A stretch of 61,853 nucleotides of DNA. Source: an uncultured Ignavibacteriales bacterium. GTDB taxonomy: Bacteria; Zixibacteria; MSB-5A5; GN15; JACZUZ01. A program made the translations under genes and the position numbers. The notes beneath the pieces were generated by a model. The model did no database searches, had not been told where the DNA came from, and saw only the letters and a list, made by a program, of their open reading frames with translations. The DNA lies in assembly GCA_964516945.1 (NCBI GenBank), contig CAZFAL010000001.1, forward strand, positions 1 to 61,853, in the 5' to 3' direction. Position 1 is the first letter of the stretch; each line of letters begins with the position of its first letter. Positions 1-61,853 of this stretch are shown here, one piece after another.

Positions 1-444
1 GTTGTTGGATGTCAGGGTTATGTCGGTGAAACTTGCATCCCCGACACTTATTTTGAACGTTCCTGTGCCGAGAATATTCGCATTCTGATCATCAAAGCCC
101 TGTGAGGCGAGCTGATTATTACGCGCCAATTGTGTGACACGCACATCAAATGTACCGGGGATGGCGTTGTCCAACCCGCTGACTTCAACGCTGTCAGTAT
201 CCGACGACGTGATATTCATCTTGTCGAATGTCGCCGACTTGCCCAGGAGCCCGAGTTGTGACTGAATAGCGAGAAACTTGGCTTCGATGGCCTTATAGGC
301 CGAAACCATGTTTGTTTTCTCGGCCTGACGCACCTCAAGCAGACGGGCTGTGCCACGCTCGGCGTTGATAATCGCCTTAACAATGGCATTGGTATCCAAT
401 CCCGACGAGATACCGGTAATACTATTTGCGCCTACTCCTTGCAT
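1..444 (-). CDS. fliD: Flagellar filament cap protein FliD (HAP2), N-terminal part; the gene runs off the left window edge
   Basis: Not in the ORF track because it is open at the edge. Reverse complement from the ATG at 442-444 reads MQGVGANSITGISSGLDTNAIVKAIINAERGTARLLEVRQAEKTNMVSAYKAIEAKF...PGTFDVRVTQLARNNQLASQGF, a typical FliD N-terminus. A GAGGTG Shine-Dalgarno lies just upstream, and the gene sits directly downstream of flagellin. Confidence 0.85.
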   Translation of the reverse strand, partial: MQGVGANSITGISSGLDTNAIVKAIINAERGTARLLEVRQAEKTNMVSAYKAIEAKFLAIQSQLGLLGKSATFDKMNITSSDTDSVEVSGLDNAIPGTFDVRVTQLARNNQLASQGFDDQNANILGTGTFKISVGDASFTDITLTSNN

Positions 445-555
445 AACTCACCTCAGGTGAACCCTTGTTTGCATATACGTTTCAACAACTTAGGACGAAT
501 CGCCTCTCAGCGACCCGACCGGGAAGCGCAACTTTTGCACAGTCCCTCATTTCTT

Positions 556-582
556 GTATCGGCGGCGGGCAAGATATGTTTA
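556..582 (-). promoter_or_regulatory. Sigma28 (FliA)-type promoter for fliD
   Basis: Minus strand reads TAAA-CATATCTTGCCCGCC-GCCGATAC, against the TAAA-N15-GCCGATAA consensus with an exact 15-nt spacer. It lies about 110 nt upstream of the fliD ATG and just downstream of the fliC terminator. Confidence 0.6.
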
Positions 583-630
583 GTGTCAAAATTGAGTCCT
601 AATCCGGCCTTGTTCGAATCTGCTTGAACA

Positions 631-659
631 GAAAAGGGAGCCCTCAAATGAGGGCTCCC
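631..659 (-). terminator. Rho-independent terminator downstream of flagellin
   Basis: Minus strand reads GGGAGCCCUC-AUUU-GAGGGCUCCC followed by UUUUC. This is a 10-bp perfect GC-rich stem, about 57 nt after the fliC stop codon. Confidence 0.75.
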
Positions 660-715
660 TTCCGTTGATATCCATTCTTACCGCTTGCGCGGTTAAATGA
701 TTATCCGAACCGGTA

Positions 716-2896
716 CTATCTGAACAACGACAGCACTGCCTGTGGAATCTGGTTGGCCTGGGCAAGCATCGCGGTGCCGGCCTGGACCAGAATCTGGTTC
801 TTGGTGAACTCAGACATTTCCTTGGCGATATCCGTGTCACGGATATTCGACTCGGCGGCGGTCAGATTCTGTGAGGCAATACGCAGGTTACGCAGGTTGG
901 ATTCCAGAGTGTTCTTCTGGAAGCTACCAAGTGTACCACGTGTTTCGGACACCTCGTTAATCGCGGCGTCAATGACGGCCTGCGCATCCTGAGCGCCTGC
1001 GGCGGTTGTCACGTCGATAGCCGAGAGACTCGAGAACATATTACCGGCAAGGTTCTTGCCAAGTGACTTCGCGGCCATGCCACGCAGACCGATTGTGGCA
1101 GTCTGACCGACAGAGCCACCAATCTGGAAGACAAGTGACTGGTCAGTATTAAAGATGGTCTCGGTGCCACCGGTGGAGTTCAACGCATACTTCACCTTGA
1201 CAGACTGGGTGCGGTCGGCGCTGAAGATGTCAGCTTCCTTACCGGCTGTGACGGCTGTCGCCGGGCCGGCGTTCAAACGCACGTCAAACTTGGCGGCTTT
1301 AGCGTCAAGCAAAAGATTGCCGACATTGATACCCGTCTGGGCGCTGGCAATATTCATCTTGATTGTGCCAACGTTCGTCGAGCCGGTGGCCTTGTTCTGC
1401 AATGTGACCGCAGTGTTCGTCCCGGCATACTTCACCGAGCTGATAGTATTGGTGAAGTTATCAAAACTGACCAATGCATCGACACCGGCATTAGCAGTTG
1501 TGTCATTAGTCAAATTCAGGACATTCTCCAGATCGCCCTTGTCGCCATTGATGGCATTGTGTTTGATCTTGAACGCTGAACCTTCGTCACGAGTCGCAAA
1601 CTCAATCTGGTCACTCGATGCGCCAACGACTGTCGCTACGATATCATTGGCAGTGTTGTCACCCTGGACCTTGGCAAACGCTGTGCCCAATGCGGTATTG
1701 ATAGCAGTGTTCAAGGCTGCGACCGATGTGTATGTGTTTGCTGCGACAGTAACTGCGGCGGTTGTACCTGCGTTTGACGCTGTCGTGGCGGTAAAGTTCA
1801 ACACATTGTCTGAAACACCACGGTCAGAGGCGCCGGCCGTGAAGGTGAAGTAATTCGCAGTCGCGTCGTTGGATGCCGACGAAACTTTGAATGAATAGTT
1901 GGCGCCGATATTCTGTGCTTCAAAGCGCAGACTATTGGCATTGATTGAGGCGTTTACCTTACCGGTCAATGCGGCGTTCGCATTAATGGCGGTCTGGAAC
2001 TTCGAGGCGACCTGAGCGGATGTGTCACCTGCGGCGAGCGCGACTGTCAAAGTCTGATCGCCTGTGGTGGCTTCGCCATTTTCCTGATAGTTGATGACGA
2101 CGGTGTAGTTTCCGGCAGTTGAGGCATCCACGGTAGCGGCGCCGACTGTTGCGGCGGAATCCACATTGGCTTTGTCCGCTGCTGTGGCCAAAACGAGTGA
2201 ATTCGCAAATGCGTCAGTGATATTGATTTTGCCGGAAGTCTTCTTGGCAACGTCGGAAGCCTGAAGAACATCGATATTGTGAATCTTCTCTTCAAGGTTC
2301 GTCGGTGTGCCATTACCAACCAAAGACAGACCAAGCGACGTGGTGTTCAGAGTCGCGGTGGCGTCAGCGGTTTTTGTAGCTGTGATTGAATGTGTGCCGG
2401 ATTTCAAGTTTGATTGCTCAATCGAAACACCGGACGTGTTGGAGCTTGTGATGGTCGCGATGTTGTCTTTCGAACCGTCAAGCAGTTTCTTGGTGCCAAA
2501 CTCGGTGTTGGCGGCGATACGGTCGATCGTCTTCAGAGCGTTTCCAATTTCAGCCTGGTCAGCGGCGAGCTGATTGACATCGTTGAAACCCTCGTTGGCG
2601 GCGTGAATCGACAGCTCTCTCATGGAGACGAGCAATGAGTTGATTTCGGTTAACGCGCCTTCAGCGGTCTGGATCATGTTGATTGATCCTTCCGAGTTGT
2701 CAATCGCACGGTTAAGACCGGCAATCTGAGCGCGGAACTGTTCTGAAATTACGAGACCGGCCGGGTTATCGGCGGCTCTGTTGATCCGGAAACCTGAGGA
2801 CAGCTTCTCCATTGACTTGGAGAGCATGTTCGATGAATTGATCAGGTTTCTATTCGCGTTTAACGCGGTTACGTTGTGGTTAATACGAAGCGCCAT
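716..2896 (-). CDS. fliC: Flagellin, unusually large (726 aa)
   Basis: Conserved flagellin N-terminus (MALRINHNVTALNANRNL...LSSGFRINRAADNPAG) and C-terminus (...LRIASQNLTAAESNIRDTDIAKEMSEFTKNQILVQAGTAMLAQANQIPQAVLSLFR). The central region of about 490 aa is rich in Ala/Thr/Ser/Asn. An AAGGAGGAAG Shine-Dalgarno precedes the ATG. Confidence 0.95.
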   Translation of the reverse strand: MALRINHNVTALNANRNLINSSNMLSKSMEKLSSGFRINRAADNPAGLVISEQFRAQIAGLNRAIDNSEGSINMIQTAEGALTEINSLLVSMRELSIHAANEGFNDVNQLAADQAEIGNALKTIDRIAANTEFGTKKLLDGSKDNIATITSSNTSGVSIEQSNLKSGTHSITATKTADATATLNTTSLGLSLVGNGTPTNLEEKIHNIDVLQASDVAKKTSGKINITDAFANSLVLATAADKANVDSAATVGAATVDASTAGNYTVVINYQENGEATTGDQTLTVALAAGDTSAQVASKFQTAINANAALTGKVNASINANSLRFEAQNIGANYSFKVSSASNDATANYFTFTAGASDRGVSDNVLNFTATTASNAGTTAAVTVAANTYTSVAALNTAINTALGTAFAKVQGDNTANDIVATVVGASSDQIEFATRDEGSAFKIKHNAINGDKGDLENVLNLTNDTTANAGVDALVSFDNFTNTISSVKYAGTNTAVTLQNKATGSTNVGTIKMNIASAQTGINVGNLLLDAKAAKFDVRLNAGPATAVTAGKEADIFSADRTQSVKVKYALNSTGGTETIFNTDQSLVFQIGGSVGQTATIGLRGMAAKSLGKNLAGNMFSSLSAIDVTTAAGAQDAQAVIDAAINEVSETRGTLGSFQKNTLESNLRNLRIASQNLTAAESNIRDTDIAKEMSEFTKNQILVQAGTAMLAQANQIPQAVLSLFR

Positions 2897-2902
2897 TTCT
2901 GA

Positions 2903-3021
2903 CTTCCTCCTTGAATGACTCGCTAATTGCTTTAGTTTCTTGATTCAGTGCGAGCGCGCAGACGGTGTTACTTCCGGGTTGCTTACTTCTTCAAAAAGTC
3001 TACGCAGGAACATCCATGTTC
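2903..3021 (-). promoter_or_regulatory. Putative CsrA-binding elements in the flagellin leader
   Basis: One GGA lies inside the Shine-Dalgarno (AAGGAGGAAG, 2903-2912). A second GGA is presented in the loop of the hairpin GAAC-AUGGAU-GUUC (3008-3021). This two-site layout resembles the hag leader of B. subtilis, and csrA and fliW are both in this window. Confidence 0.35.
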
Positions 3022-3304
3022 ACTTCGGTCCTATCGTGTGACAATGGGCTTATTGCCCTCTTGAGTGCGTTTTCTGACGGTTTCAAGTGTGACGCAGCCA
3101 CAAGCGTCACTATAATCCCCTCTCCTCCTATACTTTACCGGTTTCCAATCTTTCTGATTTCTTTAGTCATATTTATCTTGATAGCTCTGCCTACTCATTG
3201 CGCTTACAAACATAAATACATGTTACTTTGTATAGCTTTCTCCTGTACAAACTTGCTAAACGGCCCTCCGGAATTAACCGAAGGTTGCCATGTATGTATC
3301 ATTT

Positions 3305-3331
3305 TTTTCGGCCAATTGGACAAAACCTTCA
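3305..3331 (-). promoter_or_regulatory. Candidate sigma28-like promoter far upstream of flagellin
   Basis: Minus strand reads TGAAGGTT-N11-GCCGAAAA, matching 13 of 16 positions of TAAAGTTT-N11-GCCGATAA with the correct spacing. If real, it implies a 5' leader of about 400 nt. It is weaker than the fliD and motA sites. Confidence 0.3.
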
Positions 3332-3469
3332 CTGTTTTCACAAGGAAAGTATATGAACCCGTTTGTTTACGAATCGAATAGATAATTATTGCCGCAAATG
3401 CGCAAATTTGTTCCAGAGTGGAACTCATTGGCCGTCACACCTTATACCAACGCTTGAATTCTGAAGCGA

Positions 3470-5986
3470 CTACGCTACAGTCTGGTCCTGGGGCTTTTCG
3501 TGAGTTTCAAGAGATTTGAGACGCTCATTGGCTATCCGGTGATTTGGATTCGCCGCGAGGAGACGCCGGTAACCAACCTTCGCGGCTTCGTCGCCACCGA
3601 GAGAGAGGTAACAATCAGACAATGCCAGCAGCGCCTCCTCATCGTCGGGAGACTCACGCAGCATTTGCTCATACACTTCCAGCGCCTCTCCCCCCCGGTT
3701 CAGCCGCAGGAGCAAAGCCCCGAGAATCAGGCGTGACTCACGATCATCCGGCGCAACCGGAGCATACTCCAATAGTCTGTCAACCGCCTCCGCATGAAGC
3801 CCGTTTCGCGCCAGCGCTATCGCGTAGTTGCGCATCAAATGCGCCGAGTGAGGATCTTCGGCAAGCGCTTTTACATACCATTCGCAGGCCTCAGCGTTGT
3901 TCTCAAGCATCAGATTTGCATCAGCCAGACCGGCCAACGTGCGACTATCAGTTGACGATAATTCCACGGCTTTCATAAACGAGTCCCGCGCCTGCTCTAT
4001 TTGTCCCAGAGACAGCTCAACACGCCCACACGCGCCACACAAAAATGCGTTTTCAGAGTCAAAGCCGCCGTTATCCTTCAGCAGTTGCAAGGCCTCTTTC
4101 GGGCGTGACAAATCAACGAGCAGATCACTATATCGCGCCAGAATCGCTTCGGAACCCGCTGTGGCCAGCAAGCCGTTGCGCAATGTGGCTTCAGCCGCAT
4201 CATATTCGCCACTATCAGCATAGGTTTCAACCAGACCAAGATATGCGGAATCCCGCTGCGGATATGCTTCAATGTCTTTTCTGAAACACTCCTGCGCTGT
4301 TTCCCTGCGAGAGAGACGGTAATACATCCAACCGGCGCGCGTATTGGCGTCGAGGTAATCGCTCTCTTCAGCAAGGGCCTGACGATAACGCTCAAGCGCC
4401 TCCTGATAGTTGGCCGACTGTTCGGCTATCAGACCCAGATTGTAATTGGCATTGGCGCGAGAGTTAAGATGTACAATAATCAACGTGTTGGTTTGCTGAT
4501 GCTCGGAATATGCCTCCTGCAATTCCAGATATTTCTGATAGTAGCTGACAGCTTCAGCATAGCGCTCCTGCAAGCGATAGACATGCGCCAGCATGATAAC
4601 GCAATCGAGATATGTCTCATCAATCCGCAACGCATGCAGACACGCCTCTTCGGCCTGCTGATAGTCGGCAAGGGCATAGAACGCTGTGGCAAGCTGGTGA
4701 TGCGCCATCAGATGAATACTGCCGAACTCCGGTGACTCCGGCTCAGTAAGTTCGATAACCTGCCCGGCGTGTTCAATTACTTTCTGACAATCACTCTCGC
4801 TCTCGAGATTACCGCGCGCTCGAATCAGTTGCGCCAGATTGAAATGCGCAAAAGCATTCTTTGGGTCTTCTGCGAGTTGTTTTTCCAGCAGAGCCAATGA
4901 ACGCTCATGTTTTTGTTTCATTTTTTCAGGCGACAGATCGTAGCCATGATGAAGTAAACCGACCGGGCAACGTAATTCTTTCATGTCCGGTTTGTAGTTC
5001 AGACGATTGTGCACAATCCCCTCGTATTGAAGCCCGAGATCACTCCGGAATATGCGGACTGAAGGCAGGAACGTTGCGCTTTTACCTGATCGTTCTGCGA
5101 CATTGTAAACCGTCAAAGACAGCAAATCGAATTCTGTCCTTTGCAGATACTCCTTCAGCTTCGGCGCATCCTCTTCGACAAGCCGTTCGTCGGCGTCAAT
5201 GATGAACACCCAGTCGGAAGTCGCCTGTGCAATTGAATAGTTGCGATGTTTGGAGAAATTACCTTCCCAGGGTTGATGAAATATCTTGCAGCCGAATGAT
5301 GCGGCAATTTCCACAGTTCTGTCATCAGAGCCGGTATCTACGAGAATAATCTCATCGGCTATATCGCGCACAGACAGCAGACAGTCCTCAAGGAACTCTT
5401 CCTCGTTTTTCACTATCATACACACTGAGACGGTCGGACGGTTTGTCACACCCTGTTGCATCATGCGCAACTCCGGTGAGCCGGGGACCATTTTCAGACC
5501 GGCGGAAACAATTCGAGAGGACAGTGAGCGCATGCCGAGACGGTGCGCCAGCTCGGCCCAGTGAATGTACGCGTCCTGAATCTGCGGATTGAGCTCAATG
5601 GCGGTCTCAAAACACAGCGCCGCGCGTTGAGATTTTTCGAGCTGGAGATAGCCCTGTCCCACAATATCAATGACAAAACCTGCATTGACACGACAGCGCT
5701 CTCTTTGCTTGAGCGAAGTCGACTTCTCCTGCGCCTCATCAATAGCAGAAAGAAAAGATTCACCCGCCCGACACACATCATCCCAGCGCGCAAGTTTTTG
5801 AAAGAGCAGTGTTGTCAAGAGAGCCGCTTCGCAGAGGTGTAATTTGCCAAACTCCGCTTCGGCTCCATTTTCGCGCCATTCACATAACTCATCGAAATGA
5901 GCGCGGCACAGACGCGCGTAATGCTCTTGCGCTTCCTTACTGTCAAAGTAAGGTGGTCGTTTTGAAAGACGGTTTTTTTTCGACAT
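3470..5986 (-). CDS. TPR-repeat / family-2 glycosyltransferase / TPR-repeat protein (838 aa); probable flagellin glycosyltransferase
   Basis: GT2 core at about aa 185-400 (VSVCMIVKNEEEFLEDCLLSVRDIADEIILVDTGSDDRT...FIIDADERL). TPR-like repeats flank it on both sides. It is located immediately upstream of flagellin. Confidence 0.8.
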   Translation of the reverse strand: MSKKNRLSKRPPYFDSKEAQEHYARLCRAHFDELCEWRENGAEAEFGKLHLCEAALLTTLLFQKLARWDDVCRAGESFLSAIDEAQEKSTSLKQRERCRVNAGFVIDIVGQGYLQLEKSQRAALCFETAIELNPQIQDAYIHWAELAHRLGMRSLSSRIVSAGLKMVPGSPELRMMQQGVTNRPTVSVCMIVKNEEEFLEDCLLSVRDIADEIILVDTGSDDRTVEIAASFGCKIFHQPWEGNFSKHRNYSIAQATSDWVFIIDADERLVEEDAPKLKEYLQRTEFDLLSLTVYNVAERSGKSATFLPSVRIFRSDLGLQYEGIVHNRLNYKPDMKELRCPVGLLHHGYDLSPEKMKQKHERSLALLEKQLAEDPKNAFAHFNLAQLIRARGNLESESDCQKVIEHAGQVIELTEPESPEFGSIHLMAHHQLATAFYALADYQQAEEACLHALRIDETYLDCVIMLAHVYRLQERYAEAVSYYQKYLELQEAYSEHQQTNTLIIVHLNSRANANYNLGLIAEQSANYQEALERYRQALAEESDYLDANTRAGWMYYRLSRRETAQECFRKDIEAYPQRDSAYLGLVETYADSGEYDAAEATLRNGLLATAGSEAILARYSDLLVDLSRPKEALQLLKDNGGFDSENAFLCGACGRVELSLGQIEQARDSFMKAVELSSTDSRTLAGLADANLMLENNAEACEWYVKALAEDPHSAHLMRNYAIALARNGLHAEAVDRLLEYAPVAPDDRESRLILGALLLRLNRGGEALEVYEQMLRESPDDEEALLALSDCYLSLGGDEAAKVGYRRLLAANPNHRIANERLKSLETHEKPQDQTVA

Positions 5987-6067
5987 TTCTATTCGTTGCG
6001 TTCTTCTTTGATGTTTTTCTCAACAATCCACACCGCCGGGGGCCTCATGTACCGAGACGCCGCCAGC

Positions 6068-7036
6068 TCAGGCCATCGCCGGTTGGCGCGTTGTTCCGGT
6101 GAGAACGCTTTTCTGCGGATTATTGACGCCATACTCCTCAATCATCCAGTCGATGGTTTTCGGCACACCTTCCTCAAGTGAGATATTCAGTTGATGGTCG
6201 AATTCATCCTGCGCCAGAGCGATTGCCGGGCGTTTGTTGACGATATTGTGTTTGTCCTCCGGCAAATATGTCACCAATGACGGATCAGCCCCGGTGTAAT
6301 CGAGAATGATATCAGAAAGTTCTTTGACTGAGCGATATTCCGAGCCGCCGATATTGTAGACCCGTCCGGGCGTGAAACGCTCGCAGACATTAGCCAATGT
6401 CGGGATGAAATCATCAATGTACATGAACACACGGTGATAACCTTCGAAAACTTCATACGGAATACCCATCAAGGCGCGATAACAAAAGAGACATACGACT
6501 GAGCGATACCGATGGTAGTGTTCCCCGGGACCGTAGGCGTTGAAGAACCTCAGACGCACTATCGGTGACTCAAAACGCTTTTCGAAGTTCATTATCTGCA
6601 CTTCATTGACCCATTTGGTTACCGCATAATCATTATGCTGAAGAATCGGTTTGTGCAACGGCAAATCTTCTGAAAGAATCTTCTCTTCAGACTCACCGTA
6701 GATTTCAGATGACGACGAAAAGATGAGCTTGAACCCCTTGCGTTTCTGCCATTCAAGAATGTTTCGCGTGCCGATTACATTCGTCGCCCAGAGCGTGTCA
6801 TAGTATTCCTCGCCATTGATGCGGCCAAACTCCGCCGCGAGATGATACACATAGTCATAGTTCTGCTCGAACACACGCTCAAGCTGGCGATAGTTGCTGA
6901 CATCAGCGCGGATATAGTTTTCCATCGCGTGATGTTGCAAATCACAACCCCAGACTTCATGTCCACGGTTCTGCAGTTCACGCACGAGCGGCTTCCCTAA
7001 GGTGCCCATGCATCCGGTTACGAGAATCTTTGCCAT
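6068..7036 (-). CDS. NAD-dependent sugar-nucleotide epimerase/dehydratase (extended SDR)
   Basis: N-terminal Rossmann motif (KILVTGCMGTLG) and a catalytic YxxxK (YAVTK). The 322-aa length is typical of sugar-nucleotide 4,6-dehydratases, epimerases and decarboxylases. Confidence 0.85.
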   Translation of the reverse strand: MAKILVTGCMGTLGKPLVRELQNRGHEVWGCDLQHHAMENYIRADVSNYRQLERVFEQNYDYVYHLAAEFGRINGEEYYDTLWATNVIGTRNILEWQKRKGFKLIFSSSSEIYGESEEKILSEDLPLHKPILQHNDYAVTKWVNEVQIMNFEKRFESPIVRLRFFNAYGPGEHYHRYRSVVCLFCYRALMGIPYEVFEGYHRVFMYIDDFIPTLANVCERFTPGRVYNIGGSEYRSVKELSDIILDYTGADPSLVTYLPEDKHNIVNKRPAIALAQDEFDHQLNISLEEGVPKTIDWMIEEYGVNNPQKSVLTGTTRQPAMA

Positions 7037-7084
7037 TGTTTTACACTCCTTGTATGATTCTTGTTCTTCTTATTCTACTATGGT

Positions 7085-7672
7085 TCATAATCTGCGAACC
7101 GCTACTATTGCACGTGAGTCACAGTCCGGTTTATCATCGAAGAAACCGTCTATTACTACCGTTGCGAATCCTAAGTTTTCAAACTCTTCCGGCTCCCATG
7201 AGCTCCGATGCAACTGATATTCCTCTCCGCCGAGGCCGAACGCATCGCCTTCCTGCGGATGATTCCCTGCGGGGCAGTGCACAAAAATGGTTTTCCTGCA
7301 AATACGTTCGACATCTTCAAGTAGCTTCAACGCTACAGGCTTACTGAGGTGTTCGATAAAATCAATCAACATCACTCCATCAAAGCTGTCCTGCGAGAAC
7401 AGCTCCGCCGCCTTTGTGGCGTCATAGCGAATCGCCACAACCGAAGTGTCGCAGATCCTTCGTTCAATGTAGGGCGCATGGACTTCAACCCCGACACGCA
7501 CTGCGGCGTTTACCGCATCAATCATTTCAAAATGCCCGGCTCCGAGTTCAAGCACAGACTTGCAGTCTTTCAGTTGCTCGCAAATAACCTGGATTATTTG
7601 ACCACGTTTTGATTCCGGTGTGGCATGTGAGGCCACAACGGGTTTCGGTTGTGCTATTACAGTCGGCATCAA
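7085..7672 (-). CDS. Class I SAM-dependent methyltransferase (195 aa)
   Basis: Motif I-like VLELGAGHF and a downstream acidic loop. There is a 4-nt overlap with the stop of the upstream 1196-aa gene, suggesting translational coupling. Confidence 0.6.
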   Translation of the reverse strand: MMPTVIAQPKPVVASHATPESKRGQIIQVICEQLKDCKSVLELGAGHFEMIDAVNAAVRVGVEVHAPYIERRICDTSVVAIRYDATKAAELFSQDSFDGVMLIDFIEHLSKPVALKLLEDVERICRKTIFVHCPAGNHPQEGDAFGLGGEEYQLHRSSWEPEEFENLGFATVVIDGFFDDKPDCDSRAIVAVRRL

Positions 7673-10600
7673 GCGCTCTCTCCCAGAATTGCATCAGTTA
7701 AGTAGTGAACCAGTTGTGCGGGATGCCAGTATTCTCTCATCCATGTGTATGTTTCCCGCTGGAGTTGCAGTAATCTGTCCGGCGCTTTCAACAACGCTTC
7801 AATTCCGGCGCTTAGTTCGGATTCATTTTTAACTATGAGCCAGGGTAATGTGTCAGTCTGCAGAGTTTCGGCTATCATATTTCTGCCGAACTTATCGACA
7901 TAGACAAAATTGACGAGTCCCAGCGCTGAGTTTTCCAAGGAGGACATACAGTAATAGCCGTCATTGACTTGCATTTGATCTAAAGCAATCTGCCCCTGCC
8001 GCTTCAACGCCAGCGATTCCGCATACGAAAGCCCGGTTTTGATAGCCAGCGCGACGTGCGGATATTTCGGAGCCAGCTCTTTGACTACCCGTTCCAATTC
8101 CGCCGAATTTTTGATTGGCGGGTCTGTCGGGGTTTGCACAATCAGCGCCTTCTCTGATGGTTTGATATCACGCTGATAACGCTCTGCGTCAATGTCCAGC
8201 CACGTGGGCACATACAGCGCGTCCTGCCAGCGGCGCTTCAAATCCAGTTGCCCGGTGGCAACGCGCCACTTCTTTTCTTTGGCGTAATGGTCCCAGTACC
8301 AATTGGAGTTTTTGCGCGTGGATGTCGCTCCGAAAAAGAATGCGACACATGGTTTACGTTTGCTATAATCCGCCCAGTCCAGCTTGCCCCAGAGCAGACC
8401 GTCAGTGTCATCCAGTCTTTGGTCGCCCAGATTCATTTTCGGATAGGTGCAGGCTGAAAATACCAGCACATCGGCTTTCTCGGCGAGGTAACGAAGCCGC
8501 TCTTCTTCGGAAATAGTCAGTTCATTGATTGGAGCGTCATCACCGGCCCAACCCTGGCGGCGCAGGACAATGTCACTGTCGAAGCCCCGTGTTTCCTTAA
8601 ATGTTACAACCCGACAGAGATGCTCAGTGTGACGATTGATAGCCCGCGCATACATCGCCGCATTTCCGCAGGGGTCCGCTGTTCCAATCCAGAGTATTCG
8701 TTTGCCGCCGCTTTTTTCCTCGGGAAAGTCCGGATCCACTCCATATCCCAGCCGCGACTCGGTAGGTATTCCGGCAGACATCGCAGTTGAGCGAGGCCCC
8801 GGCGCGTTGCTGATGACACCCCGCTCCCGTTTCATTTCCGCAAAGTAGGCCTCCATATAGGCGCGGTATTCTTTTTGTGATTTGGGAATATCCGCCTGAT
8901 GTGTCACCTGCCCCGGGTGAAGACGATAATACACCAGCGCCTTGGGAATAAACTCGAACTTGTAGTGATACCCCATCTTGTGCCACAACGCGCCATCAGC
9001 GCCATAGCCGATTTTGCCGCCCAGCTCTTCGTCAAAGTAGCCGGTTCTTTCCAAAGCGCTCTTGCGGAACATTACCGAACAGCCATGGATAGGATTACCT
9101 TTGAACATCTCTTCAACGAATGTCGCGCCATCGAGCGCCTGCACATTCGCCCTACCTTGCAATTGCGACTGCGCAGACATATAGAAGAAATCACTATACA
9201 CCCAGCCGACCTCCGGCTTTTCCGACAGCAGTGACACATTCTCCCAGACTTTATCGGGATGGTAGGCGTCATCTGAGGAGAGCCACGAAATAAACTTCCC
9301 CTTTGCCTGACGCATCGCGGCGTTCAAGGCCGCTGAAACACCCTTGTTCTCCTGTGTGATGACGGTAATCTTGTCGGGGTACTCCGCAGTGTACTGCGCG
9401 AGAATTTCCTGTGTGTTGTCAGTAGAGCCGTCATCGACCACCACAATTTCAATGTGTGGATACGTTTGTGATAGCGCCGAGGACAACGCTTCGGGCAAAT
9501 AATCGGCGCGATTGTAGGTGGGTACCACGATTGACACCAGACCGAGGTCAACCGTTTTGTCGACTATCTTTTCCGGTGTGGCGCTGACTTGTTCTATCAC
9601 GTCACTGACTTCTCTGACTTGCCGCTCCAGCCCAAAGTTCGCTTCAATATGTGAGCGGTACTCTTGCGCTAATTCAGCCCGGTCCTGATTCATCATCTTC
9701 TGCACAAGCTTCAGACAGTCAGCGGCGGTCAGGAAACGACAGGATTCAGGATACACATTGTCCGCACCAAACCAGTCATGCACCAACGGCAAGACCCCAC
9801 TGGCCATGCCCTCCGCAATTGAGAGATGGAACGATTCGAACAGAGATGTAGAAATCACAAAGTCCATTCCACGATAAAACGCAGGCATATCATCTATCCA
9901 GCCGTGGTACTGTATTTCAATTCCCAGCTTGCGCGCCATATCCCGCATATACAGCTCAAGACGCGGGTCTTGTTGCTCACCTGCGATATGCAATTCAAAC
10001 TCCGGGTCCCAATCATGGATGGCCTTGAAACAATACAGTAATAACTGCGGATTCTTCTTGTAATTAATATAGCCGACGGAAGCGATTCGCTTGCCGTACT
10101 TCTTCTTTGCCGGGACAGCAAACTTCTTCACATCAACGGCATTGTAAACTACATGCCGCTTCACTGATTTCGGGATTCTTTTCTCCATCAATGTCTGCAC
10201 TGAATCATTGACAAACACAATGGCGTCAACCTTACTCCAGTCAATCTGCGCCGGCATATCAGTAAATGCCTCATAGCTGTGCAAACGGCAGATTATCGGA
10301 CAACACTTCGGCAAATGATTTGTAACCTGAATCAACAACTGATCACACCAGTCAAACCAGGCGACATCACACCATTCAAGCGCCTGCTTCATTTCCATCA
10401 GGTTGCCCTGCTGAATCAAGCGTGTTTGGTTGTCGCCATCCAACGCGGTCATCAATTCTTTCAGGAATGACGGTTGTGACGCAAAGAATGCAATGTTCTT
10501 GCCGGTGATTGTGACAGGCGACTGCGCTGTTCGAACATTTGCTGAGCGCATCTTTGAAGCTCTGCTTTCGAGCGCAGCGCTAATCTCATCTGCAAGCGCT

Positions 10601-11259
10601 TCTGTTCCAGTGTCTTCGACAACAACACCGGCGCTACCGTTGTCAAATTTTTCTTCCCATGTGGTAAGCTCGACGTTTGGACACTTCTTGCGCCACAGAT
10701 TCAAGTAGCGGCGTCCCCGCCGATAATCGCCGGCGCCCTCACACAAACCTAAGAGCCCGGCAAAACTCTCATCAGGATTCTCAGATTTCCGAATCGACTC
10801 TATGAAAGACTTCAAGGCCTCGTCAAACTTCGCCAGATGTGTATATGTAATTCCCAGGTCGCGCAGCATCGCCGCATCCGCAACTCCGGCGCTTTCGGCC
10901 TGAGAGAATATGTCCGCCGCTTTGGCGAATTCACCGGCTCTGAAATGAGTCAGAGCCAGATTGTGATACAGGTCGGGATTCGTAGAGTCAATTTTCAGTC
11001 CGCGTTCAAACCAGGAAACTGCGTCGCGGTCTTTCTGAAGCGTTGCCGCAAGGCAACCGGCCATCATCACCAAACTGGAATTAGCCGAATCCTTTCCGGC
11101 TATCTCGCAAACGAGCGGATAGGCCTCTGCAGTCGCCCCCTGAGCCAGAAACGTGTTTGCCCGCCTGATAAGATCATCAGCGACAGACTCCGCTACAGTA
11201 GCGCCGCCTGTTTCAGTATTGTGTCGTTCCTGATTTGAATAAGAAGAAGAAGATTCCAT
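7669..11259 (-). CDS. Multidomain glycosyltransferase (1196 aa): TPR + GT-B (GT4-like) + GT2 + C-terminal domain of about 350 aa, unassigned and possibly GT-B-like
   Basis: TPR region at about aa 1-190. The GT4-like region at about aa 250-520 ends in FESFHLSIAEGMASGVLPLV. The GT2 region at about aa 575-790 contains VSIVVPTYNRADYLPEALSS...VVVDDGSTDNT...SSDD. The C-terminal domain at about aa 850-1196 contains CMSSLENSALGLVNFV. Confidence 0.8.
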   Translation of the reverse strand: MESSSSYSNQERHNTETGGATVAESVADDLIRRANTFLAQGATAEAYPLVCEIAGKDSANSSLVMMAGCLAATLQKDRDAVSWFERGLKIDSTNPDLYHNLALTHFRAGEFAKAADIFSQAESAGVADAAMLRDLGITYTHLAKFDEALKSFIESIRKSENPDESFAGLLGLCEGAGDYRRGRRYLNLWRKKCPNVELTTWEEKFDNGSAGVVVEDTGTEALADEISAALESRASKMRSANVRTAQSPVTITGKNIAFFASQPSFLKELMTALDGDNQTRLIQQGNLMEMKQALEWCDVAWFDWCDQLLIQVTNHLPKCCPIICRLHSYEAFTDMPAQIDWSKVDAIVFVNDSVQTLMEKRIPKSVKRHVVYNAVDVKKFAVPAKKKYGKRIASVGYINYKKNPQLLLYCFKAIHDWDPEFELHIAGEQQDPRLELYMRDMARKLGIEIQYHGWIDDMPAFYRGMDFVISTSLFESFHLSIAEGMASGVLPLVHDWFGADNVYPESCRFLTAADCLKLVQKMMNQDRAELAQEYRSHIEANFGLERQVREVSDVIEQVSATPEKIVDKTVDLGLVSIVVPTYNRADYLPEALSSALSQTYPHIEIVVVDDGSTDNTQEILAQYTAEYPDKITVITQENKGVSAALNAAMRQAKGKFISWLSSDDAYHPDKVWENVSLLSEKPEVGWVYSDFFYMSAQSQLQGRANVQALDGATFVEEMFKGNPIHGCSVMFRKSALERTGYFDEELGGKIGYGADGALWHKMGYHYKFEFIPKALVYYRLHPGQVTHQADIPKSQKEYRAYMEAYFAEMKRERGVISNAPGPRSTAMSAGIPTESRLGYGVDPDFPEEKSGGKRILWIGTADPCGNAAMYARAINRHTEHLCRVVTFKETRGFDSDIVLRRQGWAGDDAPINELTISEEERLRYLAEKADVLVFSACTYPKMNLGDQRLDDTDGLLWGKLDWADYSKRKPCVAFFFGATSTRKNSNWYWDHYAKEKKWRVATGQLDLKRRWQDALYVPTWLDIDAERYQRDIKPSEKALIVQTPTDPPIKNSAELERVVKELAPKYPHVALAIKTGLSYAESLALKRQGQIALDQMQVNDGYYCMSSLENSALGLVNFVYVDKFGRNMIAETLQTDTLPWLIVKNESELSAGIEALLKAPDRLLQLQRETYTWMREYWHPAQLVHYLTDAILGESA

Positions 11260-11303
11260 GTGCGGTCCAATCGCATGTATAGATTTCAGCTCTGTCCATA
11301 GAG

Positions 11304-11954
11304 CTAAACGCCAATAGTTTCCTTCCGGCGCTGTGTTTTTGAGAGCGATGTTTTTGAGAGCGATGTTTTTGAGCGCGGCTTTGAGGATGTCCTTGACGTA
11401 TTGCGCTCAATGGTTTCCTCTGCAACCGATTCCTCTGCAATCAATGGCTCACACACTGAGTAGCGGGAATTAACCAGCGCCAATTGCTTTGATTGACGTG
11501 TGAAGGTGTTAATAACAACCGGACCCTGTAAATTGGCGGTCATCTCCCGCGGATTCCCCGGGGCCGTAACAATGACATAGGTCTCAACTTCAGAGCCGTC
11601 GACAACACCGATATCTTCAACCTCTTTGGGATTTACTTCAATGCTGTAATCCGGAAAAAACAATGTCGGGTTAATGAGCAGAAACGCCAGCTCCGGAGCT
11701 TCCATGGATTGCAACCAGATAAACGGCGCCATTTCTTCGCTCTCAACAAGAATGAAGAAACGATAATTCTCGAATCCCAGAATCGGTTTTTCCAGAGTTA
11801 TACTCTTCCCGGCTGCGATATGCAACTCGCCAAATCTGGTAGTCTTGACCATTGTCTCAGTTGCCCGGGTAGTCGCTTCGATAGTTTTCTTTCGAGTATC
11901 ACCCTCTTGAACAGCCCCTCGAACAACATTCTGTGTCATATCTCGCATAGTCAT
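11304..11954 (-). CDS. fliW: Flagellar assembly factor FliW (CsrA antagonist), with extended termini; start uncertain (11954, 11948 or 11852)
   Basis: FliW core: TTRFGELHIAAGKSITLEKPILGFENYRFFILVESEEMAPFIWLQSMEAPELAFLLINPTLFFPDYSIEV. A basic, Ser-rich C-terminal tail of about 35 aa is encoded partly by a 15-bp tandem repeat. Confidence 0.85.
   Translation of the reverse strand: MTMRDMTQNVVRGAVQEGDTRKKTIEATTRATETMVKTTRFGELHIAAGKSITLEKPILGFENYRFFILVESEEMAPFIWLQSMEAPELAFLLINPTLFFPDYSIEVNPKEVEDIGVVDGSEVETYVIVTAPGNPREMTANLQGPVVINTFTRQSKQLALVNSRYSVCEPLIAEESVAEETIERNTSRTSSKPRSKTSLSKTSLSKTQRRKETIGV
11335..11379. repeat. 15-bp tandem repeat (two full units plus one degenerate unit) inside the fliW 3' end
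   Basis: The unit gtttttgagagcgat occurs twice, followed by gtttttgagcgcggc. In the fliW frame this encodes SKTSLSKTSLSKT. Confidence 0.9.
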
Positions 11955-12024
11955 TTCCTATATGCCGTTTCTTATATACATGTTGTGCGCCATTGCTTCG
12001 ACTGACGCTGAATTATTCCGCCCG

Positions 12025-13959
12025 CTATCTCAGGAAGTCGAGAAGTGACGGTTGAATTATCTTCGACGAGGCTATCAGCCCGGCGCGATAATTGTTTTCA
12101 TGGGATGCGAGCTTTGTCACCAACTCAGTAATATCCGCATCCTCAACTTCACTGAGCTGCCTCACCGTTTCAAACTCATTATTACTTAATTGCCCTGCTG
12201 TGGCGTCCAGCCGGTTTTGCTTGGAGCCAACGCCGCCGCGCAGACTCAACAGTTGATCCATCCCCAACTTCAAAGTGGACATAATCTTGTTCATGTCATC
12301 TTTTGTGATGTCTTCGGCGCCGGGCTTTTCGAGTTCATGTTTCAACAGAATCATCGAGCCGACCAAATCACTTGACCCAAAGATTCCAAGCGCGCTGGCA
12401 GTTTTGGAGCTGTCTGCATTTTCTATCGTAAAGGAATCAGCCGGATTGTTAGAGACAATTTGAAATCCGCTGTTTGTGGCGTTTACTGAGGCAGTCACAT
12501 TCAAGCCACTGGCGTTGATGACGTTCAGCATATCGCCAATAGTCACAATTGAGGGATCGGACAGGTCTATTACTCGCGATGTCATCCCTTGTGTCATTTT
12601 GATAGAGCCAAGCGACAAGCCGTTCGAATTGTTCAACCTCGACAATGGCGTGTTCGTTGTCAGATTCGCATTCACATCTGTACCAGCCAGATTGCCGACA
12701 AATGAACTGGATACGCCCAGGTCAGCAGCGGTCGTACCCGCTCCTTCTCCGATTGTAAAAGCCGCTCCGGGATTTAGCGCTCCACCATTCAAAACCGGCG
12801 CTACAAGGCCATTGATTCCAAGATTTGAAGCCGTCGTTGTGCCGGGATTGTCTTCAAACACCAAATCCAGCGGAGCCCCGTTGCTGTCGGTGATGTCGAT
12901 TCCGGTTCCGGCGCCATTGAGCGCCGCTGTGACATTGCTGACACCATTGGCTGTCAACTGAGTATTGATAGCGTTGAGAACATCACCAACAGTGGAGGAG
13001 GCGCTCAAATCGAGCTGAAAATCTATCGCTCCTGACTGGCTCCTGACATGGACGCCGCCCTGCAAATCCACACCCGCCTCACCATTCAAATGCTGAATTC
13101 CGGTTGACGCAGACACCAGTCCATTGGACGTTGCTGCGAATGTAATATTATTACTTCCGCCTATGCTGGCAGTCAGATTTGTGATACCTCCGGCGGTCAA
13201 TGCGTTATTTATCTGCGTGAGCGCATCGTCAATCGTGGTCGGCGGTGTCGGGACATTCAAGTCAATGACAACACTGGTCCCCAAATTGTCATCTGTGACG
13301 GTAAATGTGTTAATATCAATCCCGGAGCCACCCTGCAAATCCGCCAATAGTGTGGCGCCGTCAATCCCAACCTGCAAATCGGATGTCGCACCCTGAGCGC
13401 CTAATTGCTTCAGTAATGTTTCCTGCGCATTGAGGTTCAGTTGGATGGTGACACTGTCATCAATCTCAACTGACATTGCGCCGGTATCACCGACATAACT
13501 GATGCCATCCGGTGAACTGACTATCGGCGCGGTATCCGTCTTGTGGCCGGAAAAAATTCTCCTGCCGCTTTGTTCGGTGTTCACCAATTGCAACATGCGC
13601 TCAATGGCGGACTTTGCCTCGTTCAAGAATGCCGGACGGGCTTCCGGGGAGTCATTGCTTTCATTAGTCACCGCCAAAGCAATGTCCATCGTCTGCTTGG
13701 CGAGGTTGTTCATGTCCGTTAGTGTGCTTTCGTAACTACCGAGCAAGCTGGTTCCAAGACTGATATTCGTATTATATTGCTCAATGCGGGACAATTGGCT
13801 ACGAAACTCTATTGTGCGTTGCAAAGCTAACGGATCATCGGAAGGTCGATTGACACGTTTGCCGGTGGTCATTTGCTCTTGCAGACTGAGGAAAGAGGAT
13901 AGGGACCGCTGCAGATTCACCAGCGTCTGGTTTGCAATCATGTTATTTGTTACACGCAT
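12025..13959 (-). CDS. flgL: Hook-filament junction protein FlgL (HAP3), about twice the usual size (644 aa)
   Basis: Flagellin-like N-terminus (MRVTNNMIANQTLVNLQRSLSSFLSLQEQMTTGKRVNRPSDDPLA) and C-terminus (...ENNYRAGLIASSKIIQPSLLDFLR). The central part has three related segments resembling the flagellin IN motif. Confidence 0.85.
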   Translation of the reverse strand: MRVTNNMIANQTLVNLQRSLSSFLSLQEQMTTGKRVNRPSDDPLALQRTIEFRSQLSRIEQYNTNISLGTSLLGSYESTLTDMNNLAKQTMDIALAVTNESNDSPEARPAFLNEAKSAIERMLQLVNTEQSGRRIFSGHKTDTAPIVSSPDGISYVGDTGAMSVEIDDSVTIQLNLNAQETLLKQLGAQGATSDLQVGIDGATLLADLQGGSGIDINTFTVTDDNLGTSVVIDLNVPTPPTTIDDALTQINNALTAGGITNLTASIGGSNNITFAATSNGLVSASTGIQHLNGEAGVDLQGGVHVRSQSGAIDFQLDLSASSTVGDVLNAINTQLTANGVSNVTAALNGAGTGIDITDSNGAPLDLVFEDNPGTTTASNLGINGLVAPVLNGGALNPGAAFTIGEGAGTTAADLGVSSSFVGNLAGTDVNANLTTNTPLSRLNNSNGLSLGSIKMTQGMTSRVIDLSDPSIVTIGDMLNVINASGLNVTASVNATNSGFQIVSNNPADSFTIENADSSKTASALGIFGSSDLVGSMILLKHELEKPGAEDITKDDMNKIMSTLKLGMDQLLSLRGGVGSKQNRLDATAGQLSNNEFETVRQLSEVEDADITELVTKLASHENNYRAGLIASSKIIQPSLLDFLR

Positions 13960-14030
13960 GATAATTGTAGCCGTTCGTTACAGGGGAACATTATTCACAG
14001 GAACAAGTTGTTCTCAGAAGCATATTTCTC

Positions 14031-14204
14031 TTAGTCCTCGTGATAGACAAATCCGCTGTCGTAGCCGTTTTCACGGAATCGATCCATCACATTCTCACGT
14101 TTCCGGCGGTTGTCTTTGTCTTCTTTCGTGCGCGAGCGGTCGCTCTTCTTACTCTCATCAACACTCGCTCTGTCGCTATCCAACTTATTCCTTCTGCCAA
14201 ACAT
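14031..14204 (-). CDS. Small hypothetical protein (57 aa, highly charged) between csrA and flgL
   Basis: Below the ORF-track size cutoff. Read by hand: MFGRRNKLDSDRASVDESKKSDRSRTKEDKDNRRKRENVMDRFRENGYDSGFVYHED. An AAGGA Shine-Dalgarno lies 9 nt upstream of the ATG, and the ORF is on the same strand as the surrounding operon. Confidence 0.35.
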   Translation of the reverse strand: MFGRRNKLDSDRASVDESKKSDRSRTKEDKDNRRKRENVMDRFRENGYDSGFVYHED

Positions 14205-14232
14205 TCTCTCAGATCCTTCTTGAATGATTTAT

Positions 14233-14547
14233 CTATTTCCCTCTGTTCTCACTGTCAGGATGGTTGCGCTTGCCCTTTTTTAAGGACACCTGCGTCTTTT
14301 TGTCCGGCGCCCCGGTTATCTTCCCTTTTAATGTAGATACAACATTGAGAATGTCATCCTTGAGCGTTGTCGACGCTTTGCGATTCTCCTCTTGTATCTT
14401 GACATATATTTCCTCACGGTGGACAATGACATCGATCGGCGCATCCACGCCGATACGAACCTGCCGTCCATATACGCCAAGCACGGTGACTTTTATATTG
14501 TCACCGATGGTGATTGACTCACCCAACTTCCTTGTTAAAATCAGCAC
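14233..14547 (-). CDS. csrA: Carbon storage regulator CsrA (flagellar FliW-regulated type), with a long C-terminal extension (104 aa)
   Basis: Canonical [48 protein letters not shown]. The start is GTG with a GGAGG Shine-Dalgarno. About 45 extra C-terminal residues are present. Confidence 0.9.
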
Positions 14548-14631
14548 CTCACCCTCCGTGGTGGTTTGCCGTTATTGTCAATATTGTCTCCGGACACTTA
14601 CATCCGGGCAACGTTCACTTCAGAGCGTTAT

Positions 14632-16041
14632 TTATCTGCCAACAACACCCATATTGTTTATCACTGTATTAAACGCCTGATCAACGGTTGTGATGACACG
14701 CGCAGCGGCGTCATAAGCATGTTGCGCGCGAATGAGATTCGTCATCTCTTCATCAAGCGACACACCCTGCACCGCTTCTTTACTTGCTGTTATCTGCTGC
14801 ACAACCAGTTCAAAGTTCTTACGAAAGTTTTTTGACTGACTCGCCTCAACACCAACGCCCCCTACGATTGAGCCATAGAATTCGTTGAATGTTCTTGTGC
14901 CGCCGCTCATCAAACGCAGTGTCCGCATCTTCGACATATCAAGCGCGTTTGACGCATCGCCAATTTCACCCGATTTGGAGGCCGCTATCAATGAGACATC
15001 ATTGAGAACTTTCGAATCTACCGCTATCGTTTGCGCATTCACCGTCGCTGGATCAAAAAAGTTGTTTCCTGTCGGAGCGCTCACTGCGCCGGCGGCTTTG
15101 ATACCATATCCAGCAGAATGAATTTTGTTTACTTCAGTGACCAGTGAACGCGCGAGCTCGTCGAGTTGATTCAGGTATTTTGGGATAACCTCGTCACGAG
15201 TCTCCACCAGGCCACGTATTTCGCCGTTAAGATTCTTGATAACAGTGTCTGTGCCTTTCAGCACAATTGAGCTCTTTTGCTGCCCGTTAATTGTCTCAGT
15301 CTTTGTATCAATTTCATATTGCTGATTGCCGTCAACTATCGCCATACTCCCGATATACACTCGCGCGGCGCCGTTTGTATCCTCGACAACGTTGACATCC
15401 ACGAGATCAGACATTTGATCTATCAGCAAGTCCCGCCTGTCCCGAACATCGTTGGCGCGGGCGCCGTCGAGCTCTGTACGGGCGACTTGTTGGTTGAGAT
15501 CGGCAATCTCTCTGCTCAAGCGATTGACTTCTCCAACCCGATTACCCAAATCACGGTCTACCGAGTCACGGAGAGCATTCAACTGGCTACTGAGTTGGCG
15601 AAAATCACTTGTCAGGGTCACCGCTTTGGCGACAACATCATTGCGCGCTGTACTTGATTCCGGCGCGTTTTCCAATTGTGAGAATGAATTGAACAAATCA
15701 TCCATGTGGGTGCGCAATGACGTGTCACCCGGTTCATTGAACATCGTTTCCAACTGGGAGACGATTTTCTCTTTGAAGCGCCATTTACCCAGCGATTTGT
15801 TCTCCTGACGCAATTGTGCGCCAAGGAACATGTCACGCACTTGACGCACACTTTCCACTTGCACACCGGAGCCGACAAGCCCCAAACCGGTTTTTAGCGG
15901 TTGTGACGCCGCCAGTCGCACACGTTGCCGTGAATAGCCGGGAGTGTTAACATTGGCGATGTTCTGCCCAATTGTCGTCAGAGACATTTGGTGGCTTAAC
16001 AGAGCGCGTTTACCGGATTCTAATGTTTGAAAGAGTCCCAT
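14632..16041 (-). CDS. flgK: Hook-associated protein FlgK (HAP1)
   Basis: MGLFQTLESGKRALLSHQMSLTTIGQNIANVNTPGYSRQRV at the N-terminus and ...VSLDEEMTNLIRAQHAYDAAARVITTVDQAFNTVINNM at the C-terminus. I chose the ATG at 16041 (AGGAGA Shine-Dalgarno) over the TTG at 16062 given in the track. Confidence 0.9.
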   Translation of the reverse strand: MGLFQTLESGKRALLSHQMSLTTIGQNIANVNTPGYSRQRVRLAASQPLKTGLGLVGSGVQVESVRQVRDMFLGAQLRQENKSLGKWRFKEKIVSQLETMFNEPGDTSLRTHMDDLFNSFSQLENAPESSTARNDVVAKAVTLTSDFRQLSSQLNALRDSVDRDLGNRVGEVNRLSREIADLNQQVARTELDGARANDVRDRRDLLIDQMSDLVDVNVVEDTNGAARVYIGSMAIVDGNQQYEIDTKTETINGQQKSSIVLKGTDTVIKNLNGEIRGLVETRDEVIPKYLNQLDELARSLVTEVNKIHSAGYGIKAAGAVSAPTGNNFFDPATVNAQTIAVDSKVLNDVSLIAASKSGEIGDASNALDMSKMRTLRLMSGGTRTFNEFYGSIVGGVGVEASQSKNFRKNFELVVQQITASKEAVQGVSLDEEMTNLIRAQHAYDAAARVITTVDQAFNTVINNMGVVGR

Positions 16042-16045
16042 TTGT

Positions 16046-16567
16046 TTACACTCTCCTGTCAAGCGTCAGACTCAGACGCTGTGTATCAGCATCCGGTCGC
16101 ACTTGCTTTGTTCGGCTGTCGACATATTCTGCGCCTTTGACTGAAGGCGAGCCCATACGGTTTATCATTTTGAGCGTTTCGGAAACCAGCTTGCGCGATT
16201 TATCTATCAAGAATGAGTTGCGCTGACGCTCCTCTTCGATTTTCTCGTTGAGCTCAAGTATTGTTTCGCGCATCGTCTTTAGTTGCGCGCCTTGTTCGGC
16301 TGTAACCGACTCCAGCAGTCTTGTCACTGTCACATCACCATCGATATCATTTTGACGCGCTATCTCTGCAATCAGATTGCGCCGGCGTATATCGAGCATG
16401 CGACTGCGCGCAAGTTTTTCCCGCTGGTCCCCTGTAACCTGGTTAAGACCGTCAATGTTATTTGTGACAATCATCTCTCGCTGACGGTCCAACAGATCAA
16501 GGAACGATGCGAACAACTCCGCCTCCTGATTCAACACTCCGATAAGTTCACTCACGTCTACCGCCAT
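16046..16567 (-). CDS. flgN: FlgN-family flagellar export chaperone (start uncertain; the track gives a TTG at 16627)
   Basis: A helical protein of about 170 aa (LNQEAELFASFLDLLDRQREMIVTNNIDGLNQVTGDQREKLARSRMLD...) immediately upstream of flgK, the usual flgN position. Confidence 0.65.
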   Translation of the reverse strand: MAVDVSELIGVLNQEAELFASFLDLLDRQREMIVTNNIDGLNQVTGDQREKLARSRMLDIRRRNLIAEIARQNDIDGDVTVTRLLESVTAEQGAQLKTMRETILELNEKIEEERQRNSFLIDKSRKLVSETLKMINRMGSPSVKGAEYVDSRTKQVRPDADTQRLSLTLDRRV

Positions 16568-16642
16568 TATATTCCACTCCACTGTGCGCTCGTTCTTTCG
16601 AGAAGCGCCGGTATGGGATTTGCCCAATATGGGACAGTCCCC

Positions 16643-17089
16643 CTACTCTTGTTTCGGACTTTGTCTAACTTCCTTTAGGCCGGGTCGCCGCGTGGCCTCA
16701 TCAACCGTCGCTGCCTGGGCTCTTGCTGTATCTGTTTTTGTGGCATATTTCGCTTCAATACGTTTGACCAGATTTTCATAGAGAATATCCCCCAGTCCTC
16801 CATGCGACCCCGTAGCCATTTTTTTCGATAACTCTTCATCAAACATTGATTGAAAAATATCTTTACCCAGACCTGAGCCTCCGACTGCCCCCTCCTGCTC
16901 ATTTTTGGGGATTGTCTGACGCATTGATTTCAACATTGATGCAGTAAAGAACGACTCGAACTCCTGAGTCGCTTTCCTAAGTTTCAGTTTTTCTCTCTCA
17001 AGAGCGTCGAGCTTGTGGTTCTGCGGCCGAATCGGTTTCGGCTTCGCGTCATTGAGCGCTATCGGAGGTGTCGCCTTGATCTGACTCAT
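16643..17089 (-). CDS. Rod-binding protein (FlgJ N-terminal-domain-like; no muramidase domain)
   Basis: Rod_binding-type motif (ATQEFESFFTASMLKSMRQTIPKNE...GLGKDIFQSMFDEELSKKMATGSHGGLGDILYENL). It lies directly after flgI. Confidence 0.75.
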   Translation of the reverse strand: MSQIKATPPIALNDAKPKPIRPQNHKLDALEREKLKLRKATQEFESFFTASMLKSMRQTIPKNEQEGAVGGSGLGKDIFQSMFDEELSKKMATGSHGGLGDILYENLVKRIEAKYATKTDTARAQAATVDEATRRPGLKEVRQSPKQE

Positions 17090-17122
17090 CCGTTGCCTTT
17101 CATTTCCAGTGAGAAGCGTCCG

Positions 17123-18292
17123 TTAAAGGATAATCAGTTCCGCCCGCAGAGCGCCGGCTTGTTTGAGCGCCTGGAAAATGGCGATGATATCCCGGGGCGC
17201 CGCGCCGATTGTGTTCAGCGCCTGTGCGACATCCGCAATTGAAACCGCTTCGTCCATGTACATCACTCGCGCTGTTTCATCTTGAATCGAAATCTGCGAT
17301 TCGGAGGTCACAACCGTTTCCCCCTGTGAAAACGGCTCAGGCTGAGAAATCACGGGTGACGCCTGGATGTTGACTGTGATGGTTCCATTGGCAATCGCCA
17401 CCGGGGCGATTGAGACATGCTCGCCGGCGACAATCGTGCCGGTCTTTTCATTGATAACCACCCGGGCGGCAATATCCGGATTTACTTTTAGTTGCCCGAT
17501 GGTCGAAATAAATTTGATGCGTTCATTCGGGGCCTTGAGTGAATCCGGCAGGTCGATGCGAATGTTTGCGTCATCCTGAGGGAATGCTATCCGGCCATAA
17601 ATGAGATTGATTTTCTGCGCCACACGCGAGGAAGTGGTAAAATCCGGCGTTGATAGCACCAATCCGATTTCTTTTGTTGATTCCACACCGGCAATAGTTT
17701 GCGGCAGAGCATTCGTAATTCGCCCGCCATTCGGAACTCGCCCGACTAACGTATAATTGTTGATTATCCGATTTCCATCATCGACAGCAACGTTGAATCC
17801 ACCAATAGAAACAGGTCCCTGTGCGATAGCATACGTAGCGCCGGTGACATCAGAGAGTGGTGTCAGAAGTAGTGTGCCGCCCTGCAGAGACGATGCGTCA
17901 CCAATTGAGCTGACCGTGACATCAACAAGTGTCCCGGGTTTCGTCGTACTACTGACTCTGGCCGTGACTATCACCGAAGCCACATTTTTGACTTTGATGA
18001 CGGTAGGATCGACGGTCAGCCCCATTCGCTCTATCATATTCGCGAGCGACTGGGCGGTGAACGTAGCGTTCTTACCATCACCGCTACCGTCCAGACCGAT
18101 TATCAATCCATATCCAATGAGATCAACAGTCTGTTGATTCTTGATTGAGACGAGGTCTTTAATGCGAACAGACGCTCCTCCCATAGACTGCATAACTATC
18201 ACAAGCAAGAGCGCCATGCGCGTCGCTCTTCCAATGCGTGAGCGCCGATGATAGCTTGTTGTCTCCCTGCGGTATTCTTGACATCCTGTCAT
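17123..18292 (-). CDS. flgI: Flagellar P-ring protein FlgI
   Basis: VRIKDLVSIKNQQTVDLIGYGLIIGLDGSGDG...; C-terminus ...VADVAQALNTIGAAPRDIIAIFQALKQAGALRAELIIL. An alternative start exists at 18217. Confidence 0.95.
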   Translation of the reverse strand: MTGCQEYRRETTSYHRRSRIGRATRMALLLVIVMQSMGGASVRIKDLVSIKNQQTVDLIGYGLIIGLDGSGDGKNATFTAQSLANMIERMGLTVDPTVIKVKNVASVIVTARVSSTTKPGTLVDVTVSSIGDASSLQGGTLLLTPLSDVTGATYAIAQGPVSIGGFNVAVDDGNRIINNYTLVGRVPNGGRITNALPQTIAGVESTKEIGLVLSTPDFTTSSRVAQKINLIYGRIAFPQDDANIRIDLPDSLKAPNERIKFISTIGQLKVNPDIAARVVINEKTGTIVAGEHVSIAPVAIANGTITVNIQASPVISQPEPFSQGETVVTSESQISIQDETARVMYMDEAVSIADVAQALNTIGAAPRDIIAIFQALKQAGALRAELIIL

Positions 18293-18330
18293 ATGTTGTA
18301 TTCCAACTCTTTTGAGTTACTGATGTTGTT

Positions 18331-18918
18331 CTAAAACAGCCACCCTAACAATCGCGAGACAATGCCCGGCTTGGTAGAATTCTGGCTGGGTCCTTCACCG
18401 TCATATGTGATTGTCGCATCGGCTATCAAATATGAGTCGATAGTGTTGTCGGGCTTGACATCGCGGGAACGGACCACACCGGTGAGCGTCATAGTCTCTG
18501 TGTTAGGCCCCACGCCTACACTACGGCTTCCCTTAATTATCAAATCACCATTCTCTTTAACCCCGACAACAGTCACCGTCATTTTTGCCCGCAGAGATTG
18601 ATTCTTACGCACCTCACCCTTGCCGTCATAGGAGTGTGCGTTATTTGTCTTGACACCAAACAAGGGAATAAAGTCAAGCGCACCGCTACCGGGGCCACCA
18701 CTTGTCGATGCGTCAACTGTTTCTTCGTTTTTCGCCTCGGACTTGTTTGAAGCGTTCGTAAGCTCAAAGATAAGCACTGTCAAATTATCACCGACATTAC
18801 GAGCCTTGATATTGGTAAATAGTGACTGACCACTGCCAAAATCATTACCAAAGACTTTCAATGTGAACGGCAACAATGTGAACAGCGCCGCCAACAGTAT
18901 TATTCTGCCTAATTTCAT
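18331..18918 (-). CDS. flgH: Flagellar L-ring protein FlgH
   Basis: FTNIKARNVGDNLTVLIFELTNASNKSE...GDLIIKGSRSV...TLTGVVRSRDVKPDNTIDSYLIADATITYDGEG. An N-terminal signal peptide is present, but the protein has no cysteine and so no lipobox. Confidence 0.9.
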   Translation of the reverse strand: MKLGRIILLAALFTLLPFTLKVFGNDFGSGQSLFTNIKARNVGDNLTVLIFELTNASNKSEAKNEETVDASTSGGPGSGALDFIPLFGVKTNNAHSYDGKGEVRKNQSLRAKMTVTVVGVKENGDLIIKGSRSVGVGPNTETMTLTGVVRSRDVKPDNTIDSYLIADATITYDGEGPSQNSTKPGIVSRLLGWLF

Positions 18919-19736
18919 GATGCCTGCCTTCCTCTCAGTCCTCTCTGTTGTTGCGCCCCAGGTGTAACAACTCCGGCTGCCGTGATTGTAGCCGTTATGA
19001 CTCTGTGTGATGAAAGATTACGAACCCGAACTGTTTCGCCTATCACACCCCTACCGAGCGACTTCCCTGCGGCGCTCAGTGTCAATGCGCCGTTGCGGTA
19101 GTTAATTGTCACATTATCACCCGGTTCAATATCCGGAATCTTTTCTATCATCTCTGCTGTGACAATCGCTCCCGGGCGACCGTTTCTGCGAAACTGCCTG
19201 CCCCTCAGATCTGCGACTGACTTCAATGGTGTTTCGATAGTCTTCGTAATATCGCGGAACTCCACACTCACCTGTGCGTCTTCTGCGAACTCACCGCGTG
19301 TCGCAGTTCGCAGTAGCGTCACAACCGAGTCAAAGCGTTGCGCATAGAGGGTGAGCTGTCCATGAAGCTCGGAACCGTCGGCCTGATACAAATACGCGAC
19401 AACCGGATACATCCCTTTCGGCTCCGTCGTCAGCAAGCGTCGCACTCTGATAGAATCCACCTGAATATCATCAAGTGCGCCCACGGCAAACGAATTACGT
19501 CGGACAGTCAGCAGATAATGCGCCTTATCAAGTTGCAAATCTTCATAGACGCGATTGATGATTCTGTCTTCTATGGTTGAAATCTTTTTGGGTTGTCCTG
19601 TGGTGTTTTCTGCTTGCGCCACAGAGCCAAGCAAAGACTCACTCATGATAACGAGCAACCCCGTTGCCAATAGAGTCATCAGCCGATTCGGCAGTTTCTG
19701 CAATACACGTGCGCTTGTCTTATTCATTGTGCTCAA
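18915..19736 (-). CDS. flgA: P-ring assembly chaperone FlgA
   Basis: Signal peptide plus a C-terminal SAF-like motif (IEPGDNVTINYRNGALTLSAAGKSLGRGVIGETVRVRNLSSHRVITATI). There is a 4-nt overlap with flgH. Confidence 0.8.
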   Translation of the reverse strand: MSTMNKTSARVLQKLPNRLMTLLATGLLVIMSESLLGSVAQAENTTGQPKKISTIEDRIINRVYEDLQLDKAHYLLTVRRNSFAVGALDDIQVDSIRVRRLLTTEPKGMYPVVAYLYQADGSELHGQLTLYAQRFDSVVTLLRTATRGEFAEDAQVSVEFRDITKTIETPLKSVADLRGRQFRRNGRPGAIVTAEMIEKIPDIEPGDNVTINYRNGALTLSAAGKSLGRGVIGETVRVRNLSSHRVITATITAAGVVTPGAQQQRGLRGRQAS

Positions 19737-19777
19737 ATCAATTCATTTGTTTTTTCAATTGTCGTTCACCAAGCCCG

Positions 19778-20566
19778 CTACCGCTTGAGATTGTTCGCTA
19801 TTTGCGTCATGTCTTCGCTGGTTTGAATCGCCTTGGAATTGATTTCATAGGCGCGTTGGGCAATAATCATATTGACCATTTCATCCACCACTTCGACGTT
19901 GGATACTTCCAATGTGCCTTGATCAATCCTTCCGAAGCCGTCCAATGTCGGCGTACCGGTTATCGCCGTACCCGACGCCGCGGTTGTTGTGAACAGATTA
20001 TGTCCAACCGCACTTAATCCCGCAGGATTTACAAATCTTGCCAGTTCAATTTGACCCAATGATTGCGGGTCTTGATTGCCCGGGACCAGAACACTCACGT
20101 CACCGTCAAGTCCGACTGATATCGACGTAGCGTCTTGTGGTATAGTGATATCCGGTTGCAAAAAGAATCCGTCACTGGTGACAATTTGTCCGTCAGCGCT
20201 TAGTTTGAATGCGCCGTCACGGGTGTAACCGGTAGAGCCGTCCGGCATACGAACCTGGAAAAAACCATTGCCTGAAATTGCCAGATCAAGTGGATTGCCG
20301 GTCATATTCAAATCACCGGGAGAATAATCACGGACGGTTGCAACCGCGCGCGTCCCGTAGCCCACAGCAAGGTTTGTCGGCACTTGTGAGCCGACCGCTG
20401 ACACGGTTCCTGCCTTTCGATAGTTCTGATACAGGACATCCTGGAATTCAACCTTGGAGCGCTTGAATCCGGTTGTGTTGACGTTCGCAAGATTGTTTGA
20501 AATGTTGTCGACATTCAACTGCTGGGCGACCATGCCGGACGCCGCTGTGCGCATTGCTTTAATCAT
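19778..20566 (-). CDS. flgG: Distal rod protein FlgG
   Basis: MIKAMRTAASGMVAQQLNVDNISNNLANVNTTGFKRSKVEFQDVLYQ...EVSNVEVVDEMVNMIIAQRAYEINSKAIQTSEDM. Confidence 0.95.
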   Translation of the reverse strand: MIKAMRTAASGMVAQQLNVDNISNNLANVNTTGFKRSKVEFQDVLYQNYRKAGTVSAVGSQVPTNLAVGYGTRAVATVRDYSPGDLNMTGNPLDLAISGNGFFQVRMPDGSTGYTRDGAFKLSADGQIVTSDGFFLQPDITIPQDATSISVGLDGDVSVLVPGNQDPQSLGQIELARFVNPAGLSAVGHNLFTTTAASGTAITGTPTLDGFGRIDQGTLEVSNVEVVDEMVNMIIAQRAYEINSKAIQTSEDMTQIANNLKR

Positions 20567-20662
20567 ATTCCTCTTTGCTCCTCTGACTTGTCAGACTCAT
20601 TAATCCATCTGACTCACCTGAGCCCCTTCGCTCTACTGGTGTCGCTCTATTGGCGACTTGTT

Positions 20663-21397
20663 CTATAACTGAGTTCTGCCGACCTCACTAATAAGTCGGC
20701 CAAGTGATTCGTCTTGTGTTTGTAACGCCTTTGAGTCCGCTTCGTAATTCCGATAGCTGGAAATCATCTCTACCATCTGCATGACAACATCAACATTCGA
20801 TGACTCCAGATACCCCTGCCTCACTGCAAAATTCGCCGCTGCGGTTAATGAGACACCGGGCGGGACCTGATATTTCCCGGGACGAATTTTTTCGAGTTGA
20901 CTTGGGTCATCCACAGTCGCTACGCGAAGTCGATTGATTTCAGTTCCATCTACTGATACTACTCCGTCATCGGAAACACTGACGGCGCCATCGGGAAGTT
21001 GAACCGGCCCGCTGTCACTGAGAACTGTTTCACCGTCAGCCGTAACCAGAAAACCGAGGTTGTCACGGGTAAAAACTCCGTCACGTGTCAACGCTGTCTC
21101 ACCGGCCGAGTCCTGAGTCACGAAGAACCCCGGACCATCAATAGCGATGTCGAGTTGATTGCCGGTCTGATCGAGCGCTCCCTGACCGTAGTCCGTGTAG
21201 ACCTGGTCGAGCATCGGTCGTTCCCAGTCAGATTTGACCGGGAGATTTCTTGCCTGCGCTTTACTCAGCTCAGTGATGAACACCGAATCTTTCTTAAAGC
21301 CCGGTGTGGAAACATTGGCAATGTTATTCGCGATAACTTCCTGTTGGCGAATTCGTGGTATCATCGCCGATGCGCTGTTGTAAATTCCTTTTATCAT
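20663..21397 (-). CDS. flgF: Proximal rod protein FlgF
   Basis: MIKGIYNSASAMIPRIRQQEVIANNIANVSTPGFKKD...LESSNVDVVMQMVEMISSYRNYEADSKALQTQDE. At 244 aa and upstream of flgG, it is in the usual flgF position. Confidence 0.85.
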   Translation of the reverse strand: MIKGIYNSASAMIPRIRQQEVIANNIANVSTPGFKKDSVFITELSKAQARNLPVKSDWERPMLDQVYTDYGQGALDQTGNQLDIAIDGPGFFVTQDSAGETALTRDGVFTRDNLGFLVTADGETVLSDSGPVQLPDGAVSVSDDGVVSVDGTEINRLRVATVDDPSQLEKIRPGKYQVPPGVSLTAAANFAVRQGYLESSNVDVVMQMVEMISSYRNYEADSKALQTQDESLGRLISEVGRTQL

Positions 21398-21423
21398 ATA
21401 AACACTCCTCCGACACCGTGTAA

Positions 21424-21439
21424 TGCAAGCTAAGCGCCT
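21424..21439 (-). promoter_or_regulatory. Sigma54-type promoter (-24/-12) for the flgF operon
   Basis: Minus strand reads AGGCGC-TTAGC-TTGCAT, against TGGCAC-N5-TTGCW with correct GG-N10-GC spacing. It lies 27-42 nt upstream of the flgF ATG and is nearly identical to the flgB site at 30958-30973. Confidence 0.5.
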
Positions 21440-21593
21440 ACCTGAGATGCTCGCCTATAACACCCTGCCCTGCTTGCTGTTACACAGCTCAGCGCGGCTA
21501 CCGCCGCACACATATCAGATGGAATGTGGAAAGATTTTCTCTACAGCAGAGAAATCTCTACCAGTTTGGGATGCCAGACTATCATAGTCGCCA

Positions 21594-21648
21594 GATGGAG
21601 ACGGCAACACGATTGGGGTTGGAGATACGGTTGGGATTGGGGTTGAAG
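21594..21648. repeat. G-rich (plus strand) / C-rich (sense strand) low-complexity tract
   Basis: gatggagacggcaacacgattggggttggagatacggttgggattggggttgaag. It shares word content (GATGGAGA, GGTTGAA, GATTG[AG]G) with the tract at 50123-50170. Confidence 0.6.
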
Positions 21649-21663
21649 CGCTGGGACGCTGGA

Positions 21664-21891
21664 CTATTTCAGGGCCAGATTCTGGTCTTTGGCGCGGACT
21701 TTGTCAATGAGTGTGTTCATTGCCAAATCGAAATCTTCACGGGAAAGAGTCTCACGGTTGGACCGCAAATAGAGCGCACAATCCGCCTTGAACCCATAGC
21801 AATTGAGAGCGTCCGCCAAATAGCAGCATCGGATATAGGCGCAGCGTTCGTGGCGCTTGGCAATTGTCGGGGCTATTTTTACTTGTTCCAT
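21664..21891 (-). CDS. Small Cys-rich hypothetical protein (75 aa)
   Basis: ORF MEQVKIAPTIAKRHERCAYIRCCYLADALNCYGFKADCALYLR..., with 5 Cys in 25 residues. A perfect TATAAT (21897-21902, minus strand) ends 5 nt before the ATG, so the transcript would be leaderless. I do not recognise the family. Confidence 0.4.
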   Translation of the reverse strand: MEQVKIAPTIAKRHERCAYIRCCYLADALNCYGFKADCALYLRSNRETLSREDFDLAMNTLIDKVRAKDQNLALK

Positions 21892-22172
21892 ACTATATTA
21901 TATCGGCTCCAGACCGATTTGGTTGAACGTTTAGTCCGCCATTAACAATTCAAGACAAATCTGCAGAGCTTTGCAATTCCTCTTACTCCGAGTCCGGTGG
22001 ATTTGCCATTCTCGCATCCCGAATCGCAAACCGCCATGAACCAAGCCACAATCGCTTCCGCCTAACTCTCTGTAGCGCTATTACTTATATTAAGCTCAAA
22101 AAATAATCCTTCATAGTACAGAAATTCCCGCCAAATAGCGCTATCTTTGCTCTTAGGGTCTCCGTAGTCTAT

Positions 22173-22189
22173 CGCAGTCCTGGACTGCG
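22173..22189. repeat. 17-bp perfect palindrome upstream of the plus-strand gene
   Basis: CGCAGTCC-T-GGACTGCG, about 120 nt upstream of the ATG at 22311. It may be an operator; its function is unknown. Confidence 0.5.
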
Positions 22190-22310
22190 CTGTCTCTATT
22201 TGTTGCAGTATAGCTTCTTTACGGATAGCGATGCGGGCTTATATTTTCGGGACGGCAAGTTCAAGCGGCGATTGGCGGAACAGTATAGGGATTGACGAGG
22301 ATTTCGGAAA

Positions 22311-23711
22311 ATGAAACGAGATATGACAGCAGTCATCGACGCAGACAAACTCAATCACGCTCTCAATCACATCCTGAAAGGCGTGGTAGCGATACTCATA
22401 TTCGCTCTTGGGACATTTGTGTTCCCGGGCGAAGCCGAGGGCGCGAGCGTCGGTAGTAGCGGTGGCAATGGTATTGACCCGGGAGTTCGCGACACCCTCA
22501 AGATAGATTCTCTTGAAGGTCTGCGCGGCGGCTCAATAGTGGCGCCGGTGCGGATGTTTGCTGACGAAGCTCTTGGTGGTGTCACTCTGGTATTGACTTA
22601 TGACCCAGTGGCTCTTGTGCTGGATTCTGTGTCATTTGTCGGGACACTCGGTGAGACGATGACTCACATCGTCACTATCGATTCATCCATCGGCCTTCTC
22701 AACTCCGCATCATTCGGATTCGATAACGCAAGTGTTATCCAACCCGGCTCCGGCGTAATCGCTAATTTGCATTTCACAATTACTGACACCGCTCTTCCCG
22801 GCGCCTACGTAATTGACACAACAACTATTGACCTTCCCGGTCCCGGTTTCGTGCAGACATCATTCAGCACAGTCCAGACCGATTCGATTGGAAACGAAAC
22901 AGTTCTGCCCGAATTCAGCCCCGGCTCAATTACCGTCGCTGATCGCGCGGCGACCTTTGACTCTGTCTGGGTTGACACCGTTACTGCAGCTCAGGGCGAG
23001 ACTGTCATCGTTGACGTCTTCTTACACAACGAGGAGCCATTGGCTGTCGTTAATATCCCCTTAAAGTATAACTCTCCGAATCTGCTCTTTGACACTGTCC
23101 TGTTCTCCGGCACACGTGGCATCCTTGCCGGTCAATTGCGTCAAAGTCAGGTCAATACTGATTCACAGGAGGTGTTAATTACGCTCCAATATCTGGAGAG
23201 TTCCCCGTTGACACCGGGTGACGGTCCTATCGCGCGCCTCCGTTTTACGATTGACAACAACGCTCCCAATGGCCCTGTCAGTATTGACAGCGCCGCATTC
23301 CTCGGAGCTATCCCGCTCGAACTGACAACAACCGTAGCTGACGGATCATTCAGATTCACACCCTTCTTCCACGCCGGGGCGGTGATTGTCGATTTCAGAA
23401 CTGACGTTGGCGATGATGACCCGCTATTGCCGACCGAATTCAGTCTCGAACAAAACTATCCAAATCCGTTCAATCCAACCACCAAAATCCCGTATTCATT
23501 ACCACGTGGCTCTGACGTGACACTCGAGGTTTACAACCTGCTCGGACAGCGCGTCCGTACGTTAATTGATGGCTACCGTCAGGCGGGAGCGCATATCGTG
23601 GAATTTGACGGAAACAATGACAACGGGGCTACGGTATCTTCAGGTGTGTATTTTTATCGCATTAAGGCCGGAACGTTTTCGGTCACGCGAAAAATGACGC
23701 TCCTAAAATAA
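22311..23711 (+). CDS. Secreted protein with two cohesin-like domains and a T9SS-type C-terminal sorting domain
   Basis: N-terminal hydrophobic anchor or signal. Two related modules (GGSIVAPVRMFADEALGGVTLVLTYDP...; QGETVIVDVFLHNEEPLAVVNIPLKYNSPN...). The C-terminus is EQNYPNPFNPTTKIPYSLPRGSDVTLEVYNLLGQRV...GVYFYRIKAGTFSVTRKMTLLK, the Por-secretion-tail / FlgD-Ig-like CTD signature. Confidence 0.8.
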   Translation: MKRDMTAVIDADKLNHALNHILKGVVAILIFALGTFVFPGEAEGASVGSSGGNGIDPGVRDTLKIDSLEGLRGGSIVAPVRMFADEALGGVTLVLTYDPVALVLDSVSFVGTLGETMTHIVTIDSSIGLLNSASFGFDNASVIQPGSGVIANLHFTITDTALPGAYVIDTTTIDLPGPGFVQTSFSTVQTDSIGNETVLPEFSPGSITVADRAATFDSVWVDTVTAAQGETVIVDVFLHNEEPLAVVNIPLKYNSPNLLFDTVLFSGTRGILAGQLRQSQVNTDSQEVLITLQYLESSPLTPGDGPIARLRFTIDNNAPNGPVSIDSAAFLGAIPLELTTTVADGSFRFTPFFHAGAVIVDFRTDVGDDDPLLPTEFSLEQNYPNPFNPTTKIPYSLPRGSDVTLEVYNLLGQRVRTLIDGYRQAGAHIVEFDGNNDNGATVSSGVYFYRIKAGTFSVTRKMTLLK

Positions 23712-23762
23712 GTCAATTGGACAAACAAGTGAAGCGCACAGATATCTGAGATTGCCACATAT

Positions 23763-23785
23763 AGCCGGTCGTTGTATTACCGGCT
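23763..23785. terminator. Hairpin between the convergent genes (candidate bidirectional terminator)
   Basis: AGCCGGT-N9-ACCGGCT, a 7-bp stem. It overlaps the fliJ stop codon and is followed by TTT on the plus strand. The U-tract is weak. Confidence 0.3.
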
Positions 23786-24250
23786 TTCATGTGATTCTTT
23801 CTGCCGGGCGTGACGCACAAATTGTGTCGCGCCAAGTTCATCCAACTCCGCCTGCTCGGATTTCTCCAACTCCTGAATATAGCGCAGACGAAGTTTCTCC
23901 TTGTACCGCTCCAATGTCCGCTTTTCACGAGAAGACTCAACCATCTCTTCCCTCTTGTCTTCGGCTTTCTTCTCGAGCGAGCGTTTCACTTCGTGCGACA
24001 GCAGGAGCTGTCCCCGTAAATGATGGAAGTAGCGGGAGTATGTCTGCAGGCGCGAGACATTGAGTTTGTCGCCGGTCAAATGGCGCCGCTCATCGGTGGC
24101 AGTCGTAGATCGCTCCGCATGTAAAGCCAGGATTGCCTGTTCGCGCTCAGCCACACGTTGCACCGCAGCGCCGTATTCACCACGCTTCAGCGCTTCCATG
24201 CGTTCTTTCAAGGCCAGCAGCTTCTCAAGACGAAACGAAAACTTCTTCAT
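23777..24250 (-). CDS. fliJ: Flagellar export protein FliJ
   Basis: A coiled-coil protein of about 157 aa (MKKFSFRLEKLLALKERMEALKRGEYGAAVQRVAEREQAIL...) directly after fliI. I preferred the ATG at 24250 over the GTG at 24262. Confidence 0.8.
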   Translation of the reverse strand: MKKFSFRLEKLLALKERMEALKRGEYGAAVQRVAEREQAILALHAERSTTATDERRHLTGDKLNVSRLQTYSRYFHHLRGQLLLSHEVKRSLEKKAEDKREEMVESSREKRTLERYKEKLRLRYIQELEKSEQAELDELGATQFVRHARQKESHESR

Positions 24251-25625
24251 CACGTTTCTCACTTATCGGCGCTTGTGACTGGGTATTGTTGCCGGAAGAT
24301 TTATCCTCGCCTTGTGAGGTGGCAACGATTTCTTTGAGTTCACTGAGCGCTTGTTCATATGGGACTTGCTCTGCAATGCCCTGTTTGAAAAACGTATTGA
24401 GTTTGTCTACGACATTGATGGCTCTGTCGATTTGCGCCGAAGAACCCGCCGTATACGCGCCGACATTTATCAAATCCTCGGCCTCATTGTAGACAGCATA
24501 GATTTCGCGCACTTCGGCGGCAACCTCCTGAAGTTCAGGGTCGGACACGCGCTTCATCAAACGGCTGACAGACTGTAGAATATCTACCGCCGGATATTGA
24601 TTTCTTGTCGCCAATCTTCGTGATAACGTCACATGCCCGTCAAGAATTGAGCGCGCCAAATCTGAAACCGGCTCGTTCATATCATCACCTTCGACAAGCA
24701 CGGTATAGAACCCCGTGATGGCGCCCTTTCCGGTCTTACCGGCGCGTTCAAGCAAACGCGGCAACAGTGTATACACGGATGGTGTGTAGCCCTTGGTAGC
24801 CGGTGGCTCACCGATGGCCAGACCGATTTCGCGCTGCGCCATCGCCACCCGTGTGAGCGAATCCATCATCAGGAGAACACTCTTACCCTGATCGCGGAAA
24901 TATTCGGCGATTGTCGTGGCGACCATCGCCCCTTTGAGACGCAGTAATGGCGCCTGGTCCGATGTGACAGCAACAACCACTGAGCGCTTCAGCCCCTCTT
25001 CACCGAGATCATCATAAATGAATTCCTGCACTTCACGGCCACGTTCACCAATCAGCGCAATGACATTGACATCCGCTGTAGAATTTCTTGCCATCATACC
25101 CAACGTTACTGATTTGCCGACACCTGAGCCGGCGAAAATCCCTACTCGCTGTCCTTCACCGCAGGCGCAGGTCATATCAATGCACTTAACACCTGTGTAG
25201 AGCGTTTTCTGAATTGGTGGCCGTGACAATGGCTGAGGCGCCCGGGCGCTGACACCTTTCTTGTGCATAGCTCCGATGGCGCCCTTGCTGTCGATTGGTC
25301 GTCCGAGACCGTCAACTACCCGACCAATCAATTCATCGCCAACATGCACACGCAACTGATCACCGGTGGACATGACCACCGCCCCCGCAGTTACTCCGTT
25401 CAATTCTCCGAGTGGCATCAGCAGCAGTCGACTTTCTTTGAAGCCCACGACTTCGGCTTCTGTCATTTCGCCGGTTTCCAGATTCTCAATCTGACACAGA
25501 TCACCAATCGAAACAACCGGCCCTTCGGATTCCACAGTCAGTCCGATAACACGGCTTACCCGTCCGGTCTGCCGAATCGTGCGCGCGTTTTCAATACTGG
25601 CAATAATGTTCTGATAATTCATCAT
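24225..25625 (-). CDS. fliI: Flagellum-specific ATPase FliI
   Basis: Walker A (GIFAGSGVGKSVTLGMM) and the T3SS-ATPase core (PSVYTLLPRLLERAG...ITGFYTVLVEGDDMNEPVSD). Confidence 0.97.
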   Translation of the reverse strand: MMNYQNIIASIENARTIRQTGRVSRVIGLTVESEGPVVSIGDLCQIENLETGEMTEAEVVGFKESRLLLMPLGELNGVTAGAVVMSTGDQLRVHVGDELIGRVVDGLGRPIDSKGAIGAMHKKGVSARAPQPLSRPPIQKTLYTGVKCIDMTCACGEGQRVGIFAGSGVGKSVTLGMMARNSTADVNVIALIGERGREVQEFIYDDLGEEGLKRSVVVAVTSDQAPLLRLKGAMVATTIAEYFRDQGKSVLLMMDSLTRVAMAQREIGLAIGEPPATKGYTPSVYTLLPRLLERAGKTGKGAITGFYTVLVEGDDMNEPVSDLARSILDGHVTLSRRLATRNQYPAVDILQSVSRLMKRVSDPELQEVAAEVREIYAVYNEAEDLINVGAYTAGSSAQIDRAINVVDKLNTFFKQGIAEQVPYEQALSELKEIVATSQGEDKSSGNNTQSQAPISEKRDEEVFVSS

Positions 25626-25683
25626 CTTGCGAAATGGCCCCGATCATTTTGGCCATCTATTTCATGCGGTTTCTTGAATCAAG

Positions 25684-26400
25684 TCAGGACGACTCTGTGC
25701 GAATCGCCTCCTCAACTATTCCAAGTTGTGATTCAAGGCGGGCGTCAATATCCCCGGAGGGCGTATGGATAAAGCATCCTCCATAGCCTATCCGCGGGTC
25801 CGGCTCGATGCTTAACTCTCTGACATCGGTGGAAAGTGATTTGAATTCATCCATGCGCAGTCGCAACTCTTCCAAATGATCAGGATTCACTTTTACATGG
25901 ATCTTGCGTTTATCAGCAAGTTCGTTGATGGCGCCTTTTATGATTGCCGCGGTTACGTCCACGTCGATTTTGGCGGCGTCACACGTCACTTTATGGGCGA
26001 TTTTGAGAATAACGTCCATAGCGCGTGACTCTGCGTCTCGCAAGAGCGTCTCCCGTTGAGCAAGCGCGTCATTGACAGCGCCACTGAAAGAATCAAATAC
26101 TTTTTGCGCTTCGGAACGTCCCTCCTGCAATCCGGTGGTCTTTCCGTTAGTGAATCCTTCGCTTCGCGCCTGTTGTTCCCGCTGCTTGCAATGATCGACA
26201 ATCTTAATGACTTCCTGGAGCGCTATAAACCGTGTCCCGTCAGGCGCCGTTTCACAGCAGACATCCGGGAACATCTCCGCCAGCAACTGCGCGCCACGGT
26301 CGCTTCTCTCAATGTCCTCTCTCCCCTCGCCAATCTTACGCGATCCGGTTGAGACTACTGTGCGAATTACTTTCAACGCGGAATTAGACAATGACATCAT
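25684..26400 (-). CDS. fliH: Flagellar assembly protein FliH
   Basis: C-terminal FliH domain (...IHVKVNPDHLEELRLRMDEFKS...DPRIGYGGCFIHTPSGDIDARLESQLGIVEEAI). I chose the ATG at 26400 (GGAGG Shine-Dalgarno), which overlaps the fliG end by 17 nt. The track start at 26493 would overlap fliG by 110 nt. Confidence 0.8.
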   Translation of the reverse strand: MMSLSNSALKVIRTVVSTGSRKIGEGREDIERSDRGAQLLAEMFPDVCCETAPDGTRFIALQEVIKIVDHCKQREQQARSEGFTNGKTTGLQEGRSEAQKVFDSFSGAVNDALAQRETLLRDAESRAMDVILKIAHKVTCDAAKIDVDVTAAIIKGAINELADKRKIHVKVNPDHLEELRLRMDEFKSLSTDVRELSIEPDPRIGYGGCFIHTPSGDIDARLESQLGIVEEAIRTESS

Positions 26401-27424
26401 CCTTACCGCCTCCGCGGCCACTAATAACGATTTGTCCTTCTTCTTCAAGACGACGGACTGATTCAACCACCCGCTGCTGGGCGGCCTCAACATCAGAGAG
26501 TCGCATCGGACCCATAAACTCCATTTCTTCGCGAATCATAACCGCCACACGCTCAGAGACATTCGAGAATATCTTGGTTTTCACTTCATCGGTCGCGGCC
26601 TTCAATGCAATCGACAAGTCCTTCGTTTCAACTTCTTTGAGAACACGTTGGATTGAACGATCGTCAAGGAGGATGAGATCATCGAAGACAAACATCATAT
26701 TCTTGATTTCACCGGCAAGGTCTGCGTCTTCAACTTCTATTGACTGAATAATATGCTTCTCAGCGCTGGTATCCATCAAATTGAGTATTTCAGCAATTGA
26801 TTTCGCCCCACCTGAAACATCAAGAGAGCTGCCGAGGCCGGAAGAGAAATGATTCTGCAAGGTCATTTCGATTTCGCGGAGAACATCCGGAGAGATTTTC
26901 TCCATTGTCGCAATTCGGTATGACACCTCAGACTGCGCTTCCGGGCTTAACTCGGCCAAAACAGATGACGCCTGCTCCGGTCTGACTTGCGTCAGTATTA
27001 AAGCGATAGTTTGCGGATGTTCCTGCTGGATATAGCCGGCAAGTTGCTTGGGGTCAATTGTCTGGAGCAGATTAAAACCGGTCGTTCGTAACGAACCCTC
27101 AACACGGGACATAATCTCCCGCGCCCGGGCGCCTCCCACCACCTTCTGAAGCACGTCCATCGCGAAGTCAACACCGCCCTGCGAGACATATTGACGCGCC
27201 ATGAAGATGTTGTAGCAATCCTCAATGACCGCCGTTTCAACTTCCGGTGACACATCGCGCAAATTCGCAATCTCGATTGTGAGCGCTTCGAGCTCATGCT
27301 CTTTCATGCCCTTGAGAACTTCGGCGGACACTTCCGGTCCAAAGGCAACAAGTGCTATCGCCGCTTTCTGCGTTGATGTCAGATCTTCTAATTTAGCGTT
27401 GTCTTCCATATCTGACTCTGTCAC
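26384..27424 (-). CDS. fliG: Flagellar motor switch protein FliG
   Basis: LTSTQKAAIALVAFGPEVSAEVLKGMKEHELEALTIEIANL...MMFVFDDLILLDDRSIQRVLKEVETKDLSIALK. The start is GTG at 27424 or ATG at 27409. Confidence 0.95.
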   Translation of the reverse strand: MTESDMEDNAKLEDLTSTQKAAIALVAFGPEVSAEVLKGMKEHELEALTIEIANLRDVSPEVETAVIEDCYNIFMARQYVSQGGVDFAMDVLQKVVGGARAREIMSRVEGSLRTTGFNLLQTIDPKQLAGYIQQEHPQTIALILTQVRPEQASSVLAELSPEAQSEVSYRIATMEKISPDVLREIEMTLQNHFSSGLGSSLDVSGGAKSIAEILNLMDTSAEKHIIQSIEVEDADLAGEIKNMMFVFDDLILLDDRSIQRVLKEVETKDLSIALKAATDEVKTKIFSNVSERVAVMIREEMEFMGPMRLSDVEAAQQRVVESVRRLEEEGQIVISGRGGGKDDVIV

Positions 27425-28983
27425 TATTCAGCGTTACCGACCATCATAGTCTTGATGACCTTCGCAAGCTCTTCGGGATTCTCTTTGGCAGTTTCCTGCA
27501 TCTGGTCCAGAAGCTTCGGAGTGCGGCGCTCCATCTCATAGCTCACCGGCTCATCCACAATCGGACCTACTTTTTCAACTTCCGGTCGTGAAGGCGGAGG
27601 AGGCGGAACGATTTTTTTCAGGGACGCGAACAGTTTGCGCGCTTTCTTGCGGAAATACAGAACGAAGAACGCTATAAGTATCCAACCGCCGAAGCGTTTG
27701 ACAAGATCGATATACATATACATACCTGGGCCGCTGTCTAACTCCTTTTGCAACTCAGTGAACGAGCTGTTGTCAAACGGCAGGTTATAGACATCTATCT
27801 GGTCATTTCTATCGGCGTCAAACCCAATCGACGACTTTACGATGCCTGCAAGGCGATCGATTTCTTCCTGCGGACGTGGCGTATAGCTGTCTACCAAATT
27901 GCCGGAGCCGTCATCAACTTGTTCGGTTTTCCCGTCCAGCATCACCGCTACCGAGAGACGCTTTATCACACCGACATGATTGATGATATGCTCGACTGTT
28001 TTTGGTATCTCGTAGTTTGTTATCGTAGACTCTACTTTGGAGTCATCAGAGCTTTCCGCTGTCTTTTCTTTGGTGTTGTCTTTTGAATTTGCAGACTCCT
28101 CATTGCGCTCTTCACTACGGACAACCGCTCCATTGGCGTCATAAAGCTCATTCGTTCTGTCAACTTGAGTAAAATCCAATTCCGCAGAGACTCGCACTAC
28201 GGATTTCCCCATGCCCACCACATTGTCCAACATGCTTTGCGCTTTTTCTTCGAGATACCTCTCTACATCTTTGCGCACTTCCAGTTGGGTTGAAGACAGA
28301 CCCGCCATCGTGTTTTGCGGTTTAGGATCGGACAACAGGTTACCGTTGTAATCTATAATCGAAATATTCTCCGGCTTGAGTCCTTCCACCGACGACGCTA
28401 CCAGATGATTTATACCTGATATCTGACCCCGGGAGAGTCCTCCTCCGGAAAGCTTGAGCAGAATCGACGCAGTTGTTTCCTTCTTGTCCCGCGCAAACAA
28501 CCGCTCTTTGGGCATTACAATATGCACCCGCGCCGACTTAACCTCATTGATTTCGAGGATTGTCTTAGTCAACTCTCCCTCAAGCGCCCGCCTGAAGTTT
28601 ACTTTCTGCAAGAAATCAGTCATGCCGAAGTTTGTCTTGTCGAAAATTGCATATCCGATACTTCCACCGGCGGGAACACCCTGCGAAGCCATTTCCATGC
28701 GCACTTTGTGCACCTGGTCATCGGGCACAAGGATAGTCCGGCCACCGTCAGACACCTGATACGGGATCTTGTTGGCGTCGAGATACGACAGCGCCTCACC
28801 GGCCGAAGCGTCATCAAGATTGCGATAGAGCGCGGAATAATTTACGGATGTCACAAAGACAAAGAGCGCCACGATACCGGCAATAACACCGGCGCTGACA
28901 CCGAGAAGCATTAGCGCCTGGCTGGCGGACATATGTTTGGCAAATGTGAGTAACGATGCAAAGGTTCGTTTGAGATCGTCCAT
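27424..28983 (-). CDS. fliF: MS-ring protein FliF
   Basis: N-terminal TM segment, YscJ/FliF ring domain (YSALYRNLDDASAGEALSYLDANKIPYQVSDGGRTILVP), and a second TM segment near the C-terminus. Length is 519 aa. Confidence 0.95.
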   Translation of the reverse strand: MDDLKRTFASLLTFAKHMSASQALMLLGVSAGVIAGIVALFVFVTSVNYSALYRNLDDASAGEALSYLDANKIPYQVSDGGRTILVPDDQVHKVRMEMASQGVPAGGSIGYAIFDKTNFGMTDFLQKVNFRRALEGELTKTILEINEVKSARVHIVMPKERLFARDKKETTASILLKLSGGGLSRGQISGINHLVASSVEGLKPENISIIDYNGNLLSDPKPQNTMAGLSSTQLEVRKDVERYLEEKAQSMLDNVVGMGKSVVRVSAELDFTQVDRTNELYDANGAVVRSEERNEESANSKDNTKEKTAESSDDSKVESTITNYEIPKTVEHIINHVGVIKRLSVAVMLDGKTEQVDDGSGNLVDSYTPRPQEEIDRLAGIVKSSIGFDADRNDQIDVYNLPFDNSSFTELQKELDSGPGMYMYIDLVKRFGGWILIAFFVLYFRKKARKLFASLKKIVPPPPPSRPEVEKVGPIVDEPVSYEMERRTPKLLDQMQETAKENPEELAKVIKTMMVGNAE

Positions 28984-29109
28984 GCTACTTCCTGTAATCA
29001 GACGTTGTATTGTTGTCGCGTTGTCGTTTCATATCCGCCTGCCTCGCTACTATGACTCTTCATCCAATGAGCTGTCACAGTCGCCGCGTCTATGAATCTG
29101 TCAGAATCA

Positions 29110-29442
29110 TCATATAGGCATACGAATGAGGTCTTTGTATGCTTCAACCAGTTTGTTTCGGATTTCCAATAGTAAGTCAAAAGCAATCCCGGCTTCTTCA
29201 CCGGCAATCATCACTTCATGTAAGTCAATATCTTCGCCATTAAGAAATGCATTGCCTGCGTCTTCGGCCTTGTTGCCCAATTCGTCAACGTTTTCTGTAA
29301 AACTCTTGAGCGCCTCCATGAAATCCGGTTTCTTGACACCTTCAACATCAAGAGGATTTGCAACCTCAAGCGGCTTGGGTGTCGCCTGTGGCGTCTCAAG
29401 ACCGGGGAGAATCCTGACCCCTGCAAGCGGAATTGCGGTCAT
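29110..29442 (-). CDS. fliE: Flagellar hook-basal body complex protein FliE
   Basis: C-terminal FliE motif: DIDLHEVMIAGEEAGIAFDLLLEIRNKLVEAYKDLIRMPI. Confidence 0.85.
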   Translation of the reverse strand: MTAIPLAGVRILPGLETPQATPKPLEVANPLDVEGVKKPDFMEALKSFTENVDELGNKAEDAGNAFLNGEDIDLHEVMIAGEEAGIAFDLLLEIRNKLVEAYKDLIRMPI

Positions 29443-29831
29443 ACCCGATAATCCACATTGGCGCCCAAGCGCGGCGCATGAGTTTGTGTGCCTTCTGCGT
29501 CATACTGAACGCCGGAATTCCGGGTCTCGGTATATTTTGCAAAGAGCGTATCAATTGCCTGCCGTTCTTCAACGCTGAGCAACTGTGTAAAATCGCTGTC
29601 GGGCTTGACCGCCAACGCTGAGCTGGTTTCGTCCTGCCGACGAGCCATCGTAACTGCTTTGTCCTGCTCAGACTTTGCGATGCGCGCGGTGTCCGCCTCT
29701 TTGATTGCGCCGTTTTTCACGCCTTCAGTTTCGAGCGCAAAAGCTTCCTGTGAGCGTTGTGTCGCATCCGGATTCTTGCGCGTCGCATCGGTCTTGCCGT
29801 ACGCTGAAATGCCAACTGGATTGATATTCAT
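29439..29831 (-). CDS. Hypothetical hydrophilic protein (130 aa) inserted between flgC and fliE
   Basis: ATG with AGGA 10 nt upstream. Its stop overlaps the fliE start (ATGA), indicating translational coupling. I recognise no family. Only the first ~15 aa (MNINPVGISAYGKTD) resemble FlgM N-termini. Confidence 0.5.
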   Translation of the reverse strand: MNINPVGISAYGKTDATRKNPDATQRSQEAFALETEGVKNGAIKEADTARIAKSEQDKAVTMARRQDETSSALAVKPDSDFTQLLSVEERQAIDTLFAKYTETRNSGVQYDAEGTQTHAPRLGANVDYRV

Positions 29832-29918
29832 GCTTTCTGTCCTGTTCTATGCTGCATCTAAAGTGTTTTCCGGGGTCATTGTGTCAATAATCATCTGTCA
29901 ATAGTCATGCGTTAATCG

Positions 29919-30413
29919 CTAAATATCGAGCGCCTCATTGAGCATGCGCTTCGATGATGAAATAGTAGATATGTTCGCTTCATACGCACGATTCGCCGCA
30001 ATCATATCCACCATTTCATTGATCATTTCAATATCGGGCATCTTCACATATCCTTCGCTGTCGGCGTCCGGATGGCTCGGATCGTACACGAGCTTGAAAC
30101 TTGATTCCGGATCACTGACTTCCTCGCCGGTCACGCTGTCCGGCTCTGTGGACCTGCTCAGTGAATGGATACGCCCCTTGATGTGACGCGGATTGGTACG
30201 CACCAGTTTGTCATGCGCGGCGCTCATCGCGCGTCCGAAAGAAGGCTTCGCATCCGTTTCGCTGACCAGCACACGTTGGCGTCGATAGGGACCACCGTCG
30301 GCGGTGCGTGACGTGTCAATGTTGGCGATGTTTTCTGAGACAACATCCATTTTCTGACGTTGCACCGTCATCCCCGTAGCGGCGACATCTATGGCCTTAA
30401 ATATCCCTGACAT
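29919..30413 (-). CDS. flgC: Proximal rod protein FlgC
   Basis: FKAIDVAATGMTVQRQKMDVVSENIANIDTSRT...GYVKMPDIEMINEMVDMIAANRAYEANIS. Confidence 0.95.
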   Translation of the reverse strand: MSGIFKAIDVAATGMTVQRQKMDVVSENIANIDTSRTADGGPYRRQRVLVSETDAKPSFGRAMSAAHDKLVRTNPRHIKGRIHSLSRSTEPDSVTGEEVSDPESSFKLVYDPSHPDADSEGYVKMPDIEMINEMVDMIAANRAYEANISTISSSKRMLNEALDI

Positions 30414-30465
30414 ACTGTTCCTTCCCCCGACTCAGATTATCACGAACTTGAAAACCGCACGCGAT

Positions 30466-30885
30466 TTACTTTCGCCCACTGATTGCCTGACGCAAGCCGA
30501 TGAATTTGTTCTTCAGCATACGTGCGGCGACTGTGTAGCTGATTTGGTTCGTCGCGAGTTTAGTCATTTCTTTGTCGATATTGACATCATTGATACCATT
30601 GCTCGGCGCTTTCCTGTTGGTCAGAATCCTCGGAGCGCGATTCTCGCTCATTCCCAAGGGGATGTGACGCGGGTTGGTTGTAACGCCCTCGACACCCAGC
30701 GGAGTCCCTTTGAGTCGCTGAAACTCTTTTTGAAAATCAATATCTTTGGCCTTGTAGCCGGGAGTGAGCACATTGGCAACATTGCCGGAAATCAATTTGT
30801 GTCGTAATGAAGTCAAATTCAGATACGACTTGAATTTGGGCACGCCGACCTTATTCAGAATGGCGTTTTGTATGATATTGCTCAT
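30466..30885 (-). CDS. flgB: Proximal rod protein FlgB
   Basis: LTSLRHKLISGNVANVLTPGYKAKDIDFQKEF...MTKLATNQISYTVAARMLKNKF. It is the first gene of the flgB-fliJ block. Confidence 0.9.
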   Translation of the reverse strand: MSNIIQNAILNKVGVPKFKSYLNLTSLRHKLISGNVANVLTPGYKAKDIDFQKEFQRLKGTPLGVEGVTTNPRHIPLGMSENRAPRILTNRKAPSNGINDVNIDKEMTKLATNQISYTVAARMLKNKFIGLRQAISGRK

Positions 30886-30957
30886 CGTTTTCTATCCGCT
30901 ACTACTGATTAACACCTTGTCAAATCGCCGGCGTGGCGTTTTGCCGCTATACGGTTA

Positions 30958-30973
30958 TGCAACTTGGGCGCCG
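30958..30973 (-). promoter_or_regulatory. Sigma54-type promoter (-24/-12) for the flgB-fliJ operon
   Basis: Minus strand reads CGGCGC-CCAAG-TTGCAT with correct GG-N10-GC spacing, about 75-90 nt upstream of the flgB ATG. A sigma54 enhancer-binding regulator is encoded at 33067-34455. Confidence 0.5.
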
Positions 30974-31129
30974 AAGGCCCAAGCGTCGGCTATGCCCATG
31001 TATGACAGCGTGTTAACCTAATATCACTCTTTGGCCGGGCCACGCACGTTGAAGATTGTTCCACTGCGGCGGGACATTTTTTCCCAGGGATACGTTCGGG
31101 GGCTACATCCGGGGGATGCTACCGAGGGA

Positions 31130-31927
31130 TTACTTCGAAGCAGTTTTCACGTAAAGGTCCGAGCTCGGCTCTTTGCGGGATAATTCGTTTGTCAAAACAA
31201 CTACATCGACTCGCCGATTCTTAGCCCGGTTCTCCGGTGTATTGTTGGGACGTATCGGGCGATACTGGCCATACCCCAAAGCCGAAATACGCTTCCCGGA
31301 AAACCCGTGCGCATCCATGAAATAACGCACAACCTCCGTCGCCCGCGCCGATGACAACTCCCAGTTTGATGGGAATCTACTGGTGGCTATCGGTGAATTA
31401 TCTGTATGTCCTTCAACTCGAATATGGTTCGGAATCGAATCTATTTCCGAGGCGACCAGATCGAGTATTCTCATTGCGCTTGCCGACAACTTCGCGGCGC
31501 CCGGCTGAAACAACGCTGACTCCATGATGTGAATCACCAGACCCCGTTCGGTAATCTCGGCTTCGAATTTCTTATTATCCAATCCCTGCTCAAAAGCCTT
31601 GTGCTCGAGAGAGCGCATCATGACACGTTGCCGACTGATTTTTAGTGGACCGCTGCCTTCAAGGTCGTCGAATTCCGGCTTTAATAATTTCTCATGTGAT
31701 TCACCGGTGAGAACCCCGGAAAGCGCCCGTGAGACCTTGCCAAAACGTTTGGCGTCCAAATGCGACATTGAATACATGATGATGAAAAAAGCCAGTAGCA
31801 GAGTTATTAAATCGGCGTAGGTCAACAACCAGCGATCTTTTGAAGGCGTCGATTCGATGCGCTTCCTGTTGCGCACTGATGTGGGAAAACGCGGAGTATC
31901 GGGACTAAACTGCTGCTCATCAGACAT
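31130..31927 (-). CDS. motB: Flagellar stator protein MotB
   Basis: TM helix with the conserved Asp (RWLLTYADLITLLLAFFIIM) and an OmpA-like C-terminal domain (...SNWELSSARATEVVRYF...NRAKNRRVDVVVL). Confidence 0.9.
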   Translation of the reverse strand: MSDEQQFSPDTPRFPTSVRNRKRIESTPSKDRWLLTYADLITLLLAFFIIMYSMSHLDAKRFGKVSRALSGVLTGESHEKLLKPEFDDLEGSGPLKISRQRVMMRSLEHKAFEQGLDNKKFEAEITERGLVIHIMESALFQPGAAKLSASAMRILDLVASEIDSIPNHIRVEGHTDNSPIATSRFPSNWELSSARATEVVRYFMDAHGFSGKRISALGYGQYRPIRPNNTPENRAKNRRVDVVVLTNELSRKEPSSDLYVKTASK

Positions 31928-31930
31928 GAC

Positions 31931-32695
31931 CTAAATCTCCACATCGCGATGAGCCGGAGAGAGGAATGACTGCAAGCGACGACGAATCAGACGGGGAGTT
32001 TCACCGGCCTGAATCGCCAGCACCCCCTCGGCAATAAGCTCCATCGTCGAAACTTCCTCCTCGTGTCGGGTGCGCAATTTGTCTGCCAGCGGGATATAGA
32101 CGATATTGGCCATACCAACTCCCCACAGTGTCGCGATAAACGCCGAGGCAATTGCTCCGGCCATCTTGTCGGGATTGTTGACACTGCCGAAGGTATGCAC
32201 AAGCGCCAGAACGGTGCCAAGAATTCCCAGTGTAGGTGAAAATCCGCCCATGCGATTGAACAGATCAATCCCCCGCTGATGGCGTTGCGTCATGTACGAA
32301 ATCTCAGTGTATAGCACCTCACGCAACGCATTGACATCCACGCCGTCAATCACGAGAAGCGTAGCCTTGGCAAAAAAACGATTTGGCAGAGCTTTGAGCT
32401 CACGCTCCAGTGAAAGGATTCCGTCACGTCTGGCGCGCTCGGCAATATGCACAATCTGATCAATCAAAGCGGCATGGTCATCTCCTTTTCCAAAAAACGA
32501 GATTCGCAAGTACGCAGGGAGATTGAGCGCAACTCTGCCGCTGGCTCCGACAATCGAGACACCGATTGTACCGCCGACAACCAGAATCATCGGCGCGACA
32601 AGAAATACCGAATCCGCCTTTCCACCTTCCATCCAGAAAGATGAAATCACGGCGCCGACTGCAGTGAGTATTCCGATTACTGAGGCAATATCCAT
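31931..32695 (-). CDS. motA: Flagellar stator protein MotA
   Basis: A MotA/TolQ/ExbB-type channel protein of 254 aa (...GGFSPTLGILGTVLALVHTF...AFIATLWGVGMANIVYIPLADKL) directly upstream of motB. Confidence 0.9.
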   Translation of the reverse strand: MDIASVIGILTAVGAVISSFWMEGGKADSVFLVAPMILVVGGTIGVSIVGASGRVALNLPAYLRISFFGKGDDHAALIDQIVHIAERARRDGILSLERELKALPNRFFAKATLLVIDGVDVNALREVLYTEISYMTQRHQRGIDLFNRMGGFSPTLGILGTVLALVHTFGSVNNPDKMAGAIASAFIATLWGVGMANIVYIPLADKLRTRHEEEVSTMELIAEGVLAIQAGETPRLIRRRLQSFLSPAHRDVEI

Positions 32696-32866
32696 ATTAG
32701 CTCTATTATCTTTACTGTTTCACTTGTTTTCCGGCGCACGTTGCCGGATTGAAAGACTGTCCGACCGTCAGACTGACAAATTGATAGCTTGTCCTCCGGC
32801 GTCGCTCAGCGTGCACTTACAGGCGTCCGGGCAGGCGTCCGGATTTGAAACGCCCGCTGTAACCTT

Positions 32867-32893
32867 GCATCGGCGCTCAAAATTTGAACTTTA
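32867..32893 (-). promoter_or_regulatory. Sigma28 (FliA)-type promoter for motAB
   Basis: Minus strand reads TAAAGTTC-AAATTTTGAGC-GCCGATGC, against TAAAGTTT-N11-GCCGATAA with exact spacing. It lies about 170 nt upstream of the motA ATG. Confidence 0.6.
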
Positions 32894-32948
32894 GCGTAAG
32901 ACTGTGGTGAATTAGTGAAAAGGAAGCTTTAAGTCAGCGGCAATGATC

Positions 32949-32984
32949 CACAGGATGATTTACAGGATGATTCACAGGACGAGT
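32949..32984. repeat. 3 x 12-bp tandem repeat between the regulator gene and the motA promoter
   Basis: cacaggatgatt / tacaggatgatt / cacaggacgagt. It lies 56-91 nt upstream of the -35 element of the motA sigma28 promoter. Confidence 0.9.
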
Positions 32985-33066
32985 AATGAGAGGATACAGA
33001 TGATGAATGGATGACAAAGCAAACCGGGCGTGGCGGACACAACCGGCTGACGCTGGAGACCATAAA

Positions 33067-34455
33067 CTATTCCACAAGGGCGGAATCGTTTTCCTCAACC
33101 TCGTCGACCGCGCCCAGACCGCTGTATTCTTTAAGCTTGTTGCGAATTGTTCTTGCTGAAACATCCAGACTCCTCGCCGCCTCAGACTTACTGCCTCCAA
33201 ACCGCTTTACTCGTTCGAGGATGACAATTTTCTCAAGGTCATGCAGGGTCATGGTCTCGAATTCAATTTTGCGCGCAAGTGGCTTGCGAATCGTGGTTAC
33301 ATCCAGATTAAAGTCCGAACGTGTAATCGTCGGCCCCGCAGACATCACAACTGCGGCCTGAATCGTGTTTTCCAGCTCACGGACATTACCCGGCCATGGA
33401 TATTTCCTGAACATTTCAAAAACATCCCGGTCAACGTGCTTGACCTCGCGATTATTTTCCTCAGAATACTTTTTCACGAAGTATTCAACCAATTGCGGGA
33501 TGTCCTCAGTTCGTTCACGGAGCGGCGGCACCACCATCGAAATGACATTCAAACGATAGAAAAGATCTTCGCGAAAGATTCCTTCGGCAATCGCGCCCGG
33601 TAAATCACGATTACTACTGGCGATAATTCGGACATCAATGCTCACCGTTTCCGCTGACCCGACGCGCTCAATTTCACGCTCCTGCAACGTTCGCAGAAGT
33701 TTCGATTGCGTTTCATAGGGCATCTCGGAAATCTCATCGAGCAGCAATGTGCCGCCATGCGCCAGTTCAAATCTGCCGGAGCGCGCCTGAATCGCGCCGG
33801 TGAAGGCGCCCTTTTCATGGCCAAACAACTCTGATTCAATCAGGTTCTGATTCAGCGCCGCACAATTCAATTTCACAAACGGCCCATCCGCCCGGTCAGA
33901 TTCATTATGAATGGCGCGGGCGATCAACTCCTTACCGGTGCCGGACTCACCGGTGATAAGCGCTGTGGCGCGTGAAGGAGCCGCGAGTTTGATGCGATCA
34001 AATATGTCAGTCATCACTCTTGATGATCCAATAATGTCACTGTAACGTCTGGCGCTGTCGAGCTTTAGCGCCACAACCTGACGATTTAGTTTAAGTCGCT
34101 CAACCGCCTTTTGGACTCGCACCTGAACACTTTCCGGCGACATGGGCTTCATGATGAAATCAAAGGCCCCAAGTTTCATCGCCAGAACCGCCGTCTCAAT
34201 TGTACCGAAGCCCGTCATCATAATCACAATAGTCTTTGGAGAGCGCTCGCGAATATGTGTCAGCAATTGAATCCCGTCCATCTCACCCATGCGAATATCA
34301 GACAGGACAATCTCAAATGATTCTGTTTTCATCAATTCCAGCGCTGACTCCGCTGAATGCGCGCTATGTAACTCAAACTCTTTCGGACTGAGCGCCTCCA
34401 TGAGGAATTCAACTACGAGTGAATCGTCATCGACAATGAGTAATCTGGTCTTCAT
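33067..34455 (-). CDS. Sigma54-dependent response regulator (NtrC family; FlrC/FleR/FlbD-like)
   Basis: REC domain (LLIVDDDSLVVEF...DIRMGEMDG). AAA+ sigma54-activation domain (GESGTGKELIARAIH, GAFTGA loop in ESELFGHEKGAFTGA). C-terminal Fis-type HTH (SKSEAARSLDVSARTIRNKL). Confidence 0.92.
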   Translation of the reverse strand: MKTRLLIVDDDSLVVEFLMEALSPKEFELHSAHSAESALELMKTESFEIVLSDIRMGEMDGIQLLTHIRERSPKTIVIMMTGFGTIETAVLAMKLGAFDFIMKPMSPESVQVRVQKAVERLKLNRQVVALKLDSARRYSDIIGSSRVMTDIFDRIKLAAPSRATALITGESGTGKELIARAIHNESDRADGPFVKLNCAALNQNLIESELFGHEKGAFTGAIQARSGRFELAHGGTLLLDEISEMPYETQSKLLRTLQEREIERVGSAETVSIDVRIIASSNRDLPGAIAEGIFREDLFYRLNVISMVVPPLRERTEDIPQLVEYFVKKYSEENNREVKHVDRDVFEMFRKYPWPGNVRELENTIQAAVVMSAGPTITRSDFNLDVTTIRKPLARKIEFETMTLHDLEKIVILERVKRFGGSKSEAARSLDVSARTIRNKLKEYSGLGAVDEVEENDSALVE

Positions 34456-35831
34456 TGAGTCTGCTCCAATGTATCAATGGATTGTTTATCAGAAGGTAAG
34501 GATGTCGTCGCCGACAAGGGCAATTGTATCCGAAAGGTTGTCCCGCAGCCGGGCGCGGACTCAACAGCTATTTCCCCGCCATGGGCATTGATTAGTTTTC
34601 GGGACAGCGGCAACCCCAACCCCGAGCCGCTGGCCTTCGTTGTGAAAAACGGACGGAAAATGTCACTCAGCGCATCCGGCTGTATTCCGGGACCGTTGTC
34701 ACGAATCTCAAAACAAACTGTCTCCGCCTGCGGCTCACGATTCCCGACTACCACATGGCACGTCACCGGCTCGGCAGTCGCTTCATGCGCATTGCGGATG
34801 ATATTGACAATGGCTTCCCGAAACACCAATTGGTCTATGTCGACAACAAGTTTGTCGTCAGCGGCGCTGAAATTCACCGCTCCGGTCAGATTGTCATCCT
34901 TGCCGCTACGCTCATTGTATTGCCTGACTATCTTGCGCAAGTATCTATTCAAGTTCGTAGGACGTAGCGAAAGCGTCTCAGTGCGGGAAAAGCGCAATAG
35001 CGCGTCAATCACACGCTCAAGATTGTTGACTCCCTTGAGAATCAACTCCGCATGCGCCTTGTTCTTGCTCCCTTTGGCCGGTTGTGCGCTAATGAGAGAG
35101 GCAAACCCCTTGACACTCACCAGCGGATTACGCACCTGATGCGCAACTGTGGCGGCCATTTCACCAATTGCCGCTAGTGACTCCATGCGGGTCAACTTGC
35201 GCTCCATCAGTTTCGTTTCAGTAATGTCCTGAAACGCTTCCACTGAGCCGAATGGTTCGCCATGTTTGTTCAACAGAGGCGCCGAACTCCACAGGTATGT
35301 CTTTTCAACATCGTTGTCGGTAAACGTCACCTCAACCCCGCGGGGGGAGCTGGCGGTACCGTCTGCGGAGCGCCGGGCCTGCGGTCCGGAAAGCGAATCC
35401 AGCCCTACAACATCTTCCAATAACCGTCCGGGAGCGTCCTCTACCGCCACGCCGAAAAGCGATTCTGCGGCAGGATTGAGATGGGTGATCCTGCGCTCTT
35501 TATCCACGACAATAATACCCGTAGACACGGAACATAACACACTATTGAGAAATTCCATCGCCGCATGGTTGCGGCGAGTCAAGGCCTGCAATGATTCATT
35601 GGCCTCTGCGAGAGCAGCGGCCTGGCGCTGGCTTTCGTCTTTGAGGTCAAGATACTGACGTCGCAGTCGATTGAGGACATTCGTGAAGGCGCGATAGGAA
35701 TCCACAAAGTTCCCGGTATCACAGGACTCTGCGCTCCCAGGCGCTGCCATATCATCCTTCGAATCACCGTCCCGGAGACCAGGGAGCGCTTCCTTAGGCA
35801 GCGCTTCATGTAGTGTTTTGACGATTTCCAT
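34452..35831 (-). CDS. Cytoplasmic PAS-domain sensor histidine kinase (FlrB/FleS-like)
   Basis: No TM segment is evident. There is a PAS-like region (GIIVVDKERRITHLNPAAESLFG), an H-box (EMAATVAHQVRNPL), and N/G boxes (IIRNAHEAT, IRDNGPGI, GSGLGLPLS). A 4-nt overlap with the regulator gene is present. Confidence 0.88.
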   Translation of the reverse strand: MEIVKTLHEALPKEALPGLRDGDSKDDMAAPGSAESCDTGNFVDSYRAFTNVLNRLRRQYLDLKDESQRQAAALAEANESLQALTRRNHAAMEFLNSVLCSVSTGIIVVDKERRITHLNPAAESLFGVAVEDAPGRLLEDVVGLDSLSGPQARRSADGTASSPRGVEVTFTDNDVEKTYLWSSAPLLNKHGEPFGSVEAFQDITETKLMERKLTRMESLAAIGEMAATVAHQVRNPLVSVKGFASLISAQPAKGSKNKAHAELILKGVNNLERVIDALLRFSRTETLSLRPTNLNRYLRKIVRQYNERSGKDDNLTGAVNFSAADDKLVVDIDQLVFREAIVNIIRNAHEATAEPVTCHVVVGNREPQAETVCFEIRDNGPGIQPDALSDIFRPFFTTKASGSGLGLPLSRKLINAHGGEIAVESAPGCGTTFRIQLPLSATTSLPSDKQSIDTLEQTQ

Positions 35832-35856
35832 TACCCCGCTCTGACTCTGATTGGTT

Positions 35857-35877
35857 CAACCATGTGAGACATGGTTG
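35857..35877. repeat. Perfect 8-bp inverted repeat upstream of the kinase gene
   Basis: CAACCATG-TGAGA-CATGGTTG, 26-46 nt upstream of the ATG at 35831. It may be an operator; no U-tract follows it. Confidence 0.5.
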
Positions 35878-35915
35878 CACTTCAGAAGCTACACGGAGGA
35901 CGATTCAAATTCAAC

Positions 35916-35950
35916 AAATAAAAACCGGATAAGAGCCGGCCGATATCCGG
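35916..35950 (-). terminator. Rho-independent terminator ending the che operon
   Basis: Minus strand reads CCGGAUA-(12 nt)-UAUCCGG followed by UUUUUAUUU, about 150 nt downstream of the cheB stop. Confidence 0.6.
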
Positions 35951-36102
35951 CTGACCGGATCGGCCAGCCGGGCCAGACTAACCAGACTGTCCAAACTGAC
36001 CAATACCGGGAATTGGGTGGCAAATTGCCGCTATAGATTATCTCTTAGATGAGAAGCTTTTGGGCGGATACTCTGGCAGCGAATCCTGTAGTAGCGAAGT
36101 CT

Positions 36103-37200
36103 TTAGAAAAAGCTCAATATCTCGTCTGTCACCCGCTCAATCGGGGCCACAATATCGGCAATCTCGCCTTCAACAATCGCTCGCGGCATCCCGTACACTA
36201 CACAGGAATCTTCATCCTGCGCAATCACCTGACCACCTTGCCGGTGCAATTCCTTACAGGCCTCAAAGCCGTCATTACCCATACCGGTGAGGACGATGCC
36301 AAGTGTTCTTTTACCGAACTTCTTCACAACCGAGTCCATCATGACATTCACACAGGGTTTGTACAAACTATCCGACGGAGTCTGTGTCAGGCGAATTATC
36401 GGCTTGCTGACGCCGGGAGTCAGCACCATGTGGCTGTCTCCGGGCGCAATATACACATGACCGGCCAGCGCCTCTTCACCATTGCGGGCTTCGGAAACTG
36501 TGACTTCAGAGAGCGAGTTCAGTCTGTCTGCCAGTGATTTGGTGAATTTGGGCGGCATATGCTGAACAATAAACATCGGGACCGGCAGGTTCTTTGGTAG
36601 TCTGGTGATAACTGTCTGCAACGCAGGCGGTCCACCTGTGCTGGAGCCAAGAGCAATCGCCTTGATGGCAAAGCGACGCCTGTCTGACTTTTTCGCAGGA
36701 GAAGTTGTAGCCGCAGAGGCAACCTGGTGTCCACTCTTCGTAGCTTTTTTCCAACTTAAACGTTGTCGCGCTCTGGCCATCAGAATAGACTTGCGACGGG
36801 CGATATTCTTGATTTTTTCCAGCAAGTCGTCTTTGATATTGACGATGTCCAGCGAGACAAACGAGAGTTCTTTTGGAATAAAGTCAACAGCGCCCAGGTC
36901 GAGCGCTTCAAGAGTTGTCTCGGCGCCTTCTGTTGTGATGCTGCTAACCATCATCACCGGAGTCGGCTCTTCCTCCATGATCTGCCGTAACGCGCTGAGA
37001 CCATCCATACGCGGCATCTCAACATCCATGGTAACAAGGTCAGGCTTGAGCTCTTTGACTTTCCTGACACCGTCTTCACCGTCTCGGCCCGTTCCAACAA
37101 CTTCAATTTCCGGATCGGACTCAAGCATCATGGTGATTGCTTTGCGCATAAACGCAGAGTCATCTACAACTAATACACGTGTTTTATTTGTCTTTGTCAT
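36103..37200 (-). CDS. cheB: Chemotaxis methylesterase/deamidase CheB (REC + CheB_methylest)
   Basis: REC domain (VLVVDDSAFMRK...DVEMPRMDG) and esterase domain (IALGSSTGGPPAL, ...GMGNDG...QDEDSCVVYGMPRA). Confidence 0.95.
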   Translation of the reverse strand: MTKTNKTRVLVVDDSAFMRKAITMMLESDPEIEVVGTGRDGEDGVRKVKELKPDLVTMDVEMPRMDGLSALRQIMEEEPTPVMMVSSITTEGAETTLEALDLGAVDFIPKELSFVSLDIVNIKDDLLEKIKNIARRKSILMARARQRLSWKKATKSGHQVASAATTSPAKKSDRRRFAIKAIALGSSTGGPPALQTVITRLPKNLPVPMFIVQHMPPKFTKSLADRLNSLSEVTVSEARNGEEALAGHVYIAPGDSHMVLTPGVSKPIIRLTQTPSDSLYKPCVNVMMDSVVKKFGKRTLGIVLTGMGNDGFEACKELHRQGGQVIAQDEDSCVVYGMPRAIVEGEIADIVAPIERVTDEILSFF

Positions 37201-37257
37201 TTTGTTATTCTCATATCTGCGGAATAAAGATAAACCATATGCAACAGTCGCTTCTGC

Positions 37258-39147
37258 CTACGACGCCATTTTTTGCGCCAACCCAAATATGCCCGCAACA
37301 TCAACGATTAATCGCACCCGCCCGTCTCCAAGAATTGTCGCTCCGGCGAGTCCTTCAATATTCCCGAACAATTTGCCGAGCGACTTAATCACTACTTCTT
37401 CCTGGCCAATTAAGTCGTCGACGACGAGTCCAAGACGGCTCTCGGCTAAACCGACGACGACGACGTTGCTGGACTTGTCCTCCGTCGGCTTCCAGTCTGC
37501 GGCGTCACGCAGTACACGCGGCAGGAACAAGAGCGGCAACACCGAGTCACGAAGATGGATAACTTCTGTGCCATTGACATAGTTTATGTCTTTGCGCGTG
37601 ACATTGACAATTTCATGTACACTGGCCAGCGGAATGATGTATATATCATCATTCGCGCGCACCAATAGTCCCTGAATGATTGACAACGTCAACGGCAGCT
37701 TGATAGTGATTGTCGTCCCTTCACCACGGACCGATGCAATCTCAATCATGCCGTTGAGTTTTTCAATGTTGGAACGCACTACATCCATCCCAACACCTCG
37801 CCCGGAGACATCACTGACAACTTTTGCTGTTGAGAACCCCGGAGCAAAGATGAAGCGGAAAATCTCGCCCTCGGTCAACCGCTCAATCTCCGACTCCGAT
37901 GCAAGACCCCGCTCAACCGCCTTGCTCTTAATCGCCTCCAGATCAAGTCCTCTGCCGTCGTCCTTGATTTCAACAATAATATTTGAGCCCTGCGAATATG
38001 CGCTCAGGACAACACTGCCGGTCTCCGGTTTGCCGGCGGCCTTCCTCTCCTCAGGCGGCTCGATCCCATGGTCACAGGAATTTCTCACAAGGTGAACAAG
38101 CGGATCGCCGATTTCTTCAATGACTGTTTTGTCTAATTCTGTGCCTTCGCCTTCAAGTGTCAAATTAATTTTTTTGCCGGTCGATGAAGCCAGGTCACGC
38201 ACAACACGTGGAAAACGACTAAACACTTTTCCAATCGGAAGCATACGCAGTTTCATGACTGAATTCTGGAGTTCAGTGGTCACAAAACTGATTTGGGAAG
38301 TAATACCTGCTATTCGCTCTTGCGAGTCATGCTCAGATATTGAGCCCGCGGCAATTTCTGAATTAGCAGACAACAGACTGTTGCGACCAAGCACAAGTTC
38401 ACCGACGAGATTCATCAGTGAGTCAAGACGGTCAACACCAACCCGAACTGTCTGTTCTATCTTTCGTGCGCCACTCTGACGCCCGGCGTTCGTTGCAGAT
38501 TCTTTTGCTGTTCCGGTTGCAACATCAGCTTTTGCTGCCGAGGACTGCCCGGGCGTCGACTCATTGGCCAGCGCTTTCGCGAGCGCTTCCTGAATCTCAG
38601 CGTCAAAGGCAACTTCATCAAACTCTTCGCCGTCTTCTTCAGCTACTTCACTTTTCGCGGAGTCAGCAGACGTTTTCGGCTTTCCGGAGGCGGACTTGTC
38701 ATTCGCAGTTGCTTCTGAACTATTGATGCGTTCAAGTTCTGCAATCAACCCCGAAACATCCCGCTTCACGATTTTGTTATTGCGAACATCGTCAAGCAAC
38801 AGTTTCAAGTTGTCAAGCCCCTCAAGGAGCGCGTCCATTATGTGAGCTTCAACGTGGATCTCCGCCTTGCGTAAGCGATTGAGCACATCTTCCATCTTGT
38901 GCGTCAGGTCGGTAATCTGATCTAATCCCAGAAAGCTGGAATTGCCCTTAATAGTGTGCGCGCCACGGAAAATACTATTGAGCAGCTCAAGGTCATCCGG
39001 TGACGTTTCCAGAGCCACAAGATCACTGTCAAGGGCATCAATCAAGTCGGCGGCTTCGACGAGGAAATCCTCAACGAAGTCCTGCATATCCTCCGGGACT
39101 TGCAGAGATTCGGTGTCAGTCGGTAGTTCTTCAACGTTTTGTTTCAT
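37258..39147 (-). CDS. cheA: Chemotaxis histidine kinase CheA (P1-linker-P3-P4-P5; no recognisable P2)
   Basis: Hpt domain (FRGAHTIKGNSSFLG). A low-complexity linker of about 100 aa. Dimerisation and HATPase domains (IKDDGRGLD, SGRGVGMDVV). A C-terminal CheW-like domain. Confidence 0.95.
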   Translation of the reverse strand: MKQNVEELPTDTESLQVPEDMQDFVEDFLVEAADLIDALDSDLVALETSPDDLELLNSIFRGAHTIKGNSSFLGLDQITDLTHKMEDVLNRLRKAEIHVEAHIMDALLEGLDNLKLLLDDVRNNKIVKRDVSGLIAELERINSSEATANDKSASGKPKTSADSAKSEVAEEDGEEFDEVAFDAEIQEALAKALANESTPGQSSAAKADVATGTAKESATNAGRQSGARKIEQTVRVGVDRLDSLMNLVGELVLGRNSLLSANSEIAAGSISEHDSQERIAGITSQISFVTTELQNSVMKLRMLPIGKVFSRFPRVVRDLASSTGKKINLTLEGEGTELDKTVIEEIGDPLVHLVRNSCDHGIEPPEERKAAGKPETGSVVLSAYSQGSNIIVEIKDDGRGLDLEAIKSKAVERGLASESEIERLTEGEIFRFIFAPGFSTAKVVSDVSGRGVGMDVVRSNIEKLNGMIEIASVRGEGTTITIKLPLTLSIIQGLLVRANDDIYIIPLASVHEIVNVTRKDINYVNGTEVIHLRDSVLPLLFLPRVLRDAADWKPTEDKSSNVVVVGLAESRLGLVVDDLIGQEEVVIKSLGKLFGNIEGLAGATILGDGRVRLIVDVAGIFGLAQKMAS

Positions 39148-39790
39148 TGGACATCTTTATCAGGTTGTCAATACCGGCTTGATCAGTATGCTTAATCTCC
39201 ATGTCAGCATGCGGATCAAACGCCCGGTCTTTTCGTTTCTTCTTTTCAGCGGACTTTGCCTGCTTATCTGAATCTCCAACGAGTCCGTCGTAATCCCCAA
39301 GTATTTCAGCAATTTTGTCGTCAACGTCCTCCAATAAACTCGCGGCATGGTTGATTTGCTGGGTGGTTATATCCTGGAACTGGAGAGCATCCATGATAGT
39401 GAATGCGTCATTCTGAGAGCGGTTGGCAATTTCCTCTGCGCTTTCCAATAGCCCGACTATCGTGGAGCTGTCTTCTTTTGTGTCAGCCAGAGAGTTCAAC
39501 GCTTCGTTCAGATGCTTGATTATTTCCACCTGCTGAGCGGAGATATTCTCGACCATGTCCATTACACGATGCGCGGCCTGTTCTGTCTGCGAACTGATTC
39601 TGTCTAAATGCGTGGTCGCTTTAGGCAGGTTCTCTCTGGTATCTGTCAATGGTCCCTGAATCTCCCGCAAACTATGCGCGAGATCTTCAATAGTGCTCTT
39701 CAACGCTCCCAACCCTCTCTTGAGACTACCGCTTTGCGCCATCGGATTAGCGCCACTACCAGCGGCCTCTGTCTTCTTCTTGGCGGTCAT
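39131..39790 (-). CDS. cheZ: CheZ-family CheY-P phosphatase
   Basis: Helical protein with the LQFQDITTQQINH motif (compare the DFQDLTGQ catalytic region of CheZ) and the C-terminal peptide DQAGIDNLIKM (compare the CheZ CheY-binding tail). It lies immediately downstream of cheY. Confidence 0.65.
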   Translation of the reverse strand: MTAKKKTEAAGSGANPMAQSGSLKRGLGALKSTIEDLAHSLREIQGPLTDTRENLPKATTHLDRISSQTEQAAHRVMDMVENISAQQVEIIKHLNEALNSLADTKEDSSTIVGLLESAEEIANRSQNDAFTIMDALQFQDITTQQINHAASLLEDVDDKIAEILGDYDGLVGDSDKQAKSAEKKKRKDRAFDPHADMEIKHTDQAGIDNLIKMSNETKR

Positions 39791-39791
39791 C

Positions 39792-40172
39792 TCAGGATCC
39801 CCCTTTAAGGACTTCGTCGATTTTCGACTTGAGTGTATCCGGTGTGAACGGCTTCACGATATAATTATTCACTCCCGCCTTCAACGCCTCCACAATGTCT
39901 TCCTTTACCGACCGCGTGGTGACCATCAACACCGGTATTTTCGCATGGTTCGCGTTACTGCGCATATTTGTTACAAACGACAAACCGTCCATTTCAGGCA
40001 TATTCCAGTCTGTAATAACAAAGTCTATCTTTTCGGTTTCCATCTTCGCGAGAGCGTCTTTCCCATGCTCCGCCTCGATAACGTCCGTGTAACCCGCCCT
40101 GCCAAGCGTATTGATGATTATCCGACGCATAGTCGGGGAATCATCCACGGCAAGAATTTTCATGTCAGCCAT
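39792..40172 (-). CDS. cheY: Chemotaxis response regulator CheY
   Basis: Single REC domain of 126 aa: KILAVDDSPTMRRII...FVITDWNMPEMDG...NNYIVKPFT. Confidence 0.93.
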   Translation of the reverse strand: MADMKILAVDDSPTMRRIIINTLGRAGYTDVIEAEHGKDALAKMETEKIDFVITDWNMPEMDGLSFVTNMRSNANHAKIPVLMVTTRSVKEDIVEALKAGVNNYIVKPFTPDTLKSKIDEVLKGGS

Positions 40173-40201
40173 AATCCTATCTCCACTATTACTATTATTT
40201 T

Positions 40202-40579
40202 TCAGCCATCAATGTATTTCGTAACTTCAGCGAGAAGCGTATCCGGACGAAACGGCTTTACAAGATATGAGGTCGCTCCAACTTCCATACCGCGCTCCCG
40301 GTCTTCACTTCCTTCCTCAGAAGACAAAATGATTATTGGCGTCTCTTTGTGCGCCTCATCATTGCGCAATGTTCCGATAAGCGTATAGCCATCTACATTC
40401 GGCATGTTCAAATCAGTGATGACCATACTGATATCTCCGTCAACACCCGAGATTTTCTCCATCGCATCCATTCCGTCACAAGCTGTAATAACTTCATACC
40501 CCTTGTTTTTCAATGCGAATGACACAAATTTGACAACAGTCATTGAATCATCCACTACAACAATTCTTTTCTTATCCAT
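40202..40579 (-). CDS. Second CheY-like single-domain response regulator
   Basis: RIVVVDDSMTVVKF...MVITDLNMPNVDG...SYLVKPFRP; 125 aa. Confidence 0.85.
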   Translation of the reverse strand: MDKKRIVVVDDSMTVVKFVSFALKNKGYEVITACDGMDAMEKISGVDGDISMVITDLNMPNVDGYTLIGTLRNDEAHKETPIIILSSEEGSEDRERGMEVGATSYLVKPFRPDTLLAEVTKYIDG

Positions 40580-40591
40580 AACAGTTTCCGA

Positions 40592-41659
40592 CTATTTTGT
40601 GGCAAAGTTCTTTTGCGCCGCTTGTTTAGCTTTTATTTGAGCGAGTAACTCAAGGGCTTTCGTCGCGCCGCTTTTCTTCGCAGAAACAGCAGTGGTCGGC
40701 CGAGTCGCTCGTATTTCACTTCTTGCCATCGTAGATGCCTGTGAAGACACATGTGAAGACACCTGCGACGAAGACGACCGCGCATCGGCCCCTCGCTCCT
40801 TCTCACTTTCGTCCTTGACGTACACCAGCGCCCCGTTGTAATACTTCAGCTTAAACGCCTTCGAAATTCCGTGCAACGTTTCTGAATGTCCAATGAACAT
40901 GTGTCCACCGGTCGTGAGGGCCTGGTAGAATGCGCGCACAATTCTTCGCTTAACATCCTCAGAGAAATATATCATCACATTTCTACAGAAGATGACGTCC
41001 AGATTCTTGTATAGCGACAGTTTGTGCGTGTCATTCAAATTGAGTTGTACAAACTTCACGAGCGCCTTTACTTCACGCTTCACCTTGTACGAATCACCAT
41101 CCTTGTCGAAGAAGCGGCGCAGTACGTCCGGTTTTACATAGCGCAATGTCGGCCCCGCATATACTCCGGACCGCGCCTTTTGAAGGGCCTGCTCACTGAT
41201 ATCATTGGCAATGATTTCAATCTGCCAGCCGCTTTCACCATTTAGCGCATCCAGAATCAACATTGCCAGTGTATACGGTTCTTCACCGGTAGAACAACCC
41301 GCCGACCAGATTCGCAGTGTCTTGTTGCCGGAGCGCGTACGCTTCATCTCCAGAATTTCCGGCAACGCCGCCTTCGCAAAGGAATCCAGTTGCGGTTCAT
41401 TACGGAAATAGTATGTTTCATTTGTCGTGACAAGATTCATCAACTCGTTGAATTCTCGTTGCGACGCATCGTATTTCACCCGGTAGAAATAATCGCGAAA
41501 AGTCGCGACCCCGAGCTCATCCATTCGTTTCGCCAGTCGACTTTGAAGCAAATATAGTTTATTGTCAGCGAAATACATTCCCGCCTTCTCGTGAATGAAT
41601 TCACGCATGGTGCGAAAGTCTTCGATGCTCAATGTCTGTGTATCACCAACCGGTGGCAT
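40592..41659 (-). CDS. cheR: Chemotaxis methyltransferase CheR with a Ser-rich C-terminal tail of about 80 aa
   Basis: CheR N-domain plus SAM domain (LRIWSAGCSTGEEPYTLAM...DVIFCRNVMIYF). It is followed by a low-complexity tail (SSSSQVSSHVSSQAS...). Confidence 0.93.
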   Translation of the reverse strand: MPPVGDTQTLSIEDFRTMREFIHEKAGMYFADNKLYLLQSRLAKRMDELGVATFRDYFYRVKYDASQREFNELMNLVTTNETYYFRNEPQLDSFAKAALPEILEMKRTRSGNKTLRIWSAGCSTGEEPYTLAMLILDALNGESGWQIEIIANDISEQALQKARSGVYAGPTLRYVKPDVLRRFFDKDGDSYKVKREVKALVKFVQLNLNDTHKLSLYKNLDVIFCRNVMIYFSEDVKRRIVRAFYQALTTGGHMFIGHSETLHGISKAFKLKYYNGALVYVKDESEKERGADARSSSSQVSSHVSSQASTMARSEIRATRPTTAVSAKKSGATKALELLAQIKAKQAAQKNFATK

Positions 41660-41745
41660 TCCCGTGTCCTTTGCGCCTCGACGGCCATTTCTGAATCGTT
41701 CCCTGATGCTTCTTCTGTTTTATGCACAGATACAAACTGAAGTTC

Positions 41746-42126
41746 TCATACGTCATTACTTCTACCGGCGGCTTTTTCGACCGACTTGAACAGTTTCGGC
41801 ATACTGAATGGCTTGACAATATAATCGTCCACCCGTTGCTGTAGCGCTCGAATGGCGCTGTCAACTGACGGATAACCGGTAACCACAACAATCGGCTGGT
41901 CCGGCTTAACTTCTTTCATTCTGTCAATCAACGTGGCGCCATCCATCTCCGGCATCTTCAGGTCCGTCAGGACGACATTAAAGTCGCCGTTTTCGAATGC
42001 GCGGAGCGCTCTTTCTCCGTTGTCAACGATGGTAACGTCCCATTCACGCTCATTAAAGAAATCGTAAATCAGATCCCGGATAAGCAATTCGTCATCGACA
42101 ACCAATATGTTATTGCGCTTCATCAT
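41746..42126 (-). CDS. Orphan single-domain response regulator (REC only)
   Basis: ILVVDDELLIRDLI...VVLTDLKMPEMDG...DDYIVKPFS. It has a 4-nt overlap with the upstream HEAT-repeat gene. Confidence 0.85.
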   Translation of the reverse strand: MMKRNNILVVDDELLIRDLIYDFFNEREWDVTIVDNGERALRAFENGDFNVVLTDLKMPEMDGATLIDRMKEVKPDQPIVVVTGYPSVDSAIRALQQRVDDYIVKPFSMPKLFKSVEKAAGRSNDV

Positions 42127-44033
42127 GAAACACCTTTCTGTAGCTGAGCGAGAGCTTCATTGCGCGCTGTCTCTATCTCTGCGTCAGACGCCGACGTAAG
42201 GTTCTGCAAGAACGCTATTAGAGAATCATCTTTCATCTGCCCAAGAGCGTTGATGGCGGCCACGCGCACAGGCGTGTCACCATGCATTGCCTTCTCCTGG
42301 AGTAACGATATCGCTTCATCTGTACGAATCGCACACAAAGTAGAAATCACATGGAATTGAAGCAACACGTCATCATCCAGCAGAAACGGCTTGAGCGCTC
42401 TGACTGCTTCCTGCTTGTGGTGTTTTGCCATTTGCGTCATGGCCACTCGCTGCACCGCTTCGTTTTCATCGTTGATAAGTATCGCAAATGTTTCCACGCC
42501 AGGCGCCGTTCCCATCCGACACAACGCTTCCAACGCCGCCTTTCTGACATGCGGATCATCGTGCGACAATGCGCCTTTGAGCGGTTCAGCGACATTATTC
42601 TCGCCGATCCAGCCCAGGGCGCTGGCGGCCAGCCGTTGAGACTCAGGATTTGTGGATTCCAATTCCGCTGTGAAGTAATCCACAACCCGTTGCCCGCCGA
42701 TTGTTACGAGAGCGCCAACACACGCCTCACGGACATCCGTGAACTCATCAGTGAGTCCACTCAATATTGAACTGACCGCTCCCTCCTCGCCGATCCAACC
42801 AATGCCACGATAAGCTACCGCGCGCACATGTCCGACCGGGTCTTTCAACATTTCTGTCAATGCCTGCAAGGAGATAGCGTCACCTATCCTGCCAAGAATG
42901 GACGCTACCCGAATCCGGACTTCCGGCTCGTCGGATTTTGCCAACGCCACCATGCGGTTACTGGATTCGGGACGCATACAATTAAGTAGCGCATCGAGTA
43001 AAAGCAGCTTGTCACAGTCTTTGCAGGTTTCAATCTGTTTGAGAATCAACTCGTCAAGATTCGAGTGGATATTGCCGCAGTGTTCAACTAACCGTGACCA
43101 GATATCATCCGCGACCTTCCCGACTGATTTCAGTAGTTCCTGCGCAAGAGCTTCGTCTCGCCAAAGGTCCTCGTTGTGAAGAGCAAAGTCTGCAACCACG
43201 TCGTCGTTTTCGACTAAGCCGGCAATGACACACTCCCGCAAGCGCTCGGCTGAGAGGTAATTATTGAGCTCAGCAAGACTACCGTCCGTCATTTTCAAAG
43301 CCGCCTTGAATGCTTCGCCGGCTATTGCCAGAGATTCATCATTCACTAATTTCGCTACCTCTTGCAATGCGCGTGGTGAACCAATCGCTCCGAGCGCTTC
43401 TGAGGCGACAAATGACAGAAGCGCATCACCTGATTTCAGATGCGATACAAGGAACGGTATCGCCTCCGGGTCCTCAATCCTACCCAGCGCTTCAATCGCC
43501 CGGGGACGCACATCGGGAATCTTCTCTCCGGCGGCAATCAGCGCCGTCGTTGCGGCAGGATTTCGCAATAATCCCAGCGCTTCTGCGGCGCTACAGCAGA
43601 CATTGATATTCTCATCCCAGAGCAACTGGCAGAGCGGCTCAACCGCGCGACTGTCCTCAATAAGCCCGAGCACATCCGCCACAAACTTGCGAACATCGTG
43701 ATCATCATGACCAATCCATTGCAAAAGCGCAGGGACGGCATCCGGACCGATACGCACCAGAATCTCGGCCGCCAGATTGCGGGTTGTAATGTTTTCGGCG
43801 CCAAGAAACTGCGACAGCAACGCTGTAGTAGTTTCACCTTTCACTTGAGAGAGCGCATCTGCGGCCAATTCACGGATATTGGCGCTACTGTCCTCAAGTG
43901 ACATCACCAGACCGGCAATCGCCTCATCGGAGTCAATCGTCGACAACTCTTCAACTGCCTGCTCACGTATCGTGACGTCTTCGGATTGGAGCTGGTCTAA
44001 CAACTCAGCAACATGTTCTACTGTTTCATCCAT
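42123..44033 (-). CDS. HEAT-repeat (PBS-lyase-type) protein, 636 aa
   Basis: More than 12 tandem units of the D..VR..A..ALG.IGD..A...L type, for example DHDVRKFVADVLGLIEDSRAVEPL and DPHVRKAALEALCRMG. Confidence 0.8.
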   Translation of the reverse strand: MDETVEHVAELLDQLQSEDVTIREQAVEELSTIDSDEAIAGLVMSLEDSSANIRELAADALSQVKGETTTALLSQFLGAENITTRNLAAEILVRIGPDAVPALLQWIGHDDHDVRKFVADVLGLIEDSRAVEPLCQLLWDENINVCCSAAEALGLLRNPAATTALIAAGEKIPDVRPRAIEALGRIEDPEAIPFLVSHLKSGDALLSFVASEALGAIGSPRALQEVAKLVNDESLAIAGEAFKAALKMTDGSLAELNNYLSAERLRECVIAGLVENDDVVADFALHNEDLWRDEALAQELLKSVGKVADDIWSRLVEHCGNIHSNLDELILKQIETCKDCDKLLLLDALLNCMRPESSNRMVALAKSDEPEVRIRVASILGRIGDAISLQALTEMLKDPVGHVRAVAYRGIGWIGEEGAVSSILSGLTDEFTDVREACVGALVTIGGQRVVDYFTAELESTNPESQRLAASALGWIGENNVAEPLKGALSHDDPHVRKAALEALCRMGTAPGVETFAILINDENEAVQRVAMTQMAKHHKQEAVRALKPFLLDDDVLLQFHVISTLCAIRTDEAISLLQEKAMHGDTPVRVAAINALGQMKDDSLIAFLQNLTSASDAEIETARNEALAQLQKGVS

Positions 44034-44076
44034 AGCGCTCTCCTTGCATTGACGGCTTCCTATTCACATGCGCTGA

Positions 44077-44484
44077 TTATTGCACCGATGTGGCAGAGCT
44101 GTAAGAAGCGATAGCCTCTTCTTCGGTTTGGTAGATTTCAAAGATATGTGACAATTGTGTGATTTCGAAAATCTCCGTCACATAGGCGGCCAAATTTGAC
44201 ATCGTCAATCGGCCATGCTTCAATCTTGTTTCTTTCATCAATGACACAAGCGCGCCGAGTCCGGAACTGTTGATAAAGTCAACCTTTGTCAAATTCAGAT
44301 GAATGTGCACATTGTTGCCCTGAAATTCCTGCTGCACCTGCTCCTTGAGCGCTGCGCCCGATGCAAGATCAAGACGACCGGACAGCGCTAACACTGTCAC
44401 GTTTCCAGACTGGTTTTTTGCGATTTTCATGTTTCCTCCTGTTGCCCTTCTCGGCGACATTAGAGCGCCGGGCTTGATTATCAT
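44077..44484 (-). CDS. STAS-domain anti-sigma-factor antagonist (RsbV/SpoIIAA-like)
   Basis: VTVLALSGRLDLASGAALKEQV...KVDFINSSGLGALVSL, which carries the conserved phosphorylatable Ser context. There is an ATGA overlap with the upstream kinase gene. An alternative start exists at 44430. Confidence 0.85.
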   Translation of the reverse strand: MIIKPGALMSPRRATGGNMKIAKNQSGNVTVLALSGRLDLASGAALKEQVQQEFQGNNVHIHLNLTKVDFINSSGLGALVSLMKETRLKHGRLTMSNLAAYVTEIFEITQLSHIFEIYQTEEEAIASYSSATSVQ

Positions 44485-44933
44485 GTCGTGTGTTTCGTTG
44501 CAATATCGTTTGTAAAAACTTTGTCACTAAATATGAGGCGAACAGATAAACCGCCGCCGTCAACCGCGGTCAGGACGACATCGTTAGCGCGACCGTACAT
44601 CAAGTTGACTCCGCGACCTGTTTCATCCAGCGCTGTCGGCTCACGTCGCTGTTGGATGCTTGCTATGCCCCCCTGCCCTTCATCGATGATATCGGCAATT
44701 ACTGAATCGTGATTAACCGCAACTCGCAATTTCACCTGCTTGGCCGGGTCCAGACGATTTCCATGGAGCGCCGCGTTGTTAAACGCCTCTGAGACACACA
44801 GTTGAATGTCGCGCGCCCTGTCTTCCGTTATTCTGTTTTCACTCAGGAAAGACGTAAGATCTTCGAACATCTCCGCTTCGGACCGTATTACAGACGGATA
44901 GCTCTTTTCGAATTTGCAAGGAGCGCCCATCAA
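44481..44933 (-). CDS. RsbW/SpoIIAB-like serine kinase (anti-sigma-factor-type HATPase)
   Basis: A 150-aa protein with an N-box-like CVSEAFNNAALHGN and a G-box-like IIDEGQGG. It sits between the PP2C and STAS genes with 4-nt overlaps on both sides. Confidence 0.8.
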   Translation of the reverse strand: MMGAPCKFEKSYPSVIRSEAEMFEDLTSFLSENRITEDRARDIQLCVSEAFNNAALHGNRLDPAKQVKLRVAVNHDSVIADIIDEGQGGIASIQQRREPTALDETGRGVNLMYGRANDVVLTAVDGGGLSVRLIFSDKVFTNDIATKHTT

Positions 44934-46327
44934 GAACCTCCCTCGCTATCGTCCTTTAGCAGACTCTTGACACGAATCTGCATAACCGTAAAATCATCCT
45001 GTATATCTGCCTCGGCGCCACGAATAAATGAGTTGATCGAAGAGCGCAATGAATTACAGAATGCTTGCGGCGCTTCATCAGAGCGCCTCAGAACAAATTC
45101 TTTTGTTCTCTCCCGTCCAAAGAGCTCACCTGTCTTGCTTTCCGATTCGGTGATACCATCGCTAAAAACCGTTATCGTGTCAGCGGGGGCTATTGCGACT
45201 TCTTCGTCAGCAAAGCGCAATCCTTCAAACTGGCCGACAATCGTTCCCCCTTTTGCCAGCTCATTGATTGTGCCGGTCGCATTGTTGTAGTGCAACGCCG
45301 GTACGTGACCTCCGTTGCAATAGCACAATGTCCCGTTCTGCATATCGAATTTGCCGAACCAGATTGTCGCAAACATTGCCCTGTCTTTGATTATCCCCTC
45401 TGACAGCGTGTCATTCAACCGGCCGGCAAGTTCCGCAACAGCCATTTCCGGCTCATAGCGTAACAATGACTTAATAATCCCGGCGCAGGCGGACATCACC
45501 AAAGCCGAGCCGACACCCTTGTTGGAGACATCACCGAGGATGACCATGAACTTGTTCGCCGGCAAAGGAATTATCTCATAGAAATCGCCGCCAACTTCAC
45601 GAGCCGCGGCATAGACAACACCGATTTCAACTCCGGGATGGCTGAGCGCCGCATCGGGCAGGATAGTCTCCTGCACCTGCCGGGCGATGGAAAGCTCCTG
45701 CTCCATCCGTTGCTTCTGGAGCGCTTCAGCAAGCAGGCGTGAGTTTTCAATTGCCACACTCAGAAAATGGTTAAGCGATTCAAGTATTTCTTTATCTGCG
45801 GCGTCGAATTGTTGGCCCCGCTCCTTATTGAGCGCAACGACCATTCCATACTTGCCTTTTCTGGACACGATCGGCGCCGAGAGTAAGCTGTTCACGCGGA
45901 CTGCAGCGCCGGGGGCAATCCCGCTACCGTTGACAAGATTGTTCCCGTCGTTCTCTTTGTAAGAATCAAGTAATGTCGTTTGCTCGGCGACATAGAGCTG
46001 ATCGAGAAGCGCCTCATCCACACCCCAGGCGATTTTTGTCCGTAACTCTCCGTCTTCTTCAAGAAAGATAGCCCCCACTTCACCTGAGACAGCGCGCAAT
46101 GTCATGTCCATCATCACCGACATGACCCTGTCAGTGTCCATGATGGACGCGATAATCGCTCCCATCGTCTGAATATCATTCAGCCGTTGTTTCTGACGTT
46201 CAAGCTCCAATTGCAATTGAAACACTTGTTCCTGCTTTGCAACAGAACCGGCGTCGTCTGTGATTCGCTGAAATCCGGCGCCGATGTGGCTTTTTGCTCC
46301 TTCTTCCATCCTCTGTGCGTCGGACAA
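44930..46327 (-). CDS. GAF-domain PP2C (SpoIIE/RsbU-type) serine phosphatase
   Basis: N-terminal coiled coil, then a GAF-like region (VMSVMMDMTLRAVSGEVGAIFLEEDGELR...), then a PP2C domain (EVGGDFYEII...VILGDVSNKGVGSALVMS...NGGHVPAL...VFSDGITE). The track start is a TTG at 46327; an ATG alternative is at 46309. Confidence 0.85.
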   Translation of the reverse strand: MSDAQRMEEGAKSHIGAGFQRITDDAGSVAKQEQVFQLQLELERQKQRLNDIQTMGAIIASIMDTDRVMSVMMDMTLRAVSGEVGAIFLEEDGELRTKIAWGVDEALLDQLYVAEQTTLLDSYKENDGNNLVNGSGIAPGAAVRVNSLLSAPIVSRKGKYGMVVALNKERGQQFDAADKEILESLNHFLSVAIENSRLLAEALQKQRMEQELSIARQVQETILPDAALSHPGVEIGVVYAAAREVGGDFYEIIPLPANKFMVILGDVSNKGVGSALVMSACAGIIKSLLRYEPEMAVAELAGRLNDTLSEGIIKDRAMFATIWFGKFDMQNGTLCYCNGGHVPALHYNNATGTINELAKGGTIVGQFEGLRFADEEVAIAPADTITVFSDGITESESKTGELFGRERTKEFVLRRSDEAPQAFCNSLRSSINSFIRGAEADIQDDFTVMQIRVKSLLKDDSEGGS

Positions 46328-46523
46328 ACGCCCGATTTACTTAACCACCTCAAGAGCTCCATTTTCATGCATCTGCGCAAGTGGCTTGACTGCCATACAC
46401 ATTCCGGGGCGACGCATGGAACAATCCAACCCCGCGGCCAGACAAAGCGCCGCTTTGGTTCAAAAGGAAATCATTGGGGCCGATGATACCCGTTGACGGG
46501 ATAACGGTGTGGTAAAGCGGGAA

Positions 46524-47897
46524 CTACTTTTTCTTAAACTTGATACGTAGCGGGACACCCTCGAAATCAAACCGCTCACGAAGACGATTTGCGAGAAAGC
46601 GGATGTAGCTTTTCTGAATCTTTTCAGGCCGGTTACAGAAGAAAACAAATGTGGGTGGGCAGATTTCCGGCTGGCTGACATAGGTCAAGCGAACTTCTTT
46701 CCCTTTGTCGGAGGCCGGTGGACGACGCTGTAAGGCGTCTTCGAGGAGCTCATTCAGCTCAGAGACTGAATACTTTCGCGAAGAGCGTTCGTGGATTTCG
46801 CGGGCGATAGACAATGTCTTGCGGGCGCGTAGCCCTTCAAGCGCTGAGACAAATATGATTGGCACAAAAGACAAATCACCGAGAGCGTCACGATAATCAA
46901 CCGTCAGGCGGTCCGCTGTCTTGGAGTCCTTATCAACCAGGTCCCACTTATTGACCACCAGCGCCATGCCTCTGCGCGTGGCCTTCGCCTGTTGCAGGAT
47001 TCGTTTGTCCTGCGAGGTTATTCCGGCGGTAGCATCGATGACCACAAGCGCCACATCACACGCATCCAGCGCCCGCGCCGCTCTGAGATTTGTGTAGAAT
47101 TCAATATCTTCAATAACTTTCATTTTCCGCCTCAGACCGGCGGTGTCAACGAGCGTATAGCGCTGCCCTTCATATATACACGGCGAATCAATCGCATCAA
47201 TCGTCGTACCGGCTATATCCGAGACGATATTTCGTTCATCTCCCAGTATACAATTGACAAGACTGGATTTGCCGACGTTCGGTCGCCCGATAACTGCCAC
47301 GCGCAAAGACGCATCCTGAACATCAGTCTTCGGCGCCTTCGGAAGCGCCGCAACTACCCTGTCGAGCAGGTCACCGATATTTCTGCCACCCGCGGCGCTG
47401 ACCGCCACCGGTTCACCGAGGCCCAGACGCTGCAACTCGAAAACCTCCAGTTCCTGAGCGTCTGTGTCTGCTTTATTGGCGGCGAGCACAGTTGGTTTTC
47501 CGGAGCCCTGCAAATAGCGGGCGATTTGTCCGTCAACCGAAGCGATCGTAACCTGGGCGTCAACGACAAACAAAACCACGTCCGCTTCAGCCACCGCCAT
47601 TTCGGCTTGTTGCATCACTTTCTTGTCGAAGTGATTCTCAGAATTCGGTATCATGCCGCCGGTGTCAATCAAATAGAAGTCTCGCCCTATCCATTCGCAG
47701 ACCGCATAGTTCCTGTCTCGCGTCACCCCCGGCGTGTCAGCGACAATTGCAAACCGTCGTTTGATAAACCGATTGAATAATGACGACTTACCGACATTCG
47801 GCCGCCCGACAATCGCCACCAGTGGCAGTGATGTCCGCCGGGCGTGTGTAAAGCCCGTTTCCGGTGTCGCCGGCTCAATGTGTGTTTCGTCGCTCAT
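46524..47897 (-). CDS. der: Ribosome-associated GTPase Der (EngA)
   Basis: Two G domains (VAIVGRPNVGKSSLFN; VAVIGRPNVGKSSLVN) and a KH-like C-terminus. I preferred the ATG at 47897, which does not overlap the upstream gene, over the track start at 47996. Confidence 0.93.
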   Translation of the reverse strand: MSDETHIEPATPETGFTHARRTSLPLVAIVGRPNVGKSSLFNRFIKRRFAIVADTPGVTRDRNYAVCEWIGRDFYLIDTGGMIPNSENHFDKKVMQQAEMAVAEADVVLFVVDAQVTIASVDGQIARYLQGSGKPTVLAANKADTDAQELEVFELQRLGLGEPVAVSAAGGRNIGDLLDRVVAALPKAPKTDVQDASLRVAVIGRPNVGKSSLVNCILGDERNIVSDIAGTTIDAIDSPCIYEGQRYTLVDTAGLRRKMKVIEDIEFYTNLRAARALDACDVALVVIDATAGITSQDKRILQQAKATRRGMALVVNKWDLVDKDSKTADRLTVDYRDALGDLSFVPIIFVSALEGLRARKTLSIAREIHERSSRKYSVSELNELLEDALQRRPPASDKGKEVRLTYVSQPEICPPTFVFFCNRPEKIQKSYIRFLANRLRERFDFEGVPLRIKFKKK

Positions 47898-47907
47898 AAT
47901 CCTTGCA

Positions 47908-49470
47908 TCATAGTCCCTGTACCGATTCTGAAAACGCCACAACTCGATTTTCCCGCTCGCCATGTTTTTGCCTGCCCAATGCAGAGCGTTGCGCATATTC
48001 TCCGAGCCGCAGAGCTTCTTTCAATGTCTCAACGAAATCATAACTACCAACGATTACTTCCCTGTCTGATTTCCTGCGGAACTCATCGAGAGTCAGATTA
48101 TCGATAAACAAATCATCGTTATTCAGACAGTTCGGCGGCAAAAGAACAATATCGTTTTTATCCGAGAGCTGAGTTGCCGCCTCAAGTAAATCGGCTCCGG
48201 AAAGCAATCCGGAGATAGTCACCGTCCCACCCCAGAACTTGTTCTTGACCGCCTTGAACAACAAGTCAATTCCCAACTCACGCGCTTGTGGCGTGATTTC
48301 TGTTTCTAACCACTCATGGGCGGATTCGCCGGTAAAACCGATCAGCTTGCGTTTCGGTCCTGACGCCGACTTCAGCGCTTTCTTGAGAAATTGCTTTCGG
48401 CGATTAAATGTCGTGGCGAACAAACGACACATACCGATGCCATTCTCGAATTGCGCTATTGATTCATAACTATTCATTCGGGGAAATCTACGTTTGGCGA
48501 TTGTGTAGAATTCATCCGCCGGCCAGACAAACCGCGTACCTAATTCCTCGTGGAAGCGCTCCTGCAGTTTCTCGATTCTATCAATAAGTTCAGCAGCCGC
48601 GGCTTTGCTATAGATACTGATTTCCGGCAAATTGTCCCGGTATTTCGTCAACCCGACCGGGGCTAAAGCCAAAGTCTCAACACCGGGATTCAACGCCGAA
48701 AGTTCACGTATTGTCCTGTCCAACTCCGGGCCGTCATTGATTCCCGGACACAACACAACCTGCGCATGGACAGTAATGCCGCCGTCAATTAGCTGTTTGA
48801 GACGCGGCATAATCGGCGCCAGCAATTCATTCTTGAGCATACAGCGGCGCAATGTGTCATTGGTGGCATGCACCGAAATATACATCGGCGAAAGACGTTG
48901 CTCGATAATCCGCTCAATATCTTCATCACTGGTGTTTGAGAGCGTGACAAAATTGCCATGCGTGAAACTATAGCGATAGTCCTCATCCATAATATACAAC
49001 GAGCGCCGCATCCCTTGCGGTTGTTGCATCACAAAGCAAAAAATGCATTCGTTCTTGCAGGTGCGTATGCCGCTCTGCCTGAATGTCAGCCCCAGCTCTT
49101 CAATGGTCACATCTTCAAACTCAAAGAGCGACTGTTCACCGGTTGTTGATTCAAAGAGCAAATCCAACTCCGGCTCGGCCATTTTGAAATGAAAGTCAAT
49201 TGTGTCACGCACTGTCTCGTCATTGATTGAGACCAGCCGGTCTCCGGGGCGCACATAGGCGAACAGCGGCGAGTGACGCTCGACTTCAAGCAACTCCAGC
49301 CCGACCGGTCGCACGACTTGTGTCTTGTGGACTGCAGTTGCCTGCTTCGCAGCAGTCTCCCCTGTCGCTCCGGCCAGTTGACGGATTGCCGCCGAGGCCT
49401 GCAATTGCGGGGAGTAACTTCTCGGAGACTCGTCGGGCGCTTCCGAAGCGATATGTGTTTCCTGTGCCAC
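47908..49470 (-). CDS. PDZ-domain / radical-SAM-like protein (DUF512 family)
   Basis: The Cys cluster CKNECIFC (CxxxCxxC) follows a PDZ-like N-terminal region. The position upstream of der is common for this family. The start is GTG. Confidence 0.7.
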   Translation of the reverse strand: MAQETHIASEAPDESPRSYSPQLQASAAIRQLAGATGETAAKQATAVHKTQVVRPVGLELLEVERHSPLFAYVRPGDRLVSINDETVRDTIDFHFKMAEPELDLLFESTTGEQSLFEFEDVTIEELGLTFRQSGIRTCKNECIFCFVMQQPQGMRRSLYIMDEDYRYSFTHGNFVTLSNTSDEDIERIIEQRLSPMYISVHATNDTLRRCMLKNELLAPIMPRLKQLIDGGITVHAQVVLCPGINDGPELDRTIRELSALNPGVETLALAPVGLTKYRDNLPEISIYSKAAAAELIDRIEKLQERFHEELGTRFVWPADEFYTIAKRRFPRMNSYESIAQFENGIGMCRLFATTFNRRKQFLKKALKSASGPKRKLIGFTGESAHEWLETEITPQARELGIDLLFKAVKNKFWGGTVTISGLLSGADLLEAATQLSDKNDIVLLPPNCLNNDDLFIDNLTLDEFRRKSDREVIVGSYDFVETLKEALRLGEYAQRSALGRQKHGERENRVVAFSESVQGL

Positions 49471-49498
49471 TTTATCTATTCTCTAACTTTCAGCCATC

Positions 49499-49518
49499 AA
49501 AAAACCCCTCTGCGGGGT
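49499..49518 (-). terminator. Rho-independent terminator downstream of tRNA-Gly, only 28 nt before the next start codon
   Basis: Minus strand reads ACCCC-GCAGA-GGGGU followed by UUUUUU. Confidence 0.55.
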
Positions 49519-49590
49519 CAGACAACACTGCATTGCACGCTGTCATATTATACCTATGCGCTCTCGCACAAGAACAAAATCCTGCAAAAA

Positions 49591-49662
49591 AGCGGGCGAC
49601 CAGATTCGAACTGGCGACGTCAAGCTTGGGAAGCTTGCATTCTACCCCTGAATTACGCCCGC
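49591..49662 (-). tRNA. tRNA-Gly (anticodon CCC); CCA not encoded
   Basis: Hand-folded cloverleaf. Acceptor stem GCGGGCG/CGCCCGC. D arm ATTC-AGGGGTA-GAAT. Anticodon arm CAAGC-TTCCCAA-GCTTG. T arm GCCAG-TTCGAAT-CTGGT. Discriminator base U. Confidence 0.9.
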
Positions 49663-49696
49663 ATATATCCCCGCCTGCAAATCTGCGAGGTCAGAC

Positions 49697-49724
49697 AATA
49701 TAGTCCAGTAAAGATGGCTGGCAA
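49697..49724 (-). promoter_or_regulatory. Sigma70-like promoter for tRNA-Gly
   Basis: Minus strand reads TTGCCA-N16-TATATT, ending about 35 nt before the tRNA 5' end. Confidence 0.4.
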
Positions 49725-49758
49725 GAGATTTCGGTAAGTTGTTGAGTTTTATGAGGTT

Positions 49759-50007
49759 CTAATCCCCGGCCTTGTCGCTCAGGTCTGAATTCGATATCGC
49801 CCGGCGACGGATCGACTCTGCATACCCCACTGAGTATCCAGACCACTGACCGCTTCCCGCCGCAGGGAAAAAATTATCATTATTGCTCATGACGCTATCA
49901 AGCATATAGCGCTGGAAATCGACAGCCGAATTAACAATCCCGCCTGCGCTGTCGCAGGCGCCTGCCCAATATGTCGCCAGGCACAGCAGTATTATCAGCA
50001 AAAGCAT
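49759..50007 (-). CDS. Small hypothetical secreted or lipoprotein-like protein (82 aa)
   Basis: Hydrophobic N-terminus (MLLLIILLCLATYWAGAC) with a marginal lipobox. I recognise no family. Confidence 0.35.
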   Translation of the reverse strand: MLLLIILLCLATYWAGACDSAGGIVNSAVDFQRYMLDSVMSNNDNFFPAAGSGQWSGYSVGYAESIRRRAISNSDLSDKAGD

Positions 50008-50122
50008 TCTCGTTAATCTTGCGTCATACCATCATCCTCCCCTCGTGGCTCAATGAATTGTCAAGTCGACAAATACTCAGCCGCCTATGCTCAGTTCGTA
50101 CGAAGGTTGGCAGGCGCTGTCA

Positions 50123-50170
50123 GGATGGAGATGAAGATTGAGATGGAGGTTGAAATTGAGATGGAGATGG
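50123..50170. repeat. Purine-rich (plus strand) / G-free pyrimidine-rich (sense strand) repeat tract
   Basis: ggatggagatgaagattgagatggaggttgaaattgagatggagatgg. The minus strand contains no G over 48 nt. It is related in word content to 21594-21648. Confidence 0.7.
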
Positions 50171-50370
50171 CGCTGACAGAGCAGGCGCTTGTCAGACTGT
50201 CAGCGGACAATATAAATACTGCAAACAGGGCGCCGAATACTGCGTCGCAGGTAACCACTGAGTCTCAGGGAACTTACGAGCGCAACAGCGCTTCACATTC
50301 GGCGCTCGCTACGAATCACAGCCCCATGCCCCGTAGAAAATGACGATAGCGTCCGCCACGGATGATGACG

Positions 50371-51339
50371 CTACACTATCTGTTTATCAGCGTTACGATT
50401 GACAATTCGCACAACAATGATTGAGATTTCGTAGAGCACATACATCGGCGCTCCGACAAGCACCTGCGTAAACACATCCGGCGGAGTGATAATCGCCGCG
50501 CAAATCAGGATAAGCACAACCGCAACACGTCTGCCCTTCGGTAGTGTCTCCGAACGCAATATACCCATCTTCGCCAGAAAAAAAGACACGACCGGTAGAT
50601 TGAAGGTCAAACCAAAAGACAAGACCATCATTCCGGCAAATGTCAAATAACTGCCGACCGTGATGATTGGTGTCAACGCGCCCTCGCCATAGCTGACAAG
50701 ATATGTTATCGCGAACGGTAGAATATATTGGTAGCAAAACCAGGCGCCGATGCCAAAAAGGGCGCTGGAGGCAATCACAGCCGGGAGAATAAATATCTTT
50801 TCTGTCTTATAGAGCCCGGGCGCAATAAACGCCCAGAGCTGATAGAAGACAAAAGGAATAATCGCAAACAAGCCCGCAAAAATAGAAACTACCATATAGG
50901 CGTAAAATGAGCCGGTGATAGTTGTCACATGCAATCGCAAATCACCGAGCGGCTTGATTACGAACGCAAAAATCTCCTCGCCAAAATACAGCGCGACAGC
51001 CGCCGCAACAATCACACCAATAATTATCTTCAGCAGTCGCCAGCGTAATTCTTCGAGATGATCCAGAAACCCCAGTGAATCCTTGTCGTCACCACCACCG
51101 TCACCAGAGGCCACTGCCACCGGGGGCGTTGTCCCGGCGCCGCCACCTTCGCGCGCAGGAGATGTCTCAGAGCCCGGATTTCCACCAACAGCAACCGGAG
51201 CGCTCTCAGCGCCGGAGCTGTAGTAATCAGCCCGGTCAACGCGACGCGGAATCGGACGACCACCGCCTGGCGCCTCGCCGGAAATATCACCACGGGAACT
51301 ATCTTTGTTGTCTTTACTTTCGGAAGTCATAACGCACAA
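50371..51339 (-). CDS. tatC: Twin-arginine translocase subunit TatC, with an N-terminal Gly/Pro-rich extension of about 85 aa (start uncertain)
   Basis: TatC core from LGFLDHLEELRWRLLKIIIGV... with 6 TM segments. No tatA or tatB lies adjacent. Confidence 0.88.
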   Translation of the reverse strand: MCVMTSESKDNKDSSRGDISGEAPGGGRPIPRRVDRADYYSSGAESAPVAVGGNPGSETSPAREGGGAGTTPPVAVASGDGGGDDKDSLGFLDHLEELRWRLLKIIIGVIVAAAVALYFGEEIFAFVIKPLGDLRLHVTTITGSFYAYMVVSIFAGLFAIIPFVFYQLWAFIAPGLYKTEKIFILPAVIASSALFGIGAWFCYQYILPFAITYLVSYGEGALTPIITVGSYLTFAGMMVLSFGLTFNLPVVSFFLAKMGILRSETLPKGRRVAVVLILICAAIITPPDVFTQVLVGAPMYVLYEISIIVVRIVNRNADKQIV

Positions 51340-51363
51340 TACATATCTTTGCAGCGAAACAGT

Positions 51364-51816
51364 CTATTTCTCAAGCAGACGCTTAATTTCATTGAGAAAC
51401 TCTTCTTTATCCTGAAAACGACGATACACCGAGGCGAATCTGACATAGGCGATTTCATCTTCGCTCTTGAGCTTTTCCATCACCAGCTTGCCGATGAACG
51501 CGCTCTCCACTTCATTGCGTGACAATTCAGAAAGTTTCGCCTCGATTTCATCAACCAGCGCTTCGCACTTTTTGGAGGATATCGGACGCTTGTTGCAGGC
51601 CAGCTTGATACCGGTCAGCAGTTTCTGACGGTCAAACGGCTCACGCCTGTTGTCGGTCTTCAGAACGGTCAGAGAAGTATTCTCGACATACTCATAGGTT
51701 GTAAAGCGCTCCTCGCACTTGAGACATTGACGACGACGACGCACCGCGCGACCGTCCTGCGCCGCCCGTGAATCCACAACCCGGTCTTCTTCGCTACCAC
51801 AATGAGGACATTTCAT
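51364..51816 (-). CDS. nrdR: Transcriptional repressor NrdR
   Basis: Zinc ribbon (MKCPHCGSEEDRVVDSR...CLKCEERFTTYE) plus an ATP-cone; 150 aa. Confidence 0.95.
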   Translation of the reverse strand: MKCPHCGSEEDRVVDSRAAQDGRAVRRRRQCLKCEERFTTYEYVENTSLTVLKTDNRREPFDRQKLLTGIKLACNKRPISSKKCEALVDEIEAKLSELSRNEVESAFIGKLVMEKLKSEDEIAYVRFASVYRRFQDKEEFLNEIKRLLEK

Positions 51817-52199
51817 CTTTTCTCTTCACCTGAATCTGTTTGGTTCGTTTCGGAGGATATCCAGCGCAGATAATCCGCATAACCATCGCCGATCTGCAAC
51901 GCAATTATCTCAGGACAGGAATATGGATGAATCTTACGCACCCGGCTCTCCAAATCCCGAAACCTTGAGGAAACTGTTTTGACTACCAACAACGCCTCCC
52001 GGTCCTTCTGAATCTTGCCTTCCCAGCGATACACAGACTGCACTTGCTCAATGATATTCACACAGGCCGCAAGTCGACTTTCCACAATCGCAGTGGCCAG
52101 CTCTTCGGCTTTGTCAACGGGGGTGGTTATCAGAACAACACACGCCTCAGCATTGACGTTTTCCACTGTTCCCCGTCTCTCCTCTGTCTTATCGTTCAT
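51813..52199 (-). CDS. cutA: Divalent-cation tolerance protein CutA
   Basis: VVLITTPVDKAEELATAIVESRLAACVNIIEQVQSVYRWEGKIQKDREALLVVKT...YSCPEIIAL. I chose the ATG at 52199. The track start at 52346 lies inside the upstream gene. Confidence 0.85.
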   Translation of the reverse strand: MNDKTEERRGTVENVNAEACVVLITTPVDKAEELATAIVESRLAACVNIIEQVQSVYRWEGKIQKDREALLVVKTVSSRFRDLESRVRKIHPYSCPEIIALQIGDGYADYLRWISSETNQTDSGEEKR

Positions 52200-53931
52200 C
52201 GGACTCGTCGCCGTCCTCCCGGCAATCAGGGACAAGAATATGAAAAGGGCCGACGCTGTCAACCGGCGCGAAGATTTCGTAGATGGCATGGTACAGCATG
52301 TCGAAACGCGGAGTTTCGGAGATATGCCAAGGATCATCAAGAACAACCAAATCCGGCGGCGAGCTGTACAGTGAATCCATTACCTCCTGCGCCAGCGCCG
52401 AATCGAATTCGCGCGGATAATACCATTGGATCGGCCCCCAGGCGCGACGTCCTGTTAAATAGTTGAGGGATGCCGGATCCGGGAACGCCAGAAGTGTCGC
52501 ATTGGCGGGCGTCATACCCTCAACGCAGGCTGTCAAAGAATCAAGATTGGCTACTGTTGAGGAGTCGGCCTGCAAACCCGCCAGCCGTGATGCAGTGAAC
52601 GGGACAGTCAATTCTGCGCGCGGGGAGCTTTTGTAGGGGAATTGATGATGCACAAACAACGCCGGCGTCAGAAGCGCCAGCGAGACAGTCACAGCGCTCA
52701 GTGTCGTATCTCGCCGGTCTACGCTCACATCCGTAGCAAAAACAATCAGCACAGGCAGACTCAGCGCGCCGCCGATATAGCTAAATATCCAGCCATTGTA
52801 GTTGAATCCGGCAGTGTAGAGCGTGACCAGCGCCAGCGCGGCAACCTGTAGCGCGAGTGATATCTCTTCTTCAACTTCAGAGCGTCTCAGGGTTTTCCAA
52901 TTTCGCAGGATGAATAGCGCAAGCGTCGCGAATGTCACAAGCGTAACTGTTCGCGGAAGAATGTCCGCTGTCTGTGTCAATCCCGACCAGACAACAATCA
53001 ACCACAAGCCCAGCGCAATTGCCTTCACGGCGCTTTTTAACGGAGCGATAAGAATCACAAATAAGGCCAACGCCGGGAGCCATGCAACACGCACTGTCTC
53101 GGGTAAATCCTGATACATGAGAAATGTCAGCGGGAGGTCATTGATACGTTGTGGCAGTGTAAATACGTTGCGCCAGATTTGTGGGAATGAAGCGCCAAGC
53201 AGAGTAACCGCCAACACAGTAACAGTGACGAATGCGCCGACTGATAGAAGCACATCCCTGAGCCGGCGTCTGAACCCCTGCCTTGTAATTCCGGCGTTGA
53301 GCAGTTCAAAGAGCAAATACAATGGCAGCAGGGCAATAAATCCCTGCTTGCAAAGAAATGCCAGAGCGGCAAACATACCGGCCAGAATCATACGCCGTCG
53401 AAACACACAAAACACAAACAACGCCGTGAAAAACATACCGTCGTATGTGTACCACGGGAATGCAAATAAGAGTGAAGAGTAGACGAGGGTCGCGCATAGT
53501 GTCACTGTCAGCGTCACCGCATACAGCCATTTGCGATAAACCAGCGAAAAGATGACTATTGTAGTGTAGAGTTGAACCGCCCAGATGATGCGGCTCACTA
53601 AAACCGTGTAATTGTCTCCAAGGGCTCGTATCCAGATAGACTGTATTAGTGGCGAGAGCGGCGTGCGCAAATAATAGAAGTCCGTATAGATATGCTGACC
53701 ATTGGCTATCCTCTGCCCCAGCCCCGCCAGATATGCGTCATCGAAAATTGAAAACCCCTGCGGGAGGTAATACCAGAAATATGCCAGAGCAAACGCTGAA
53801 AATATCAAATAGCTATAGAGAAACCCGGTGGACTCTGCCGAGTGGAGACTTCGTGACTGTCTGTTGCCGTCTGCCGCGCTCTCTACAAACAGCAAGTCTT
53901 TCAACCGGCGCATGTAGAGAGAGAAAGACAC
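52189..53931 (-). CDS. Polytopic membrane protein, probable GT-C-fold glycosyltransferase (ArnT/PMT-like)
   Basis: About 12 predicted TM helices followed by a soluble C-terminal domain of about 130 aa. This architecture is typical of GT39/GT83-type enzymes. I did not verify a specific motif. Confidence 0.45.
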   Translation of the reverse strand: MSFSLYMRRLKDLLFVESAADGNRQSRSLHSAESTGFLYSYLIFSAFALAYFWYYLPQGFSIFDDAYLAGLGQRIANGQHIYTDFYYLRTPLSPLIQSIWIRALGDNYTVLVSRIIWAVQLYTTIVIFSLVYRKWLYAVTLTVTLCATLVYSSLLFAFPWYTYDGMFFTALFVFCVFRRRMILAGMFAALAFLCKQGFIALLPLYLLFELLNAGITRQGFRRRLRDVLLSVGAFVTVTVLAVTLLGASFPQIWRNVFTLPQRINDLPLTFLMYQDLPETVRVAWLPALALFVILIAPLKSAVKAIALGLWLIVVWSGLTQTADILPRTVTLVTFATLALFILRNWKTLRRSEVEEEISLALQVAALALVTLYTAGFNYNGWIFSYIGGALSLPVLIVFATDVSVDRRDTTLSAVTVSLALLTPALFVHHQFPYKSSPRAELTVPFTASRLAGLQADSSTVANLDSLTACVEGMTPANATLLAFPDPASLNYLTGRRAWGPIQWYYPREFDSALAQEVMDSLYSSPPDLVVLDDPWHISETPRFDMLYHAIYEIFAPVDSVGPFHILVPDCREDGDESDER

Positions 53932-53973
53932 AAGATCCTATAGGGCGATGCTACAGTCTGATTGGTGAGCTTG

Positions 53974-55260
53974 TCACGCAGGCAGAGCTGTCGAAGCGGT
54001 TGACGCTGTCGGCGCCTGTGATGTCAGCAAAGGAAAGCGCTCGCACAAGTTTCTAACCCTGTTGGCGACATCGGCGCTGACAGCTTCATCGGCTGGCGCA
54101 TTGACAATGTCGTTTATCATAGCGGCAATTTCGCGCATCTCATTTTCACCCATGCCGCGAGTCGTCACCGCCGGTGTGCCGATTCGCACACCAGAGGTAA
54201 CAAACGGTTTTTTCGGATCGAAGGGCACTGTGTTTTTGTTCGCCGTAATACCTGCGGCATCCAGCGCCTTCTCAATTTTCTTACCGGAAATGCCCCGGTC
54301 AATCAGCGAAAGTAACATCAAATGTGTATCGGTGCCTCCGGAGACGAGCTTCTGGCCATGACCGATGAGCGCTTCAGCAAGCGCCTGTGCGTTGGCGATG
54401 ATTTGCTTTTGATACTCCGCAAAATCCGGCTGCAGCGCCTCCTTGAACGCCACCGCCTTTGCGGCGATGATATGCATCAATGGTCCGCCCTGGATTCCAG
54501 GCATCACTGTCCGGTCGATGTCAGCGGCGTACTCCTCTTTACACATAATCATCCCACCGCGTGGACCGCGCAGGGTTTTGTGTGTCGTGGTCGTCACATA
54601 GTCCGCATACGGCACGGGCGATTCATGCAAACCGGTGGCAACTAATCCGGCGATATGCGCAATGTCCACCATCAACCGCGCCCCGCAGGCATCAGCGGCC
54701 TCGCGGAAACGCGCAAACTCAAGTTTGCGCGGATAGGCCGAAGCCCCCGCGACAATCAGCTTCGGCTTCACCTCGCGCGCCTGCGCCACAAGTTTGTCAT
54801 AGTCGATAGTCTCAGTGTCCGGCTCCACCTGATAACTGGAGAATTCAAACAGCTTGCCGGTAAAGTTTATCGGGTGCCCATGTGTCAAATGGCCGCCATG
54901 CGACAAATCAAGCCCCATGACTTTGTCGCCCGGCTGAAGACAACTGAGATACACCGCCATGTTCGCTTGTGAGCCCGAATGCGGCTGAACATTCACATGC
55001 TCACAACCAAACAGCTCTTTGGCTCTATCACGCGCCAGATTCTCGGCCTCATCAACAAATTCACACCCGCCATAGTAGCGCTTGCCGGGATACCCCTCGG
55101 CGTATTTGTTGGTCATCACCGAGCCCATCGCAGACAACACAGCCGGAGAGACGAAGTTTTCCGAGGCGATTAATTCTATCTTGTCATTCTGACGCGCGGC
55201 CTCGCGCTGAATTGCGCCAAAGATTTCCGTGTCAAATTCCTGTAGTGATTTGGTGTTCAT
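53974..55260 (-). CDS. glyA: Serine hydroxymethyltransferase
   Basis: [36 protein letters not shown]...[15 protein letters not shown]. Confidence 0.97.
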
Positions 55261-55372
55261 ACTTACTCACTTTTGCTGAAGATTGGACTGTCATGTGAGA
55301 TGAGATGGTCGACTGACTGAAGGTTCTCTCGTCGTCTGCGGTGGGGGTGGGCGGACTATGCGTCAATAGAAA

Positions 55373-55840
55373 TTACGTTTCAATGCGGCTGGTGGGCTTT
55401 TGTTCCAAGCCGGAGAGCTTATCTATCCGTCGTTTGTGCCGCCCGCCTTCAAAGGGCGTCTCTATCCAAGTCTTGATGATTTCTTCAAGGTCGGATTCGG
55501 GAGTGTATTTCTCTGAGAGCGTCAGCACATTCGCGTTATTGTGCGCGCGCGCAAACAGCGCCATTTCGGGATTCAACACCAGCGCCCCGCGCACACCGGG
55601 AAAACGGTTGACGGTCATATTCATCCCGTTCCCGGTCCAGCAGACTGTCACACCGGAATCTACAACGCCGTTTTCGACATCTTCGGCGACTTTGGCGCCG
55701 TAGTCAGGATAATCCACTGAGTCCTTAGAGTTGGTTCCATGGTCAATGACTTCATGACCAAGCCCCTGCAGAATCCGTTTGACTTTCTCTTTCCACTCAA
55801 AACCGGCGTGGTCAGAGGCAAGCGAGAATTTCATAGTCAC
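55373..55840 (-). CDS. rpiB: Ribose-5-phosphate isomerase B
   Basis: KFSLASDHAGFEWKEKV...GVTVCWTGNGMNMTVNRFPGVRGAL...ARAHNNANVLTL. Confidence 0.93.
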   Translation of the reverse strand: MTMKFSLASDHAGFEWKEKVKRILQGLGHEVIDHGTNSKDSVDYPDYGAKVAEDVENGVVDSGVTVCWTGNGMNMTVNRFPGVRGALVLNPEMALFARAHNNANVLTLSEKYTPESDLEEIIKTWIETPFEGGRHKRRIDKLSGLEQKPTSRIET

Positions 55841-55861
55841 TTCCTTGCTGACGACACAAAC

Positions 55862-56821
55862 TCAGGAAACATTGCTTTCAATAGCGACATCATTGCCAAC
55901 GGGAACCGGTGTCAACCAGTTGAATCTGTCAACTGCGCGACCTTCAATAATTGCAAAAAACTCTTCCTGCAGGCGTTTGGTAATTGGTCCGCGTCCACCC
56001 TCGCCTATCGGGATTCTATCAATACTGCTAATCGGTGTTATCTCAGCGGCCGTGCCACTGAAGAACACTTCGTCGGCGATATACAATGAACCGCGTGAGA
56101 TTCCCTCCTCGCGGCATTCAATTCCCATGTCATTAGCAAGTTTTAGCACACAGTCACGGGTAATCCCCGGCAGAACAGAATTGGAAAGCGACGGCGTGAT
56201 AAGAACACCATCACGGACAATGAAGATATTCTCACCGGAGCCCTCAGAAACATAGCCGTTAATATCCAGCGCAATACCCTCGGAGTAGCTGTTGAGAATC
56301 GCTTCCTGCTTGATAAGCTGACTGTTCATATAATTGGCTCCGGCCTTGGCCACTGCCGGAAGCGTGTTCGGCGCAAAGCGATTCCATGACGAGACACAGA
56401 CATCAACGCCGTTCTCCAACGCTTCCGGACCGAGGTATTTGCCCCATTTCCAAACTGCAATGACAACATCAATCGGACATGGCCGGGGATCAACACCGAG
56501 AGATTCGTACCCACGATACACAATCGGGCGTATATAGCACTCTTCAAGATTATTGGCGATGATGGTCTGGAGGATGGCCTGCCGGATAACGGCTTTGCTG
56601 TATGGAATGTCCATACGATAGATTTTGGCTGAGTTGAAGAGTCGATCGACATGCCTGTCTAAGCGAAAGCACGCAGAGCCCTTTACTGTTTTGTAACAGC
56701 GCTGCCCCTCAAAGACCGATGACCCATAGCTGACGACATGCGAAAGGACATGAATCTTCGCATCCCGCCAATCCACAAGTTTTCCATTTTGCCATATTTT
56801 CCCAGATTCATCAAAAGCCAT
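55862..56821 (-). CDS. ilvE: Branched-chain amino acid aminotransferase (class IV)
   Basis: [35 protein letters not shown]...[17 protein letters not shown]...LPGITRDCV. Confidence 0.93.
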
Positions 56822-56911
56822 CGCGGACTCCTTTCGCTTGTAAACGTCTGATATGTGTTAAGCGGCCCGACCCCTCTGCTGCCGCGGATCACATGTAACC
56901 GCTTCAACAAC

Positions 56912-56939
56912 AATATAAGCAAAACTGCAAATAAGTCAA
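56912..56939 (-). promoter_or_regulatory. Sigma70-like promoter for ilvE
   Basis: Minus strand reads TTGACT-N16-TATATT, about 90 nt upstream of the ilvE ATG. Confidence 0.45.
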
Positions 56940-57010
56940 TGACTTGCGGCGATTCTCCCTAAGGAACTGCAACGACGATTCCAATTGAAAGTTGCAAAGT
57001 GGTCAGCCAT

Positions 57011-57032
57011 GCTTGTGATACAAATCACAAGC
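57011..57032. promoter_or_regulatory. Perfect CRP/FNR-family-like palindrome
   Basis: GCTTGTGAT-ACAA-ATCACAAGC contains TGTGA-N6-TCACA. It lies between the bioY stop and the ilvE promoter. It could alternatively be a hairpin after bioY, but no U-tract follows. Confidence 0.3.
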
Positions 57033-57141
57033 GCTAATGTTCCGACGTTCTTCACATATAAGGGCGCATAATTCAACAACTTACATCTGACGTTTCAATC
57101 AGGACATGAAACGGATATTCGACAGGTATTATTTTTGTAAT

Positions 57142-57756
57142 TCAGCGGAGATTCTTTTGCCGAATACCGGAAAACGTGGGGATCAACCAAAAAGCGGCGA
57201 GAATCTTCAGCGCAGCTCCCGGCAAAAACGGGTAAAAACCCATTTGCAAGAGAACACTGTTGTCCACAAAGACTGATAATTGTGTGAGTCCGCAGGCAAA
57301 AATGAGGACAGTTCCTATCAATAAGGCCGAGCCCGAAAGAACAAAACTGCGATCCCAGCCCCTGTCCGCCAGCGCCCCAACAAAGTATGCGGCGCCAAGG
57401 AATCCGAGTAGATAGCCACCGGTCGGACCCAGCAGAACAGCGGCGCCGCCACTGGCTCCGGCAAACACCGGCAAGCCGACGGCGCCTTCAGCCAGATAGA
57501 GCAGAACAACAGACACAGCGCGGACACGACCAAGCGCCATTGCAACCAAAAGTACACCAAACGTCTGACCCGTTATCGGCACAACTGTATACGGCAGGGT
57601 CAGCGAAACCTGCGCAGTGGCAATCAGCGCCAGATTAAATGACACCACCAACATCACTTCGCGCACAATACGTGACTCAAAAACACGTAGTTTTTGCAGG
57701 ACAGCCCCGGCAACATACGCTTTGCTGATTGTTAATGAATTGTTTGTCACAGACAT
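57142..57756 (-). CDS. bioY: Biotin transporter BioY
   Basis: PYTVVPITGQTFGVLLVAMALG...GGYLLGFLGAAYFVGALADRGWDRSF; 5-6 TM segments. Confidence 0.88.
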   Translation of the reverse strand: MSVTNNSLTISKAYVAGAVLQKLRVFESRIVREVMLVVSFNLALIATAQVSLTLPYTVVPITGQTFGVLLVAMALGRVRAVSVVLLYLAEGAVGLPVFAGASGGAAVLLGPTGGYLLGFLGAAYFVGALADRGWDRSFVLSGSALLIGTVLIFACGLTQLSVFVDNSVLLQMGFYPFLPGAALKILAAFWLIPTFSGIRQKNLR

Positions 57757-57798
57757 ACTATCTGAATCCTCAACTTCCTGTTCACGCTCTATCTAATC

Positions 57799-58971
57799 TC
57801 ACGCGCCGCTCGAATCACCCAGCGCCTTTTGGTAGCTTTTCACAAGGTTGCGCGAAATCACAATGCGCTGAATCTCGCTGGTGCCTTCGCCAATCTCACA
57901 CAGCTTAACATCCCGCCAGATTCGCTCGGCGGGGTATTCACCGACACGTACGCCGCCGGTTTCGAGAATACCAATTGCCTTAGCGGCGCATCGTGTTCCG
58001 ACTTCGGAAGCAAACAGTTTTGCATGCGCCGAATTAGCGCTGTACGGTATCCCCTCATCCTTCATCATTGCCGCGCGATACACCAATCCACGCGCGGCTT
58101 CAAGCTCGGTTTCCATATCCGCCAACTGGAATGCGACTCCCTGACGTTTTGACAACGGCGCCTCCGAAGTCTCATGCTCAACTGCGTATTGCAACGCACA
58201 ATCCAGCGCCCCCTGCCCCAGACCAATAGACATGGCGCCGATAGAAATACGTCCGCCGTCAAGCGTCTTCATAAACTGCTTAAAACCCTCGCCGGTTTCA
58301 CCGAGCTGATTCTCAAGCGGAACTTTGACGTCAGAGAAATGGAGGAATGCTGTGTCACTACCACGCAAACCAAGCTTGTTCTCCTTCTTGCCGGATTCAA
58401 ACCCCGGCCAGCCCTTCTCAAGAATAAACGATGAGATGCCGCGACTGCCCGGTTCATCGGATGTCTTTGCCGTGACAACTGAGGCATAGCATTCCGACGC
58501 AGACGTAATCCAGCACTTCGAACCGTTGAGAATCCAGCCGTCATCTTTCAATTCAGCGTGTGTCTTTGTTCCGCCTGCATCGGAACCCGCTCCCGGTTCC
58601 GTTAAACCGAACGCCACCAATTCCCCGGCGCAACCGCGCGGAAGATACTTGCGCTTTTGCTCCTCGGTTCCGAAGGCATAAATCGGCCAGAGTCCCAGAG
58701 AATTGTGCGCCGCGATAGTGATTCCGGTTGAGCCGCAAACACGGGAGAATTCTTCGACAGCAATGGCGTATTCCAGAGTCTCAAAACCGGAGCCGCCATA
58801 TTTCTTCGAGACCACCATCCCAAGATAGCCCTCGTCAGCCAGTGGTTTCATTAACTCACGCGGAAACCGCTGCTGTTCGTCAATTTCAACCGCCAGCGGA
58901 GCGACATGTTTCAATGCAAACTCACGGACCTTTTCGCGGAACTCCTGATATTTGCTATCCCAGTAATTCAT
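57799..58971 (-). CDS. Acyl-CoA dehydrogenase
   Basis: FGLTEPGAGSDAGG...WITSAS...; C-terminus ...YPAERIWRDVKLCEIGEGTSEIQR. Confidence 0.93.
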   Translation of the reverse strand: MNYWDSKYQEFREKVREFALKHVAPLAVEIDEQQRFPRELMKPLADEGYLGMVVSKKYGGSGFETLEYAIAVEEFSRVCGSTGITIAAHNSLGLWPIYAFGTEEQKRKYLPRGCAGELVAFGLTEPGAGSDAGGTKTHAELKDDGWILNGSKCWITSASECYASVVTAKTSDEPGSRGISSFILEKGWPGFESGKKENKLGLRGSDTAFLHFSDVKVPLENQLGETGEGFKQFMKTLDGGRISIGAMSIGLGQGALDCALQYAVEHETSEAPLSKRQGVAFQLADMETELEAARGLVYRAAMMKDEGIPYSANSAHAKLFASEVGTRCAAKAIGILETGGVRVGEYPAERIWRDVKLCEIGEGTSEIQRIVISRNLVKSYQKALGDSSGA

Positions 58972-60113
58972 CAGCCCCTCAATAAGTCGCGTGAGATGAC
59001 CATCTGTTGCGCTTCGGTCGTTCCTTCATAAATCTCGGTGATGCGGGCGTCACGGAAATAGCGCTCGACTGCATATTCCTTGATATATCCGTAGCCACCA
59101 TGTATCTGCAACGCCTGATCGGCGATGTAGTTCGCGGCGCGGCTGGCGAACAGCTTAGCCATCGAGGCCTCACGATGGATAAACTTCTCACCGCTATCTT
59201 TCAAAGCGGCGGCGCGATACACCAGCAAACGAGCCGCTTCCAATTGTGTCGCCATATCCGCCATCTTGAATTGAATGGCCTGGAAGTTCGAAATCGGCTG
59301 ATTAAACTGCTGACGTTCCTGCGAGTACTTCAACGCCTCATTGAGCGCCGCCATACCGATACCAACAGATTGCGCCCCAACACCGATGCGTCCGCCATTG
59401 AGAATCCCGACAGCCGTTTTGAATCCATCACCTTCGGCGCCGATGATATTTTCCTTCGGAACTTTGACATCCACAAGTATTACTTCCCGCGTGTCAGAAC
59501 AACGTATACCAAGCTTGTTCTCTTTTTTACCGAGTGAAAGCCCCTCACTGTCGGCCTCCACCACAAATGCGCTGATGCCCTTACGCCCGGCTGACGGATC
59601 AGTCTTGGCGAAGACAATAAACACTTGCGCCAGACCGGCGTTGGTCACCCACAGTTTGTTGCCAGTGAGCAAATAATGGTCACCTTTGTCTACCGCTGTT
59701 GCGGCAATACTGGTGATATCGGTCCCCGCTCCGGCCTCGGAAAGACAATAGGCGCCAATCCAGCCCTCGGCAATTTTCGGCAGGTATTTCTCGCGGACAG
59801 CGTCACCACCGAACAAATTGACCGCCTCAATAAACAATGAATTGTTCACCGAAACAGTAATACCCAACCCGGCGCTGGCGGCGGAAAGTTCTTCAACGAC
59901 CACCGCATAGGTCAGCATCTGCAATTCAAGACCGCCGAATTTCTCTGGGATAAGAACACTGAAGAATCCAAGTTCCTGCGCCTCTTTGATAATCTCCTCC
60001 GGGATTTCCCCTTTGGCGTCCCATTCCTCTGCATTCGGGTAGACACGCTTCTCAGTGAACTCCCGTGTCGCCTGGCGCATGTCCAGGGCTTCTTCTGTTA
60101 ATTGAAAACTCAT
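58971..60113 (-). CDS. Acyl-CoA dehydrogenase (short-chain / butyryl-CoA type)
   Basis: CLSEAGAGTDITS...WVTNAG...QIHGGYGYIKEYAVERYFRDARITEIYEGTTEAQ. Confidence 0.93.
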   Translation of the reverse strand: MSFQLTEEALDMRQATREFTEKRVYPNAEEWDAKGEIPEEIIKEAQELGFFSVLIPEKFGGLELQMLTYAVVVEELSAASAGLGITVSVNNSLFIEAVNLFGGDAVREKYLPKIAEGWIGAYCLSEAGAGTDITSIAATAVDKGDHYLLTGNKLWVTNAGLAQVFIVFAKTDPSAGRKGISAFVVEADSEGLSLGKKENKLGIRCSDTREVILVDVKVPKENIIGAEGDGFKTAVGILNGGRIGVGAQSVGIGMAALNEALKYSQERQQFNQPISNFQAIQFKMADMATQLEAARLLVYRAAALKDSGEKFIHREASMAKLFASRAANYIADQALQIHGGYGYIKEYAVERYFRDARITEIYEGTTEAQQMVISRDLLRG

Positions 60114-60185
60114 GTTTGTATAACCTGTCGTTTATGTGTTGTGTTTCTTCTCTTTTGTGTGACGCGCTATCAGAAACATCAGACG

Positions 60186-61052
60186 CTACGCCTCGTAGAC
60201 ATGAAATCCCCTGCCGGACTTCCGACCGAGATACCCCGCCTGCACCATCTTACGCAACAACGGGCACGGGCGATACTTTGAATCGCCGTAGCCCTCATGT
60301 AATGTTTCCATAATCGCCAGACACACATCCAATCCGATAAAGTCCGCCAGCGTCAGCGGTCCCATCGGATGATTCATCCCCAGCTTCATCACCTCGTCAA
60401 TTTCTTTTGCGCCGGCGACACCCTCCATCAGCGCATACACCGCTTCATTTATCATGGGCATCAAAATCCGATTGGCTACGAATCCCGGATAGTCATTGAC
60501 CTCCACCGGCGTCTTGCCCAGCTTTTCACACAAACCGGAAATCAATGCAAATGTCTCATCGCTGGTTGCCAGACCGCGAATCAATTCCACAAGCTTCATA
60601 ATCGGAACCGGATTCATAAAATGCATACCGACGAATCTATCGGCGCGACCGGTCGATGAGGCAAGTTGTGTGATAGGCAACGAGCTGGTGTTCGAGGCCA
60701 GCACACTGTCTTCAGGCAGTATCTTACCGAGTTCCGAAAAGATTCCCGCTTTGACTTCCAGATTCTCATAAACGGCTTCAATGACCAACTGACAATCCTT
60801 GCAGTCGGCAAGTTTTGTGGCAGTCGTCAGATTGGCCAGCGTCGCTGACTTCTGCTCTGCGGTGATTCTTTCCTTTTTTAGCAAACGGTCAAGGTTCTTT
60901 GTAATTGTCGCAGTCGCCTTATCCAGCGACTCCTGCCTCATATCACACAGAACAACTTCAAATCCGGATTGTGCGAATACATGCGCAATCCCATTGCCCA
61001 TCGTTCCGGCGCCGACAACGCCAACCTTTTTGATATCATCTAATTTCATCAT
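60186..61052 (-). CDS. hbd: 3-hydroxyacyl/3-hydroxybutyryl-CoA dehydrogenase
   Basis: [20 protein letters not shown]...[17 protein letters not shown]...[11 protein letters not shown]. Confidence 0.93.
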
Positions 61053-61057
61053 CGTCC

Positions 61058-61853
61058 TCAGACAATCTCTACAGCCAACGCCACAGCATTACCACCACCG
61101 AGACACAATGTCGCCACACCGGTTTTCTTGTTTCGGTCTTTGAGGGCATAAATCAAGGTCGTCAGGATCCGGGCTCCGGAAGCGCCGATAGGATGCCCAA
61201 GCGCAACAGCGCCGCCATTGACATTCACTCTGTCCCAATCCCAGCCAAGCGCATCACCGTCAGCAATCGCCTGCACCGCAAACGCCTCATTGGCCTCAAT
61301 CAAATCAAAGTGATCAATGGTCACGTCCATCTTCGCCATTAGATTCTGCACAGCATAGATTGGCGCAAAGAACAACTCCTTCGGCTCAACACCGGAGGTT
61401 GCATAGTCGACAATCCGCGCCAGCGGTGTCAGTTTTTTCTCTTTCATATATGACTCAGAAACAACAACGAGAGCCGAGGCGCCGTCATTGAGACCCGGCG
61501 CATTACCGGCTGTCACAGAACCGCCCTTTTGGAATGCCGGGCGTAACTTCGCGAGTTTCTCTGTTGTCGTGCCCGGACGAGGACATTCATCTGTGTCAAA
61601 GATAACAGGGTCGCCCTTGCGTTGCGGAATTGAGACACCCACAATTTCGTCCTTGAATTTGCCACCTTCAATCGCCGCCAGCGCTTTGGCGTGTGAGTTT
61701 GCGGAGAATTCGTCCTGACGCTCGCGGGACACATTCGCCTTGTCTGCGGTGTATTCCGCCGCGCTTCCCATGTGCCAGTTCTCAAACGAATCCCAGAGAC
61801 CGTCGAGGATCATCGCGTCTTCAAGCTTCTTATGCCCGAAGCGCAATCCCTGT
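61058..61853 (-). CDS. Acetyl-CoA acetyltransferase (thiolase), C-terminal part; the gene runs off the right window edge
   Basis: [21 protein letters not shown]...[18 protein letters not shown]. The frame stays open to the window end, and the 'M' at 61846 in the track is an internal TTG. Confidence 0.93.

Follow-up and report, generated by a model that had tools for sequence, protein, structure and literature searches.

What do four genes do between fliW and the flagellin gene fliC in the flagellar locus of an uncultured Candidatus Zixiibacteriota (assembly 91% complete)? A preliminary description of the window, i.e., the whole 61,853-nucleotide stretch analysed here, had read them as a flagellin glycosylation island. 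The open reading frames that it claimed, their coordinates and their shared orientation with the flagellar genes are all present, on the minus strand of the fliW-to-fliC interval. To judge by their sequences, the products are most likely four soluble enzymes that together decorate the protein of the flagellar filament with a glycan of several sugars, probably methylated. This would be a known kind of system, though in a phylum that is unstudied and with its enzymes fused to an unusual degree. The locus comprises the following features:

716..2896, minus strand: fliC, 726-aa flagellin, presumed acceptor (Pfam Flagellin_N/C)
2897..3469, minus strand: non-coding region 5' of fliC (gap of 573 nt)
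3470..5986, minus strand: candidate GmaR-family flagellin glycosyltransferase, 838 aa (Pfam, PDB match, synteny, co-occurrence)
6068..7036, minus strand: extended SDR of the Mth373 type, nucleotide-sugar enzyme, 322 aa (Pfam Epimerase; PDB 8w3u/9ar1)
7085..7672, minus strand: class I SAM-dependent methyltransferase, 195 aa (weak Pfam/NCBIfam matches)
7669..11259, minus strand: soluble protein with three glycosyltransferase domains, 1196 aa (Pfam, PDB phmmer, AF2, Foldseek)
11304..11954, minus strand: fliW, flagellin-binding assembly factor, upstream border of the variable slot (Pfam FliW, E 4e-37)

The minus-strand order is flgK-csrA-flgL-fliW-1196 aa-195 aa methyltransferase-322 aa SDR-838 aa-fliC-fliD, and Pfam and NCBIfam concur on the families of the locus proteins. 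From flgL to the 838-aa gene, the intergenic gaps are only -4 to 81 nt, which suggests that flgL, fliW, the accessory genes and the GmaR-like gene are co-transcribed. fliC is set apart from this string by its own 573-nt upstream region, where neither a terminator nor a promoter on the minus strand stood out convincingly in a consensus scan. The four proteins (838, 322, 195 and 1196 aa) all lack a transmembrane helix, the rest of the genome encodes no close paralogue of any of them, and neither the ORF list nor Pfam places a flippase, polymerase, priming transferase or transporter within or near the gene string. The sequence of the locus was not found in the RNA runs from the same samples.

The 838-aa protein is, from its sequence, a candidate flagellin glycosyltransferase of the GmaR family. 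Pfam recognizes in it a Glycos_transf_2 domain with TPRs on both sides, and its parts are:

aa 17-180: N-terminal helical repeat
aa 183-373 (nt 4868-5440, minus strand): GT-A/GT2 catalytic domain
aa 353-828: TPR superhelix of ~12 repeats

The best PDB match of the GT2 domain is the GmaR catalytic domain itself (22ao, E 1e-33, 120 bits), with about half of the residues identical as judged by eye from the alignment. The analogy with GmaR drawn earlier for this protein is thus one of real homology. The next-best PDB relatives are the peptide S-glycosyltransferases SunS and ThuS (7msn, 7msk). The AF2 model (pLDDT 88.7), in which helical repeats account for ~640 aa, places the TPR superhelix after the GT-A domain, an arrangement that GmaR, SunS and OGT-type protein glycosyltransferases also have, and its Foldseek matches are SunS/ThuS and the TPR domain of OGT. 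Across the phylum, D217 and D264-A-D266-E267 are among the residues invariant in the orthologues; the DxD motif and its surroundings do not vary in sets of 21 and of 28 of them.

In Listeria, GmaR glycosylates flagellin with beta-O-linked GlcNAc and is also the MogR anti-repressor, i.e., it is bifunctional (PMC9638930). The 838-aa protein resembles Listeria monocytogenes GmaR in its homologous GT-A/GT2 domain, in the TPR array that follows, in its predicted soluble, cytoplasmic nature and in its flagellar locus. However, it has an extra ~180-aa helical N-terminus and a much longer TPR superhelix, and it lacks detectable anti-repressor similarity: among the PDB matches listed, the TPR/anti-repressor part of GmaR shows no significant similarity to it, and no MogR-like gene was matched in the genome, in a search that the control set could not validate. 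Moreover, the Zixibacteria gene is accompanied by genes for putative extension enzymes, while in Listeria one GlcNAc is all that is added. SunS and ThuS also have a helical repeat domain and glycosylate peptides directly from a nucleotide sugar, but they modify Cys of small bacteriocin precursors, measure ~420 aa and are encoded in bacteriocin loci.

The linkage of the 838-aa gene to flagellin is strong. In 20 of 20 relatives of the same order, sampled across four families, a homologue lies directly upstream of fliC in a fliW-[GT]-fliC-fliD layout; the GmaR-like gene adjoins fliC in most of ~50 further Zixibacteria loci; and outside the phylum (Planctomycetota, Syntrophales, Desulfobacterales, Desulfatiglans, Bacillota), 20 of 29 loci have a more distant homologue next to flagellin. 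Among 151 genomes of the phylum, 120 encode both enzyme and flagellin, 27 neither, four flagellin only and none the enzyme only (Fisher p = 6e-26, a statistic that ignores shared ancestry). One genus (g62) even holds both states, with enzyme and flagellin covarying, and the four flagellin-only exceptions include one contig-end truncation and one genome that retains a gene remnant. Within the flagellar locus of Zixibacteria, the 838-aa gene belongs to the core and not to an insertion.

The other three genes (1196-aa protein, methyltransferase and SDR) fill a variable slot between fliW, which is immediately 5' of this slot in all relatives, and the core gene. Four genes do occupy the fliW-fliC interval, as described, but they do not make a single island: because the 838-aa gene recurs across the flagellar loci of the phylum while the others vary, we distinguish one core and three accessory genes. 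The full cassette layout is shared by two genus-mates. Four other metagenomic lineages have, between fliW and the GmaR-like gene, related multi-GT proteins that include this GT-B domain (see below), each with a methyltransferase nearby; one of these islands (L121) also carries an SDR orthologue that is 72% identical. A stand-alone copy of the GT-B domain directly precedes a GmaR-like gene, and methyltransferases of other families occupy equivalent islands in other lineages. More generally, glycan-building genes cluster around the GmaR-like gene in many lineages. When relatives were searched for the island away from flagellar genes, the accessory genes were found to stay in the fliW-fliC slot. 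A set made up of a GT2, this GT-B domain and an SDR of this type is also found outside flagellar loci, so that the chemistry of the cassette is not intrinsically flagellin-specific. We infer that the three accessory genes are a lineage-specific extension cassette on a GmaR-type flagellin glycosylation system.

The largest accessory product, the 1196-aa protein, matches TPR, Glycos_transf_1 and Glycos_transf_2 in Pfam, and is divided as follows:

aa 1-240 (nt 10540-11259, minus strand): TPR
aa 241-565 (nt 9565-10539, minus strand): GT4/GT-B with EX7E motif
aa 566-840 (nt 8740-9564, minus strand): GT2/GT-A
aa 841-1196 (nt 7672-8739, minus strand): C-terminal GT-B domain, no Pfam match

Its C-terminal 356 aa are recognized by none of the Pfam and NCBIfam models, but the AF2 model (pLDDT 93.6, pTM 0.91) confidently predicts a GT-B glycosyltransferase. 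Foldseek matches it with prob 1.00 and TM about 0.6 to the GT4-type, retaining enzymes PimA, MshA, BshA and the methylmannose polysaccharide mannosyltransferase 7qsg, with which it has the two-Rossmann GT-B fold in common, whereas identity is only 11-16%. A Lys and a Glu are conserved in its nucleotide-sugar half. The family is rare, with matches in 239 of 1.84 billion cluster representatives (E <= 0.001). Since this domain folds as GT-B, the glycosyltransferase domains, put at first at up to four from the sequence, are all four real, i.e., the GT2 of the 838-aa protein and the GT4, GT2 and GT-B of the 1196-aa protein.

The 195-aa protein gives weak matches (24 bits) to MetW/Methyltransf_25/23 in Pfam and to MetW and MftM, an oligosaccharide methyltransferase, in NCBIfam, and matches PDB 3dli at E 1e-4. 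Its reported 4-nt overlap with the 1196-aa gene (TTGATG) is real if translation starts at TTG; at this junction (GCT TGA TG), the ATG of TGATG is nevertheless the more likely start, and the genus-mate's methyltransferase has an ATG 6 nt after the stop. As the start overlaps the 1196-aa stop codon, translational coupling of the two genes is suggested. The 322-aa SDR is about 52% identical over 300 aa (E 3e-85) to Mth373 of Methanothermobacter thermautotrophicus (PDB 8w3u/9ar1), a probable UDP-xylose synthase whose activity was inferred from the bound ligand (PMC12820599). It keeps the catalytic Ser, Tyr and Lys as well as the SxE motif, but has Phe in place of Tyr73, the proposed proton relay, and Mth373 belongs to archaeal cell-wall or capsule synthesis, not to flagella. 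This similarity makes the SDR a candidate UDP-glucuronate decarboxylase/UDP-xylose synthase. For one or more sugars of the glycan first proposed, the term "hexose-derived" may therefore be mistaken, since the characterized protein closest to the SDR probably makes UDP-xylose.

Taken as a whole, the locus probably encodes a cytoplasmic O-glycosylation of flagellin without lipid carrier, initiated by the 838-aa protein and extended by the three-gene cassette. Before flagellin is exported, the TPR superhelix of the 838-aa protein would hold it in an unfolded or chaperoned state, and the GT2 domain of this protein would take a first sugar, by analogy with GmaR a HexNAc, from a nucleotide sugar and attach it to Ser/Thr residues in the central domain of flagellin. 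The 1196-aa protein, tethered by its TPR, would then add up to three more sugars through its retaining-type GT4, inverting-type GT2 and divergent GT-B domains. A special nucleotide sugar, possibly UDP-xylose or a 4-keto or decarboxylated sugar related to it, would come from the SDR, and the small methyltransferase would methylate the glycan. Acceptor, order of action, sugar identity and methylation target are all inferred in this scheme.

A comparable layout is that of the type B flagellin modification locus of Clostridioides difficile, which encodes GT1, a GT2 with a methyltransferase domain, and GT3; there, GlcNAc is added by GT1, and methylated rhamnoses by the GT2-methyltransferase (PMC5207246). 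Likened by layout, both systems have a GT2 by fliC that initiates with HexNAc, further GTs that extend it, a methyltransferase activity that methylates the added sugars and an accessory part that differs between lineages, roles that in Zixibacteria are putative. In Zixibacteria, by contrast, the genes occupy the fliW-fliC interval upstream of fliC, one polypeptide unites a TPR with three putative extension domains, a small protein of its own serves as methyltransferase, and the sugar-nucleotide enzyme is a Mth373-type SDR, not a rhamnose pathway. In Caulobacter crescentus, the N-terminal TPR of FlmG binds flagellins and feeds them to its C-terminal GT-B domain (PMC7591256). By domain layout alone, the TPR and GT-B modules with which the 1196-aa protein begins are like FlmG, but two further catalytic domains follow. 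FlmG transfers pseudaminic acid, whereas neither Maf (PF01973) nor a nonulosonate synthase was matched in the whole 91%-complete assembly, which extends to the genome what had been noted around the locus. Two weak NeuB-family matches were rejected as nonulosonate synthases; they are DAHP synthases, one adjoining aroA. With no published characterization of the system found in the literature, the idea of a non-nonulosonate pathway that looks uncharacterized stands.

The 1196-aa protein, with its own N-terminal TPR as in FlmG, could instead be a second, independent initiator (TPR + GT4), glycosylating flagellin at other sites or with other sugars, or else another axial protein, for example FlgL, which is oversized at 644 aa and carries an insert rich in Ser and Thr. 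Proteins that consist of TPR and GT4 alone indeed fill the same slot in many Zixibacteria. We consider two initiators unlikely: in the loci examined, a TPR-GT4 or multi-GT gene never occupies the slot without the GmaR-like gene, which itself often stands alone, a pattern that fits the need for a primed acceptor; and a TPR would be equally useful for keeping an extender enzyme on its substrate.

It is still less probable that the accessory genes build an unrelated glycan (capsule, lipopolysaccharide side chain or other glycoprotein) and came into the flagellar operon by chance insertion. The GT2 domain of the 1196-aa protein does resemble the polysaccharide enzymes chondroitin synthase, TuaG and EpsE (NCBIfam, PDB phmmer), and a comparable combination of GT2, GT-B domain, SDR and methyltransferase is met in contexts that are not flagellar and in part phage-like. 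Against this, the cassette or its variants hold the slot between fliW and the GmaR-like gene in at least six lineages, the 1196-aa enzyme bears a protein-binding TPR domain, the short gaps point to a transcript shared with flgL-fliW and the GmaR-like gene, and the transporter, flippase, polymerase, priming phosphotransferase and transmembrane segments are missing from the locus. That the 838-aa protein serves mainly to regulate or chaperone flagellin synthesis through its TPR array, like the anti-repressor half of the bifunctional GmaR, with glycosyl transfer secondary or lost, is very improbable: its helical repeats far exceed the catalytic domain, and its gene stands beside fliW, the post-transcriptional regulator partner of CsrA, but its GT2 catalytic residues are invariant across the phylum, glycan-building genes surround it in many lineages, and neither the anti-repressor similarity nor the MogR-like gene was matched, within the limits of the searches given above.

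Flagellin glycosylation remains the preferred reading, and the presumed acceptor can be looked at more closely. The central domain of fliC (~495 aa) contains 22% Ser+Thr, and 31 distinct Zixibacteria orthologues, of 720-751 aa, have 29 conserved Ser/Thr columns in this domain. The acceptor could also include FlgL, the second small flagellin or another protein. This second small flagellin is encoded on another contig.

Judged by its sequence, the 838-aa protein encoded directly upstream of fliC is a GmaR-family enzyme, and its gene is a core gene of the flagellar locus. When all PDB sequences were searched with phmmer, its best match was the catalytic domain of GmaR (22ao), aligned with residues 183-373 (E 1.3e-33, 120 bits) with about half of the residues identical, as judged by eye; the next matches were the glycocin S-glycosyltransferases SunS and ThuS. 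This region shows homology to the GmaR catalytic domain and is of the GT-A/GT2 type. Across the phylum (21 and 28 orthologues), the DxD motif D264-A-D266, E267 and D217 are invariant, as are many residues flanking the DxD, and D211 is nearly so. Pfam TPR families cover residues 371-818, after the catalytic domain. In the AlphaFold (AF2) model, built from 28 orthologues and predicted with high confidence (pLDDT 88.7), residues 17-180 at the N-terminus form helical repeats, residues 186-346 a GT-A domain and residues 353-828 a TPR superhelix of about 12 repeats. By fold, the model matches SunS and ThuS as well as the TPR region of O-GlcNAc transferase (OGT). In some Zixibacteria, a tandem fusion of two such GT2-TPR units, of about 1460 aa, lies upstream of fliC (L055:3721-8115, plus strand; G110:C6:115153-118860).

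The link of this enzyme with flagellin is strong. The gene order flgK-flgL-fliW-[838-aa orthologue]-fliC-fliD is conserved in 20/20 relatives belonging to four families of the same taxonomic order, with orthologues of about 880-905 aa and a fliC of about 726 aa. Named assemblies supplied about 50 more Zixibacteria loci, most of which share this arrangement. In total, 80 named loci were gathered by scanning genome contigs with the 838-aa family alignment. Among 29 loci of more distant homologues (25-37% identity; Brocadiaceae and other Planctomycetota, Syntrophales, Desulfobacterales, Desulfatiglans and Bacillota), 20 lie within a few kb of a flagellin gene, and several of the others are truncated contigs. 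We also scored the enzyme (E <= 1e-40) and flagellin (PF00669) in 151 genomes spread evenly over the phylum: 120 have both, 27 have neither, 4 have flagellin without the enzyme and none has the enzyme without flagellin (Fisher's test 6e-26, a figure that ignores shared ancestry). More telling than this figure is the covariation within one genus (g62), which holds both states and in which enzyme and flagellin change together. Three of the four flagellin-only genomes were examined. In one, the gene for the enzyme is cut by the contig end; in another, well assembled, only a 57-residue remnant of the GmaR-like gene persists between fliW and fliC (genome G076, L127:12770-14147), so that a flagellated lineage has apparently lost the initiator naturally; in the third, the 2.4 kb upstream of fliC hold no match to the 838-aa enzyme.

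The window is an entire contig, and the metagenome-assembled genome to which it belongs measures 3.07 Mb and is 91% complete. In order of transcription, the locus reads as follows.

Genes of the flagellar locus and the gap before fliC
14632-16062, minus strand: flgK
about 14389-14544, minus strand: csrA
12025-13959, minus strand: flgL (644 aa)
11304-11954, minus strand: fliW
7669-11259, minus strand: multi-glycosyltransferase gene (1196 aa)
7085-7672, minus strand: methyltransferase gene (195 aa)
6068-7036, minus strand: SDR gene (322 aa)
3470-5986, minus strand: GmaR-like gene (838 aa)
2897-3469: non-coding gap upstream of fliC (573 nt)
716-2896, minus strand: fliC (726 aa)
from 444, minus strand: fliD

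All these genes are on the minus strand, and transcription runs flgK, csrA, flgL, fliW, the three accessory genes, the 838-aa gene, fliC and fliD. From flgL through the 838-aa gene the intergenic gaps measure -4 to 81 nt, sizes that fit one transcription unit, and the stop of the 1196-aa gene overlaps the start of the methyltransferase gene (GCT TGA TG). A consensus scan for minus-strand promoter and terminator sites in the intergenic gaps found none that was informative. Six DNA sequencing runs, made from samples of microbial mats and hydrothermal vents, contain the locus, and both RNA runs of those samples lack it. No close paralogue of the four proteins is encoded elsewhere in the assembly, and none of the four contains a membrane-spanning hydrophobic stretch. 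A horizontal transfer signal was sought in base composition and rejected, the accessory genes having the same GC content (0.48-0.54) as their flanks. As for the surroundings, csrA lies between flgK and flgL, so that flgL separates it from its partner gene fliW, and the order flgK-csrA-small ORF-flgL-fliW recurs in other Zixibacteria contigs (L122, L130). The 573-nt gap at 2897-3469, the longest in its part of the window, presumably holds a leader under CsrA control and the promoter of fliC; scanning it for consensus sites gave nothing decisive.

In other Zixibacteria, the slot between fliW and the core gene is empty or holds a lone GT4, a TPR-GT4 or a TPR-GT2-GT-B gene, and the lone GT4 genes are about 50% identical to the GT4 module of the 1196-aa protein. 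The full set of 1196-aa gene, methyltransferase and SDR was found only in two genus-mates, where the large gene is a single ORF too, and among named genomes the genome-contig scan returned no close relative of the 1196-aa protein. The preliminary description had proposed a four-gene glycosylation island; the four genes are indeed present, but the contents of this slot vary between relatives, so that the four make up a core initiator and a three-gene accessory cassette rather than a single island. In some lineages a second variable slot follows the GmaR-like gene (L073:8091-14151, L078:8214-14169). It carries genes for an acyltransferase of Fem/GNAT type (Acetyltransf_6), an SDR, a radical SAM-SPASM enzyme, a DegT aminotransferase and a GT4-GT2 fusion of 830 aa.

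The 1196-aa protein is composite. Pfam places TPR at about 78-160, Glycos_transf_1 at 380-550 and Glycos_transf_2 at 576-800; the EX7E motif is visible in the GT4 translation, and VDDGS and SSDD motifs in the GT2. Residues 1-240 (TPR) followed by 241-565 (Glycos_transf_1 with EX7E) reproduce the TPR plus GT-B layout of FlmG. The likeness lies in this domain layout; FlmG transfers pseudaminic acid, for which the present genome has no pathway. The last 356 residues, hereafter the C-domain, match no Pfam model (Glycos_transf_1 and Glyco_trans_1_4 included) and no NCBIfam model, and ten stand-alone homologues are likewise without Pfam match. A word-based homologue search with the C-domain returned five proteins only, and collecting its relatives, only 239 at E <= 0.001, required searching 1.84 billion cluster representatives exhaustively. 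Its AF2 model, built from 39 relatives, is of very high predicted confidence (pLDDT 93.6, pTM 0.91) and has the two-Rossmann GT-B fold. Foldseek places it among GT4-type GT-B enzymes (prob 1.00, TM 0.56-0.64, identity 11-16%), the matches being the methylmannose-polysaccharide mannosyltransferase (7qsg), PimA, MshA, BshA and PglA. Three residues of its nucleotide-sugar half, Lys, Asp and Glu (K245, D253 and E268, in a 355-residue numbering that takes protein residue 842 as 1), are invariant or nearly so. Since the C-domain models confidently as a GT-B enzyme, the initial count of up to four glycosyltransferase domains was right: it adds to the GT4, the GT2 and the GT2 of the 838-aa protein. 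A rival reading takes the 1196-aa protein, with its own TPR region and FlmG-like layout, for a second, independent initiator; counting against it, the GmaR-like gene often stands alone, and in the loci examined no TPR-GT4 or multi-glycosyltransferase gene occupies the slot without it.

The two small enzymes of the cassette bear on the nature of the glycan. The 322-aa SDR matches Mth373 of Methanothermobacter (8w3u/9ar1) at E 3e-85, with about 52% identity over 300 residues, and human UXS1 with only about 88 bits. It keeps SxE (SSE) and YxxxK (YAVTK), and Tyr73 of Mth373 is replaced by Phe. Mth373 has been assigned as a probable UDP-xylose synthase from the UDP-xylose found in its active site, its activity being inferred (PMC12820599). 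The genome encodes two dehydrogenases of the UDP-glucose/GDP-mannose family, candidate suppliers of UDP-glucuronate. Because of the likeness to Mth373, the kept motifs and these dehydrogenases, our leading guess is that the SDR product would be a decarboxylated (pentose) or related sugar. The hexose-derived glycan proposed in the preliminary description may thus fail for at least one sugar. The 195-aa protein belongs to the small class I SAM methyltransferases, and its family matches, to MetW, to MftM (mycofactocin oligosaccharide methyltransferase) and to PDB 3dli, are weak. The coupling of its gene to the multi-glycosyltransferase gene and the methyltransferases of equivalent islands point to the glycan as its likely target.

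The absence of Maf and nonulosonate synthase genes, first noticed in the window, extends to the whole genome. Maf (PF01973) has no match in the 91%-complete assembly, and two weak matches to the NeuB family (PF03102), which could have suggested a nonulosonate route, are both DAHP synthases, one adjoining an EPSP synthase gene and the other having an ACT-like N-terminus. These genes (C210:3933-4691 and C219:3179-4279 of the same assembly) score 43-49 bits, above the Pfam NeuB cut-off, and could be mistaken for a sialic-acid-type synthase.

The C-domain recurs in other loci, placed as follows.

Loci carrying the C-domain
L121: C-domain protein between fliW and the GmaR-like gene
L122: C-domain protein between fliW and the GmaR-like gene
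L130: C-domain protein between fliW and the GmaR-like gene
L131: C-domain protein between fliW and the GmaR-like gene
L132: stand-alone C-domain copy directly before the GmaR-like gene
L045: TPR-GT2-GT-B gene in the slot between fliW and the GmaR-like gene
L124, L133: C-domain outside flagellar loci

In the first four of these loci, methyltransferases of differing family accompany the C-domain protein. We considered them as orthologues of the 195-aa enzyme and rejected this: where compared they are not orthologous, and only the function class recurs. The SDR of L121 is 72% identical to the 322-aa SDR. The two loci away from flagellar genes (L124:200-8441, L133:6218-14567) combine GT2, C-domain GT-B, DUF4254, methyltransferase, an Mth373-type SDR (58% or 48% identical to the 322-aa SDR) and UDP-GlcNAc 2-epimerase, and the L133 set adjoins phage-like small genes (DUF1064, DUF4406, PhdYeFM). 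The GT2, GT-B, SDR and methyltransferase cassette may be mobile. These two loci are what a second rival would invoke, namely that the cassette makes a glycan unrelated to flagellin; on the other side stand the C-domain genes placed between fliW and the GmaR-like gene, or directly before it.

GmaR moves GlcNAc onto Listeria flagellin, and its TPR domain is proposed to recognise flagellin (PMC9638930). Experiments have shown an initiate-then-extend logic for the flagellin glycan of C. difficile type B (PMC5207246) and TPR-guided flagellin glycosylation for FlmG (PMC7591256). The third and weakest rival, that the 838-aa protein is mainly regulatory, would follow the bifunctional, MogR-binding form of Listeria GmaR, whose anti-repressor domain is not found in the 838-aa protein; among the PDB matches listed, GmaR is present only as a 204-aa catalytic-domain entry, with none for its TPR/anti-repressor part, and MogR (PF12181) has no match in the genome, which is weak evidence, control genomes giving no match either.

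We favor glycosylation of flagellin by initiation and extension, and we infer the acceptor, the sugars and the order of action from sequence, structure prediction and comparative genomics. In the cytoplasm, the 838-aa enzyme would dock flagellin on its TPR array and transfer the first sugar to Ser/Thr of the FliC central domain. The 1196-aa enzyme, with its own TPR on the same substrate, would then lengthen the glycan by as many as three sugars, using its GT4, GT2 and GT-B domains, the 322-aa SDR would provide one donor sugar, and the 195-aa methyltransferase would cap or decorate the chain. A bolder joint reading seems to us possible and rather doubtful: the 1196-aa protein, docked by its TPR, would work as an assembly line that needs no lipid carrier and builds on flagellin itself a defined, methylated oligosaccharide, perhaps with a pentose in it; the C-domain would be a new glycosyltransferase family largely extending protein-linked glycans beside GmaR-like initiators; and Zixibacteria would have recruited a mobile cassette, also found in phage-like DNA, and joined it to a TPR that binds flagellin.

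Studies of flagellin glycosylation have dealt almost only with cultured pathogens, and for the most part with nonulosonic acids. In the literature collection searched, we found no paper on flagellin glycosylation in Zixibacteria or on a broad GmaR family outside Firmicutes. The system is a variation on known flagellin glycosylation, not a new principle. A GmaR-type initiator is fixed beside fliC throughout an uncultured phylum, is lost with flagella and recurs by flagellin in several other phyla, a pattern that points to a widespread non-nonulosonic route to glycosylated flagella. The slot swaps extension modules between lineages, whether GT4, TPR-GT4, TPR-GT2-GT-B or a three-GT fusion with SDR and methyltransferase. 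The C-domain, a GT-B family predicted to fold with confidence and unseen by sequence models, is a candidate for biochemistry and CAZy classification, and all parts being predicted soluble, reconstitution in E. coli appears feasible.

In FliC, the presumed acceptor, the central domain is 22% Ser+Thr, and 29 Ser/Thr columns are conserved in it among 31 distinct orthologues. The large flagellin is unusually uniform in length across the phylum (720-751 aa), with 56-71% conservation per column in the central domain. FlgL is likewise large, with 644 aa here and 638-644 aa in the relatives whose ORF was read. Outside the window and away from the flagellar locus, the genome carries a second, short flagellin-like gene (contig C12:341-1060, minus strand, ORF of about 261 aa), which shares 37-40% identity with the termini of FliC; in most Zixibacteria genomes a small flagellin (260-300 aa) likewise completes a trio of matches with flgL and the large fliC.

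Follow-up and report, generated by a model that had tools for sequence, protein, structure and literature searches.

Gene content and organization of the locus

The window, i.e. the whole stretch of 61,853 nucleotides that was analysed, is Zixibacterial DNA, and the module described here belongs to an uncultured Zixibacteria genome. Five genes precede cheR on the minus strand, at the places given in the first-pass annotation, whose domain reading of the PP2C, kinase, STAS, HEAT and REC genes was upheld by Pfam profile matches. The five-gene block is followed by cheR-cheY-cheY-cheZ-cheA-cheB, and the features are as follows.

44930-46327, minus strand: GAF-PP2C (SpoIIE/RsbU-type) serine phosphatase (Pfam SpoIIE/PP2C, E 4.5e-39; ORF from TTG 46327)
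44481-44933, minus strand: RsbW/SpoIIAB-like serine kinase (Pfam HATPase_c_2, E 4.5e-18)
44077-44430, minus strand: STAS anti-sigma-antagonist-type protein, 117 aa (Pfam STAS, E 9e-21, for the 44077-44484 ORF)
42123-44033, minus strand: HEAT-repeat alpha-solenoid, 636 aa (Pfam HEAT_2, E 4.7e-75, 9 stretches)
41746-42126, minus strand: single-domain receiver, REC0 (Pfam Response_reg, E 1e-27)
36103-41659, minus strand: che gene block (Pfam), made up of the next six genes
40592-41659, minus strand: cheR (Pfam)
40202-40579, minus strand: cheY-like, REC-only (Pfam)
39792-40172, minus strand: cheY, REC-only (Pfam; CheY2, 131 bits to the E. coli CheY model)
39131-39790, minus strand: cheZ (Pfam)
37258-39147, minus strand: cheA (Pfam)
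36103-37200, minus strand: cheB (Pfam)
35916-35950, minus strand: intrinsic-terminator-like hairpin and U-run after cheB (z = -2.5)
34452-35831, minus strand: PAS histidine kinase (context; Pfam)
33067-34455, minus strand: REC-sigma54-activator-HTH regulator (context; Pfam)

The NCBIfam matches of the pair at 33067-35831 were AtoS/AtoC-, FlgS/FlgR- and FlbD-like, all below cutoffs. The window is otherwise rich in flagellar genes, and no sigma-factor or FlgM Pfam domain was found in the approximately 60 window ORFs tested, in agreement with the earlier claim that neither is present.

The junctions listed in the first-pass annotation were found as described, except that one overlap was lost and one start was moved. 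The STAS gene almost certainly starts at ATG 44430, judging from an AGGAGG ribosome-binding site, a JGI call of 117 aa and orthologues of 116-120 aa, so that the kinase/STAS junction would be a 50-nt gap and not the 4-nt overlap (44481-44484). The PP2C gene probably starts at ATG 46309, as suggested by a promoter geometry common to relatives. The genes abut closely or overlap throughout PP2C-REC0 and again throughout cheR-cheB, and the gaps between che genes are tight in all relatives (medians 12-28 nt). The kinase gene is translationally coupled to the PP2C gene, and the HEAT gene is translationally coupled to the REC0 gene, with which it overlaps by 4 nt. The hairpin after cheB bears out the terminator claimed there. 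Between REC0 and cheR, where an internal promoter and terminator would part the module from the che genes, no terminator was predicted and no sigma-28 motif was found.

Proteins of the block

The GAF Pfam matches of the phosphatase were sub-threshold, and the domain was independently supported by phmmer to PDE6 GAF domains (E 3.8e-7). The nearest solved structure of its PP2C domain is P. aeruginosa RssB (3es2), and 74 sequences retain the metal-binding motifs GDFY, GDVSnKG, DG.tE and DDfT. The kinase, whose best PDB match is SpoIIAB (E 6e-8), retains the N-box SEAF.NA..HGN, G1 D.G and G2 GRG; no other protein of the block evolves as fast, and its conservation is confined to these catalytic boxes. 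The STAS protein scored 82 bits against a cutoff of 53.45 for NCBIfam TIGR00377 and best matches SpoIIAA in the PDB. Its FINSSGLG motif, which contains the predicted phosphorylatable serine, is at least 90% conserved (79 sequences), and it is the slowest-evolving of the three switch proteins (mean distance 0.49 vs 1.36 for the kinase). The conserved catalytic and phospho-acceptor motifs suggest that the partner switch is complete and catalytically competent.

The AlphaFold2 model of the HEAT protein (pLDDT 93.7, all-alpha) supports a confidently predicted alpha-solenoid scaffold, for which Foldseek returned generic scaffolds only (such as PP2A-A, CAND1, SF3B1 and karyopherins). Collinear distant homologues in Nitrospirota and other phyla lie directly upstream of cheR without any partner switch, in clusters of the order CheY-CheA-CheW-MCP-HEAT-CheR-CheB. 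Because of these homologues, the HEAT protein is read as primarily a Che accessory, with no obvious role as a dedicated switch target, and it is the switch that seems to have been added in Zixibacteria. The joining of the five genes to the front of the che operon stands, whereas a single origin of the five does not, as the HEAT-cheR pair exists without the switch.

Across 78 sequences, REC0 keeps the residues DD, D55, T83 and K105. Among its paralogues in the window it scores highest against the receiver of the sigma-54 regulator (76 bits vs 58 for the CheYs), it carries a TGY motif (TGY/TGF), and its best NCBIfam matches are FixJ, AtoC and NtrC. REC0 thus looks NtrC/AtoC-like rather than CheY-like, and the PAS kinase/sigma-54 pair is a possible phosphodonor. 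Mirror-tree partial correlations with CheA were 0.33 for HEAT and 0.25 for REC0, which is weak evidence, and STAS gave no signal with HEAT (0.04) or REC0 (-0.04).

Conservation across Zixibacteria

The survey covered 80 species-level genomes/loci. In 66/66 loci the HEAT gene is preceded by the PP2C, kinase and STAS genes, with the kinase between PP2C and STAS in all 73 loci examined by profile HMM, and all six che genes lay downstream of the HEAT block in 55 of 58 loci. The gene arrangement is far beyond chance: dozens of species-level genomes share the ordered set, with protein identities of 31-65%, and the whole block is conserved phylum-wide. The expectation that the module is syntenic with che genes in related genomes was thus borne out (55/58), as was the description of a complete partner-switching module that has no cis sigma factor and is joined, physically and evolutionarily, to the front of the che operon. 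Neither fliA nor flgM was linked to the module in any of the 80 loci. In one locus, L067, the che cassette is absent, the kinase is fused to PP2C, and switch-HEAT-REC0 is followed directly by HK-S54RR-motAB; the module still has a sigma-28 promoter and its place in a flagellar cluster.

Predicted sigma-28-type promoters

A scan of 16 genes showed enrichment of the sigma-28 motif only upstream of PP2C (51% vs 6% in shuffles), STAS (78% vs 3%, counting sites with up to 2 mismatches in the 300 nt before the gene) and motA (71-73% of loci vs 3%), the last of which served as the positive control. The predicted promoters in the window are as follows.

46317-46343, minus strand: P1, degenerate sigma-28-type promoter TAAG-N15-TCCGACGC, 7 nt upstream of ATG 46309
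44689-44715, minus strand: P2, sigma-28-type promoter TAAT-N15-GCCGATAT inside the kinase ORF, about 260 nt upstream of the STAS ATG
32867-32893, minus strand: sigma-28-type promoter TAAA-N15-GCCGATGC upstream of motAB (context)

P1 is a poor consensus match in the window (5/12 positions mismatch), and its positional homologue in L002, the closest relative, reads TAAG-N15-GCCGAACC-7nt-ATG. A consensus-like TAAA-N15-GCCGATA[ACG]-7..9nt-ATG occupies this position in 44/67 loci, compared with 2.3% in control windows. Since P1 usually lies 7-9 nt from the ATG, a leaderless PP2C mRNA is implied.

P2 overlaps the kinase codons V73-N74 ... A80-D81-I82, where the fixation of synonymous sites spells GCCGATAT: Ala80 is GCC in 49/49 sequences (background 39%), Asp81 is GAT in 42/49 (55%) and Ile82 is ATA in 30/46 (17%). 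Serine columns set aside, these codons deviate most among 811 conserved columns. P2 would probably transcribe STAS-HEAT-REC-che without PP2C and kinase. No sigma-28 promoter belongs to the che genes themselves, which depend on those ahead of or within the genes of the switch. The link to late flagellar expression raised earlier is backed by these promoters. The single transcript of about 10 kb proposed with it is probably not the only one, given the second conserved sigma-28-type promoter inside the kinase ORF.

Proposed function and alternatives

The explanation that we slightly favour is a partner switch dedicated to motility, belonging to the FliA regulon and having an output other than a cis-encoded sigma factor. 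Each of its mechanistic steps is what we infer from the sequences. The block would probably be a phylum-wide late-flagellar operon, read by sigma-28 (FliA) RNA polymerase from the nested P1 and P2. Judging from the motifs, the kinase would phosphorylate the STAS serine and PP2C would take the phosphate off, and the GAF domain may make the phosphatase responsive to a cytoplasmic cue, either a small molecule or a state. STAS, and not the kinase, would be the output of the switch, because it is the most conserved, comes last in the order PP2C-kinase-STAS and would receive extra transcription from P2. Rather more tentatively, unphosphorylated STAS might act on cis-encoded motility signalling, namely on a HEAT/REC0 adaptor and through it on signalling at the level of CheR/CheA. 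Counted against this explanation are the HEAT gene, which adjoins cheR elsewhere and does not need a switch, the nil mirror-tree signal of STAS with HEAT/REC0, the poor consensus match of P1 in the window, and REC0, which may belong to the PAS-kinase/sigma-54 system and not to CheA.

A somewhat unlikely alternative is that this FliA-dependent operon feeds back on FliA activity under the GAF-sensed cue, the kinase being an anti-sigma-28 or STAS antagonising FlgM, as reported for HsbA of P. aeruginosa, with HEAT and REC0 as unrelated Che accessories downstream. Partner-switch operons are often transcribed by the sigma factor that they control, which favours this alternative over the dedicated motility switch; examples are sigma-B autoregulation, the promoter within the sigB operon ahead of rsbV, and the hsbA promoter of P. 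putida, which is RpoS-dependent and weakly FliA-dependent. P1 and P2, which serve the module, are both of the sigma-28 type. The kinase best matches SpoIIAB/RsbW, binders of group-3 sigmas related to FliA, and FlgM went undetected in a window rich in flagellar genes. HsbA binds FlgM in P. aeruginosa, but this link was not reproduced in P. putida. The separation of the module from fliA and flgM in all 80 loci also argues against sigma-28 feedback, the order is phosphatase-kinase-STAS and not antagonist-kinase-sigma, and the fast evolution of the kinase outside its catalytic boxes would be unexpected if it gripped a conserved sigma factor.

The dedicated motility switch was also weighed against readings that place its partner outside the Che system. 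It is improbable that HEAT-REC0 is the output or sink branch of the adjacent PAS kinase/sigma-54 system in place of CheA, the switch then modulating this flagellar-gene two-component system. The receiver similarity of REC0 and the gene order of L067 point that way, but a likeness of about 28% identity is no proof of kinase specificity, six che genes separate REC0 from the PAS kinase in 55/58 loci, distant HEAT homologues sit in che clusters adjoining cheR, and the weak mirror-tree evidence connects HEAT and REC0 with CheA. Quite doubtful is mere co-expression, with a conventional sigma factor or some other target encoded elsewhere and unrelated to motility, and the che position due to shared timing or historical accident. 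Orphan RsbU/V/W sets do lie far from their targets in many genomes, sigma-less partner-switch modules whose targets are not known are common, and HEAT and cheR also occur as a pair without the switch. An order kept in every upstream and nearly every downstream comparison at such divergence, the reliance of the che genes on promoters ahead of or within the switch, and the sigma-28 promoter and flagellar setting kept by the che-less L067 all speak against it.

Comparison with known systems

STAS proteins with non-canonical outputs have been described, and genes of this family are found in operons for motility and chemotaxis. In HptB-HsbR-HsbA of Pseudomonas (PA3345-3347 in P. aeruginosa), a STAS protein is the substrate, at Ser56, of a serine kinase/PP2C phosphatase, and as in the window there is no cis sigma factor; the outputs of the HsbA system, namely FlgM, RpoS and diguanylate cyclases, bear on motility and biofilm. 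The P. putida hsbAR-hptB-fliK...flhB set likewise heads a flagellar operon with a FliA-dependent promoter. HsbR, however, has a receiver input fed by HptB and combines phosphatase and kinase in one protein, whereas the window has a GAF input, separate proteins (fused only in L067) and no Hpt; here HEAT and a receiver follow, with che genes and not fliK-flhB downstream. CrsR-CrsA of Shewanella oneidensis is also a partner switch within a chemosensory cluster (che1) and in the same transcription unit. Unlike the separate proteins of the window, CrsR is a REC-PP2C-kinase fusion that sequesters RpoS, and che1 is a non-flagellar F7-type system that brings MCPs and CheW of its own; it lacks a HEAT protein, and sigma-28 promoters have not been described for it.

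STAS is the output, and not an antagonist that frees a sigma factor, in Bordetella BtrU/BtrW/BtrV, Nostoc HmpU/V/W (hmp motility locus), Rhodobacter RbaV/W/Y and Vibrio SypE/SypA, several of which are tied to motility loci as in the window. All of them lack a GAF-PP2C and a HEAT protein next to CheR, none stands at the head of a flagellar cheRYZAB set, and the likeness stands at the level of shared domain families. The order of btrU-btrW-btrV, phosphatase-kinase-STAS, is that of the window.

The sigB operon of Bacillus subtilis has nested promoters, the internal one lying just before rsbV (STAS), read by the alternative sigma factor and raising antagonist synthesis. [quoted passage not shown] The sigB internal promoter also drives the kinase and sigma genes, whereas P2 lies inside the kinase gene, leaves the kinase out and is followed by no sigma gene.

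For the HEAT protein, the parallel is Cpc7 of the Myxococcus xanthus Che7 system, a HEAT protein in a che cluster that binds the single-domain receiver CheY7 and is its direct target. One gene (MXAN_6961) lies between mcp7 and cheR7, matching the HEAT place in the non-Zixibacterial clusters; the likeness of Cpc7 to the window protein is one of description and gene position. Che7 differs in governing development and not flagella, and che7 has no partner switch. The haloarchaeal OE2401F is likewise a HEAT_PBS-type repeat protein in a che/fla region, which binds CheY, CheD and CheC2 and on which switching of the motor depends. This archaeal protein is shorter and has links to CheF and the archaellum, and orthology is not implied. 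The earlier remark on the lack of a characterised system with this gene order was too strong, given CrsR/CrsA in che1, hsbAR-hptB, HmpUVW, Cpc7/CheY7 and OE2401F. With related arrangements in Pseudomonas, Shewanella, Nostoc and Myxococcus, the switch trio together with HEAT and a receiver at the head of a che operon is a further variation on a known theme.

Organization of the module and its genomic surroundings

The minus strand carries every gene of the module and of the che region. The domain assignments and coordinates that the first-pass annotation had given for the five genes preceding cheR were accurate in Pfam searches, and its statement that the window holds neither a sigma factor nor flgM was borne out, since neither domain was found by Pfam in any tested window ORF. 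A sigma factor is also absent from the conserved gene order of 80 related loci, and a sigma target of the kinase may be encoded outside the module.

Features of the module and neighboring genes (Pfam assignments for the module and che genes)
44930-46327 (-), SpoIIE-type PP2C phosphatase with an N-terminal GAF-like region
44481-44933 (-), HATPase_c_2 (RsbW/SpoIIAB-type) kinase
44077-44484 (-), STAS protein
42123-44033 (-), HEAT-repeat protein with nine HEAT_2 stretches
41746-42126 (-), receiver-only protein (REC0)
Directly after REC0 (-), cheR, two receiver-only genes, cheZ, cheA and cheB
Flagellar supercluster after cheB, PAS histidine kinase (HK), sigma-54 activator, motAB, flgBC, fliE-J, flgFGAHIJ, flgN and flgK
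Supercluster past flgK, csrA, flgL-like gene, fliW, glycosyltransferases and flagellin
Upstream of the module, der, radical-SAM/DUF512 gene, tRNA-Gly, tatC and nrdR

The STAS protein most likely starts at ATG 44430, which is preceded by an AGGAGG ribosome-binding site and agrees with the JGI gene call of 117 aa and with the orthologues (116-120 aa). The che operon encodes CheA, two CheY-like proteins, CheZ, CheR and CheB by Pfam, and its second cheY gene is a classical CheY (131 bits). Neither the operon nor the rest of the window contains a separate cheW or mcp gene, so both must lie elsewhere, and no Hpt gene was found by Pfam apart from the CheA P1 domain. The CheZ-family phosphatase (39131-39790, minus strand; Pfam 50.7 bits against a cutoff of 30.7) is kept in the Zixibacterial che operon. 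CheZ is usually taken as a proteobacterial component.

Several other features of the flagellar supercluster were recorded. Because fliW (11304-11954) and csrA (14233-14547, between flgK and the flgL-like gene) are both present on the minus strand, the cluster probably also includes the FliW-CsrA-flagellin partner switch that governs translation of flagellin. Flagellin, at 726 aa, and the flgL-like protein, at 644 aa, are of unusual length, and between fliW and flagellin (3470-11259, minus strand) lie very large TPR-glycosyltransferases of 838 and 1196 aa together with an epimerase and a methyltransferase, which are candidates for flagellin glycosylation. The sole sizeable plus-strand gene of the flagellar region (22311-23711, between fliJ and flgF) encodes a protein with cohesin, FlgD-Ig and T9SS C-terminal sorting domains and breaks the otherwise co-directional cluster. 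Elsewhere, a 580-aa ORF at 52189-53931 (minus strand), which matched no Pfam family at E <= 0.1, overlaps a CutA1-domain ORF (51813-52346) by about 160 nt, and the start of one or the other is probably miscalled.

Partner-switch proteins

The phosphatase scored 134.8 bits against the Pfam SpoIIE cutoff of 25, and its metal-binding motifs GDFY, GDVSnKG, DG.tE and DDfT are kept in 74 sequences. The GAF region on it fell below the Pfam cutoff, and phmmer matched it to PDE6/PDE5 GAF domains with E values down to 3.8e-7. The kinase scored 65.9 bits for HATPase_c_2 (cutoff 27.4) with conserved N, G1 and G2 boxes; it stayed below the SpoIIAB and RsbW equivalog cutoffs and is thus a member of the family and an orthologue of neither. 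The STAS protein scored 74.1 bits with Pfam STAS and 82.2 bits with TIGR00377 (cutoff 53.45), and the FINSSGLG motif with its putative phosphorylatable serine (D/N-S-S-G-L context) is at least 90% conserved among the STAS proteins. Across 66-80 orthologues, this motif, the kinase boxes, the PP2C metal motifs and the DD/D55/T/K residues of the receiver were all kept. The best solved relatives were SpoIIAB for the kinase, SpoIIAA for STAS, and P. aeruginosa RssB, Rv1364c and SiaA for PP2C. Every equivalog cutoff was missed by the module proteins, which are therefore family members and not orthologues of characterized proteins. STAS evolves slowly (mean distance 0.49), whereas no protein of the block evolves faster than the kinase (1.36), in which essentially nothing but the catalytic boxes is conserved.

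A complete kinase/phosphatase/STAS cycle with a GAF input domain, and its co-organization with the che genes under sigma-28-type promoters that include an extra promoter input to STAS and the downstream genes, are established or directly implied by the sequences.

Conservation across Zixibacteria

The HEAT orthologues form a tight family of 633-640 aa among proteins named Zixibacteria/GN15. A scan with one genome per species gave 249 relatives, from which 80 loci were retrieved; the closest relative is a Zixibacteriota MAG with 65% identity. Synteny, counted from tblastn, ORF-level BLAST and a kinase HMM, was the point on which the grouping with the che genes had been staked at first reading, and it was kept: PP2C, kinase and STAS stand upstream of HEAT in 66/66 loci where the contig reaches, and all six che genes lie downstream in 55 of 58. 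The kinase lies between PP2C and STAS in all 73 loci searched with the profile HMM. By tblastn the receiver follows HEAT in every covered locus except L076, and in 69/74 under a stricter adjacency filter. The genes usually run in the order der, module, cheRYYZAB, HK, sigma-54 regulator and motAB. The median gaps measure -4 to 27 nt between the genes of the stretch PP2C-receiver and 12-28 nt between those of cheR-cheB, and wider gaps are limited to the fronts of PP2C, HK and motA.

Several apparent exceptions among the relatives' loci were rejected. L003 had seemed to carry the module without che genes; this public MAG contig (JADFNA010000016.1, 560-3169) has a ClpC-like N-terminus fused in frame with HEAT and a truncated cheB fragment after cheY, and probably stems from misassembly or from a rearranged variant in the population, so it is unfit as evidence on gene order. 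The che-less appearance of L047 reflects a recent cheR-cheB deletion relative to L035 (92% nucleotide identity, with a 172-nt cheB remnant). L055, L066 and L076 had appeared kinase-less, and the profile HMM found the kinase in them. The only clean che-less arrangement is L067, where the module is followed directly by HK, sigma-54 regulator, motAB and flgBC; there PP2C and kinase are fused into one 576-aa protein, the only GAF-PP2C-kinase fusion among the loci.

A second, diverged receiver-like gene of about 155-260 aa lies between the first receiver and cheR in about 20 Zixibacterial loci (L027, L028, L033-L035, L044, L047, L050, L052, L055-L057, L059, L061-L066, L068-L073 and L075). It is lacking from the window, which has an 86-nt gap at that place.

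Predicted sigma-28-type promoters of the module

Matches to the sigma-28 (FliA) consensus TAAA-N15-GCCGATAA were accepted with at most two mismatches. When the 300 nt upstream of 16 genes were scanned, enrichment was seen at PP2C (51% of loci), STAS (78%) and motA (71%) alone, with shuffles at 3-6% and every other gene at or below 11% of loci.

Loci with a sigma-28 match in three intergenic regions (shuffled sequences in brackets)
der-PP2C spacer, 51% (1.4%)
Upstream of motA, 73% (2.7%)
Upstream of HK, 2% (1.6%)

Across the window, 29 motifs were seen against 12.8 expected, including sites near flagellin, before flgN and before motA; this excess and these positions support the use of FliA by this organism. 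The promoter within the kinase ORF (P2) and that of motA each have 2/12 mismatches here, and the one before PP2C (P1) has 5/12 and is retained solely because of positional homology.

The geometry of P1 is well conserved. A -10-like box stands 7-9 nt before an in-frame PP2C ATG in 44/67 loci, as compared to 2.3% of control windows, which implies a leaderless PP2C mRNA. In the window the degenerate site reads TAAG-N15-TCCGACGC, followed after 7 nt by ATG 46309, a layout identical to that of the closest relative (L002), and from this geometry of box, short spacing and in-frame ATG the true PP2C start is most likely ATG 46309. Divergent lineages, including the che-less L067, have consensus-like P1 sites with short leaders.

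P2 (44715-44689, minus strand) reads TAAT-N15-GCCGATAT, and its bases encode V73-N74 and A80-D81-I82 of the kinase. A match at such a place might arise from protein conservation alone, and the synonymous sites were therefore tested. Other conserved alanine columns have mixed codons, and two of the P2-site codons are the top non-serine outliers among 811 conserved columns of five genes. The most economical explanation of this codon usage is that P2 is a functional sigma-28-type promoter which would transcribe STAS, HEAT, receiver and che genes without PP2C and kinase.

Codon usage at the P2 site (background frequency of the codon in brackets)
Ala80 GCC, 49/49 (39%)
Asp81 GAT, 42/49 (55%)
Ile82 ATA, 30/46 (17%)

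No sigma-28 motif or terminator lies between the receiver gene and cheR, and the terminator which the first-pass annotation had placed after cheB was seen there again as a terminator-like hairpin with a U-run. A generic scan for sigma-70 promoters and terminators over 32900-46700 gave no enrichment over shuffles, no sigma-54 site (GG-N10-GC) was found in the window or in four sets of intergenic regions, and Rfam at the gathering threshold (35000-51000) returned tRNA-Gly only, with no riboswitch before PP2C.

Three further sigma-28-like sites on the minus strand may be listed. TCAA-N15-GCCGATA (one mismatch, 21926-21901) leaves 9 nt to the ATG of a cysteine-rich ORF of 75 aa (21664-21891) that lies upstream of flgF, has no Pfam match and shows the same leaderless geometry as PP2C; this could represent a small late-flagellar protein missed in annotation, or else the start of a long flgF leader. 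A perfect TAAA-N15-GCCGATA at 557-582 follows the flagellin gene (716-2896) at a distance of 134 nt and presumably belongs to the next gene, beyond the window edge. A site with two mismatches (3306-3331) precedes the flagellin start by about 410 nt.

The HEAT protein and its receiver

The HEAT and REC0 genes overlap by 4 nt in front of cheR. REC0 is NtrC/AtoC-like with a TGY motif, and its closest paralogue is the receiver of the adjoining sigma-54 regulator; it is not specifically related to the receivers of Nitrospirota-type che clusters. The AlphaFold2 model of the HEAT protein is an all-alpha solenoid (pLDDT 93.7), for which Foldseek against the PDB returned generic scaffolds only (PP2A-A, CAND1, SF3B1 and karyopherins), with no functional clue.

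Nitrospirota/Thermodesulfovibrionales and other lineages have distant collinear HEAT homologues, about 29% identical along their whole length; for example, residues 10-632 of the window protein align with residues 3-598 of that from the non-Zixibacterial locus L082 (29% identity, E 8e-52). A Nitrospirota-type profile gave at least 1244 matches at E <= 1e-10, which makes this a large family, and a profile search aimed at Myxococcus Cpc7 gave Nitrospirota only among the best 120 matches. All five examined homologues of 655-685 aa are encoded directly upstream of cheR-cheB, often overlapping it, in clusters of the order REC-CheA-CheW-MCP-HEAT-CheR-CheB, at times followed by GAF and REC; two longer and weaker matches lie outside che clusters. 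No partner switch was found in the examined non-Zixibacterial HEAT-cheR clusters. By this gene neighborhood the HEAT protein belongs with Che as an accessory independent of the switch. The HEAT-cheR pair looks ancestral, because the distant homologues adjoin cheR without a partner switch, and the receiver between HEAT and cheR and the partner switch in front look like Zixibacterial novelties. The receiver is inserted there in most Zixibacteria, and in L076 HEAT overlaps cheR directly.

The non-Zixibacterial clusters (L082, 11949-13146; L084, 12163-13367; L088, 11116-12356) often start with PatA_N-REC proteins, and at their other end there is often a separate GAF protein of 273 aa with a single-domain receiver. 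The HEAT gene of L084 and L088 is overlapped at its start by that of a zinc-ribbon-REC protein. Che clusters thus repeatedly combine GAF, REC and HEAT, even though those GAFs have no detectable homology to the Zixibacterial PP2C GAF. An origin of the GAF-PP2C from the stand-alone GAF genes after cheB in Nitrospirota-type clusters was rejected, as there is no BLAST similarity.

Proposed output and possible targets of the switch

STAS would be the output of the switch, because it is the most conserved component, comes last in the phosphatase-kinase-STAS order and would be separately transcribed from P2, and because the kinase has no extra-catalytic conservation hinting at a third partner. There are documented cases of non-canonical STAS outputs and of STAS genes within motility and chemotaxis operons. 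As the binding of CheY-type receivers by HEAT proteins is known from two systems, we tentatively place the target in the in-cis HEAT/receiver adaptor and, through it, in Che signaling. Feedback on sigma-28 or FlgM, a rather unlikely target, would by analogy fit the logic of autoregulation and has a precedent in HsbA-FlgM, and other or unrelated targets take up the remaining probability. Mirror-tree analysis was suggestive at best and gave no support to a STAS-HEAT contact.

Mirror-tree partial correlations between module proteins (exploratory, weak and confounded by evolutionary rate)
PP2C-kinase, 0.43
PP2C-HEAT, 0.41
HEAT-receiver, 0.41
kinase-STAS, 0.33
STAS-HEAT, 0.04

A further and more novel reading, which we consider unlikely as it stands, is that the partner switch is a direct and non-transcriptional input to chemotaxis, in which STAS or the kinase would dock on the CheR-associated HEAT scaffold or on its receiver and thereby gate receptor methylation or phosphate flow upon a metabolic cue sensed by GAF. 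If true, it would couple cell state to the Che pathway in a new way that differs from sensing through MCPs. More generally, a switch that acts on HEAT, the receiver or Che proteins would add a new input layer to chemotaxis, and one directed at sigma-28 or FlgM would, under ligand control, replace or supplement the FlgM export checkpoint. P2, with its synonymous sites frozen as the promoter box, would be a clean example of dual coding and leads to a testable prediction on the antagonist-to-kinase stoichiometry. Because the components are all small soluble proteins, heterologous reconstitution is feasible even though the organism is uncultured.

Comparison with known systems

Sigma-less partner switches and HEAT proteins of che clusters are both recurrent and poorly understood accessories of bacterial motility signaling, and here they are joined at the start of the main flagellar che operon, with flagellar-type promoters, throughout an uncultured phylum. 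No literature on Zixibacterial motility regulation was found. The first-pass annotation knew of no characterized system with this gene order; precedents do exist in che and flagellar operons, namely the CrsR/CrsA partner switch embedded in the che operon of the Shewanella che1 locus, hsbAR-hptB, which heads a flagellar operon with a weak FliA promoter in P. putida, and the partner switch HmpUVW of the Nostoc hmp locus. The cognate sigma factor in the same operon, a classical trait of RsbU/RsbW/RsbV systems, is absent here, and so is the REC-PP2C-HATPase_c_2 fusion of the HsbR/CrsR type with its feed from an Hpt or a histidine kinase, the phosphatase bearing GAF instead of REC and the kinase being a separate gene. 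HEAT and receiver pairs are known already from Cpc7/CheY7 and OE2401F, and here HEAT and REC0 are encoded together in a che cluster. In the Che7 system of M. xanthus the HEAT protein Cpc7 binds CheY7, and the che7 locus, with one gene between mcp7 and cheR7, matches the order of the non-Zixibacterial HEAT clusters. What is new is the combination of GAF-PP2C, separate kinase, STAS, CheR-family HEAT and NtrC-like receiver heading the principal flagellar che operon, the conservation of this block throughout a candidate phylum, and the predicted promoter within the kinase ORF.
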